A DNA stretch of 41,402 bases from Candidatus Limnocylindrales bacterium (GTDB lineage: Bacteria > Chloroflexota > Limnocylindria > Limnocylindrales > CSP1-4), in assembly GCA_046595595.1 (NCBI GenBank), contig JBKJOK010000345.1, positions 1 through 41,402 of the forward strand. The letters run 5' to 3'. The notes below the pieces were generated by a model. The model had not been told where the DNA came from. It did no database searches and saw only the letters and a program-made list of their open reading frames with translations. Below, in pieces: positions 1-41,402 of this stretch; the stretch's first letter is position 1; each line of letters opens with the position of its first letter. A program made the translations under genes and the position numbers.

Positions 1-250
1 CGAACGAGCAGGGATTCAGGCCATCCGCTACCCCTGCTCCGAGGATGACTGGAACCGTCAAGCCCCCGAAGGCGCCTGCATCGAACGGCGAGACGAGGAT
101 CCAGCCGACCGAGATGAAGGCCACGACGCCGAGGGCCAGCGCGAGCCCGAGGGCGGCCCCGGGCAAGCCGAACACCGAGACCGACCGCGCCGGAGGGACC
201 GGCGTCGGCCTGGGGGACCCCTCGGGGATGGGGTCGTGGCAGGTGCCCAC
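1..250 (-). CDS. Cytochrome c biogenesis CcdA/DsbD-like membrane protein, N-terminal part (runs off window edge)
   Basis: Manual translation from GTG at 250: MGTCHDPIPEG...GAALGLALALGVVAFISVGWILV...VILGAGVADGLNPCSF. Hydrophobic helices plus a DGxNPC motif typical of the CcdA/DsbD transmembrane domain. Not in the ORF track because it is truncated. Confidence 0.7.
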   Translation of the reverse strand, partial: MGTCHDPIPEGSPRPTPVPPARSVSVFGLPGAALGLALALGVVAFISVGWILVSPFDAGAFGGLTVPVILGAGVADGLNPCSF

Positions 251-254
251 TTGG

Positions 255-719
255 TCAGGTCGTCACGGTCAAGGTGCCGTGCATGGACGGGCTCTCCTTG
301 CCGCCACAGCAGGTGTCGCAGTAGATGTCGTAGACACCAGGCTCGGACGGCGTCGTGATGGTCACGACCTTGCGGCTTTCGCCGGTCGGACCGGCGGCGG
401 GCAACTCCTCGTTGATGCCGAGGTCCTCGTTGATCATCGTGTGGACGCCGTTATGGAGATGCGCGGCGGCGTCGGTGGTCCACAGCTCGAGGGCAACGGT
501 CCGGCCCGCCGGGACACGGATGTCGGAGGGGGTGAAGCCGGCCATCGACAGGCGGACCGGGATGGCATCGACGGTCGTGGCGGCGCCACGCTGGCCGGCC
601 AGATCGCCGATTGCCAGATAGCCGCCGAGGGCCACAACCGCGACTGCGACGAGGCCGAACGCGACCCGGCGGAGCCGCCGCGATCCGACCGCGCTGGTTC
701 CTGTGGTCCTGGTGGTCAT
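255..719 (-). CDS. Membrane-anchored cupredoxin-domain protein
   Basis: ATG at 719 overlaps the SHOCT stop (ATGA). N-terminal TM helix, GFTPSDIRVPAG strand, GVHTM, and PGVYDIYCDTCCGG...MHGTLTV C-terminal cupredoxin loop. Confidence 0.8.
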   Translation of the reverse strand: MTTRTTGTSAVGSRRLRRVAFGLVAVAVVALGGYLAIGDLAGQRGAATTVDAIPVRLSMAGFTPSDIRVPAGRTVALELWTTDAAAHLHNGVHTMINEDLGINEELPAAGPTGESRKVVTITTPSEPGVYDIYCDTCCGGKESPSMHGTLTVTT

Positions 720-931
720 CGAGTTGGCTCCAGTCGGTCCGTCCGCAGCAGCGTGCGCGCGCGTTCGAACTCGGTCTCGCTGATTTCGCCCCGCGCGAAG
801 CGGACTCGAAGGATCGACAGCGCGTCTTCCGCGGACTGGTCTGCGTCGGGCGGGCGGACGATCAGCCAGACCATGAAGAGCAGAGCGGCGATCCAGATCA
901 ACATCCAGATCCATCCGGCTGATCCCATCAT
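716..931 (-). CDS. SHOCT domain small membrane protein
   Basis: MMGSAGWIWMLIW TM helix followed by ALSILRVRFARGEISETEFER (SHOCT). GGAGG lies 7 nt upstream of ATG 931. Confidence 0.85.
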   Translation of the reverse strand: MMGSAGWIWMLIWIAALLFMVWLIVRPPDADQSAEDALSILRVRFARGEISETEFERARTLLRTDRLEPTR

Positions 932-979
932 TGCCACGCCTCCGTCCTGACCGGCGGATTTCGCCGGCCTTGGAGCCTG

Positions 980-1008
980 ACCCTACGGACAGCGCCGGCG
1001 GCGGTCCA
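980..1008 (-). promoter_or_regulatory. Putative sigma70 promoter of the SHOCT-cupredoxin operon
   Basis: Minus strand TGGACC (1008-1003), 17 nt spacer, TAGGGT (985-980). Confidence 0.4.
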
Positions 1009-1030
1009 TGGAGAGGGGCTCCGCTCTGCC

Positions 1031-1046
1031 TCAAGGTTTCGTCAAG
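1031..1046. promoter_or_regulatory. Putative OmpR-family response regulator binding site (11-bp-period direct repeat)
   Basis: TCAAG-gtttcg-TCAAG in the divergent intergenic region, just upstream of the putative -35. Confidence 0.45.
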
Positions 1047-1129
1047 CCACGAGAACGGGCCGGACGGCCCCCTCCATGCGGACCGTGGGCGCCTTGTCCC
1101 CAGGGGGGCCGTCACGCATCGTCAGCTCG

Positions 1130-1786
1130 ATGAGCCACCGAATTCTTCTCGTCGATGACGAGTCCCCGATCCTGGACCTGATCCGCAGCTATCTCGAACG
1201 CGAGGGCTGGACGGTGTCCACCGTCGGTGACGGATTGGTGGCGGTCGAGCATGTGCGGGCCAACCGGCCAGATCTCATCGTGCTCGACGTGATGCTCCCG
1301 GGGATCGACGGGTTCGAGGCGCTCCGCCGGATCCGGACGTTCTCGGACGCCTACGTCCTCATGCTCACCGCGCGAGCGGACGAGGTCGATCGGATCGTCG
1401 GGCTCTCCGTCGGCGCGGACGACTACCTGGCGAAGCCGTTCAGCCCGCGCGAGCTTGTCGCCCGGATCAAGGCCATGCTCCGTCGACCACGGACAGCAGC
1501 CGGGGCGCCCACCTGCGACCTGGTCGTCGATCCTGCCCGCCGATCGGTGACGGCCCGGGGCGCGACGGTCGTCCTGACCGCCACCGAGTTCGACATCCTC
1601 GCGACGATCGCTCGCGAGCCCGGGATCGTCGTGCCGAGAGGCGTCCTTCTCGAGGCGGTCTGGGGACCGGAATTCGTGGGCGACGACCACCTGGTCGATG
1701 TTCACGTCGCCAACCTGCGGGCCAAGATCGGCGACGGGTTCGTGGAGACGGTTCGCGGGATCGGCTACAGACTGGCGAGCGGCTGA
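1130..1786 (+). CDS. OmpR/PhoB-family response regulator
   Basis: ILLVDDE, LIVLDVMLPGIDG, GADDYLAKPFSPREL receiver motifs and VDVHVANLRAK...ETVRGIGY winged helix. Start placed at ATG 1130. Confidence 0.95.
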   Translation: MSHRILLVDDESPILDLIRSYLEREGWTVSTVGDGLVAVEHVRANRPDLIVLDVMLPGIDGFEALRRIRTFSDAYVLMLTARADEVDRIVGLSVGADDYLAKPFSPRELVARIKAMLRRPRTAAGAPTCDLVVDPARRSVTARGATVVLTATEFDILATIAREPGIVVPRGVLLEAVWGPEFVGDDHLVDVHVANLRAKIGDGFVETVRGIGYRLASG

Positions 1787-2880
1787 TGCGGTTGCCGCAA
1801 TCGCTTCGGGCCCGCTTTCTCAGCGCCAACCTGCTCGTGGTCGGGGTCACCCTCGGAACGGTCCTGATCGCGGTGAGCCTCGTGGGACCCGGCTACTTTT
1901 CGGATGCCATGGGCCATCGACCGGGCGATCCCGGCAGCCGGGCGATGGACGCGGCGACGCTCGAGGCGTTCGGTGAGGCAGTTCGCACCGCCCTGCTGGC
2001 GGCGGCCGTCGCGGCGGTGGCAGCGGCCATCGCTGTCGGCCTGGCCATCTCCGTCCGGGTGGCCGGACCCACCACCCGGCTGGCGACCGCTGCCCACCGG
2101 ATCGCGGCCGGCCACTATGCGGAGCGCGTCCCTGTGGCCGGCGGCGGCGAGATCGGCGACCTCGCCGCGTCGTTCAACAGCATGGCCGGATCGCTCGAGG
2201 CCACGGAACGCCGGCGGCTGCGCCTGGTCGGCGACGTTGCCCACGAGCTGCGCACGCCCCTGACGACGCTCGACGGGTACCTCGAGGGCCTGGAGGACGG
2301 TGTCGTGGCCGCCGACCCGGCGACCTGGCAGCTCCTCCGGCGCGAGACAGCCCGTCTCACCCGGCTCGTCGGCGACCTCCAGGACCTGTGGCGCGCGGAG
2401 GCTCGCCAGCTACCGCTCCGGTTGGCCCCGGTCGACGTCGCTGCCCTGGCCCGCGACTCCGTGGCGCGTGCCCAGCCGAGCGCGGGCGCGCGATCGATCG
2501 ACGTCTCGTTCGCAGGCCAGACCGAGCTCATCGCCCTGGCCGATCGCGACCGGGTCGCCCAGATTCTCGACAACTACCTGTCCAATGCGCTTCGATTCGC
2601 GCCCGACGCAACATGGGTCCGGGTCTCCTCCGAGATGCGCGACGGGTCCGTGGTGCTGTCGGTCCGCGACGCCGGTCCGGGCCTGACCCCTGACCAGCGG
2701 ACCCAGGTCTTCGAGCGCTTCTACCGGGTCGACCCATCGCGGTCTCGGGCCCTCGGTGGCGCCGGGATCGGACTCGCGATCGTGCGCGCCCTCGCGGAGG
2801 CCATGGACGGCCGGGCCTGGGCGGAGTCCGACGGCCCGGGCAGCGGTTCGACGTTCTCCATCGCGCTGCCGGCCGGGTAA
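1786..2880 (+). CDS. Sensor histidine kinase (2 TM, HAMP, HisKA, HATPase; CopS/BaeS-like)
   Basis: DVAHELRTPL H-box, NYLSNALRF N-box, DAGPG, FERFYR and GAGIGLAI motifs. TGATG coupling to the regulator. Confidence 0.95.
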   Translation: MRLPQSLRARFLSANLLVVGVTLGTVLIAVSLVGPGYFSDAMGHRPGDPGSRAMDAATLEAFGEAVRTALLAAAVAAVAAAIAVGLAISVRVAGPTTRLATAAHRIAAGHYAERVPVAGGGEIGDLAASFNSMAGSLEATERRRLRLVGDVAHELRTPLTTLDGYLEGLEDGVVAADPATWQLLRRETARLTRLVGDLQDLWRAEARQLPLRLAPVDVAALARDSVARAQPSAGARSIDVSFAGQTELIALADRDRVAQILDNYLSNALRFAPDATWVRVSSEMRDGSVVLSVRDAGPGLTPDQRTQVFERFYRVDPSRSRALGGAGIGLAIVRALAEAMDGRAWAESDGPGSGSTFSIALPAG

Positions 2881-2929
2881 CTCGCGCGGCTCTGTCGCGC
2901 CGCGCCTCGCCGCGGCCCGTCGCCCAGCT

Positions 2930-3505
2930 CCACCAGGCGTCGCCTGGTCTCCACTCGCAACTGATCGGACCGTCGAGATCGATCGGCGGTGTCGTCTGGG
3001 TCATCAGGACGAGGATGTAGCCGTCGTCGTCGGATGTCCGTCGGTCGCCCTCGGCTGGCCGGACGAACGACGGCCCACGCCACGCCCGCCAGCCCAGCCG
3101 CTCATAGAAGTGATGGCTGCCCGTCCCCAGCGCACCGAGTTCGAATCGCTCTCGGATGATCGCATTGATCGCCTTCATGACCTGCGTCCCGAGGCCCATC
3201 CCGTGGTGATCGGGAGCGGTCGCGACCGCCTCGACGTAGCCGGTCCAGAGCCGCGATCCGACGACGCGGAGCTCGCGCTCGACCACGGCGGCGTGGGCGA
3301 CGATCTTCTCGTCGAGCTCCAGCACGACATGCGTTCCGCCGAGCGCGTGTTCCCAGTCGGATTCCTCGAACCGCTCCTCATCATCGTCTCCGAAGGCCGC
3401 GGTCATGAGGGCCCGGATCGCCGCGATCTCGTGGCTCATCAGGTCCTCGGTCGCGAGACGACGCAGGCGGTGGCGATCGGTGGCTCGGCTGGATCCGGCG
3501 GGCAT
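2930..3505 (-). CDS. aac(2')-I: Aminoglycoside 2'-N-acetyltransferase AAC(2')-I-like GNAT (expected stop at 2930-2932 reads TGG; ORF runs on to 2528)
   Basis: DWEHALGGTH, GYVEAVAT, FELGALG, FYERLGW..WRGP and ISCEWRPGDAW match the mycobacterial AAC(2')-I pattern, which normally ends at this W. Confidence 0.75.
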
Positions 3506-3558
3506 GGCCCGATTCTAGACGCGGCCGCGTCGCCCCGCGACGATACGCGAGGGCGGCC

Positions 3559-4395
3559 TCAGCTCGGGAGGGGCAGGTCGGTCGGCGGCGGCTCCTCCGA
3601 GGGCACCTCGCCGTAGGCCGGGGTCCCGCCCGATCCCGGGCCCGGCGTCGCAACCGGACTGCAGGTCCAGCTGATCGTGCCCGCGAGGTCGCTCCGCCGG
3701 GACGGGTCGGGCGGATCGCCGATCGCCAGATTGGCGAACGTGATCGAGCCGCCATTGAGCGTGTGACCGGGCGCGAGAGTCAGCACCGATGCGGCGTCCG
3801 AAGTGTGCCGAGTCTCGCCGGGTTTGCCGATCCCGTCGATGTCGGCCGGGATTCGGGCGCTCTGGACGCTGATCGTGACCAACAGATGATCGTCACGGCG
3901 ATTGAAGTAGGCGAAGTCGTACATGTCGCCGATCGTGACGTGGAGGTAATGGAAGTCGGCCTCAAGGGACTCGCGAACGAGCCCGAACTCGCCGGGGTCG
4001 ACCACGACCTGGCTGGCATCCGCGACGGATCCGCACGTGGCGTCGCCGCTGGCGTCGAAGGCTGCCGGCCCGGTCAGGACGAGCCGCAGGGAGCCGCTCT
4101 CGTGGCGCCTTGTCTCCGGCCGGTCCGGGCCGACGTTCTGACCGACGATCGCTCCCGCACCCGCCACGATGAGGACGAGGGCGATCGGCCGGACTCGCCG
4201 ATTCCGGATCGCGAGGCCCACCCCGCCGACGAGCAGCAGACCCAGCGCAAGAAGGGTGATCGTCAGGCCGCTCATCGGGTGCCACAGATACCAGTTGTAG
4301 TAGGCACCCACGCCGATGGAGGCGGCGAGGGCGAACCCGAGCAGCGGCAGGAGCCACGGCGGCCGGCGGGCATTGGGCGACAGTCGAGTCGTCAT
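3559..4395 (-). CDS. Hypothetical membrane protein (3 N-terminal TM helices, extracytoplasmic domain, Pro-rich tail)
   Basis: Hydrophobic segments at about aa 12-85. ATG 4395 is preceded by TATGGT at 7 nt; alternative start at 4407. Confidence 0.7.
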   Translation of the reverse strand: MTTRLSPNARRPPWLLPLLGFALAASIGVGAYYNWYLWHPMSGLTITLLALGLLLVGGVGLAIRNRRVRPIALVLIVAGAGAIVGQNVGPDRPETRRHESGSLRLVLTGPAAFDASGDATCGSVADASQVVVDPGEFGLVRESLEADFHYLHVTIGDMYDFAYFNRRDDHLLVTISVQSARIPADIDGIGKPGETRHTSDAASVLTLAPGHTLNGGSITFANLAIGDPPDPSRRSDLAGTISWTCSPVATPGPGSGGTPAYGEVPSEEPPPTDLPLPS

Positions 4396-4462
4396 GCCGA
4401 GGACCATACAGTGCCGCCGCGACGGGCGGGTGTCAGGCCGCCGACAGACCCGCAGGGGGCGG

Positions 4463-5092
4463 TCAGGGCGCGACGATCAGGACCACGAGCTGGCGCGGCC
4501 CATGAACGCCCTCGACCCGCTCGAGTTCGATGTCGCTCGTGGCCGAGGGGCCGCTGATCCACGTCTGCGGCCGGCGCGGGTTGAGGCGCTCGATCGCTTC
4601 CGGGACGGTCCCGACGATCTGGTCGGCGTGGACGACGCAGACGTGGAGGTCGGGCAGGAGGCTGAGCGCTCGGCGGCCCTGCCCGGGTCCGCCGTCGAGG
4701 ACGATCGTGCCGGTCTCGGCGATCGCGACGGCGCAGCTGGTGACGACGCCGTCGAGGGCATCGAGCTCCGTGTGCGAGAGGACCGGGTCGTCGGCGACCT
4801 GCTCGCACTCGGCCGCCGCGAGCCACGCCGCCGAGATGCCGTCGGGGATCACGACGCGGCGGGCTCGGCGTTCCGCGAGGGCACCGGCGAGGGCGCCGGG
4901 GAGGGCCGCAGCCGTCACGCGCCGGACGGTCGCCCGGTAGTCGTCCACGCGCTCGGAGAAGAGGGCGAGGAGGTCGATCTCGACCGGCAGCGACCGCTCG
5001 TAGTCCCGCGCGACGACGACCGGTTCGGGGCGGTCCGCCAACGCGTCGCGGATCCTGTCCAGCACGGCGCGGCGCGCATCGATCGCCGTCAT
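4463..5092 (-). CDS. lutC: Lactate utilization protein C (LUD domain, LutC/YkgG)
   Basis: AIAETGTIVL, GRRALSLLPDLH and ISGPSATSDIELERVEGVHGP motifs. ATGA overlap with lutB. Confidence 0.92.
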   Translation of the reverse strand: MTAIDARRAVLDRIRDALADRPEPVVVARDYERSLPVEIDLLALFSERVDDYRATVRRVTAAALPGALAGALAERRARRVVIPDGISAAWLAAAECEQVADDPVLSHTELDALDGVVTSCAVAIAETGTIVLDGGPGQGRRALSLLPDLHVCVVHADQIVGTVPEAIERLNPRRPQTWISGPSATSDIELERVEGVHGPRQLVVLIVAP

Positions 5093-6648
5093 CGCTCCCC
5101 TCCCCGCCCGCCGCCCGTCCGGCGCCACCATGCCCGGAACGATTCGCGAGCCGGCGAGCGCAGGTTGCGCATCCCGAACCAGGCGCGACCTGGGCCGGGA
5201 AGCCGGAGCCGGATCGAACCGCGCCGGCCGAGCAGGCGGCCACCCAGGCCGGCGAGCCGCTCCGCCCGGGCCAGGCGGCGCGGGGTCCGGAGGGTCCAGG
5301 CTGCCACGCCCATCGCGATCGCCTCCGGGCGCGGTACGCGATGGCTCGCCTCGGAGTGGCGGACGACCTGGCCGCGGAGATGGACGAGGACCTCGGGGAT
5401 GTCGATCCGGACCGGGCAGACGTCGAAGCAGGCACCGCACAGCGACGATGCGAACGGCAGCGACGCGGTCTGCTTGTCGACCGGATGCTTCGCGATCCCG
5501 CGCAGCTGGGGCGTCAGGATCGCCCCGATCGGACCCGGGTAGACCGACCCGTACGCCTGCCCGCCGGTCCGCTCGTAGACCGGGCAGACGTTCAGGCAGG
5601 CCGAGCAGCGGATGCAGCGGAGCGCCTGGCGCCCGGTCGGGTCCGACAGGGTGTCGGTCCGTCCGTTGTCGAGCAGGATCAGGTGGAAGGCCTGCGGCCC
5701 GTCGCCCGGTGTGACCCCCGTCCAGATCGACGTGTACGGGTTCATCCGCTCGGCCGTTGCGGAGCGCGGCAGGAGCTGGAGGAAGACCTCGAGGTCCTGC
5801 CAGGTCGGGACCAGCTTCTCGATGCCCATGACCGTGATCAGGACGTCGGGCAGGGTCAGGCACATCCGACCATTGCCCTCCGACTCGAGGACGACGACCG
5901 CCCCGCCCTCGGCGACCGCGAAGTTTGCCCCTGACACCGCGACCCGGGCACGAAGAAACTTCTCGCGCAGGTGGAGCCGCGCCGCCTCGGCCAGCTCGGG
6001 CGGTGCGTCCGACAGCGAAGCCGGCGCCGGCCGGCCGACCCGACCCATCTCGTCGATGAAGATGTCCCGGATCTCGGACCGGTTCTTGTGGATCGCCGGC
6101 ACGAGGATGTGCGACGGCAGGTCGTGGCCGAGCTGGACGATCATCTCGGCGAGGTCCGTCTCCCAGACGTCGATCCCCTCGAGCCGGAGCGCCTCGTTCA
6201 GCTCGATCTCCTGGGTGGCCATCGACTTGACCTTGACGACCTCCGCGGCGCCGGCGGCTCGGGTGATGCCGGCGACGATCGCGTTCGCCTCGGCGGCGTC
6301 GCGGGCCCAGTGGACGATGCCGCCGGCGGCGGTCACGGCGGCCTCGAGCTGCTCGAGGAGGGCGGGCAGGTCGTGCAGGACCTGGTCCTTGATCGCGGCA
6401 CCCGCCAGGCGGAGCTCTTCCCAGTCGGCGCGCTCGGCGACGGCGGCCGCGCGTTTGGTCCGGATGGTGGTGGTCGCCCGGGCGAGGTTCGTCCGGAGCT
6501 GGCTGTCGGCGAGGGCGGTCCGGGCCGCGGTCGGGAAGGGCGGCGTGCCGCGAAAGGTCGGCTCGGGGCGCGAGCGGCGCACTGGAGCGGGCGCGGAGTT
6601 CGCGGCATCCGCACGGTCTGCGGCGTCCGCCGAGCGCTCGGTTGTCAC
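5089..6648 (-). CDS. lutB: Lactate utilization protein B (LutB/LldF Fe-S subunit)
   Basis: KVKSMATQEI, ETDLAE, SEGNGRM, CIRCSACLNVCP and SSLCGACFDVCPVRI ferredoxin motifs. GTG 6648 overlaps the lutA stop. Confidence 0.95.
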   Translation of the reverse strand: MTTERSADAADRADAANSAPAPVRRSRPEPTFRGTPPFPTAARTALADSQLRTNLARATTTIRTKRAAAVAERADWEELRLAGAAIKDQVLHDLPALLEQLEAAVTAAGGIVHWARDAAEANAIVAGITRAAGAAEVVKVKSMATQEIELNEALRLEGIDVWETDLAEMIVQLGHDLPSHILVPAIHKNRSEIRDIFIDEMGRVGRPAPASLSDAPPELAEAARLHLREKFLRARVAVSGANFAVAEGGAVVVLESEGNGRMCLTLPDVLITVMGIEKLVPTWQDLEVFLQLLPRSATAERMNPYTSIWTGVTPGDGPQAFHLILLDNGRTDTLSDPTGRQALRCIRCSACLNVCPVYERTGGQAYGSVYPGPIGAILTPQLRGIAKHPVDKQTASLPFASSLCGACFDVCPVRIDIPEVLVHLRGQVVRHSEASHRVPRPEAIAMGVAAWTLRTPRRLARAERLAGLGGRLLGRRGSIRLRLPGPGRAWFGMRNLRSPARESFRAWWRRTGGGRGGER

Positions 6649-7385
6649 GCCCGGCCCTCGGTCGCGGCCAGGATCTCCGCGAGATGCATGACCCGGACCG
6701 GCGAGTCGCGCCGCGACAGCAGCCCGCCGATGTGCATCAGGCACGACGTGTCGCCGGCGGTCAGCACCTCCGCCCCGGAACCGAGCACGTCATCGACCTT
6801 GTCGAGGCCCATCGCGACCGACGTATCCGGGTTCTTCACGGCGAACGTGCCGCCGAACCCGCAGCACGCCTCGGAGCGCGGCAGGTCGACGAGGGTGATG
6901 CCCTCGACCGCGCCGAGCAGGCGGGTCGGCCGATCACCGACGCCGAGGAGCCGGGTCGAATGGCAGGTCGGATGGAAGGCCACCGCGTGCGGGAAGCGCG
7001 CCCCGACGTCGGTCACGCCGAGAACGTCGACAAGGAACTCGCTGAGCTCGTGAACCCGTGGGGCGACAGCGCCGACACGTTCGGCGAGCGTCCGCTCCGC
7101 AGCGGCGAGGCCGGCCACGAGCGGGTGGTAGCGGCGGACCATCGAGGCGCACGACCCCGACGGGGTGACGATCGCGTCGAACCCGGCGAAGGCGCCGACG
7201 AACCGCTCGACGAGCGGGATGCACGCGTCCTGGTAGCCCGAGTTGAAGTGCATCTGGCCGCAGCAGGTCTGCTCGGCCGGGAACTCGACCTCGTGGCCGA
7301 GCCGCCGGAGGAGCGTGACGACCGCTCGCCCGACCTCGGGGAACAGCGCGTCGTTGTAGCAGGTGATGAAGAGTGCGATCCGCAT
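6645..7385 (-). CDS. lutA: Lactate utilization protein A (CCG-domain Fe-S protein)
   Basis: ALFITCYND, QTCCGQ, SGSC, HPTCH, CCGFGGTF and DTSCLMHI motifs. Confidence 0.95.
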   Translation of the reverse strand: MRIALFITCYNDALFPEVGRAVVTLLRRLGHEVEFPAEQTCCGQMHFNSGYQDACIPLVERFVGAFAGFDAIVTPSGSCASMVRRYHPLVAGLAAAERTLAERVGAVAPRVHELSEFLVDVLGVTDVGARFPHAVAFHPTCHSTRLLGVGDRPTRLLGAVEGITLVDLPRSEACCGFGGTFAVKNPDTSVAMGLDKVDDVLGSGAEVLTAGDTSCLMHIGGLLSRRDSPVRVMHLAEILAATEGRA

Positions 7386-7389
7386 CGGG

Positions 7390-8847
7390 TCAGGCCCGCA
7401 GCCGGGCCGGGGCCGCTCGAGGCTCGAAGCGCCGGACGTCCTGGGTCGACGCGACGAGGGCCCTGAGCGACTCCAGGTCGCCGGCGATCAGGCCTCGGGC
7501 ACGAGCCTGGACGAGGACGTTGCCGAGCGCGGTCGCTTCGACCGGACCGGCCACGACCGGCAGGCCGCAGGCGTCGGCGGTGAGCTGACACAGGAGCGCG
7601 TTGCGCGCCCCGCCACCCACGAGATGGATGACCCGCACGTCCCGGCCTGACAGGCGGACGGCGTTGCGGACCGTCCGAGCGTAGGCCGTGGCGAGGCTGT
7701 CGAGGATGCATCGAACCACCGCCGGCCGCGTCGCCGGCGGGGCCTGGCCTGAGCGATCGCAGGCGTCGCCGATCCGCGCCTCCATGTCGCCGGGCGGCAG
7801 GAACGCCGGGTCGTCGACATCGACGACCGGCCCGCCGGCAGGCACCTCCGCGGCGGCGATCAGGAGCGACGGCAGGTCGATCGGCTGCCCGGCACGCTCC
7901 CACGTTCGCATCGACTCCTGGAGGAGCCACAGTCCCATCACATTGCTCAGGTACCGGATCCGATCGTCCACGCCACCCTCGTTGGTGAAGTTCGACACTC
8001 GGCTGTCGTCGGTCACGATCGCCCGCTCCAGCTCGACCCCGACGAGCGACCAGGTGCCACAGGCGATGTACGCGAAGGGCGTCTTCCCGGTCGCGGGAAT
8101 GCCGACGACCGCCGACGCGGTGTCGTGCGATCCGACCAGCGTCAGGAGCGTGTCCGACGAGATCCCGATCTCGGATCGGACCTCCGGCCGAAGCGGCCCG
8201 ATCACCTCGCCCGGCGACGCCAGCTCCGCGAAGAGGCTGCGCGGCAACCCGAGCCTCGCGATCAGGTCGTCGTCCCAGGTCCGGCGGTGGACGTCGAGGA
8301 GCGCGGTCGTCGATGCGTTCGTCCGCTCGGCGACCGCGATGCCCGTCAGCCAAAACCCGAGCAGGTCCGGGATCAGGAGCATCGTCCGGGCGAGGCCGAA
8401 GGCCGGCGTGGCGCGCGCCGCGGCCAGCTGGTAGATCGTGTTGAACGGGAGGTGCTGGATGCCGGTCCGGGCGTACAGGTCGTCGGGCGGGACGAGGGCG
8501 TGGACCTCGGGCACGACCGCAGCCGTGCGCTCGTCGCGGTAGTGGACCGGGTTGCCGAGGAGGGTCCCCGCCTCGTCCAGGAGACCGTGGTCGACCCCCC
8601 ACGAATCGATCCCGATGCTCACCAACCCGTCCGCGGGCTGGGCGGCGCGGGCGGCCGCGCGCAACCCGATCAGGACCTCGCGGTAGAGCCGCAGGATGTC
8701 CCAGTGAAGCGCGCTCGGCAGCCGCACCGGATCGTTCGGGAAGCGGTGAAGCTCGGTCAGCTCGAGCTCGTTCGGAGCGACCCGGCCGACCATGACCCGG
8801 CCGCTCGACGCGCCGAGGTCGACCGCCGCGACGAGACGCCCGGTCAC
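7390..8847 (-). CDS. rhaB: Rhamnulokinase (FGGY family)
   Basis: AVDLGASSGR, GIDSWGVD, HYRD, FNTIYQL, GSHDTASA, NFTNEGG and NVMGLW motifs, in the rhamnose operon. Confidence 0.93.
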   Translation of the reverse strand: MTGRLVAAVDLGASSGRVMVGRVAPNELELTELHRFPNDPVRLPSALHWDILRLYREVLIGLRAAARAAQPADGLVSIGIDSWGVDHGLLDEAGTLLGNPVHYRDERTAAVVPEVHALVPPDDLYARTGIQHLPFNTIYQLAAARATPAFGLARTMLLIPDLLGFWLTGIAVAERTNASTTALLDVHRRTWDDDLIARLGLPRSLFAELASPGEVIGPLRPEVRSEIGISSDTLLTLVGSHDTASAVVGIPATGKTPFAYIACGTWSLVGVELERAIVTDDSRVSNFTNEGGVDDRIRYLSNVMGLWLLQESMRTWERAGQPIDLPSLLIAAAEVPAGGPVVDVDDPAFLPPGDMEARIGDACDRSGQAPPATRPAVVRCILDSLATAYARTVRNAVRLSGRDVRVIHLVGGGARNALLCQLTADACGLPVVAGPVEATALGNVLVQARARGLIAGDLESLRALVASTQDVRRFEPRAAPARLRA

Positions 8848-8876
8848 CGTCCGTTCACCGTGCGCTCACCTGGCGG

Positions 8877-10964
8877 TCACCGGAGGAACGCGGCCGCGAC
8901 ACCCGCGTCGACCGGGATGTGCAGCCCGGTCGTCTGGCTGAGATCGCCGCCGGTCAGGGCGAAGACTGCGGCGGCAACGTGCTCCGGCAGGACCTCGCGC
9001 TTCAGGAGCGTCCGCTGGGCGTAGAACTCGCCGAGCTTGTCCTCGCTGATCCCGTACGTCCGGGCCCGATCCGCGCCCCAGCCCTTGGCGAAGATCCCGG
9101 AGCCGCGGACGACGCCGTCGGGGTTGATCCCGTTGACCCGGATCGCGTACTGCCCGAGCTCGGCCGCGAGGAGCCGGACCTGGTGGGCCTGATCGGCCTT
9201 CGATGCGCCATATGCCACGTTGTTGGGGCCGGCGAAGAACGCGTTCTTGCTGACGATGTAGATGAGGTCGCCGCCCATCGCCTGGTCGATCAGGATCCGG
9301 GTCGCCTCGCGCGACACGAGGAACGAGCCGCGGGCCATCACGTCGTGTTGGAGGTCCCAGTCGCGGACCGTCGTCTCGAGGAGGGGCTTCGAGATCGACA
9401 GGCCGGCGTTGTTCACGATCAGGTCCACGCCCCCGAACGCGAGCACGGCGTCGCGGAAGGCAGCGGCGATCTGGGCTTCGTCGGTGACGTCGGAGACGAC
9501 ACCGATCGCGACGTCGGTGCTGCCGAGCTCGCGGGCGACCGCCTCCGCGCTCGCGGCGTCGATGTCGGCGACGACGACGCAGGCGCCCTCGGCCGCGAGG
9601 CGATGAGCGATCGCCTTGCCGATCCCCGATCCCCCGCCGGTCACGAGCGCGACCCGCGCGGCGAGCGGCTTCGGGGCCGGCATCCGGGCGAGCTTCGCCT
9701 CTTCGAGCGCCCAGTACTCGATCGCGAACTTCTCGGCCTCGGCGATCGGGGCGTAGGTCGAGAGGGCCTCGGCGCCGCGCATCACGTTGATCGCGTTGAG
9801 GTAGAACTCGCCGGCGACGCGGGCGGTCTGCTTGTTCGCCCCGAACGAGAACATCCCGACACCCGGGATCAGGACGACCGCCGGGTCGGCGCCGCGCATC
9901 GCGGGACTGTCCGGCGTCGCATGGCGCTCGTAGTAGGCCGCGTAGTCTGCGCGGTACGCCTCGTGCAGCTCGCGCAGCCGGGCGCCGACCTCCTCGAGCG
10001 GAGCGCTCGGCGGCAGGTCGAGGACCATCGGCCGGACCTTCGTCCGGAGGAAATGATCCGGGCAGGACGTCCCGAGGGCGGCCAGGCGCGGATGCTCGGC
10101 CGAAGCGAGAAAGTCGAGGACCCGCTCGTCGTCGGTGTAGTGCCCGACCATCGGCCGATCCGTCGAGGCGAGCCCCCGAACGAGTGGCAGGAGAGCCGCA
10201 GCGCGGACGCGGCGCTCGTCCACGGCGAGCGGTTCGTTGGCCGCGATCCGGGTCCCGAACGGATCCGGCCGGCCGTGCTCGGTGATGTACGCCGCGGCGG
10301 CGCCGATGATCTCGAGCGAGCGCGCCTCGCACGCCTCGGACGTGTCGGCCCAGGCCGTGATCCCGTGGCCGCCCAGGATCGCGCCGATCGCCTCGGGGTG
10401 GTCCCGGCGGATCGCCGCGATGTCGAGCCCGAGCTGGAAGCCGGGTCGGCGCCACGGCACCCACGCCACCCGGTCGCCGAAGACGGCCCGGGTCAGCGCC
10501 TCTCCGTCGGCGGCCGTCGCCAGCGCGATGCCCGAGTCCGGGTGGAGGTGATCGACGTGGGCGGCGTCAACGAGGCCGTGCATCGCGGTGTCGATCGACG
10601 GGGCCGCGCCCCCCCGGCCATGGAGGCAGAAGTCGAAGGCGGCGACCATCTCGTCCTCGCGCTCGACGCCCGGATAGACGTCCACGAGCGCGCGCATGCG
10701 GTCCAGGCGGAGGACGGCCAGCCCGGCCTCTCGGAGCGTCCCGAGGTCGCCGCCCGAGCCCTTGACCCAGAGCAATTCGACGGCCTCGCCCGTCACCGGG
10801 TCGATCGAGGTGCCCTTGGCCGACGTGTTGCCGCCGGCGTAGTTCGTGTTCGCCGGATCCGCCCCGAGGCGGTTCGAACGATCGATGAGGGCCGCCACGG
10901 TTGCCGCGGCAGTGCTCCTTCGGGGGTCCGGGCTCGCGCTCACCGTGGTCTCGATGGTCGTCAT
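8877..10964 (-). CDS. rhaEW: Bifunctional rhamnulose-1-phosphate aldolase / lactaldehyde dehydrogenase (class II aldolase + SDR)
   Basis: GGNTSAK, KGSGGD, PSIDTAMH, HLHPD, CPDHFLRTK and IEYWALEEAKL, then SDR TGGGSGIG, NNAG and YGASK. ATG 10964 overlaps the rhaI stop. Confidence 0.93.
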   Translation of the reverse strand: MTTIETTVSASPDPRRSTAAATVAALIDRSNRLGADPANTNYAGGNTSAKGTSIDPVTGEAVELLWVKGSGGDLGTLREAGLAVLRLDRMRALVDVYPGVEREDEMVAAFDFCLHGRGGAAPSIDTAMHGLVDAAHVDHLHPDSGIALATAADGEALTRAVFGDRVAWVPWRRPGFQLGLDIAAIRRDHPEAIGAILGGHGITAWADTSEACEARSLEIIGAAAAYITEHGRPDPFGTRIAANEPLAVDERRVRAAALLPLVRGLASTDRPMVGHYTDDERVLDFLASAEHPRLAALGTSCPDHFLRTKVRPMVLDLPPSAPLEEVGARLRELHEAYRADYAAYYERHATPDSPAMRGADPAVVLIPGVGMFSFGANKQTARVAGEFYLNAINVMRGAEALSTYAPIAEAEKFAIEYWALEEAKLARMPAPKPLAARVALVTGGGSGIGKAIAHRLAAEGACVVVADIDAASAEAVARELGSTDVAIGVVSDVTDEAQIAAAFRDAVLAFGGVDLIVNNAGLSISKPLLETTVRDWDLQHDVMARGSFLVSREATRILIDQAMGGDLIYIVSKNAFFAGPNNVAYGASKADQAHQVRLLAAELGQYAIRVNGINPDGVVRGSGIFAKGWGADRARTYGISEDKLGEFYAQRTLLKREVLPEHVAAAVFALTGGDLSQTTGLHIPVDAGVAAAFLR

Positions 10965-12127
10965 GCGCCCCATCCCGCGGCCTGGCCACCGACCCGATCG
11001 GCGACGATTCGCTCGAAGTATCCGGACCGGGCGTAGGCGCCGATCGGGTCCGGATCGAGGCCCATCCCCGTCCGGACGTCCGCCAGGAGCGGCCGGACGT
11101 CCGTGTTGAAGGCGTCCATCACGACCGCATTCGCGCCGAGCACGTCACCAGCCGCCTGGGCGGACTCGAGCGCCGCCCGATCGACGAGGAGTGCCTTCGC
11201 CGTCGCCTCCTGGACGTTCATCACCGATCGAATCTGGCCCGGGATCTTGGGTTCGATGTTGTGGCACTGGTCCAGCATGAACGCAACGCCGGCCTCCGCG
11301 CTGAGTCCGCCCGCACTGACGACCTCCCACATGATCCGGAACAGCTGGAACGGATCGGCTGAACCGACCATCAGGTCGTCGTCGGCGTAGAAGCGCGAGT
11401 TGAAGTCGAAGCCGCCGAGCCGGCCGGCCCGCAGGAGCACGGCGACGATGAACTCGATGTTCGTGCCCGGCGCGTGGTGGCCCGTGTCCACGACCACCGC
11501 GGCCTTTTCGCCGACGGCGACGCACTGCATGTAGGCGGTGCCCCAGTCCGGAACGTCCATCGTGTAGAACGACGGTTCGAAGAACTTGTACTCCAGGAGC
11601 ATCCGCTGATCCGGCCCGAGGCGGGCATGGACGGCGGCGAGGGCCTCGGCGAGGCGGTCCTGACGGGCCCGGATGTCGTCCTGGCCGGGATAGTTGGTCC
11701 CGTCGCTGAACCACAGCTTCAGGTCGCGCGAGCCGGTCGCGTCCATGATGTCGATACAGGCCAGGAGATGGTCGAGCGCCTTGCGCCGGACCCGCGGATC
11801 CGGATTGCAGACGCTGCCGAGCATGTAGTCGTCGTCCTGGAACACGTTCGAGTTGATCGTCCCGAGGGAGACCCCGCACTCCGCGGCATGACGGGCGAGC
11901 GCCGCGTAGTCGTCGACCTGGTCCCAGGGGATGTGAAGGGCGACGCTGGGCGCGACGCCGGTGTAGCGCTGGACTTCCGCCGCGTCCGCGATCTTCTCCT
12001 CGGGCGTCCGCGGAACGCCCTTCTGGGCGAAGACCTTGAAGCGCGTCCCGGAGTTGCCGAATGCCCACGACGGGAGCTCGATGCGCTGGGCCCTGAGCGC
12101 CGCGACGACGGCCGGGTTGCTGGTCAC
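10961..12127 (-). CDS. rhaI: L-rhamnose isomerase (RhaI type, xylose-isomerase-like TIM barrel)
   Basis: ELPSWAFGNSGTRF, LHIPWD, WFSDGTNYPGQ, LEYKFFEP, DTGHH and DQCHNIE motifs. GGAGG lies 5 nt before GTG 12127. Confidence 0.93.
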   Translation of the reverse strand: MTSNPAVVAALRAQRIELPSWAFGNSGTRFKVFAQKGVPRTPEEKIADAAEVQRYTGVAPSVALHIPWDQVDDYAALARHAAECGVSLGTINSNVFQDDDYMLGSVCNPDPRVRRKALDHLLACIDIMDATGSRDLKLWFSDGTNYPGQDDIRARQDRLAEALAAVHARLGPDQRMLLEYKFFEPSFYTMDVPDWGTAYMQCVAVGEKAAVVVDTGHHAPGTNIEFIVAVLLRAGRLGGFDFNSRFYADDDLMVGSADPFQLFRIMWEVVSAGGLSAEAGVAFMLDQCHNIEPKIPGQIRSVMNVQEATAKALLVDRAALESAQAAGDVLGANAVVMDAFNTDVRPLLADVRTGMGLDPDPIGAYARSGYFERIVADRVGGQAAGWGA

Positions 12128-12158
12128 GCGATCCTCCATCGCCCGTCGGGCGCAATCC

Positions 12159-12266
12159 TCATGTCCATCGTGATCGCTCCCGGCCGGCGCCGTCGCGTGA
12201 TCCGGAGGAGTACGGGACGCCGCTGCGCCGCCGGCCGGAGCGATCTGCCAGCGAACGTGGACATGA
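12159..12266 (-). ncRNA. Candidate structured cis-regulatory element in the rhaI 5' leader
   Basis: Nested inverted repeats 12159-12167/12258-12266, 12172-12189/12229-12245 and 12191-12198/12212-12219. The apical loop reads CUCCUCC in the mRNA. Confidence 0.4.
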
Positions 12267-12310
12267 CGGCAAGGTTGTCGATCACGGCTTCCGCTGCTGG
12301 CGATCCACAC

Positions 12311-12339
12311 AGGCTGACATAGGTTTCGTTTGATTGCAA
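12311..12339 (-). promoter_or_regulatory. Putative rhaI promoter
   Basis: Minus strand TTGCAA, 17 nt spacer, CAGCCT with an extended TGn, inside an AT-rich island. Confidence 0.45.
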
Positions 12340-12399
12340 TTCCTTTCTTGACATTCCATTCACGATGCGATTAGTGTGCGGCAGGCAACCAATCGAAAC
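12323..12399. promoter_or_regulatory. Putative RhaR (DeoR) operator pair
   Basis: GTTTCGTTTGATTGC (12323-12337) and GCAACCAATCGAAAC (12385-12399) are inverted copies with 13/15 identity, each overlapping or adjacent to one divergent promoter. Confidence 0.55.
12348..12377 (+). promoter_or_regulatory. Putative sigma70 promoter of the regulator-ABC operon
   Basis: Perfect TTGACA (12348-12353), 18 nt spacer, TAGTGT (12372-12377). Confidence 0.6.
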
Positions 12400-12453
12400 T
12401 CAATTGTTGCCGGTTCGAGCCCGCCATCCCCGATCCGCCCCGAAGGAGCGTCC

Positions 12454-13332
12454 TTGCCCGGTTCCGCGAGCGGCTCGCCGAAGGATGTCTTTGCGCGAGA
12501 ACGTCAGGACCACATCGCCCGCCTCGTCGAAGAGCACGGCCGTGCCCGTGTCGCCGATCTGGCCGCCCGGTTCGCAGTGTCGACGGTCACGATCCGCAAG
12601 GACCTGGTGATCCTCGAGGCCGGCCACCGACTCGTCCGGGCTCATGGCGGCGCGATCGCGGCGGATCGCAGCCGGGCGGAGCTCTCATTCGACATCCGCG
12701 AGCGCCTCCAGGCCGACGAGAAGGTCCAGATCGGAGCGGCCGCCGCGGCCTTGGTCCACGACGGCGAAAGCATCGTGATGGACGCCAGCACGACCGCCCT
12801 GTCCGTCGCTCGCCACCTGAAGACGAAGGGCGGCTGGAGCCAGCTCACGATCATCACGAACGGCCTCCGGATCGCAAGCGAGCTGGCCGGCCATCCCGGG
12901 ATCACCGTCCTGATGCTCGGCGGCCGGGTTCGTTGGGAGGCCCTGTCGGTCGTCGGCCAGCTGGGCGACGGCCTGTTCGACCGGATCAACGTCCAGACCG
13001 CGTTCCTCGGCGCAGCCGGCTTCACCGTCGAGTCGGGCCTGTCGGACGCCACCGACGAGGAGGCCCAGATCAAGCGCTCGATGGTCGCCGCCGCCCGCGA
13101 GGTCATCGCGATCGTCGACCACACGAAGTGGGAGCGGGCCGCGTTCGCCACCTTCTGCCCGACCGACAAGATCGCCATCGTCCTGACCGACGCCGCGGCC
13201 CCGGCGGGCATGGTCGCCGACCTGGCTCAGCGGAACATCGATGTGCGCCTCGTCGACGGGACGAACACGGACGGCGATGGGCGGCGCTCGCGCGGCTCCG
13301 ACGAGCTCGATCCCTCGAGGTCCCGGGCGTGA
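12454..13332 (+). CDS. rhaR: DeoR/GlpR-family transcriptional regulator of the rhamnose locus
   Basis: VSTVTIRKDL HTH, RAHGGA, MDASTT, TIITNG and VDHTKW motifs. AAGGAG lies 5 nt before TTG 12454. Confidence 0.88.
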   Translation: MPGSASGSPKDVFARERQDHIARLVEEHGRARVADLAARFAVSTVTIRKDLVILEAGHRLVRAHGGAIAADRSRAELSFDIRERLQADEKVQIGAAAAALVHDGESIVMDASTTALSVARHLKTKGGWSQLTIITNGLRIASELAGHPGITVLMLGGRVRWEALSVVGQLGDGLFDRINVQTAFLGAAGFTVESGLSDATDEEAQIKRSMVAAAREVIAIVDHTKWERAAFATFCPTDKIAIVLTDAAAPAGMVADLAQRNIDVRLVDGTNTDGDGRRSRGSDELDPSRSRA

Positions 13333-14912
13333 CCCCCCACGAGCCGCCGGCCGGGGCGGCCACCGCAGCCGCGCCCCGGGCGGAGCTGCGCGGAATCTCC
13401 AAGCGCTTCCTCGCCACCCAGGCCCTCGACGGCGTCTCGATCGAGCTGTTGCCGGGCGAGGTCCATGCCCTCGTCGGCGAGAACGGCGCCGGGAAGAGCA
13501 CGCTCGTCAAGATCCTGGCCGGCATCCATCAGCCGGACAGCGGTGAGATCCTCCTCGACGGCGAGCCGATCCAGATCGCCGGCCCGGCCCGCGCCCGGGC
13601 GCTCGGGATCGCCGTCGTCCACCAGGAACCGCGCCTGTTCCCGGATCTGACCGTCGCCGAGAACGTCTTCATCGGCCATGCCCCGTCCGGCCGGTTCGGC
13701 GCGATCGACTGGGGCTCGACCCGGCGCTCGGCGCAGACCCTCTTCGACCAGCTCGGCGTCCAGTTCGACGTCGGCGCGCCGGTTCGCGGCCTGTCGATGG
13801 CCGATCAGCAGCTGATCGAGATCGCCAAGTCCCTGTCGGTCGAGGCACGCGTCCTCATCCTCGACGAGCCGACGGCGTCGCTGTCGGCCCACGAGGTCGA
13901 GCGCCTGTTCACGATCGTCCGCCGCTTGCGCGAGCGCGGCGTCTCGATCCTGTTCGTCAGCCATCGCCTCGACGAGGTCTTTGCCCTGTGCGACCGGGCA
14001 ACCGTCTTCCGCGACGGTCGCCACGTGATCACGACCGAGACCGCGACGCTGACCACCGCGGACCTGGTCCGGCACATGGTCGGACGGGCCGTCTCCCTCT
14101 TCCCGAAGGTCGAGACGCCGGTCGGCGACGTGCTCCTCGAAGTCGACCACCTGACCCGGGCGGGCGCCTTCCGCGACATCTCGTTCACCGTGCGCGCCGG
14201 CGAGATCGTCGGCTTCGCCGGGCTGGTCGGAGCCGGCCGGACCGAGGTCGCCCGCGTCCTGTTCGGTATCGACCGACGCGATTCCGGCGAGGTCCGCCTG
14301 GGCGGCGTGGCGGTGTCGTACGCGAGCCCGTCGGAGGCGATGCACGGCGGCATCGCCTATCTCCCCGAGGACCGTCACCAGGAGGGTCTCGTCCTCGATT
14401 TCACGATCGCCCAGAACGTGACCCTGCCGATCCTGCCGCGCCTCTTCCCGCGGCTCCTGGTTCGGGCGGCGCGCGAGCGCGAGGTCGCCAACGAGTACAC
14501 GAAGCAGTTCAACGTCCGGATGACCGGCGTGGACCAGCTCGTCGGGGCCCTGTCGGGTGGCAACCAGCAGAAGGTCGTCCTGGCCAAGTGGCTGGCCTCG
14601 AAGCCGCGCGTGTTGATCCTCGACGAGCCGACTCGCGGGATCGACATCGGGGCCAAGGTCGAGGTCCACCGGATCATCGGCGAGCTCGCCGCGGCCGGTC
14701 TCGGGATCGTCCTGATCTCGAGCGACCTGCCAGAGGTCCTCGCGATGTCCGACCGGATCCTCGTCCTCCACGAAGGCCGCCTGACCGCCGAGATCCCCCG
14801 TGATCGGGCCACCGAGGAGCGGGTGATGTTCGCCGCGACCGGCAGTCAGCCCGGGACGGGCGATGCCGACGCGCCGATGGCACCGGCGCCGGGGGGCGGC
14901 GGACATGGTTGA
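13329..14912 (+). CDS. rhaT: Sugar ABC transporter ATP-binding protein (CUT2, double NBD)
   Basis: GENGAGKST, LDEPTASL, LSGGNQQKV and LDEPTRGID motifs. GTGA overlap with the regulator. Confidence 0.93.
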   Translation: MTPHEPPAGAATAAAPRAELRGISKRFLATQALDGVSIELLPGEVHALVGENGAGKSTLVKILAGIHQPDSGEILLDGEPIQIAGPARARALGIAVVHQEPRLFPDLTVAENVFIGHAPSGRFGAIDWGSTRRSAQTLFDQLGVQFDVGAPVRGLSMADQQLIEIAKSLSVEARVLILDEPTASLSAHEVERLFTIVRRLRERGVSILFVSHRLDEVFALCDRATVFRDGRHVITTETATLTTADLVRHMVGRAVSLFPKVETPVGDVLLEVDHLTRAGAFRDISFTVRAGEIVGFAGLVGAGRTEVARVLFGIDRRDSGEVRLGGVAVSYASPSEAMHGGIAYLPEDRHQEGLVLDFTIAQNVTLPILPRLFPRLLVRAAREREVANEYTKQFNVRMTGVDQLVGALSGGNQQKVVLAKWLASKPRVLILDEPTRGIDIGAKVEVHRIIGELAAAGLGIVLISSDLPEVLAMSDRILVLHEGRLTAEIPRDRATEERVMFAATGSQPGTGDADAPMAPAPGGGGHG

Positions 14913-15930
14913 TGGCGTCGTGACGATCGCTCCTGCGACCGGCAACGCGCGGCGCTGGCTCATGGCCGCGGCCCGCCAGCGCGAGCTGACCCTCGTCGCG
15001 ATCATGTTCGTCGTGGGCGGACTCGTCTCGATCTCCGCACCCCAGTTCCTGACCGCCTCCAACCTGAGCCAGGTTGCCGTGCTCGCGGCCGTGACGGCGG
15101 TGGCCGCGATCGGCGAAGCGCTCGTGATCATCACGCGCAACGTCGATCTGTCGGTCGAGGCGATGATCGGCCTCGTCGCCTACGTGGTCGCGGTCACGCT
15201 CGAGAGCCAGACCCTGAACTCCCCGGCCGCGATCCTCGTCGGGCTCCTGCTCGGCCTCGTCCTCGGGATGATCAACGGCTTCATCATCGCGTTCCTCCGG
15301 GTGCCCGCGATCGTCGCGACCCTCGGTACGCTGAGCGTCTTCCGCGGGATCGACTACTTCATCGCCGGCAGCCACCAGGTCCCGGTCGCCGGCCTGCCCC
15401 AGGGCTTCACCGACCCCGCCCGCGGCGACATCCTCGGGATCCCGATCTTCGTCCTGATCTCGGTCGCGGTCGTCACCGCCGGGATGTTCGTCCTGCGTTA
15501 CAGCCGGTTCGGCCGGCAGCTCTACGCGGTCGGCAGCAATCCCGAGGCCGCAGCGATCCTGGGCATCCCCTCGAAGCGCGTCGTCTTCACCGCCTTCGCC
15601 CTGTGCGGCCTGCTGTCCGGCGCGGCCGGGGTGATGTGGGTCATGGAGTTCGGCACGATCAACGGCACGGCCGCGACCGGCGCGGGCCTTGCGATCGTGG
15701 CCGCGGTCGTCGTCGGTGGGGTGAACATCTTCGGCGGCTCGGGCACGCTCGCCGGGGCCGCGATCGGCGCCCTGTTCCTCGGGTTCATCGCGAACGCCCT
15801 GATCCTCGTCGGGCTGTCGCAGTTCTGGCTCCAGGCGATCTACGGCGTGGTGATCCTCGCGGCGGTCGCCGCCGACGCCCTGATCCTGCGTCGCATGCGA
15901 CGCGCCTCGTCGCACCGGGCGAGCCGATGA
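14905..15930 (+). CDS. rhaP: Sugar ABC transporter permease (RbsC family)
   Basis: NVDLSV, PAIVATLGT, GRQLYAVGSNPEAA and AVVVGGVNIFGGSG motifs. Confidence 0.9.
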   Translation: MVDGVVTIAPATGNARRWLMAAARQRELTLVAIMFVVGGLVSISAPQFLTASNLSQVAVLAAVTAVAAIGEALVIITRNVDLSVEAMIGLVAYVVAVTLESQTLNSPAAILVGLLLGLVLGMINGFIIAFLRVPAIVATLGTLSVFRGIDYFIAGSHQVPVAGLPQGFTDPARGDILGIPIFVLISVAVVTAGMFVLRYSRFGRQLYAVGSNPEAAAILGIPSKRVVFTAFALCGLLSGAAGVMWVMEFGTINGTAATGAGLAIVAAVVVGGVNIFGGSGTLAGAAIGALFLGFIANALILVGLSQFWLQAIYGVVILAAVAADALILRRMRRASSHRASR

Positions 15931-16979
15931 CCGTCGCCCGCGCGACCCGTTCCGGCCGGCCCGCCTGGGGGCGGTTCGTCCGCTGGGAGACGCTCCTGAT
16001 CGTCGCCCTGCTCGGACTGATCGTCGCCGGGACGGCCCTGTCGCCGTTCTTCCTGACCGCCGGCAACTTCGCCAACCTGATCGCCGCCCTCATGGAGGTC
16101 GCGATCATGGCCCTGCCGATGACCCTGATCATCATCGCTGCCGAGATCGACCTGTCCGTCGAATCGATGGCGGGACTCGCCAGCGCGGTCCTCGGCTTCC
16201 TGTGGGCGGCCGGCGTGCCGCTCGAGGCCGCGATCCCGATCGTGCTCCTGGTCGGCGCCCTGGGCGGTCTGCTCAACGGCCTGCTCATCGCCAAGGCGGG
16301 ACTGCCGTCCCTCGTCGTGACCCTCGGGACGCTTGCCCTCTTCCGGGGCCTCGCCCTGATCGTCCTTGGGCCGCGCGGCGTCAGCGACTTCCCGACGGCC
16401 TTCACCGAATTCGGCTTCGGCCACGTGCCCGGGACGCTGATCCCGTGGCCGTTCGTGGTCTTCGTGGCCCTCGCGGCCGGCCTGGGCGTCGTGCTCCATC
16501 GAACATGGATCGGGCGGCAGGTCTACGCCGTCGGCCGGAGCCAGGGCGCGGCGCGCTTCTCGGGCGTCCGCGTGACCCGCCTCAAGATCGCGCTGTTCGT
16601 CCTTTCAGGGCTGATTGCCGCCCTTGCCGGGATCATCCTGACGGCTCGCCTGTCGAGCGCCCGGGCCGACGCCGCCCAGGGCATGACCCTGACGGTCGTG
16701 ACCGTCGTGCTCCTCGGCGGCGTGAACATCTTCGGCGGACGGGGTTCGATCCCGGGCGTGGCCCTCGCGGTCATCGCCGTGGCGGTCATGCAGAACGCCC
16801 TCCGCCTTGCCAGCGTGACGGTCGAGGTCCAGAGCATCGCCCTCGGGCTGCTCCTGATCCTCTCGGTCGTCATCCCCAACTCCGCTCACCAGGCCAAGTC
16901 GGCCATCGATCGAGTCCGTGGAGGACGGCCTCCGCCGGTCGACTCGGTTCGCCGTGGTGAGGTAGGACGCGCACGATGA
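15927..16979 (+). CDS. rhaQ: Sugar ABC transporter permease (RbsC family)
   Basis: EIDLSV, PSLVVTLGT, GRQVYAVG and VVLLGGVNIFGGRG motifs. ATGA overlap. Confidence 0.9.
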   Translation: MTVARATRSGRPAWGRFVRWETLLIVALLGLIVAGTALSPFFLTAGNFANLIAALMEVAIMALPMTLIIIAAEIDLSVESMAGLASAVLGFLWAAGVPLEAAIPIVLLVGALGGLLNGLLIAKAGLPSLVVTLGTLALFRGLALIVLGPRGVSDFPTAFTEFGFGHVPGTLIPWPFVVFVALAAGLGVVLHRTWIGRQVYAVGRSQGAARFSGVRVTRLKIALFVLSGLIAALAGIILTARLSSARADAAQGMTLTVVTVVLLGGVNIFGGRGSIPGVALAVIAVAVMQNALRLASVTVEVQSIALGLLLILSVVIPNSAHQAKSAIDRVRGGRPPPVDSVRRGEVGRAR

Positions 16980-16992
16980 GGAGGACTCAGCC

Positions 16993-18051
16993 TTGAAACT
17001 CAGATCAGCCGGGCGAACGATCGCCCTGGCAACGGTCACCGTCATGCTGTTCGCAGCATGCGGCGCGGCCGCCACCCCGAAGCCGGCCACGTCGACCGCC
17101 CCGGGCGGCTCCGGCGCTGCGGCGGCGATCACGGTCGGCTACCTGCCGAAGGACATCGTCAACCAGTACTTCGCCGCCGCCAAGACCGGCGTCGACAAGG
17201 CGGCCGGCGAGACCGGCGGCAAGGTCATCCAGGTCGGCCCGAACGAGGCCAAGGCCGACCTCCAGATCCCGTTCATCACCGACCTCACGACCCAGAAGGT
17301 CAACGCGATCATCATCTCGGCCGACGGCAAGGATGAGGTCGCTCCGGCCCTGAAGGCGGCGATGGCCGCCGGCATCAAGGTCGTCGGCTTCGACTCGAGC
17401 CCCGCGGTCGGGGCGTATGACGTGTTCGTCAACCAGGTTGACTTCAGCGGTGTCGGCGTGAACCTCGCCGACTGGGCCTGCGAGCTCGCGCCGAGCTGCA
17501 CGGGCGAGATCGCGATCCTCTCGGCGGCGGCCACAGCCACCAACCAGAACGCGTGGATCGAGCTGATGAAGACGACCCTCGCCACCGACAAGTACAAGGG
17601 CCTCAAGCTCGTCGACACCGTCTACGGCGACGACGACGCGACCAAGAGCACCCAGCAGGCGCAGGCCCTCCTGACCAAGTACCCGAACCTCAAGGTCATC
17701 GTCGCCCCGACCACCGTCGGCATCCTGGCCGGCGCCCAGGTCGTCCAGAAGGCCGGCAAGTCGTCCACGGTCAAGGTCACCGGCCTCGGCTTCCCGAACG
17801 ACATGAAGGCGTTCGTCAAGGACGGCACGTCCCCGGTCTTCGGCCTGTGGAGCGTTCCGGACCTCGGCTACCTCTCGTACATCGTGGCTCAGAAGCTCAT
17901 CGCCGGAGAGATCACGGGCAAGGAAGGAGAGACGTTCACGGTCAAGGGCTTGAACAAGGACCAGCCCTACACGATCGGCAAGGACGGGGTCGTCATCCTC
18001 GGCCCAGCCTTCCGGTTCGACTCCACGAACGTCGACCAGTTCGACTTCTAG
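16993..18051 (+). CDS. rhaS: Rhamnose ABC transporter substrate-binding lipoprotein
   Basis: Lipobox LFAAC, LPKDIVNQYF, ATNQNAWI, YGDDD, PTTVGI, TGLG and LWSVPDLGY motifs. GAGGAGG RBS before TTG. Confidence 0.9.
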   Translation: MKLRSAGRTIALATVTVMLFAACGAAATPKPATSTAPGGSGAAAAITVGYLPKDIVNQYFAAAKTGVDKAAGETGGKVIQVGPNEAKADLQIPFITDLTTQKVNAIIISADGKDEVAPALKAAMAAGIKVVGFDSSPAVGAYDVFVNQVDFSGVGVNLADWACELAPSCTGEIAILSAAATATNQNAWIELMKTTLATDKYKGLKLVDTVYGDDDATKSTQQAQALLTKYPNLKVIVAPTTVGILAGAQVVQKAGKSSTVKVTGLGFPNDMKAFVKDGTSPVFGLWSVPDLGYLSYIVAQKLIAGEITGKEGETFTVKGLNKDQPYTIGKDGVVILGPAFRFDSTNVDQFDF

Positions 18052-18074
18052 CTCCTCGTTTTCGCGAACGCGGA

Positions 18075-18109
18075 GCGGCGCCCCGGAGGCTCGGCCTTCG
18101 GGGCGCCGC
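18075..18109 (+). terminator. Strong hairpin after the binding-protein gene (terminator or mRNA-stabilising stem)
   Basis: GCGGCGCCCCGGAGGC-tcg-GCCTTCGGGGCGCCGC: 16-bp stem with one G-U pair and no U-tract. Confidence 0.65.
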
Positions 18110-18126
18110 GATTCATTGGAGGTGCC

Positions 18127-18441
18127 ATGGAACGGGTGGGCTTCACGATGCGCCTGCGGCCCGGGGCCGAGGCGGAGTACCGGCGCCGCCACGCGGCGGT
18201 CTGGCCGGACATGCTCGACGCGCTCCGGACGGCCGGCGCCCGCGACTACTCGATCTTCCTCGACGGGGACCGGCTGTTCGCCTGCCTCGACGTCGAGGAC
18301 TTCGACGCCTTCCGCATGGCGATGGCCGCAACCGAGGTCAACGATCGCTGGCAGGCTGAGATGGCCGGGCTGATCGATCCGCTCACGGACCCAGCGACCG
18401 GATTCCACCGGCGACTCGAGGAGATCTTCCACCTCGACTGA
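18127..18441 (+). CDS. rhaM: L-rhamnose mutarotase
   Basis: EYRRRHAAVWP, DYSIFL, RWQAEM and EEIFHLD motifs. GGAGG RBS. Confidence 0.93.
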   Translation: MERVGFTMRLRPGAEAEYRRRHAAVWPDMLDALRTAGARDYSIFLDGDRLFACLDVEDFDAFRMAMAATEVNDRWQAEMAGLIDPLTDPATGFHRRLEEIFHLD

Positions 18442-18506
18442 GGCCGTGACGTCCGCGCACCCACAGGCTCTTGCCATGGGGGATCGCGCCGGCGCATCAT
18501 ACGGCC

Positions 18507-18713
18507 ATGGTCGAGTACGGCAACGGGGTTGGGACGGCGACCGGGGTCGCCGGCGGTGGTTCTGGCGGTGGTGGCCAGATGGACGCGGGGGTCGCCCTCG
18601 GGCAGTTCGTCGACAACGCCGCGTACACGATCTCGACGATGCCGCCGATGCAGATCGCGCTGCTCGTCGTGATCGTCATCGTGGGGTTCGTGATCTTCAA
18701 GCGCGCTTTCTGA
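18507..18713 (+). CDS. Small hypothetical protein (Gly-rich N-terminus, C-terminal TM helix)
   Basis: MVEYGNGVG...IALLVVIVIVGFVIFKRAF with high GC3 codon bias. TTGCCA-18-CATCAT promoter lies 6 nt upstream. Confidence 0.7.
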   Translation: MVEYGNGVGTATGVAGGGSGGGGQMDAGVALGQFVDNAAYTISTMPPMQIALLVVIVIVGFVIFKRAF

Positions 18714-19218
18714 GCGTCCGCTCGCCCGCGCCGGGTCGGCCCGGGGTCGGTTTCTGGAAGTGGACCAGGTCCGTGCCGAGGTGCGGTTCGCGACGCGTCT
18801 CGCGATAACCGTAGCGCTCGTACATCGCGATGTTCGCCGTGTAGCGCTCGTTCGTGAGCAGGCCGAGCTCGGGCAGGCCCCGGCGGCGGGCCTCGTCGTC
18901 GGCGAAGGCAAGCAGTCGCCGGCCCAGTCCCCTGCCCTGCCACGCGGGCTCGACCGCGACGTTGTCTATCCAGAGACGGGCGGGGCGCTCGATCAGCTCG
19001 AGGACGGCGGCGAGGACACCGCCGGGCGTCTCGAGCACCCAGACCTCGTGGTCGCGGACCGCGGCGTCGTAGTCGGTGAGCATCGGCATCGGGGTCCGAC
19101 CGAGGAGCGGCTCATAGTGGGCGTAGGCGGCATGGACGAGTTGGCGGACCGCGTCAGCGTCGGCCGCGAAGGCACGGCGCATCAGTAACTCCGGTTGCGC
19201 AGGACGGTCGTCAGGCAT
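18697..19218 (-). CDS. GNAT-family N-acetyltransferase
   Basis: IDNVAVEPAWQGRGLGRRLL motif A and LLTNE...NIAMYERYGY. Start overlaps the upstream stop. Confidence 0.88.
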   Translation of the reverse strand: MPDDRPAQPELLMRRAFAADADAVRQLVHAAYAHYEPLLGRTPMPMLTDYDAAVRDHEVWVLETPGGVLAAVLELIERPARLWIDNVAVEPAWQGRGLGRRLLAFADDEARRRGLPELGLLTNERYTANIAMYERYGYRETRREPHLGTDLVHFQKPTPGRPGAGERTLRKRA

Positions 19219-20239
19219 GGAATGCCTCCAGCGCTGCCCGCTCGTCCTCGATCGAGTCCCGATCGCGGGCCGCGATCGACTCGTACTCCTCGATCTCGAT
19301 CCGACCCTCGCGCCACGACCAGGCCGCGACCACCCGGCCGTCCACAAGGACCGTCCCGACGGAGAACGGGTTCTTCGTGGTGAAGACCCGCGGCCGGTGT
19401 TCCTCAGGCAGGATCCCGGTTCGCCGGGCATGCACCAGGAGCGTCGCCTCCCAGTGGGGCAGGAACCGGACCGGCGCCGGGGTGTCGGCGTCGGGTAACG
19501 GAGCACCCGGCAGGTCGAGCAGCTCGCGACCGCCCTCGTCTCGGAAGCGAACCAGGTCGAGGCGTTCGCCACCACGCCGGGCAGCCGTGATCGAGATGCC
19601 GGCCCACGAGGCGATGTCCTTCCATGCGGCTGGCCCGAAGCCGCGCAGATAGGCCCGCACGAGGTGGCCCAGGCCCTCCTCCTCGGTCGCGTCCTCCGGA
19701 CCGACCCACGTCTCTGCGAGGCCCAGGCGATCCGCCCGGCGACGCTCCCACGTACCCGACGGGGGGACGCGGACGAGATCGACCCATAGCCCGGCATTGC
19801 CCAGGAACCCGGTCACGAGCCCGTCGAGCTCCTTGACCGTCTTCGGACCGTCCGCAAGGGCGGCCCGAGTCTGGTCGGCCGCCTCGATCATCGCCGCCTC
19901 GTCGCCGCGGCCGGGGATTCGGAGGGCCCACGTCCGGCGCGCCTTGCGCACGCCCAGGGCATAGCGCCAGAACTCGCGCCGCGAGACCATGTGGATCGTC
20001 GTTCGGAGGAGCGTCGCCTGGATGATCGTGCGCTCGTCGAGGGCAGCGGTCATGTCGTCGCGCCGGAAGCCGGCGAGCCGCGTCCACAGCCCCACGTAGC
20101 CGGACGGCGCGTACTGCGTCTGGAGTCCGCCGACCAGCTCGATCGCCGCCTCGATCGACAGGGGCGACCGCTCGAGGAGCAACTGACGGGCGAGGAGCGC
20201 ACGGTTCAGGCGGCGCGGGCTGAGGGTGGGCTCGGTCAC
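19211..20239 (-). CDS. HTH_42 winged-helix DNA glycosylase (AlkZ/YcaQ family)
   Basis: LNRALLARQLL, GLQTQ (QxQ catalytic motif), GLWTRL, LRTTIH, YLRGFGPA, PVRFLPHWE and VLVDGRVVAAW motifs. Confidence 0.85.
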   Translation of the reverse strand: MTEPTLSPRRLNRALLARQLLLERSPLSIEAAIELVGGLQTQYAPSGYVGLWTRLAGFRRDDMTAALDERTIIQATLLRTTIHMVSRREFWRYALGVRKARRTWALRIPGRGDEAAMIEAADQTRAALADGPKTVKELDGLVTGFLGNAGLWVDLVRVPPSGTWERRRADRLGLAETWVGPEDATEEEGLGHLVRAYLRGFGPAAWKDIASWAGISITAARRGGERLDLVRFRDEGGRELLDLPGAPLPDADTPAPVRFLPHWEATLLVHARRTGILPEEHRPRVFTTKNPFSVGTVLVDGRVVAAWSWREGRIEIEEYESIAARDRDSIEDERAALEAFHA

Positions 20240-20290
20240 CGGGTCATTCTGCCCGGCCCCGCGGCCGGTCGGAGGCGGTACGCTCCGGGG

Positions 20291-21055
20291 GTGACCGACA
20301 CGACCTTCTCGATCGCCGGCCAGGTGGCCCTCATCACGGGCGCGACCGGCGGAATCGGCGCGGACCTGGCGGCGGCGTTCGCGACCGCCGGAGCGCGCGT
20401 CGCGGTTGCCGGCCGCCGGACCGACGCCGCCGAGAGGATCGCCGCCCGGATCCGGGATGGCGGCGGGGACGCCCGGGCGATCGAGCTGGATCTCACGACG
20501 GTCACGTCGATCGAGCGCGGCGTCGCGGCCACGATCGACGCCTTCAGCCGGCTCGACATCCTCGTCAACAACGCCGGGCTCGGCACGAATCACGACGCGA
20601 TCGACGCGACCGAGGAGGAGTGGGACGAGCTCTTCGCGGTGAACGTCCGAGGGCTTTTCTTCGCCTCGCAGGCGGCCGCCCGGCGGATGCTCCCGCAGGG
20701 CTCGGGCCGGATCATCAACATGGCCTCCCAGGCCGGCCTGGTCGGCATCCGCCGTCACGCGGCCTACTCGGCGAGCAAGGCCGCGGTGATCGGGCTGACG
20801 AAGGTCCTCGCGCTGGAGTGGTCGCCGCACGGGGTGACCGTCAACGCCGTCGCTCCGACGTGGACGTACACCCCGGGGACGGCCGAGCGCCTCGACGACC
20901 CGGAGTTCCTCGCTTCGGTCCTGGCCCGGATCCCGGCGGGCCGCGTCGCCACGACCGACGAGATCGCCGCTGCGTTCCTGTACCTCGCCTCACCGGCGGC
21001 GGCGATGGTTACCGGCACGGTCCTGACGATCGACGGAGGCTGGACGGCCCAGTAG
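20291..21055 (+). CDS. SDR-family NAD(P)-dependent oxidoreductase
   Basis: TGATGGIG, NNAG, YSASK, VNAVAP and IDGGW motifs. Confidence 0.93.
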   Translation: MTDTTFSIAGQVALITGATGGIGADLAAAFATAGARVAVAGRRTDAAERIAARIRDGGGDARAIELDLTTVTSIERGVAATIDAFSRLDILVNNAGLGTNHDAIDATEEEWDELFAVNVRGLFFASQAAARRMLPQGSGRIINMASQAGLVGIRRHAAYSASKAAVIGLTKVLALEWSPHGVTVNAVAPTWTYTPGTAERLDDPEFLASVLARIPAGRVATTDEIAAAFLYLASPAAAMVTGTVLTIDGGWTAQ

Positions 21056-21268
21056 GGACGCGCCGTCGGGCATCCCGTCGTCCGGCCCGGCCAGGCCCGC
21101 GATCCGCCCCTCCCGGATCAGCACGGTGAGCGGCTCCACGGATCGCCGCCCGGGCCGGTCGACGACGTGGCCGCCAACGAGTGCGCTGACGCCCGGTTCC
21201 AGCGATCGGTCGGCGAGGAACGCTGGCAGGCGGGCGACATCCACGACCCCATCGGACGGGCGGGTCAC
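21056..21268 (-). pseudogene. Probable 5' remnant of an amidohydrolase-family gene
   Basis: ALVGGHVVDRPGRRSVEPLTVLIREGRIAGL...PDGA resembles the N-terminal beta-sandwich of metal-dependent amidohydrolases. Similarity ends at the SDR stop codon. Confidence 0.5.
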
Positions 21269-21383
21269 CCGGTGCATCCAGTCGATTGCCCGGCCGTTGG
21301 TCAGGCGAATTCGGGAGCTATGGCCCACGTCGGCATGGTGGGCTTCGGCCGATCGTGGACGGGAACGTCAACAAGGAGCCTCC

Positions 21384-22145
21384 ATGTCCAGCCAACCGGC
21401 CCGACCCCTTCGGCGCGAGCGACGAACCGCAACGCTCGCAGCCCGCCGCGAGCAGGGACGAACGCCCGCGAAGCGAAGACGCCGATTCGGGATCGGCGCC
21501 ATGACCGTCGCCTCGCTGATCGCGGGACTGTTGATCGTCGGTGCCGCGCTCGTCATGAACCAGCCCGCGCCGCCGGACCCGACGGTCGTGCGAGCCGCGG
21601 CTCCGGCCGGCGTCGCGACGTCCGGCAGGACGCTCGGCGCCGAGGGCGCGCCCGTCGTCATCGACCTGTACGAGGACTTCCAGTGTCCGGCATGCGCCCG
21701 CTGGGGCGAGAACATCCTCCCGGGCCTCGTCGCGAACGAACTCGCTTCGGGAACGGTCAAGATCGTGTTCAAGGGGTTCGCGTTCCTGGGGCCCGAGTCG
21801 AAGTCGGCTGAGCAGGCCGCCTGGGCAGCCGAGCGGCAGGGCCGGTTCTGGGACATGTGGGCGACGCTGTACGCGAACCAGGGTCTCCGCGAGAATGCCG
21901 GCGCGTTCGAACGGGACCGGCTGATCGCGATGGCCGACGTCCTCGGCCTTGATCCGGTCCGGTTCGTGGCCGATCTTGATGGACCCGACGCGGCCCGGTC
22001 CGTCGCGGACGGCGTTATCGCCGCCGCGGCGGCCGGAGTCGACTCGACACCGTCGCTGATCGTGGCGGGCGTACCGTTCCGCGGATCCACCTATCCGGAG
22101 CTCGCCGCGGCCATCGCGGCTGCCGCCGCCGTCGCCGGCTCGTGA
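21384..22145 (+). CDS. dsbA: Membrane-anchored DsbA-family thiol-disulfide oxidoreductase
   Basis: N-terminal TM helix, YEDFQCPAC and GVDSTP cis-Pro loop. AAGGAG RBS. Confidence 0.88.
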   Translation: MSSQPARPLRRERRTATLAARREQGRTPAKRRRRFGIGAMTVASLIAGLLIVGAALVMNQPAPPDPTVVRAAAPAGVATSGRTLGAEGAPVVIDLYEDFQCPACARWGENILPGLVANELASGTVKIVFKGFAFLGPESKSAEQAAWAAERQGRFWDMWATLYANQGLRENAGAFERDRLIAMADVLGLDPVRFVADLDGPDAARSVADGVIAAAAAGVDSTPSLIVAGVPFRGSTYPELAAAIAAAAAVAGS

Positions 22146-22630
22146 CCGCGCTCGCCGCCGGGTGGCGGACCCTGCGGCGGCTGCACCCGGCGATCGTGCT
22201 CGCGTCGCTCGATCTCGTTGGGCTATTGATCGCCGGCTACCTCTCGTGGGTCGAGCTGCGCGGCGAGTTGCCCGCCTGCGGCCCGCTGAAGGGCTGCGAG
22301 GAGGTTGCCCTGTCGGTCTACAGCCGGATCGGCGGGATTCCGGTGGCCGTGTTCGGGGTCGGGCTGTCGCTGGCCCTGCTCGAACTCGCGATCGCGTGGT
22401 GGCGGACGAACGACGGTCGCCTTCTCGCGGCCCACTACGGCCTGTCGCTGCTCGGCGTCGTATTCGAGGTCTACTTCACGTGGCTCCAGCTGTTCGTGAT
22501 CGGCGCGGTCTGCGTCTGGTGCGCGAGCTACGGGATCAGCCTCGTTGCCCGCTTCCTCGTCGCCCTGTGGGTCTGGCTGCGCCGCGATCGCTACGCGGGT
22601 CCGAGGATCACCCAGCGGACGGAGGCCTGA
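22142..22630 (+). CDS. Vitamin K epoxide reductase (VKOR) family protein
   Basis: Loop C-x5-C (ACGPLKGC), SVYSRIGGIPVA and CVWC active site. GTGA coupling with dsbA. Confidence 0.9.
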   Translation: MTALAAGWRTLRRLHPAIVLASLDLVGLLIAGYLSWVELRGELPACGPLKGCEEVALSVYSRIGGIPVAVFGVGLSLALLELAIAWWRTNDGRLLAAHYGLSLLGVVFEVYFTWLQLFVIGAVCVWCASYGISLVARFLVALWVWLRRDRYAGPRITQRTEA

Positions 22631-22644
22631 CGCCCCGTTGATGC

Positions 22645-22758
22645 GCCGCCGCGTTCAGCGGTGCCAGGGTCTGGGGTCCGTCGGCCCGGTTTGACGGACA
22701 GCGTGTGGGCCGCGAGCACATCGTCACGGATGGGGATGCGGTCGAGATCCTGCGCTGA
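22645..22758 (+). pseudogene. 3' remnant of a TGS-domain (DRG/OBG-type GTPase) gene
   Basis: Manual translation [37 protein letters not shown]. In-frame TGA at 22639-22641 and no start codon. Confidence 0.7.
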
Positions 22759-22799
22759 GCACGGTCCCATCCGGCTACCCTTTGCCGAGGAGGCGAGCA

Positions 22800-23966
22800 A
22801 TGCGGCGGACGATCGGGATCGGCGTGATCGGCATGGGCTGGATGGGCGATGCCCACAGCCGGTCGTACAAGCTCGTCGGCGACCGGTTCCGCGACCGCGA
22901 CGTCGACGCCCGCCTGGTCGCCTGCGCCGACGTCGATCCCGGCCGGGCCGAAGCCGCCCGCGACCGGTTCGGGTACGAGCGCGCGACGACGGACTGGCGC
23001 GATGTCGTCACCGATCCGGCGATCGAGGCGATCAGCATCACCGCGCCGAACGCCGCCCACCTCGAGGTGATCGGTGCTGCGCTGGCCGCAGGCAAGCACA
23101 TCCTGTGCGAGAAGCCGGTCGGGCGGTCGCCCGAGGAGACACTCGAGGCCGCCGCCCTCGGCCGGTCGTCTGGGCTCATCACGTTCGTCGGCTACAACTA
23201 TCGCTGGGCGCCGGTCGTCCAGCGTGCCCGCGATCTGATCTCGGCCGGGGCGATCGGCGAGCTGACCCACTATCGAGGCCGCTTCCTGAACGGCTACGCG
23301 AAGGACCCGAACGGCGTCCTCTCGTGGCGATTCAGCGCGGAGCAGGGTCATGGCACGCTGTCCGATCTGCTCTCGCATGCGATCGACATGGCCCACCTGA
23401 TCGCGGGACCGATCGCCGACGTCGTCGGCAATCGCCGGACGTTCATCGCCTCGCGACCGCTCCCCCGCCCCGGCGGCACCCATTACGACACGGCTTCGCC
23501 CGACGATCCGCGCGGCGACGTGACGAACGAGGACTACGTCGGAGCGCTCGTCCGCTTCCAGGGTGGGGCGCAGGGCACGCTCGAAGCGTGCCGGGTGATC
23601 ACGGGCTCGCAGTGCGACCTCGCGTTCGAGGTCCACGGCACGACCGGCGCGCTGGCCTGGACGTTCGAGCGGATGAACGAGCTGCGCCGGTTCCGGCGCA
23701 ACGACGCGAGCCCGGCAGACGAAGGCTGGACGACCGAGCTGAGTGGACCCGCCCACCCTCGTCACGCCGCCTTCAACCCGGGCTGGGGCGTCGGGCTCGG
23801 GTTCGATGATCTCAAGGTCATCGAGGCCGCCGAATTCCTGACGGCGATCGCGACGAGCCGGCCATCCGCGCCGAGTTTCGAGGACGCCGCCGCCGTCGCC
23901 CGGGTCCAGCAGGCGATCGCGGCCTCGTGGTCCAGCAACGGCTGGGAATCGGTCGGCGGGGCCTGA
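22800..23966 (+). CDS. Gfo/Idh/MocA-family oxidoreductase
   Basis: [21 protein letters not shown] and DLLSHAID motifs. GAGGAGG RBS. Confidence 0.92.
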
Positions 23967-23969
23967 CCG

Positions 23970-24923
23970 ATGCTGGCGATCCCCGAGCTCGAGGCCGGCG
24001 CCATCCGGGCTGCCCACACCACGATCCACCCCGCGTTCCGCGACAGCCCGCAGTTCGTCCATGAGGTCCTGACGGCGAGGCTTGGGGTCCCGGTCATCGT
24101 CAAGGTCGAGACGATCAACCCGATCCGCTCGTTCAAGGGCCGCGGGACGTGGGTCGCGGTCCAGGCGCTCGCCGACGAGGGCGCGATCTCGCCCGATCGA
24201 GCGGTCGTGTGCGCTTCGGCCGGCAACTTCGGGCAGGGCGTCGCGTTCGCCGCCCGCGCTCGCGGTCTGCCGGCCGTCGTATTCGCATCCGTCAACGCGA
24301 ACCGGGCCAAGATCGCCCGGATGAGGGCGCTCGGTGCGAACGTCATCGAGGTCGGCGACGACTTCGACGCGGCGCGCACTGCTTCCGAGGATCACGCTGC
24401 CGATCGCGGCGCCCATCTGCTCGTCGACGGCGAGGATCCCCGGATCTCGACCGGCGCCGCCACCTTGGCCGTCGAGTTGACCGATGCCGCCGACAGTGGG
24501 GTCATCCCCGCGCCGTCCGTCATCTCGATCCCGGTCGGCAACGGCGCACTGATCAACGGCGTTGGGTCGTGGCTGCGGACCGCGACTCCGGCCTGTCGGG
24601 TCGTCGGCGTCCAGGCCGAAGGCGCGGCGGCGATGACGATGAGTTGGCGGGAGGGCCGCCCGATCGACACAGAGTTCGTCTCGACCTACGCCGACGGGAT
24701 CGCCTCGCGGATCGCGATCCCTGCCGCAGTCGCCCTGATGCCGGGCCGAGTCGACGAGATGCGGATCGTGTCCGACGACGACCTCCGCGCCGCCCAGGCC
24801 GAGTTGACCGAGGAGCTTGGGATCACGGTCGAAGGTGCCGCGGCGGCGTCGTGGGCCGGCCTCCTCGCCGGTCCGCGGCCGGACGGTCCGGCCGTCCTGA
24901 TCGTCACCGGGAGCAACGTCTAG
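23970..24923 (+). CDS. PLP-dependent threonine/serine dehydratase-family enzyme (no regulatory domain)
   Basis: SFKGRG Lys motif, ASAGNFGQG, PVGNGAL and VTGSN motifs. Confidence 0.88.
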   Translation: MLAIPELEAGAIRAAHTTIHPAFRDSPQFVHEVLTARLGVPVIVKVETINPIRSFKGRGTWVAVQALADEGAISPDRAVVCASAGNFGQGVAFAARARGLPAVVFASVNANRAKIARMRALGANVIEVGDDFDAARTASEDHAADRGAHLLVDGEDPRISTGAATLAVELTDAADSGVIPAPSVISIPVGNGALINGVGSWLRTATPACRVVGVQAEGAAAMTMSWREGRPIDTEFVSTYADGIASRIAIPAAVALMPGRVDEMRIVSDDDLRAAQAELTEELGITVEGAAAASWAGLLAGPRPDGPAVLIVTGSNV

Positions 24924-25072
24924 GCTCCTCGGGCGAACCGCCCGGATCGACGGGCGTCGTGAAGGAGTCGCCACACCCTGGCCCGGATCCGGCGGAGCTC
25001 GATCGCGGCGTCCAATGCCGCGTAGCCGGCCCGGGATTGACGCTGTCCGGCGATCGCGGCGACGATGGCGTC

Positions 25073-25279
25073 ATGGATAGCGACGATCAGCTCGATCCGC
25101 GCGAGGCCGAGCGCCTCCGCCGGCGGGACCGCGAGGCCGCGGCGGCCGACCGCAAGCTGATGAAGCCGGGCATGGGCAAGGTGTTCAAGCAGATCCAGGA
25201 TGCCCAGCGCAAGGCGGCCGACGAGACCGTCGTGGCGCCCGGTCGGCGCGTCCGGCGGGGCCCGACTCAACCCCGGTAG
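25073..25279 (+). CDS. Small charged hypothetical protein
   Basis: MDSDDQLDPREAERLRRRDREAAAADRKLMKPGMGKVFKQIQDAQ... with strong codon bias. TTGACG-18-GACGAT lies 6 nt upstream. Confidence 0.6.
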   Translation: MDSDDQLDPREAERLRRRDREAAAADRKLMKPGMGKVFKQIQDAQRKAADETVVAPGRRVRRGPTQPR

Positions 25280-26142
25280 CGCCGGATCCCGTCGAGGACG
25301 ATCGCGTACGTGGCCGGCGTCGCCGGCCGGACGCCGAGCTGGATGTGATCGGCGCCCTCGGCCGCCCAGGTCCGCAGCGCGTCGGCGATCGCGCCCGTGT
25401 CGAGGGGTAGGGCGTTCGGTCCGGGCTCGTCCTCGACCACGTCGACCCCGACCGTGATCCCGATCGAGCGTGGATCCCGGCCGGCGGCTGAACACGCCGC
25501 AAGCAGATCGCGATGGCGGCCTCGGTAGCGCTCGTCCGGGAGGCCGAACCAGGCGGTCTGCCACAGGTCCGCGAGCTCGACCGTGAGGCGGAGCATGCGC
25601 TCGCCCTTGGCCGCGACCAGGATCGGCAGGTCCGGCCGGATCGGGGCCGGCAGGATCGCCGCCTCGCGGACCTGCTGGTACGGACCCTCGTGGGTGATCC
25701 GCTCGCCACGAACGAGCGGGGCGGTGATCCGCAGGGCGTCCTCGAACCGCCCGACCCGATGGTCGAACGGGTGGCCGAACGCGGTGTACTCGGGCTCGTG
25801 CCAGCCGCAGCCCAGGCCGAGGATCAGCCGGCCGCCCGACACCTCGTCGGCCGTGACGGCCATCTTCGCGAGAAGTCCGGCGGGACGGAACGATGTCGAC
25901 AGGACGAGCGTGCCGAGTTCCACCCGGCTCGTCGTCGCGGCGAGCGCGCTGAGCAAGGTCCACGGCTCGACAATCCCGGTCTCGGCGCCGATCGCTGCCC
26001 CGTCCTCGCGATGGAAGAAGTGGTCGATCAGCCACAGGCTGTCGGCGCCGCCGTCCTCCGCCTGGCGGGACAGCGCCGAGATCTCTCGCCAGGTCTCGCC
26101 GCCGTCGGAGGCTGCCTGGGGCAGGAGCAATCCGATCTTCAT
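25267..26142 (-). CDS. LLM-class flavin/F420-dependent oxidoreductase
   Basis: DSLWLIDHF, EPWTLLSALAATTSRVELGTLV and DEVSGGRLILGLGCGW motifs. Confidence 0.92.
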   Translation of the reverse strand: MKIGLLLPQAASDGGETWREISALSRQAEDGGADSLWLIDHFFHREDGAAIGAETGIVEPWTLLSALAATTSRVELGTLVLSTSFRPAGLLAKMAVTADEVSGGRLILGLGCGWHEPEYTAFGHPFDHRVGRFEDALRITAPLVRGERITHEGPYQQVREAAILPAPIRPDLPILVAAKGERMLRLTVELADLWQTAWFGLPDERYRGRHRDLLAACSAAGRDPRSIGITVGVDVVEDEPGPNALPLDTGAIADALRTWAAEGADHIQLGVRPATPATYAIVLDGIRRYRG

Positions 26143-26204
26143 CGCTCGATACTAGGGAACTGATGACGGTGGCGATGAACGACGCATGTGTCGCCCGACC
26201 GACA

Positions 26205-26969
26205 TCAGCCGCGGCGGACCTGGCGCATGCTGAGCACGATCGGACGGCCGGCCCCGTCAACGAGGCGCCAGCGGACGTCGAAGCGGTCGTCGCGGCCATC
26301 CGCGAGGAGCGCGGCTACCTCGGCGGGCGTCGCGTCCGCACCGAGCTCGGCCAGCCGTCGGCCGAGGGCAATCGTCGCCACCGCTGGGACGTCGCCGAGG
26401 AGGTCGCGCCGGGCGACTCCGGCCGCGTCGCCGACGCCGGCCTGCTCGAGCCGGGCGATCAGGCGCCGGGCACGACCCCGCCCGGCGGCGTCGAGGTCGG
26501 CCAGCCAGGCGGGCCCAGCCGGTGCATCGGGCTCGGCACGGTTCGCACGGGTCGCACGTGTCGCCCGCACTGCCGGGATCGGCGCGGTGTCGCCCGCGGC
26601 GGCGGGCCGCACCCCTGCCCCGCCGCGTCCCGTCGCGGCCGTCGCAACCTTGTCGGGCGCCGACGCCGTCTCGGCCGCCGGCCGGCTCTTCCGCTGCGCA
26701 ATCCGCCCGACCAGCGGGGACTCGGCCGGCGCGCTCGTGCGGACGCCGGAGATCGCTGTTTTCGCGTTCGTCAGGCTCGAGTACGGCCCACGGACCAGGG
26801 CCATGCCGAAGTCGTCGGTCTGCTCGGCGTCGACGACCACCCAGGTGCCTGACTGCGGCTCGATCGTGAACCGCTCGTCGCGGGTCTGCCAGCGCCCGCC
26901 GCCGAGCCGCTTCAGCGGTGCGTCGTCGGAATCGTCGGCCGGTCTGGGAGCAGCCTTTGCGCGGGGCAT
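26205..26969 (-). CDS. Hypothetical protein (two domains joined by an Ala/Arg-rich linker)
   Basis: Ordered N-terminal region GGGRWQTRDERFTIEPQSGTWVVVD. Fills the gap between genes. TATCGT lies 6 nt upstream of ATG. Confidence 0.7.
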   Translation of the reverse strand: MPRAKAAPRPADDSDDAPLKRLGGGRWQTRDERFTIEPQSGTWVVVDAEQTDDFGMALVRGPYSSLTNAKTAISGVRTSAPAESPLVGRIAQRKSRPAAETASAPDKVATAATGRGGAGVRPAAAGDTAPIPAVRATRATRANRAEPDAPAGPAWLADLDAAGRGRARRLIARLEQAGVGDAAGVARRDLLGDVPAVATIALGRRLAELGADATPAEVAALLADGRDDRFDVRWRLVDGAGRPIVLSMRQVRRG

Positions 26970-26993
26970 GCGCGGACGATACCGCGCCGGGCG

Positions 26994-28409
26994 TCAGCGG
27001 CGTGCCGGCAGCCCCGCCGACGCCACGACCATCGCGATCGCCACGAGGGCCATGATCCCGAAGCCGAGCGTCACCCCGTCCGCGGTCACGGCCCCACCGA
27101 GGACCGCACCCGCGAGACTCGCCCCGACGACGCCGCCGAGGTAGCGGCCCGTGTAGTACGTCCCGGCAGCCATCCCGATCCGGTCCGGGCCGATGGCATC
27201 GAATGCGGCCGCCTGGCGGGGTGAGCCGGCGAGGCCCATGCCCGCCCCGACGAGCGCCAGGATCAGGCCCAGCCCGATCGCCGATGCGACCGTCGAGAGC
27301 TGCCACAGGATCGCCAGGCCGGCCAGGGCCACGACGGCGCCCAGGACCGCCGGCCCGCGCCGACCCACCCGGTCCGAGAGGCGGCCGCCGAACGGCGCGG
27401 TGATCGCCCCGAGGGCGCTGATGCCGAGCAGGACGAGGCCGCTCGTCTCCGGGCTGCCGCGCTGGAGGACCTCGACGAGGAGCGGGACGATGACCAGCGT
27501 GCCGTGGAGGATGATCGTGGCGCCGAAGACGCCGGCGACCGCCGCCGCGAACGGACGCGACGCGAACAGGCGTGGATCGACGGCCGGGTGCTCGGTCCGC
27601 AGCTCGAACCGGACGAATGCCGCAAGAAGGAGCGGGACCGCGACGGCGGCCACGAGCGCGATCGGGCCGTCGCGGCCGGCGCGCAACGCCACCAGGAGGG
27701 CGACCAGAAGCGCCGCGAGCAGCGCCAGGCCGGGACCGTCGATCGGCCGCCGGGCGGCGACCTCGCCGCGCGCCCGCGCCGCCACGACTGGGTCCGGCCG
27801 GAGGCCCACCGCCAGCGCCGCAACGACCGCCAGCGGGGCGGCAAGCAGGAACATGGCGCGCCAGTCGAAGGCGCCGACGATCAGTCCCCCGACGAGCGGC
27901 CCGAGGGCGGCGCTCGTCGAGACGAGCATGTCGAACAGCCCGAACGCCGCTCCGCGCCGGGCCGGTGGGGCAAGCGCCCGGACGAGGGCAACCGAGCTGG
28001 TCGAGACGAGGGCGCCGCTGGCGGCCTGGAGAACGCGGGCGAGGATCAGGACGCCGAACGCGGGCGCGAGGGCGGCGCCGAGCGAGGCGACACCGAACCC
28101 GGCGACACCGACCAGGAACGCTCGACGGTGACCGAAGCGGTCCCCGACGCTGCCGCTGATCGGGACGGCCACCGCCACCGCACCGAGATAGACGGTCACC
28201 AGCGTCGCCGCGGCGTCGGGCGGAACCGCGAACGCGGCCATCACGCTCGGCAAGCCGACGGCGAGCATCGTCGAGTTGAGGGGCACGAGAATCGCCCCGC
28301 TGGCGATCCCGAGCATCATCGGCGACAGCAGGCGGCCCGGGAGGTGGGTCGGCCCGCGCTCGTCGGGCGGTGGCGGGCTCTCGGAGGCGCTCCCCTGGCC
28401 GATGGTCAC
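26994..28409 (-). CDS. MFS transporter (DHA2-like, about 14 TM)
   Basis: PLNSTMLAVGLP, GSVGDRFGHRR motif A, ARVLQA, GPLVGG and GRLSDRVGRR. GTGA overlap with the upstream gene. Confidence 0.92.
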   Translation of the reverse strand: MTIGQGSASESPPPPDERGPTHLPGRLLSPMMLGIASGAILVPLNSTMLAVGLPSVMAAFAVPPDAAATLVTVYLGAVAVAVPISGSVGDRFGHRRAFLVGVAGFGVASLGAALAPAFGVLILARVLQAASGALVSTSSVALVRALAPPARRGAAFGLFDMLVSTSAALGPLVGGLIVGAFDWRAMFLLAAPLAVVAALAVGLRPDPVVAARARGEVAARRPIDGPGLALLAALLVALLVALRAGRDGPIALVAAVAVPLLLAAFVRFELRTEHPAVDPRLFASRPFAAAVAGVFGATIILHGTLVIVPLLVEVLQRGSPETSGLVLLGISALGAITAPFGGRLSDRVGRRGPAVLGAVVALAGLAILWQLSTVASAIGLGLILALVGAGMGLAGSPRQAAAFDAIGPDRIGMAAGTYYTGRYLGGVVGASLAGAVLGGAVTADGVTLGFGIMALVAIAMVVASAGLPARR

Positions 28410-30034
28410 CCCAGCCTGACCAGGCCGGTCGTTCCGTCGATCTCGATCAGCTGGCCGTCGGCGATCCGGGTCGTCGCGTCACCGGTCCCGACGACCGCCG
28501 CCAGCCCGAATTCACGGGCCACGACCGCGGCGTGCGACAGGACACCACCGGCATCGGTCACGAACCCGCCCGCGATCGAGAAGAGCGGAACCCAGCCTGG
28601 GTTCGATGCGGTCGCGATCACGATGTCGCCCGGCTGGACGCGCTCGAAGTCGTCAGGCCCGTGGACGACCCGGGCCGGCCCGCGAACGATCCCGGTCGAG
28701 GCACCGGTCCCCTTGAGCGTCCGGTCGTCGACCGGGTCGAACCGGGCCCCGTCGAAGCGGTCGGCCTTCGCGCCGGGCTGTGACTCCGACACTCGGCCGA
28801 CCTTGCGTGGCGGGCGGATCGTCGCCTGCGCCGCATGCCGCGCCCGCCGCTCCGCGATGAGCGCGCGTCGATCGAGCGGGTCGCGGATCAGGTCCGCGAT
28901 CTCACTCCGGCGGAGATAGGCCACGTCGTCCGGGCCGGCGAGGACGTCGTCCCGCGCGAGGCGACGGCCCACCCGTCGGCTGAACCGGCGCAGCCGATCG
29001 CCGACCATCCGGTCGATCCAGTAGTTGTGACCCTCGGTCAGCGGTCCGATCTCGCGCGCAGTCGCCAGCAGGGCTTCGAACTCGGCGAGCTCGTCCGGCC
29101 GATCGGCGAGGATCGCGCGAACGGCGTCGGCGCGGGCTTCGGCCGCTGCCGCTCGCCGTGGCCAGCGCTCCTCCGCCCGAGTCACCGGTCGTCCGATGCG
29201 ACGTCCGATCTCGACGAGGAGCGGTCGCGGGTCCTCGTGCCACGACGGGTCCATCAGGTCTTCCCGGACGTGACCGAGGTGGCCGTGACGGGCGAGGAAC
29301 GCCTCGACGGCCGCCGCGAACGGTGGGCCGCCTGGCAGGCCGGCGATCGTGGCCAGATCGGGCGGTGGGTGTGCGCGCAACCGGGCCGCGACCGCCGTCG
29401 AACGACCGGCCTCGGCGGCGACCGCCTCGAGCTCGATCTCGACGTCGCGCAGCTCCGGGATGGTGCCGGCCACGAGCTCCAGCGCCTCCGCTGCCGTCCC
29501 ACCCGCGACGAGGGCCTCGTACCGGTCGGCGAGGTCGTCGAGGACCTGGTACGGACCAGTGATCACATGAAAGTGGATCTGCCATGCGCGCTCGACCAGC
29601 GTCCAGACCCGCTCCCAGGCCGCGACCAGCTCGTCGCGCGGCTCGTCGCCGGAGACGGCGTCGATCTCCCGGTACATCGATTGCAGCTCGGGAAGGGCCC
29701 TCCGCCAGTAGGCAGCCGTGCCCGGGATCAAGGTTCGGCGCATCTCCGGCGCCCGGTCCATCAGCGCCTCGTGTTGATCGGCCGGGGCGTCGATCTTCAG
29801 GGCGAAGTAGGTGTAGCCGTTCCAGACGCGAACGGGGATGGTCGCGGGCAGGCCCATGGCCCGATAGCGGTAGACGATGCCGGCCATGAGCGCCGCCACG
29901 TAGTCCTCGCTGAGGGGCGGGATGGCCCGCGGCATGTGCATGTCGTCCCATTCCCACTCGAGCTCCTCGTCGCCCGATTCCCAGGCGATCGGGAAGTCGG
30001 CGTCGGGTTGGGCGTCAGCCGGGCGCGAGTCCAT
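28406..30034 (-). CDS. PEP-utilizing enzyme: substrate-binding helical domain plus C-terminal swivel phosphohistidine domain
   Basis: LKGTGASTGIVRGPARVV, GDIVIA...PGWVPLF and TDAGGVLSHAAVVAREFG...IDGTTG at the C-terminus. FLARHGH...WHEDP in the middle region, as in RPH-like proteins. Confidence 0.88.
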   Translation of the reverse strand: MDSRPADAQPDADFPIAWESGDEELEWEWDDMHMPRAIPPLSEDYVAALMAGIVYRYRAMGLPATIPVRVWNGYTYFALKIDAPADQHEALMDRAPEMRRTLIPGTAAYWRRALPELQSMYREIDAVSGDEPRDELVAAWERVWTLVERAWQIHFHVITGPYQVLDDLADRYEALVAGGTAAEALELVAGTIPELRDVEIELEAVAAEAGRSTAVAARLRAHPPPDLATIAGLPGGPPFAAAVEAFLARHGHLGHVREDLMDPSWHEDPRPLLVEIGRRIGRPVTRAEERWPRRAAAAEARADAVRAILADRPDELAEFEALLATAREIGPLTEGHNYWIDRMVGDRLRRFSRRVGRRLARDDVLAGPDDVAYLRRSEIADLIRDPLDRRALIAERRARHAAQATIRPPRKVGRVSESQPGAKADRFDGARFDPVDDRTLKGTGASTGIVRGPARVVHGPDDFERVQPGDIVIATASNPGWVPLFSIAGGFVTDAGGVLSHAAVVAREFGLAAVVGTGDATTRIADGQLIEIDGTTGLVRLG

Positions 30035-30041
30035 GGTCCAG

Positions 30042-31055
30042 CTACCGCGCGGTGATCGGACGGGCCTGGAGGAGCAGCCAGCGCCCGCCGGCCCGGGCCG
30101 CCTCGATGTCCACCCGGTCGCCATAGGCTTCGTCGACCGCGATGGCCAGGTCGATCAGCTCATCGAGGGCGGCCTCGTCGAGGGCCGGGCCGGTGCCCGG
30201 ATCGCGCATCTCGACGAGCCCGTCGCGGCCCAGGAAGAGGCGCGGCCCGTCCACTCCGTGGTCGCGCTCGACGACCGCGCGGGTCGCCCGGTCGACGACG
30301 ATCGTGTCCGGTGTCGCGTGACCCGAGACCATCGGCTCCCCAAGCCCTCGGATCGCCGTCACGAGGATCTGGTCGTCGCGGCCGGTCACCGGGTGGCGCG
30401 TGAAGACCACCGCCGAGGCGTCAGCCGGGACGAGGGCCTGGACCACCACGGCCATCGCGGATTCCGTGCAGGACAGTCCGCGCCGGGTCCGGTAGGCGAG
30501 CGCCGGCTGGCTCCAGAGGGATGCCCAGCAGCGCCGGACCGCGCCCTCGACTTCGCCGGGCAGGCGCCCGAGTTCCGTCTCATGGAGCCCGGCGAATGAT
30601 GCGACCACGCCGTCCTCGTCGAGCGCCGACGATCGGACGGCGAGGCGGACGGGACCGCGGATGTCCTCGCCGGATCCGCCGGCGATCGCGAGATCGTCGG
30701 CCAGGCCGCGAACGGCGGCCTCGATCGCGTCCCGGAGAGGAGGCTCCGTGGGCGTTGCCTCGAAGGCATCGATCAAGCTCCGCCGCGACACATCGTCCGG
30801 GAGAGCCGCCAGCCAGCGCCGGGCCGCCGGCTCCCGGCGGAACGTCGCCTCGAGCTGGGCGCGGAACGCCTCCGCCGTGACGCACAGCGCCGGCGGAACG
30901 GCCTGGCCAAGCCGGGTGAGCCGGTCGAGTGACGCTCCCTTGCCGCCGACCGACGCGACGCTCAGGCGCGGCCCGTCGCCGATCCGGACGACCAATCTCT
31001 CCGGGCTCGCCGTGGCGGCCGGTCGGCGGACGCTCGGAGCCTCGACGCGACGCAT
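30042..31055 (-). CDS. Stand-alone PEP/pyruvate-binding (ATP-grasp, PPDK_N) domain protein
   Basis: VGGKGASL, AVRSSALDEDG..SFAGLHET, CWASLW, MAVVVQ, GLGEPMVSG and DIE...LLQARPIT, followed by a stop. Confidence 0.9.
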   Translation of the reverse strand: MRRVEAPSVRRPAATASPERLVVRIGDGPRLSVASVGGKGASLDRLTRLGQAVPPALCVTAEAFRAQLEATFRREPAARRWLAALPDDVSRRSLIDAFEATPTEPPLRDAIEAAVRGLADDLAIAGGSGEDIRGPVRLAVRSSALDEDGVVASFAGLHETELGRLPGEVEGAVRRCWASLWSQPALAYRTRRGLSCTESAMAVVVQALVPADASAVVFTRHPVTGRDDQILVTAIRGLGEPMVSGHATPDTIVVDRATRAVVERDHGVDGPRLFLGRDGLVEMRDPGTGPALDEAALDELIDLAIAVDEAYGDRVDIEAARAGGRWLLLQARPITAR

Positions 31056-31124
31056 GTGGCCGGGACTGTAGCAAACGGATCCGGCGAGAATGTCACCGTC
31101 CGACAGAGGCCGCGGCGGACGCCT

Positions 31125-31460
31125 TCAGCCGGCGAAGGGCAGGAACTCTCCGTCCGGGTCGCGAAGAGCCGGCGTGACCGCGACGATCGATGCGCGGGCC
31201 ATCGGCCCGAAGACATGCGGGTAGATCCGGCCGGGATCCTCCACGTTCCAGCGGCTGCCGACCTGATCCAGGTCGATCGTGAGGACCACGAACGAGCTCG
31301 GGTCCTCTCGATAGTGCCGGTTGGCCGTCGCGACCATTGCCGCGGCTCCGTCCGTGCAGTGGATGAAGCCCTCCGCGTCGAGCGACGGCGCACCGAGCGG
31401 CTCGACCGGGTCGGCGGCCGCCCACCAGTCGGCTGGCGTCAGGTGGTAGGTCAGGCGCAT
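31125..31460 (-). CDS. DUF952 domain protein
   Basis: YHL...W, SLDAEGFIHCT and YPHVFGPM motifs. Confidence 0.88.
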   Translation of the reverse strand: MRLTYHLTPADWWAAADPVEPLGAPSLDAEGFIHCTDGAAAMVATANRHYREDPSSFVVLTIDLDQVGSRWNVEDPGRIYPHVFGPMARASIVAVTPALRDPDGEFLPFAG

Positions 31461-31479
31461 CGCGGAGCGCCGCTCGCCG

Positions 31480-33396
31480 TCACGACCCGGCGACGAAGGC
31501 GCGATCGGGACTGACCCAGCCGCGGTCGAGCGCGACCTGGATGACCGTCGGGCTGTCGTTGGCCAGGGCCTGGCGAAGGGCCTGCTCGAACGCGGCGTCG
31601 GTTTCGACCCGGATCCCGCGCGCACCGCAGGCCCGGGCGATCGCGGCGAAGTCGATCGGCCCGAGGTCGGTCGCGATCGCGCCGTCCGCTCCCCCGCCCC
31701 GCCGATCCTGGTGCATTCGGATCGTCCCGTAGCGCTCGTTGTCGAAGACGACCGCGATGACGTTCGCCTTCTCGCGGACCGCCGTCTCGAGCTCGGCCAT
31801 CGTCATCGCGAAGCCGCCGTCGCCGGCGATCGCCACGACCGCTCGATCGCGGTGGACGAGCGCGGCCGCGATCGCGGCTGGCAGGCCGTAGCCCATCGCG
31901 CCCGAGGTCGGGCCGAGGAACGTGCCCGGCCGCCGGAACCGGAAGTGGCGGGCGACCCACAGCCCGAAGTTGCCAGCATCGGTGGCAACGATCGCGTCGT
32001 CGGGGAGCAGCCGGCGGAGGGTCGCGACGGTATGCCCGGGATGGGCGCCCGGGCCAGTCCACGGGTCGTCGTCGGGCTGGCTGGCGACTTCCCACGCGGC
32101 TCGATCGGCGAGGTTCAGTGCCTGCCGGCGATCTGCGACCGCGGCCTCGAGGACCCCTTCCTGGAGACGGGCGACGGCCGCGCGGAGGAACGCTCGAGCG
32201 TCGGCGACGATCGTTCGCGCCGGCGACGGCAGGCCCGCGCGGCCGCTGAGCGGCTCGACGTCGACGTGCATCCACGCCTGGCCGTCGGCCGGAATCGCGT
32301 AGCCGAACGAGGTGATCTCCGACAGGCGGCAGCCGAGCACGAGGATCGCGTCTGACCGCTCGAGGCGCTCGCGGACGACCGCCGGGCTCCCGTAGCCGGC
32401 CATGCCGAGGTACAGCGGATGGTCGTTCGAGACGACGTCGCCGCGCCGCCAGCCGGCGATGACCGGGACTCGCAGCAGCTCGGCCAGCTTCACCAGGTCG
32501 GTCGACGTCCGGGCGCGCAGAACGCCGCCGCCGGCGAGGAAAACGGGCCGCTCGGCTGAGGCGAGGAACCGGAGCACGGCGGCGACATCGGCAGGTTCCG
32601 GCCGGGCGGGCGCCGGACGCGAGGTGTCGAGCTGGGTGCCCGCCGGCAGCTCCTCGTCGAGGATGTCCTCGGGCAGCGACAGCAGGACCGGGCCCGGTCG
32701 GCCGGTCAGGGCGGCCCGGACGGCATCACCGACCAGGCGCGGAACGTCGGCCACGGCAGTGAGCTCGACGGCATGGGCGGCCAGGCCGCCGATCGTGCCG
32801 GCCTGATCGATCTCCTGGAACGCCTCCCGGCCTCGGAACGCCCGATCGACCTGGCCGACCAGCGCGAACATCGGGGCCGAGTCCTGGCGGGCCGTGTGGA
32901 TGCCGATCGCGAGGTTGGCGGCGCCGACGGCGCGGGTCCCGATCGCGGCGGCCGGACGACCGGTCAGCTGGCCGTGCGCTTCGGCCATGAACGCGGCGCC
33001 CCCCTCGTGACGGGTCGCGACGACGCGGATGCCGGCGGCCTTGAGCCCTTCGAGCAGGCCGAGGAAGCTTTCGCCGGGCACGGTGAACGCATACCGGACA
33101 CCGGCGACGCGGAGAGCGTCGGCAATGAACCGGCCCACGGTTCGCGGGCCCTCGAGCTCGGCTGTGGGCTCCAGCTCGGGCTCGGGCTGCGGCTCGGGTG
33201 CGTCGGGCTCGGGCTGCGGCTCGCGTGCGTCGGGCTCGGGCTGCGGCTCGGGTGCGTCGGGCTCGGGTGTGGGCTCCGGCTCGGGCTCGGCAGCGGGCTC
33301 CGGAACTCGAGGCGCGATCGGCTCCAGCGCGGAGGCCGGGTCCGTGCGCTCGTCGAGGTCCGCGTCGGGGCTCGCCTCCGTGCGCTCGTCGGCCAT
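31480..33396 (-). CDS. Thiamine diphosphate-dependent enzyme (acetolactate synthase large subunit-like) with acidic Pro-rich N-terminal extension
   Basis: VPGESFL, RHEGGAAFMAEA, AFQEID, RPGPV, DAGNF, GAMGYGLPAA and GDGG...N ThDP motif. Confidence 0.9.
   Translation of the reverse strand: MADERTEASPDADLDERTDPASALEPIAPRVPEPAAEPEPEPTPEPDAPEPQPEPDAREPQPEPDAPEPQPEPELEPTAELEGPRTVGRFIADALRVAGVRYAFTVPGESFLGLLEGLKAAGIRVVATRHEGGAAFMAEAHGQLTGRPAAAIGTRAVGAANLAIGIHTARQDSAPMFALVGQVDRAFRGREAFQEIDQAGTIGGLAAHAVELTAVADVPRLVGDAVRAALTGRPGPVLLSLPEDILDEELPAGTQLDTSRPAPARPEPADVAAVLRFLASAERPVFLAGGGVLRARTSTDLVKLAELLRVPVIAGWRRGDVVSNDHPLYLGMAGYGSPAVVRERLERSDAILVLGCRLSEITSFGYAIPADGQAWMHVDVEPLSGRAGLPSPARTIVADARAFLRAAVARLQEGVLEAAVADRRQALNLADRAAWEVASQPDDDPWTGPGAHPGHTVATLRRLLPDDAIVATDAGNFGLWVARHFRFRRPGTFLGPTSGAMGYGLPAAIAAALVHRDRAVVAIAGDGGFAMTMAELETAVREKANVIAVVFDNERYGTIRMHQDRRGGGADGAIATDLGPIDFAAIARACGARGIRVETDAAFEQALRQALANDSPTVIQVALDRGWVSPDRAFVAGS
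33178..33267. repeat. 27-bp in-frame tandem repeat (about 3.3 copies)
   Basis: GGGCTCGGGCTGCGGCTCG(G/C)GTGCGTC at 33178, 33205 and 33232. Encodes DA(P/R)EPQPEP. Confidence 0.9.
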
Positions 33397-33500
33397 CAGG
33401 GCGAGGTGGGCGCGGCAACGACGCCGACGATCAAGCCGGCCACGACGATGACGGCGACGACGGCCATGATCAGGCGGGCGTACCGGGTTCCGGGCATCAT
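33396..33500 (-). CDS. Single-TM micro-protein (about 34 aa)
   Basis: MMPGTRYARLIMAVVAVIVVAGLIVGVVAAPTSP. Starts 7 nt after the yajQ stop, and its TGA overlaps the next ATG (TGATG). Confidence 0.65.
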   Translation of the reverse strand: MMPGTRYARLIMAVVAVIVVAGLIVGVVAAPTSP

Positions 33501-33507
33501 CGGCTGG

Positions 33508-34002
33508 CTACCGGTAGTTCTCGAACTGGAGCGGAACCGGGACGTCTTCCAGCTCGCGCAGCCGGCCGATGACCTTCTGGAGCTCGTCCCGGCTCTTGCC
33601 CGAGACCCGGACCGCATCGCCCTGGATCTGCGGCTTGACCTTCGGGAACTCCTCGCGGATCAGCTTGCTCAGCTTCTTCGCCAGCTCGTCGTTCAGGCCG
33701 CGCCGGAGAGTGATCGCCTGGCGTACCTTGTTGCCACCGGACGGCTCGACCTTGCCCCAGTCGAAGATCTTCAGCGACAGGTTGCGGCGGACCGCCTTCG
33801 ATTCGATCAGGTCCTTGATCGCGGCGGCCCTGTGCTCGTCGTCGGTCACGAGGACGAGCTCGTCCTTGGACTGCTCGAGTTCGACGGTCACGCCCTTGAA
33901 GTCGAACCGCTGGCCGACCTCGCGGCGGACCTGGTCGAGGGCGTTGCGCAACTCCTGCTCGTCGAAGTCGCTGACGACGTCGAAGGACACGTCTCCGGCC
34001 AT
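33508..34002 (-). CDS. yajQ: YajQ-family nucleotide/c-di-GMP-binding protein
   Basis: SFDVVS, RFDFKG, QIQGDAVRVSGKSRDELQ and LQFENYR motifs. GGAGG RBS. Confidence 0.95.
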   Translation of the reverse strand: MAGDVSFDVVSDFDEQELRNALDQVRREVGQRFDFKGVTVELEQSKDELVLVTDDEHRAAAIKDLIESKAVRRNLSLKIFDWGKVEPSGGNKVRQAITLRRGLNDELAKKLSKLIREEFPKVKPQIQGDAVRVSGKSRDELQKVIGRLRELEDVPVPLQFENYR

Positions 34003-34084
34003 GGGCCTCCCTGCGGTACGGCGATCGGCGGCGCGGCGGCTGGCGCGCGATCCGGATGAGGTCCAAGTATGCCCGAACGATCGA

Positions 34085-35662
34085 TCAGCGGGCGGCGAGA
34101 GCCTCGAGCAACAGTTCCCCGATCCGGTAGCTGTGGCCGCCGCCCATGACGAGCACGGCATCGCCGCTCCGGACCTCTCCGGCCAGCCAGGCGGCAGTCT
34201 CCTCGACCGAGCCCGGCGCCGCGACCGGAATCGCGGGGTTGCGGAGGGCGATCGCGGTAGCCAGACCGGCCGCCGACGCGATCGTCGTGTCCGGGTCGCG
34301 GCCAGCCCAGATGTCGGCGATCGCGACCGCGTCGGCCTCGGCGAGGACCGCAGCGAACTGGTCGAACAGAGCCGCCGTGCGGTGGTAGGTTAGGGGTTCG
34401 TAGACGGCCCACACGCGCCGGCCGGGGGCTCGCTGGCGAACGGCGGCGAGGGTCACCCGGATCGCGGTCGGGTGGTGGCCGTAATCGTCGAACACGACCA
34501 CGCCGCCGACCTCGCCCTTGAGCTCCAGCCGGCGCCCGACCCCGCCGAACGACGCGAGCCCGGCCACGATCGCGTCCGAGCCGATGCCCAGGCTCACCGC
34601 CGCCCCGGCGACGCCGAGCGCGTTCGCGGCGTTGTGGCGGCCGGCCGTCGGGAGGCGCGAGAGGAGTGGGCCGCGCAGGTCGTCCAGACCGTGGAGCTCG
34701 AGCGTCGTGGCGTCGGGATCGCTGGCCACGATCCGGCCGAGCAGCGTCCGAGCCGGTCCAAGAGCGGTTGCGTATTGCTCGGCGATCCCCCGGGCGAATG
34801 TGGCCGCGCGCGGGCCGTCGGCGTCGACGAGCGCCGTCGCCACGATCGTCCCAGGCCAGTCGCGGAGCCGCTCGGCCAAGGACGCCGCGCCGCGATCCGC
34901 GACGTTGACGACGGCGATCGGCGCCGGATGGTCGGGACGGCCGGCGTTCAGCGCAGCTGCCCGGAGCCAGCCCTCGAAGGCCGCGATCACCGCTGCCTCG
35001 TCGGCGAACACGTCGGGGTGGTCCCACTCGGCCGAGGTCACGATCGCGATCGCCGGCCGGTACGCGTCGAAGTTGCCGGCGTACTCGTCCGCCTCGACCA
35101 CGAACGCCGGCCCCGCGCCGCGTCGGGCCGTGGCCGGGATGCCGCCGCTGATCGACGCCGGAAGAAGCGCCCCGACGAACGCAGACGGATCGGCGCCGGC
35201 GGCATGGAGGACGTGGACGAGCCAGCCCGCCGACGTGCTCTTGCCGTGCGTCCCGGCGACGCCGACCAGCGTCTTTCCGAGCGCGGCGTCTGCGATCACC
35301 TGTTGCCAGGGCTCGATCGGGATCCCGGCCGTCCGTGCGGCGACGAGCTCCGGATGGTCGGGGTCGATGGCGGTCAGAGCCTTGGTGGCCGCCAGACGGT
35401 CCGGAGCCGGAGAGCGCGTGACGTGGGCCGCGGCATGCTCGCTCGCGATCTCGATCGCGGCGGCCTCGATCGCGGCGGTATACGGGGACGGCCCGCCGGC
35501 ATCGCAGCCATCCGGGGCGGCGCCCGCCCAGGCGGCGTGGAGCACCGCCGCACTCGCGCCTGCCCCGGCGGCGCCAATGACGTGGATCCGCTCCCCTGGC
35601 CGGATCGACCGGGCCGGACGGACGGCGGCGAGCCCGGCGCCGGGCGTGGCGGTGCCAGTCAC
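34085..35662 (-). CDS. murC: UDP-N-acetylmuramate--amino acid ligase (MurC-like, divergent)
   Basis: GVAGTHGKST, VEADE, DHPD, GRHNAANA, GVGRRLE, DDYGHHP and MGGG motifs. Confidence 0.8.
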   Translation of the reverse strand: MTGTATPGAGLAAVRPARSIRPGERIHVIGAAGAGASAAVLHAAWAGAAPDGCDAGGPSPYTAAIEAAAIEIASEHAAAHVTRSPAPDRLAATKALTAIDPDHPELVAARTAGIPIEPWQQVIADAALGKTLVGVAGTHGKSTSAGWLVHVLHAAGADPSAFVGALLPASISGGIPATARRGAGPAFVVEADEYAGNFDAYRPAIAIVTSAEWDHPDVFADEAAVIAAFEGWLRAAALNAGRPDHPAPIAVVNVADRGAASLAERLRDWPGTIVATALVDADGPRAATFARGIAEQYATALGPARTLLGRIVASDPDATTLELHGLDDLRGPLLSRLPTAGRHNAANALGVAGAAVSLGIGSDAIVAGLASFGGVGRRLELKGEVGGVVVFDDYGHHPTAIRVTLAAVRQRAPGRRVWAVYEPLTYHRTAALFDQFAAVLAEADAVAIADIWAGRDPDTTIASAAGLATAIALRNPAIPVAAPGSVEETAAWLAGEVRSGDAVLVMGGGHSYRIGELLLEALAAR

Positions 35663-36192
35663 CCGGCGACGGAACCCGACGAGGCTGCGCCCGGCTCGCG
35701 GTCGCCGGCCTCGATCCGTTCGAGCAGCGTCTCGAGAACGAGGATCACGCTGTCGTGCCGGTTCGCTGCCCGGTCTCCCGGCCAGACGACCCTCCGGACG
35801 TCGACGCCGGCGCCATCCGCGACCCCGACATAGGTCAGCCCGACCGGCTTGGCGTCCGAGCCGCCGTCCGGCCCGGCGACCCCGGTGACCGACGCGGCGA
35901 GGTCGGCCGAGAACAGCGCGCGCACACCGACGGCCATCGCCATGGCGACCTGGGCGCTGACCGCGCCGTGGGCGTCGAGGATCGCCGGATCCACGCCGAG
36001 GAGGTCGCGCTTTGCCTCATCGGCGTACGACACGACCCCGCCGACGAAGTACCCGCTCGAACCGGGCAACGCGGTCAGGGCGGCCGCGACCATCCCGCCC
36101 GTGCACGATTCCGCGAGGGCGACGGTCCGACCGGCGGCGAGGGCGGCCGCCTGGAGCCGGGTCGCGAGGTCATCGAGCGGATTGCCGCTCAT
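35659..36192 (-). CDS. cinA: CinA C-terminal domain / NMN deamidase (PncC)
   Basis: AESCTGG, PGSSGYF, HGAVS and SVTGVAGPDGG..KPVG motifs. Confidence 0.9.
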   Translation of the reverse strand: MSGNPLDDLATRLQAAALAAGRTVALAESCTGGMVAAALTALPGSSGYFVGGVVSYADEAKRDLLGVDPAILDAHGAVSAQVAMAMAVGVRALFSADLAASVTGVAGPDGGSDAKPVGLTYVGVADGAGVDVRRVVWPGDRAANRHDSVILVLETLLERIEAGDREPGAASSGSVAG

Positions 36193-36194
36193 CG

Positions 36195-37646
36195 CTACGA
36201 GCGGGTCGTCAGCGTCGGCCCGGCCGGCGGCTTGAACAGCCATGTCTCCGGGATGCCGCGTTTGCCGAGCGCCCCGAGTGCCTGGCCGTTCAGGGTGAAC
36301 TGGGTTGCACCGGACGATCCGGTTCGGACCTCGATCGACGAGTTGCCGGTGAACGTCAGGACCTGGCCGTCGCGGTACGTCTTGCCGGCTCGGCCGACCG
36401 TCGAGGCGATCTCACCGTCGACCCAGACCTTGATCCAGGCCGCCCCGCCCTTGACCGTGACGACCAGGTTCACGCCCTTGTACGCGACCGACACATGGCG
36501 GGTCAACGAGGCGGACTTCGAGGCATTCGAGGCCATCACGGTGATCGTCCAGCGACCGGTCGTGAGCTGGAGCGGGCTGTTCGCGGTGTCCCACGTCCCG
36601 TCGGCCGCGACCGGCAGGGTGATCGGGGCCGGGCCGGGTGAAGTGCTCGGCGGAGTCGATGCCGGCGGCGTGCTCGGGCCGGGCGCCCCGGCGGCGGGGC
36701 CGTCGTAGGTCGCGGTCACCTTGACCGAGGTCGCGTTGACCGCGCTGCCCTGGACGGGAATCGCGCCGTTCTCGAACGTCGTGCCCTCCGCCGGCTGGTC
36801 GATCCGGACCGTCGGCGCCTGGATCTCGCTGACGGGCACGGTGATCACGATCATTGCGGGCTGTTCGGCACGCTTGCCCGTCTCCGGATCGGTCGCGTCG
36901 ATCCGGTACTCGTTCTGGCCGCGCCGGAGGTCGACGGTCAGGCTCCACGTGCCGGTCGAATCGGCCGAGGCGGTCCGCGTCCCGCCGGCCATCTCGATGC
37001 TGATCGTCGCGCCCGGGATCGACGTTCCCTCGAGCGTGTACGACGTCGCGGTCTCCTCGAGCTGGACGGTCGCCTCGCGGGGCGACGTGATCGCGAGCGT
37101 CGGCGGCTTCGCGAAGCGCATGACCTGGGCGCCGAGCCACACGCCCATCCCGACGATCATCAGGGTCAGGAGGGCGGCGACGACGACCCCGGGCGAGAAC
37201 TGGAGACCGGGCCGCGGCTGGGCGAGCGGGCGAGGGACGGTCAGGACCGTCTTGCCGGCCGGGGCATCGCCGCGATCGCGCCGCCACTGGCCGACGACCT
37301 CCTCGGCGTCGAGTCCGAGGTAGTTCGCATAGTTGCGCAGGAAGCCCTTGGTGTAGACGTCGCCGGGCAGCTCCTTGTACTCGCCCCGTTCGAGGGCGGA
37401 CAGGTAGCGGGCCCGGATCTTCGTATCCCGCTCGGCCCGGTAGAGATCGACCCCCTTGCGCTCGCGCGCCGCGTACAGCCGCTCGGGCAGGGCCGGCTGT
37501 CGGCCGGCGGTCGGCGCCGCGTCAGCATCGCGCTCGACGGCTCGATCGGTCTCCGAGCGCCGCGTTTCCGGGCGTGGCGGCACCAGGCGCAGACCCTCGG
37601 CCCGTTGCTCATTGGTCGTTCGTCGCGCGTCGTCCCGCGTCGTCAT
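36195..37646 (-). CDS. rodZ: RodZ-like protein (HTH_25, TM helix, Ig-like repeats, C-terminal DUF4115-like domain)
   Basis: TKIRARYLSALERG..LPGDVYTKGFLRNYANYLGLD HTH, TM helix and AWIKVWVDG...VRTG...LNG. Downstream of ftsK. Confidence 0.82.
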   Translation of the reverse strand: MTTRDDARRTTNEQRAEGLRLVPPRPETRRSETDRAVERDADAAPTAGRQPALPERLYAARERKGVDLYRAERDTKIRARYLSALERGEYKELPGDVYTKGFLRNYANYLGLDAEEVVGQWRRDRGDAPAGKTVLTVPRPLAQPRPGLQFSPGVVVAALLTLMIVGMGVWLGAQVMRFAKPPTLAITSPREATVQLEETATSYTLEGTSIPGATISIEMAGGTRTASADSTGTWSLTVDLRRGQNEYRIDATDPETGKRAEQPAMIVITVPVSEIQAPTVRIDQPAEGTTFENGAIPVQGSAVNATSVKVTATYDGPAAGAPGPSTPPASTPPSTSPGPAPITLPVAADGTWDTANSPLQLTTGRWTITVMASNASKSASLTRHVSVAYKGVNLVVTVKGGAAWIKVWVDGEIASTVGRAGKTYRDGQVLTFTGNSSIEVRTGSSGATQFTLNGQALGALGKRGIPETWLFKPPAGPTLTTRS

Positions 37647-37704
37647 CGATCCCCGTCCTCACCGGCCACAACCGCGCGCGCGTCGGCAGCCGACCTGAAA
37701 GCAG

Positions 37705-37733
37705 AGGATACCCCTTCGCGGTCGTGGGTCCAG
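37705..37733 (-). promoter_or_regulatory. Putative promoter upstream of rodZ
   Basis: Minus strand CTGGAC, 17 nt spacer, TATCCT. Confidence 0.35.
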
Positions 37734-37755
37734 ATGATGCGCATGGGACGATCGT

Positions 37756-40167
37756 TCATTCGTCCGGTCCATCGCCCTCGTCGATCGTCCGGAGCCAGTT
37801 GTCGGGGCCGTAGATCTGGCGGGGCGAGGCGGGGTTGCGCGGATCCTGCGGCCCGATGATTCCGTAGCGCTCCATCTCGTCCATGACCCGGCTGGCCCGG
37901 GCGAACCCGAGCTTGAGCTTGGTCTGGAGCATGGACGTGCTCGCTCGCTGCAAGCCGGTCACGAGCTCGGCCGCCTGAACGGTCATCTCGTCCACGCCGT
38001 ATTTGCGCAGCCAGCCGAACTGACCGCCGTCGCCGCCGCCGGTGGCATCTTCCGGGTCGCCGAAGGCCAGGATGTCCTCATCGTAGAACGTCCGGCCACC
38101 GGTCTGGGCGAGCCAGTGCTTGGTGATCTCGCCGACCTCCCGGTCGCCGACGAAGACGCCCTGCATCCGGACCGGCCTGGGCAGGTCGACCGGCTGGTAG
38201 AGCATGTCGCCGCGGCCGATCAGGTCCTCGGCGCCGGGCGCGTCGAGGACCGTCCGCGAGTCGACCATCGAGGCCATCGCGAAGGCGATCCGGGACGGGA
38301 CGTTGGCCTTGATCAGGCCGGTGACCACGTTGACCGACGGGCGCTGGGTCGCGAGAACGAGGTGGATCCCGACGGCCCGCGCCTTCTGGGCGATCTTGAC
38401 GATCGGGTCCTCGACCTTGCGGCCCTCGCGCATGATCAGGTCGGCGAGCTCGTCGATGATCAGGACGATGTATGGCATCCGCTCCTCGTCGCCGTCGTCG
38501 GCCACGATCTCGGGCCGGGCGTTGTAGGCGGCGATGTTCCGGACGCTGTGGCCGGCCAGGATCTTGTAGCGCTCCTCCATTTCGCGGACCGCCCAGTTCA
38601 GGACGGCCTTCGCCTCGTTCGGCTCGACGATCACGTGCTGGAGGAGATGGGGCAGCCCGTCGTACGGGGCGAGCTCGACGCGCTTCAGGTCCACCAGGAT
38701 CATCCGGACGTCGTCGGGCCGGGCGCGCATCAGGATGCTGGTGATCAGGGCGTTGACGCACACGCTCTTGCCCGAGCCGGTGGCGCCCGCGACCAGAAGG
38801 TGGGGCATCTTGGCGAGGTCGACCGCGTAGGCCGCGCCCGAGACGTCCCGGCCGAGGGCGAACGTCAGCGGGCTCGTCGCGTCGAGCATCTTGCTCTCCT
38901 CGACCAGCGGCCGGAACCCGACCACCTCGCTGATCGCATTCGGGATCTCGATCCCGACCCGGTCCTTGCCCGGGATTGGCGCCTCGATCCGGATCGAGCG
39001 GGCCTTGAGGGCCATCGCGAGATCGTCGGCGACGGCCTCGATCCTGGCGACCTTGACGTGGTGCTGGGGCTTGACCTCGTACTGGGTCACGACCGGCCCG
39101 GAGTTCACGGCCACGACCTCGGCCGGGATCGCGAAGCTGAGCAGCTTCTCCTCGATCCGGCGGCTGTTCGACTCGTGGTCGATGCCCGCGCCGACGCGGG
39201 CGAGCGGTCGGGGATCGAGGAGCTCGATCGGGGGCAGGGTCCAGTCGATCGCCTGGAGCGACTCGAGGGCGGTCGCGGCGACCGCGCTGGCCGCGCCGCC
39301 GTCCGGACCGACCCCGCGGACGCGCCGGCTCGCTACCCCATCGCCGATCCCGGTCCAGACGGTCTGGCTCATCGGCGCCGGCGCGCTGCCGGTGGCCGGC
39401 TGGTCGAGGATGCTCGTCGCGCTGGCGGCGCCACCGCTCGGCTCCAGCCGCGACGGCGCGATCTGGCCCTTGCCGTTCTCGGCCGGCGCCCCAACCGCCG
39501 CCTTGCCGGCCCGCCCGGCCCGAGACGCGCCATCGGGGCCCGCTCCGGCGCTCGCTGGGTCGCGGCGCATCGAGGCGGCTGCGGTCGTGCCGAACCACCG
39601 GGCGGAGCCGGTCATCGGCCTCATCAGTTGCTTGAGTCGGAGGTTGAACGCGAGCATCAGCCCGATCGCGAAGATCGCGAGGCACAGGATGAACGCGCCG
39701 GGGCTCGTCAGCAGCGGCTCGAGGAACCCGGCCAGGAACCGGCCGATCCGGCCGCCCCCGCGATCGGTCCCGAACCAGTTCACATCGAGGATCTCGAACG
39801 CGCCGAGGAACCCGACGAACGCGACGGCGACGCCGCCGATCGTGGCCCCCCAGCCGGAGTTGGGATGCCGGCCCGGGCCCCACTCGAGGTACCAGCCGGC
39901 GCCGAGGAGCAGGAACGGCAGGAGCCAGCGCCCGGTCTCGAACCACGGCGCGATCGAATCGCGCCACCAGTCGGTCAGGGCGCCCTGGCCGGGCAACGCG
40001 AGGGCGATCAGGGTCACCGCCCCGAGGACGAGGAAGAAGATCCCGACGATCGACCGAGCCACCTCCGGCCCGACCGACGGGAACGCGATCCGGGGCAGCT
40101 TCGGGCCCGGGCTGGACTTGCGCCGCGTGCTCGCACGACGCGCCGGCGTCCGTCGCTTGTGGGTCAC
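37756..40167 (-). CDS. ftsK: DNA translocase FtsK/SpoIIIE
   Basis: N-terminal TM helices, MPHLLVAGATGSGKS, IIDELADL, ATQRPS, GAEDLIGRGDML and a C-terminal gamma domain. Confidence 0.97.
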   Translation of the reverse strand: MTHKRRTPARRASTRRKSSPGPKLPRIAFPSVGPEVARSIVGIFFLVLGAVTLIALALPGQGALTDWWRDSIAPWFETGRWLLPFLLLGAGWYLEWGPGRHPNSGWGATIGGVAVAFVGFLGAFEILDVNWFGTDRGGGRIGRFLAGFLEPLLTSPGAFILCLAIFAIGLMLAFNLRLKQLMRPMTGSARWFGTTAAASMRRDPASAGAGPDGASRAGRAGKAAVGAPAENGKGQIAPSRLEPSGGAASATSILDQPATGSAPAPMSQTVWTGIGDGVASRRVRGVGPDGGAASAVAATALESLQAIDWTLPPIELLDPRPLARVGAGIDHESNSRRIEEKLLSFAIPAEVVAVNSGPVVTQYEVKPQHHVKVARIEAVADDLAMALKARSIRIEAPIPGKDRVGIEIPNAISEVVGFRPLVEESKMLDATSPLTFALGRDVSGAAYAVDLAKMPHLLVAGATGSGKSVCVNALITSILMRARPDDVRMILVDLKRVELAPYDGLPHLLQHVIVEPNEAKAVLNWAVREMEERYKILAGHSVRNIAAYNARPEIVADDGDEERMPYIVLIIDELADLIMREGRKVEDPIVKIAQKARAVGIHLVLATQRPSVNVVTGLIKANVPSRIAFAMASMVDSRTVLDAPGAEDLIGRGDMLYQPVDLPRPVRMQGVFVGDREVGEITKHWLAQTGGRTFYDEDILAFGDPEDATGGGDGGQFGWLRKYGVDEMTVQAAELVTGLQRASTSMLQTKLKLGFARASRVMDEMERYGIIGPQDPRNPASPRQIYGPDNWLRTIDEGDGPDE

Positions 40168-40168
40168 C

Positions 40169-41402
40169 CTAGACCTCGACCACGACCGGGAAGACCATCG
40201 GCCGGCGCTTCGTCTGTTCGTACAGGAAGCGCGACACGCCGTCCTTGATCTGGCTCTTCAGGAGGGCGATCTCGCTGATGTGGTTGCCCGGGTTGGCGAT
40301 CGCCTTCAGGATCCGTTCGATCGCCTCGTCCATCATCGGGTCCTTCTCGTTCTGGTGAACGAAGCCGCGGGTGATGATCTCGGGCCGTCCGACGACGTTG
40401 CCGGTCTGCTTGTCGATCGTGACCACGACCATGAACATCCCGTCGTTGGCAAGCGACTTGCGGTCGCGCAGGACGACCTCGCCGACCTCGCCGACCGACA
40501 GCCCGTCGACGTAGACGTAGCCGGCCGGGACGGAGGTGCCGCGTCGGGCGACGCCGTCGGTGTCGATCTCGATCGGCTGGCCGTTCTCGATGATGAAGAC
40601 GTTCTCCGGGGCGACGCCCGTCTCGATCGCGAGGCGGCCGTGCTGGACCTGCATCCGGAACTCGCCGTGCATCGGAATGAAGTACCTGGGCTTGGTCAGC
40701 CCGAGCATGAGCTTCAGCTCTTCCTGGCTGGCATGGCCCGACACGTGGGCCCGCTTGATCGTGTGGTAGAAGACGTTCGCGCCGGCCTTGAACAGGTTGT
40801 CGATCGTCCGGCTGACGTACTCCTCGTTGCCGGGTATCGGGCTGGCGCTGACGATCACGGTGTCCCCGGGCTGGATCTCGACGAAGCGATGGTCGCGGTT
40901 GGCCATCCGGGCGAGACCGGCCATCGGCTCGCCCTGGGCGCCGGTCGTGCAGATCACGAGCTTGTCGGCCGGGACCTCGTTGAGCTTGTCCTTGGCCACG
41001 ATCATCGACGGGTCGTAATTCAGGTAGCCGAGGTCGGTCGCGATCCGGAAGTTCTGCTCCATCGACCGGCCGATGACGACGGTCTTGCGCTTGAAGGCGG
41101 CGGCCGCGTCGAGAACCTGCTGGACACGGGCGATGTTGCTGGCGAAGGTCGCGACGATGACCCGCCCCTGGAGCGGCTCCATGATCTCGCGGAAGGCCTC
41201 GCCGACGGTCCGCTCCGAGGGCGTGTAGCCGGGATTCTCGGCCCGGGTCGAGTCGGACAAGAGGCAGACGACGCCCTCGGCGCCAAGCTTGGCGAGGATC
41301 GCGAAGTCGGACAGCTTGCCGTCGACCGGGGTGTGGTCGAACTTGAAGTCGCCGGTGTGGACGATGACGCCGGCCGGGGTCCGCAGGGCGATGCCCATCG
41401 CG
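40169..41402 (-). CDS. rnj: Ribonuclease J (5' part outside the window)
   Basis: HTGDFKFD, LSDST, FASNIAR, TGAQGEP, HVSGH, PMHGE and TKRRPMV motifs. Confidence 0.96.
   Translation of the reverse strand, partial: AMGIALRTPAGVIVHTGDFKFDHTPVDGKLSDFAILAKLGAEGVVCLLSDSTRAENPGYTPSERTVGEAFREIMEPLQGRVIVATFASNIARVQQVLDAAAAFKRKTVVIGRSMEQNFRIATDLGYLNYDPSMIVAKDKLNEVPADKLVICTTGAQGEPMAGLARMANRDHRFVEIQPGDTVIVSASPIPGNEEYVSRTIDNLFKAGANVFYHTIKRAHVSGHASQEELKLMLGLTKPRYFIPMHGEFRMQVQHGRLAIETGVAPENVFIIENGQPIEIDTDGVARRGTSVPAGYVYVDGLSVGEVGEVVLRDRKSLANDGMFMVVVTIDKQTGNVVGRPEIITRGFVHQNEKDPMMDEAIERILKAIANPGNHISEIALLKSQIKDGVSRFLYEQTKRRPMVFPVVVEV

Follow-up and report, generated by a model that had tools for sequence, protein, structure and literature searches.

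What kind of phosphotransferase is divided over two small genes, and why is it encoded beside a membrane transporter? This is the question raised by a locus in the window, a 41,402-nucleotide stretch of Chloroflexota DNA. The trio of genes is intact and lies entirely on the minus strand. Its features are as follows:

30042..31055, minus strand: ATP-grasp (nucleotide-binding) subunit, 337 aa (PPDK_N match, PDB matches, kept ATP-site residues)
28406..30034, minus strand: helical substrate domain and phospho-His swivel protein, 542 aa (PEP-utilizers, Rph_4th, RPH-Lm fold match)
26994..28409, minus strand: DHA2-like MFS transporter, 471 aa, ~14 hydrophobic segments (MFS_1, TIGR00711, hydropathy)
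30035..30041, minus strand: 7-nt spacer from the ATP-grasp TAG to the swivel ATG (sequence; identical in contigs from four independent studies)
28406..28409, minus strand: GTGA start/stop overlap of the swivel and MFS genes (sequence)
31056..31124, minus strand: 69-nt region from the DUF952 stop to the ATP-grasp start, the left edge of the cassette (sequence and empty-site alignment)

The tight linkage of the three genes, proposed in a sequence-only reading, is borne out by the open reading frames, the 7-nt gap, and the GTGA overlap. The ATP-grasp gene stops at TAG 30044-30042 and the swivel gene starts at ATG 30034-30032, both on the minus strand, and the 7-nt gap sets the two genes in different reading frames. 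The longest swivel ORF is a 572-aa frame (28406..30124). The ATG at 30034-30032 gives 542 aa, a choice matched by the closest homologues found by search, which are 542-545 aa at 100% coverage. Neither X3 record 1 nor X5 record 20, two of the metagenome contigs, lists a difference at the GTGA overlap. With a gap of 7 nt, an overlap of 4 nt, and no terminator-like sites, the trio is presumably co-transcribed.

Upstream, a -10-like TACAGT (31070-31065) precedes the ATP-grasp ATG by 9 nt, and a leaderless start of this gene is therefore possible. Because a consensus scan of 31056..31124 found no sigma-70-like site, the ATP-grasp promoter is only presumed. The same 69 nt contain no long palindrome; the rifamycin-associated element, or RAE, was sought here only as a 19-bp-type palindrome, not by its consensus. 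In the portion of the literature drawn on, the RAE, which lies upstream of RPH, is described for Actinobacteria only. Nothing points to rifamycin as the substrate of the cassette. No regulator gene accompanies the trio.

The ATP-grasp subunit matches PPDK_N in Pfam (1.3e-54) over positions 2-311 of the 328 in the model. Its PDB matches include HpeI (9GOJ, E 2.5e-28) and RPH-Lm's ATP-grasp domain (5HV6, E 9e-25). Residues K39, R141, T160, and E318 align with Lys22, Arg117, Thr136, and Glu297 of RPH-Lm, which are catalytic residues according to the mutagenesis described in PMC4844700. This is a stand-alone subunit with intact nucleotide-site residues, as in two-component RPH-type dikinases.

The swivel subunit is composed of a helical substrate domain (~residues 1-430), which is Rph_4th in Pfam 38.1, and a C-terminal swivel domain with His501. 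The PEP-utilizers mobile domain is matched at 4e-22 over residues 497-567 of the 572-aa frame, and swivel homologues possess PF00391 and PF27448 (Rph_4th). The sequence TDAGGVLSHAAVVAREFG is found in this subunit, and the motif TDAGGVLSH fits T/SxxGGxxxH, which holds the catalytic His of two-component RPH-type dikinases. His501 is invariant in two alignments of swivel homologues; across loci, the invariance of the His motif is partly by construction, since SHAAVVARE was one of the two search patterns of the locus scan.

From end to end, the AF2 model of the swivel subunit (pLDDT 89.5) aligns with RPH-Lm 5FBT (Foldseek E 1.9e-23, TMq 0.75, 21% identity). RPH-Lm is the sole solved structure that matches the entire 542-aa model; the remaining PDB matches by Foldseek cover the swivel domain only. 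By sequence, residues 204-540 match 5FBS (E 4e-27). The loop T333-E334-x-H336-N337-Y338-W339-x-D341-R342 is invariant in two alignments of the family. It aligns, in a register that is uncertain without superposition, with the RPH loop of Arg666, Glu667, and Lys670 that PMC4844700 describes as required for the second phosphotransfer. In this register the loop reads T333-E334-G-H336-N337-Y338, so that Glu is kept and Arg666 and Lys670 are not Arg or Lys.

PEP synthase and PPDK were rejected as identities, as the sequence-only reading had also held: the Pfam scan of the swivel subunit matched no PEP/pyruvate TIM-barrel family, and the chain stops ~40 residues past His501. The domains and the RPH-Lm fold match uphold the proposed RPH-type order of ATP-grasp, substrate domain, and His. 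Sequence and model together thus support a putative split dikinase of the RPH type. RPH proper was rejected as well, given the two chains and NCBIfam scores far under the cut-offs. The RPH model NF041857 gives 143.9 and 146.2 bits on the two chains (cut-off 999), and NF000283 gives 111 and 93 bits (cut-off 1700). No NCBIfam model reaches its cut-off for any cassette protein, and therefore no function is transferable by orthology.

The split of the grasp and swivel genes is natural. That it is instead an artefact, or that a single-chain RPH-like gene has recently acquired a nonsense mutation, is scarcely credible and already contradicted. Contigs from four runs in four studies (X3, X4, X5, and X9) span 30032-30044; all counted differences are listed elsewhere, with no indel reported for the junction. 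The TAG and the 7-nt spacer thus recur identically in soil-metagenome contigs, and the possibility that TAG 30042-30044 is an error falls away. Among 59 close-clade loci, five are unassessable for the ATP-grasp gene. It is split in 40 of the other 54, fused in 2, and absent from 12, and so is present in either form in 42. Close homologues are mostly not single fused ORFs, and the 40 split loci show varied frames and spacings; in the window itself, the two genes are in different frames. Fused forms do exist, e.g., the 2 close loci, the 813-aa P0097, and 16 of 19 distant-clade loci. The stand-alone size nevertheless prevails among the substrate-domain representatives. Of 1255 cluster representatives matched by the substrate domain at E<=0.001, the best 150 include 83 of 480-660 aa and 16 of 661-1000 aa. 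The swivel protein has 660 homologues at E<=0.001, and among the 120 listed, 119 are 511-589 aa and one is P0097.

The tightest link in the cassette is that of the swivel protein to the MFS. In all 57 close-clade loci that could be assessed, the MFS gene comes next after the swivel gene, in the same orientation. In distant loci, the two are neighbours that converge in 13 of the 15 cases that could be assessed. The tight coupling to a DHA2-like MFS, as first proposed, is therefore sound; conservation of the full trio holds for the swivel-MFS pair but not for the ATP-grasp gene. The transporter matches MFS_1 (Pfam, 1.1e-49). Its best NCBIfam models are DHA2 efflux families, led by DHA2 EmrB TIGR00711 at 197.1 bits, under the cut-off of 230.2. 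A Kyte-Doolittle scan, a crude method, gives ~14 separate hydrophobic segments, as for 14-TMS DHA2 proteins. The direction of transport is not readable from the MFS sequence.

The trio is a discrete, portable accessory cassette. The order DUF520-TPP-DUF952-unk254-lux occurs without it in three genomes of the same genus, with DUF952 adjoining unk254, and alignment to this empty site shows that the cassette starts past the DUF952 stop. Two genomes (G094 and G064) have the trio at another location. Cassette flanks vary widely from locus to locus, in many unrelated contexts. Of 201 genomes sampled from the class, just 12 have a full-length strong match (>670 bits); one of these is the unpublished G164. 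Across the clade loci examined, the cassette has no recurring neighbour of catabolic, biosynthetic, or regulatory type, and no CBS or UbiD family was found by Pfam among the scanned window genes, which are part of the window ORFs. The sequence-only statement that catabolic partners, including a CBS subunit and a UbiD carboxylase, are missing agrees with both results within that coverage.

The cassette is somewhat more probably than otherwise a two-component RPH-type small-molecule dikinase with a 14-TM DHA2-type MFS, forming an inactivate-and-export module for detoxification or resistance. The 337-aa subunit would bind ATP, and His501 of the 542-aa subunit would attack the beta-phosphate, with the gamma-phosphate lost as Pi and AMP released. 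The phospho-His domain would then swing back to its own helical domain and pass the phosphate to a small molecule bound there, a hydroxyl being the likeliest acceptor. The co-encoded MFS, of an exporter family, may remove the compound or its phosphorylated product, and the cassette could in this way act as a detoxification or resistance module against a soil compound. In distant relatives, the substrate and swivel unit is joined to NRPS termination modules, which fits a family acting on secondary-metabolite-like molecules. The predicted enzymology is well supported, with its reaction chemistry taken over from characterised homologues; what the enzyme acts on, which way the MFS transports, and a part in detoxification are only surmised. 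Counted against this reading are RPH Arg666 and Lys670 not kept as Arg/Lys, an MFS score under the DHA2 cut-off, and the missing regulator. The catabolic nature of all characterised two-component members also counts against detoxification. From the sequence-only interpretation, a split RPH-type dikinase tied to an MFS stands; its heterodimer is only a candidate, the ATP-grasp gene is not constant, and the two-component type was already known.

Catabolic scavenging is a rather unlikely alternative. Here the kinase would act like HpeHI, CreHI, or PpsAB to trap a phenolic or similar nutrient, the MFS would serve uptake, and the genes for later metabolic steps would lie at other loci. As presented in PMC12167813, the characterised two-component RPH-type dikinases all start phenolic catabolism, and phospho-trapping has been proposed for them. 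The window ATP-grasp subunit matches HpeI slightly better than the RPH-Lm domain, and the host lineage lives in soil. However, the contexts examined show no recurring carboxylase, phosphatase, oxygenase, or other gene of catabolism, the best MFS models are efflux families, and the ATP-grasp gene precedes the swivel gene instead of following it. The PRK08296 models, possibly the PpsA/CreH/HpeH group, score 108-164 bits against cut-offs of 578-730. The best of them (164 bits, cut-off 578) aligns residues 298-540 only, whereas the RPH model aligns 116-540. A biosynthetic ligase of the PigC/RedH type, activating a carbonyl or hydroxyl for condensation while the MFS exports the product, is very improbable. 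RedH is the top NCBIfam match of the ATP-grasp subunit (188 bits; PigC 165 bits), and the NRPS fusions of distant relatives also speak for this reading. The RedH and PigC scores, like the 116 and 95 bits of the swivel subunit with the PigC/RedH models, are far under the cut-offs of 1350 and 1300, and the cassette is without biosynthetic flanking genes at every locus examined.

The loci without an ATP-grasp gene bear on a further alternative, in which function resides in the swivel protein together with the MFS, a neighbouring ATP-grasp gene being optional. The swivel protein would be charged by a non-dedicated donor, e.g., a paralogous ATP-grasp domain, or may itself be a phospho-exchange enzyme or phosphatase. 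This is improbable, although the ATP-grasp gene is missing from 12 of 54 loci while swivel-MFS adjacency is complete, and a simple obligate two-subunit kinase therefore does not explain those lineages. Grasp-less loci occur at no fewer than six separate places in the swivel tree, such as L028 and L029 beside the grasp-bearing L009 and the deep clade L051/L053/L056, and their frames are all open. An ATP-grasp HMM found no match in these loci at E<=10. No orthologous stand-alone ATP-grasp was found in 10 grasp-less genomes, whose completeness is not established and which include the unpublished G209. The genomes checked have only a PPDK-size frame and a ~700-aa PPDK_N and swivel paralogue, 29% identical to the window ATP-grasp; of further grasp-less genomes, three had no match and two matched only in frames of 847-906 aa. 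HpeH alone is described as transferring phosphate between phospho-substrate and substrate (PMC12167813). Against this reading, 42 of 54 loci retain the ATP-grasp, split or fused, the catalytic residues of the window ATP-grasp are intact, and a relocated gene could be hidden by MAG incompleteness. No case of trans-charging by a foreign ATP-grasp is known to us. More speculatively, the swivel enzyme and MFS might be the conserved core of one non-PTS "phosphorylate-and-move" device. Its ATP-grasp charger would be modular: a separate gene alongside, a fused domain, a duplicated copy, or dispensable where another dikinase takes over in trans. If true, this core would be a non-PTS way to couple phospho-His chemistry to membrane transport.

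The detoxification module, as the preferred reading, resembles mph(A)-mrx type operons, which encode a drug-inactivating kinase and a membrane protein. The shared logic would be that a phosphotransferase which inactivates a compound is transcribed together with a membrane protein of transport type. The mph(A) kinase has an APH-type fold unrelated to the cassette dikinase, and no homology is implied.

The PigC/RedH prodiginine ligases share superfamily and domain order with the cassette. They are single chains, and the cassette scores far under their cut-offs; no prodiginine or other pyrrole-pathway genes are present at the loci examined. RPH-Lm (5FBS/5FBT/5FBU/5HV1) shares all three modules, their N-to-C arrangement, and the ATP-site residues, and the swivel subunit superposes on its RIF-binding and swivel domains. 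Unlike single-chain RPH, the cassette enzyme is split in two chains with ~21% identity, and the RPH loop of Arg666/Glu667/Lys670 reads T-E-G-H-N-Y.

The closest parallels in architecture are HpeHI of Rhodococcus, CreHI of Corynebacterium glutamicum, and PpsAB of Thauera, which likewise have a separate ATP-grasp, an RPH-like substrate and swivel subunit, and no TIM barrel. PpsA and CreH also share the Ser before His in T/SxxGGxxxH. This subfamily is already described (JBC 2025), so novelty is lower than first supposed, and the two-component form is not confined to phenylphosphate synthase (PpsB and PpsA). In the account of PMC12167813, the three systems use the RPH-type mechanism (ATP to AMP, Pi, and phospho-product), HpeHI forms no stable complex, and the characterised members are all catabolic phenol kinases, not resistance enzymes. 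These members share ~45% identity with each other. The cassette differs in its Chloroflexota (Limnocylindria-like) host and in lacking catabolic neighbours, an aromatic catabolic cluster being the setting expected of this type. Its swivel subunit (542 aa) is divergent and shorter than HpeH (stated as 71 kDa). New relative to the known two-component dikinases are the grasp-first order (theirs is swivel-first, judged from gene names alone), the divergent substrate domain, and the fixed coupling to an efflux-type, DHA2-like MFS.

The cassette is made up of three genes on the minus strand, listed here from the ORFs and their junctions.

31055-30042, minus strand: ATP-grasp gene, 337 aa
30124-28406, minus strand: swivel gene, longest frame
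28409-26994, minus strand: MFS gene, 471 aa
28409-28406, minus strand: GTGA overlap of the swivel stop and the MFS start

The ATP-grasp gene ends with a TAG at 30044-30042. After a 7-base spacer, the swivel gene starts at the ATG at 30034 and encodes a protein of 542 aa, the same length as its nearest homologues. By Pfam, the first protein is a near-complete PPDK_N ATP-grasp, the second has a PEP-utilizers swivel domain at its C-terminus, the third is MFS_1, and none of the three contains a PEP/pyruvate TIM barrel. The sequence-only reading, which had described three linked genes with a 7-nt gap, a GTGA overlap, and no pyruvate-binding barrel, is thus borne out by the ORFs, the junction sequence, and Pfam. 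The transporter has ~14 hydrophobic segments and is closest to DHA2 EmrB-type efflux models, with a score below their cut-off. A complex prediction for the swivel protein with MFS residues 26-471 (31-row alignments each) scored 0.00 and carries no weight either way.

A scan of positions 26000-34000 found no sigma-70 promoters or terminators. Hexamers resembling a -10 element lie 5-9 nt 5' of two start codons: TACAGT before the ATP-grasp gene (31056-31070) and TATCGT before unk254, a 254-aa gene downstream of the MFS gene (26970-26993). The latter is kept in G055, the sole trio-less genome whose alignment covers the hexamer; the empty sites considered are L098 and L100. This placement suggests that transcripts from the ATP-grasp gene and unk254 may be leaderless. 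The RAE is described in the accessible part of the HelR preprint as a 19-bp palindrome, and a palindrome scan of the 69 nt ahead of the ATP-grasp gene (31056-31124) found none.

The separation of the first two genes is natural. Soil metagenomes from five or more studies contain near-identical DNA at no fewer than half of the sampled words; one of them may be the window's own source. In contigs from four studies that span the TAG and its 7-nt spacer, all counted differences lie elsewhere, and no indel is reported at the junction. Swivel homologues are 511-589 aa long among the 120 matches listed, save one of 813 aa. The close clade comprises 59 loci of nearest relatives, taken from species-representative genomes. 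Of these, 40 have a separate ATP-grasp gene, 2 an in-frame fusion, and 12 none; in the other 5, a contig end prevents assessment. The substrate domain alone matches 1255 cluster representatives at E<=0.001; the number falls to 450 at 1e-10 and to 70 at 1e-30. The best 150 of the 1255 include 83 of stand-alone size (480-660 aa), 16 of fused size (661-1000 aa), 5 longer, and 46 shorter proteins that are probably fragments. The bridging contigs and the 40 split relatives show that the TAG is neither a sequencing error nor a recent nonsense change, and close homologues are in the main not single fused ORFs; both had been named as threats to the original proposal. That the locus is a pseudogene is scarcely credible.

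The swivel protein matches rifampin phosphotransferase (RPH-Lm, 5FBS) by sequence at E 4e-27 over residues 204-540. Its AF2 model (pLDDT 89.5) matches RPH-Lm 5FBT over the whole length (Foldseek E 1.9e-23, TMq 0.75, 21% identity), and every other PDB match covers the swivel domain only. Swivel homologues carry PF27448 'Rph_4th' (Pfam 38.1). For the ATP-grasp protein, matches include archaeal PEP synthases, HpeI (9GOJ, E 2.5e-28), and the ATP-grasp of RPH-Lm. Residues K39, R141, T160, and E318 of this protein align with RPH-Lm Lys22, Arg117, Thr136, and Glu297. The accessible part of PMC4844700 implicates Lys22, Arg117, and Thr136 in the first phosphotransfer and includes Glu297Ala among the ATP-site variants of RPH. 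In the swivel protein, His501 is invariant in the alignments, as is a second loop, T333-E334-x-H336-N337-Y338-W339-x-D341-R342. This loop aligns, in approximate register, with the RPH loop bearing Arg666, Glu667, and Lys670, which the same part of PMC4844700 reports as required for transfer to rifampin. The Glu is kept and the basic residues are replaced, which suggests that the second active site is conserved but serves another acceptor.

No NCBIfam model attains its cut-off on the trio proteins. The RPH model gives 144 and 146 bits (cut-off 999), RedH 188 bits (cut-off 1350), and PRK08296.1-5 164 bits (cut-off 578), where PRK08296 as the CreH/PpsA group is putative; NF006153 scores above its own cut-off in one control genome. 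Kinship to RPH, PigC, PpsA, and CreH is judged here by these scores in place of a tree. Membership in the RPH-type dikinase class is very likely. By homology with RPH and the two-component dikinases HpeHI and PpsAB, ATP would bind the grasp subunit, and His501 would be pyrophosphorylated and then lose the gamma-phosphate. The swivel domain would return to its own helical domain and phosphorylate the bound acceptor, the products being AMP, Pi, and a phospho-product.

The constant partner of the swivel gene is the transporter, not the ATP-grasp. An MFS gene lies 3' of the swivel gene on the same strand, overlapping or within ~100 nt, in 57/57 assessable close loci (two others break off before this can be judged). 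In the sister clade (34-40% identity), it adjoins convergently in 13 of 15 assessable loci. Conservation of the trio across genomes, which the sequence-only reading had proposed to check, is complete for the swivel-MFS pair in the close loci but not for the ATP-grasp gene, which is missing from 12 of 54 assessable close loci, with unrelated ORFs upstream. A 46-sequence HMM run against six-frame translations (E<=10) found no degraded remnant in 13 grasp-less loci (the 12 close-clade loci and L080). At L029 the swivel gene directly adjoins a BNR gene; at its near relative L009 the ATP-grasp gene sits between the two. In the ML tree (quick search, SH-aLRT support; L024 dropped, L025 not included), the grasp-less loci are scattered over six or more positions, one of them a deep three-member clade. 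Their swivel genes have open frames and an intact His motif; the constancy of the motif is partly ascertainment because it was one of two scan patterns. The only PPDK_N carriers in five grasp-less genomes are a PPDK-size frame and a ~700-aa PPDK_N+swivel protein with 29% identity to the window grasp. Five further genomes, possibly incomplete and with G209 unpublished, gave no match in three and matches only in 847-906 aa frames in two. An obligate two-subunit model in its simple form does not account for these lineages.

Other architectures occur in the family. In G001 and G002, ~700-aa proteins (L086:1315-3468, L087:130-2232) have PPDK_N and swivel domains without a TIM barrel, followed by a C-terminal ~250 aa without family assignment, and adjoin molybdopterin-cofactor-binding (MoCoBD) genes; they are another uncharacterised dikinase architecture in this lineage. 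Sister-clade loci L063, L067, L068, L069, L073, and L074 each have one stop-free frame of ~1,230-1,550 aa (e.g., L067:2466-6608; also P0121, 1333 aa), with an ATP-grasp, two tandem substrate-domain+swivel units, and a convergent MFS gene downstream. In the tree, the two tandem copies separate into sister groups, and one grasp would serve two acceptor modules. In P0218 (2289 aa), P0249 (1971 aa), and P0252 (4906 aa), a distant substrate+swivel relative (27-29% identity) is attached to the C-terminal end of NRPS termination modules (C-A-(MT)-T-TE), with no PPDK_N within these chains. These fusions hint that products of non-ribosomal peptide synthesis are substrates for part of the family.

The window gene order is DUF520-TPP enzyme-DUF952-trio-unk254-luciferase-like-PALP, with the trio between DUF952 and unk254, and five related loci (L003, L004, L005, L007, and L027) are arranged in this way too. 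Flanking proteins of these loci are better conserved (TPP enzyme, 77-87% identity) than the dikinase subunits (52-63%). Three same-genus genomes have matching flanks in which DUF952 adjoins unk254 and the trio is missing as a clean ~4.1-kb indel; in G094 and G064, the trio is at another place. Neither direct repeats nor genes of mobile elements were seen where the cassette meets its flanks. Neighbours at the other loci are mutually unrelated (BNR, ACT-domain, hemerythrin, LytR_cpsA_psr, MerR-TOBE, DUF72, and many others). Across 17 + 112 + 52 flanking ORFs, no recurring catabolic, biosynthetic, or dedicated regulator gene was found, only local synteny blocks (LytR_cpsA_psr, hemerythrin, MerR-TOBE, ACT, DUF72). 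Full-length strong matches (>670 bits) occur in only 12 of 201 sampled genomes of the class and the fused sister clade in roughly 35 more, many others having partial paralogue matches only; these counts take in G164, G111, and G072, all unpublished, and G156, G117, and G101 are also part of the sample. The trio behaves as a patchy, self-contained accessory module, so a defensive or detoxifying role fits better than core or pathway-embedded metabolism.

Several neighbouring features were also recorded. The unk254 protein (26205-26969, minus strand) is conserved, has no Pfam or NCBIfam family, and lies next to DUF952 both in relatives that have the cassette and in those that lack it. A DUF72 gene lies just past the MFS gene in close-clade L009:8229-9365 and L028:8392-9393 and in six distant-clade loci (L063, L067, L068, L073, L074, and L075), a recurrence that leftover synteny or a weak association could explain. 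Eight contigs (L007, L022, L023, L034, L035, L044, L056, and L071) are labelled Verrucomicrobiia, Patescibacteria, Steroidobacteraceae, Acidobacteriota, Eisenbacteria, Dormiibacterota, Armatimonadetes, or Saccharimonadales. L007 has the window's entire gene order with a TPP-enzyme identity of 87%, and some of the eight are probably mis-binned Limnocylindria rather than gene transfers. Elsewhere in the window (5092-18438) is a rhamnose-utilisation-like cluster with LUD + CCG (LutABC-like), an FGGY kinase, a class II aldolase-SDR fusion, a DeoR regulator, sugar ABC transporter parts, and a RhaM mutarotase.

The physiological role is much less certain than the enzyme class. An inactivate-and-export module that detoxifies some soil compound is modestly favoured, given the pairing with a DHA2-type exporter, the lack of pathway genes, the patchy cassette-like distribution, and an enzyme diverging faster than its neighbours. 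The main rival, a scavenging kinase for a phenolic nutrient taken up by the MFS transporter, is rather unlikely. A reading with the swivel-MFS pair as the core draws on the failure of the obligate two-subunit model at grasp-less loci, and is less probable still. A PigC-like ligase is a distant prospect.

RPH-type dikinases are a large, mostly unexplored family. The few characterised members, to our knowledge, are an antibiotic-resistance enzyme, pigment ligases, and phenol kinases. The cassette is a real, conserved, and well-defined three-gene unit. It marks out a separate, widespread branch in soil Chloroflexota whose enzyme always has an efflux-type transporter as its partner and never a pathway, a pairing that points to detoxification of, or resistance against, some soil compound. 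With an antibiotic as substrate, the cassette would represent a new mechanism of inactivation in the environment; with a phenolic, known scavenging kinases would extend to a new phylum with a transporter link. The naturally split, fused, duplicated, and grasp-less versions are material for studying how a swivelling His domain finds its partners, and the absence of the ATP-grasp gene beside some swivel-MFS pairs is the most interesting loose end. A literature search on phosphotransferases or dikinases of this lineage gave no paper on the cassette among the matches listed.

The closest described systems include the two-component dikinases HpeHI, CreHI, and PpsAB, of which HpeHI is characterised in a 2025 JBC paper (PMC12167813). 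According to the accessible part of that paper, one component of this subfamily is homologous to the RPH grasp domain, and the other is the counterpart of the RPH RIF-binding and swivel domains. The same part reports that the catalytic His is essential, that a stable complex was not detectable, and that the swivel component by itself can exchange phosphate between substrates. The two-component architecture of the cassette is thus of a known kind. Unlike the HpeHI subfamily, the cassette is ordered grasp-first, as in the RPH chain, has a shorter and divergent substrate subunit, lacks any catabolic genes, and includes a transporter. The enzymology is of a known kind; the partnership and phyletic setting are new.
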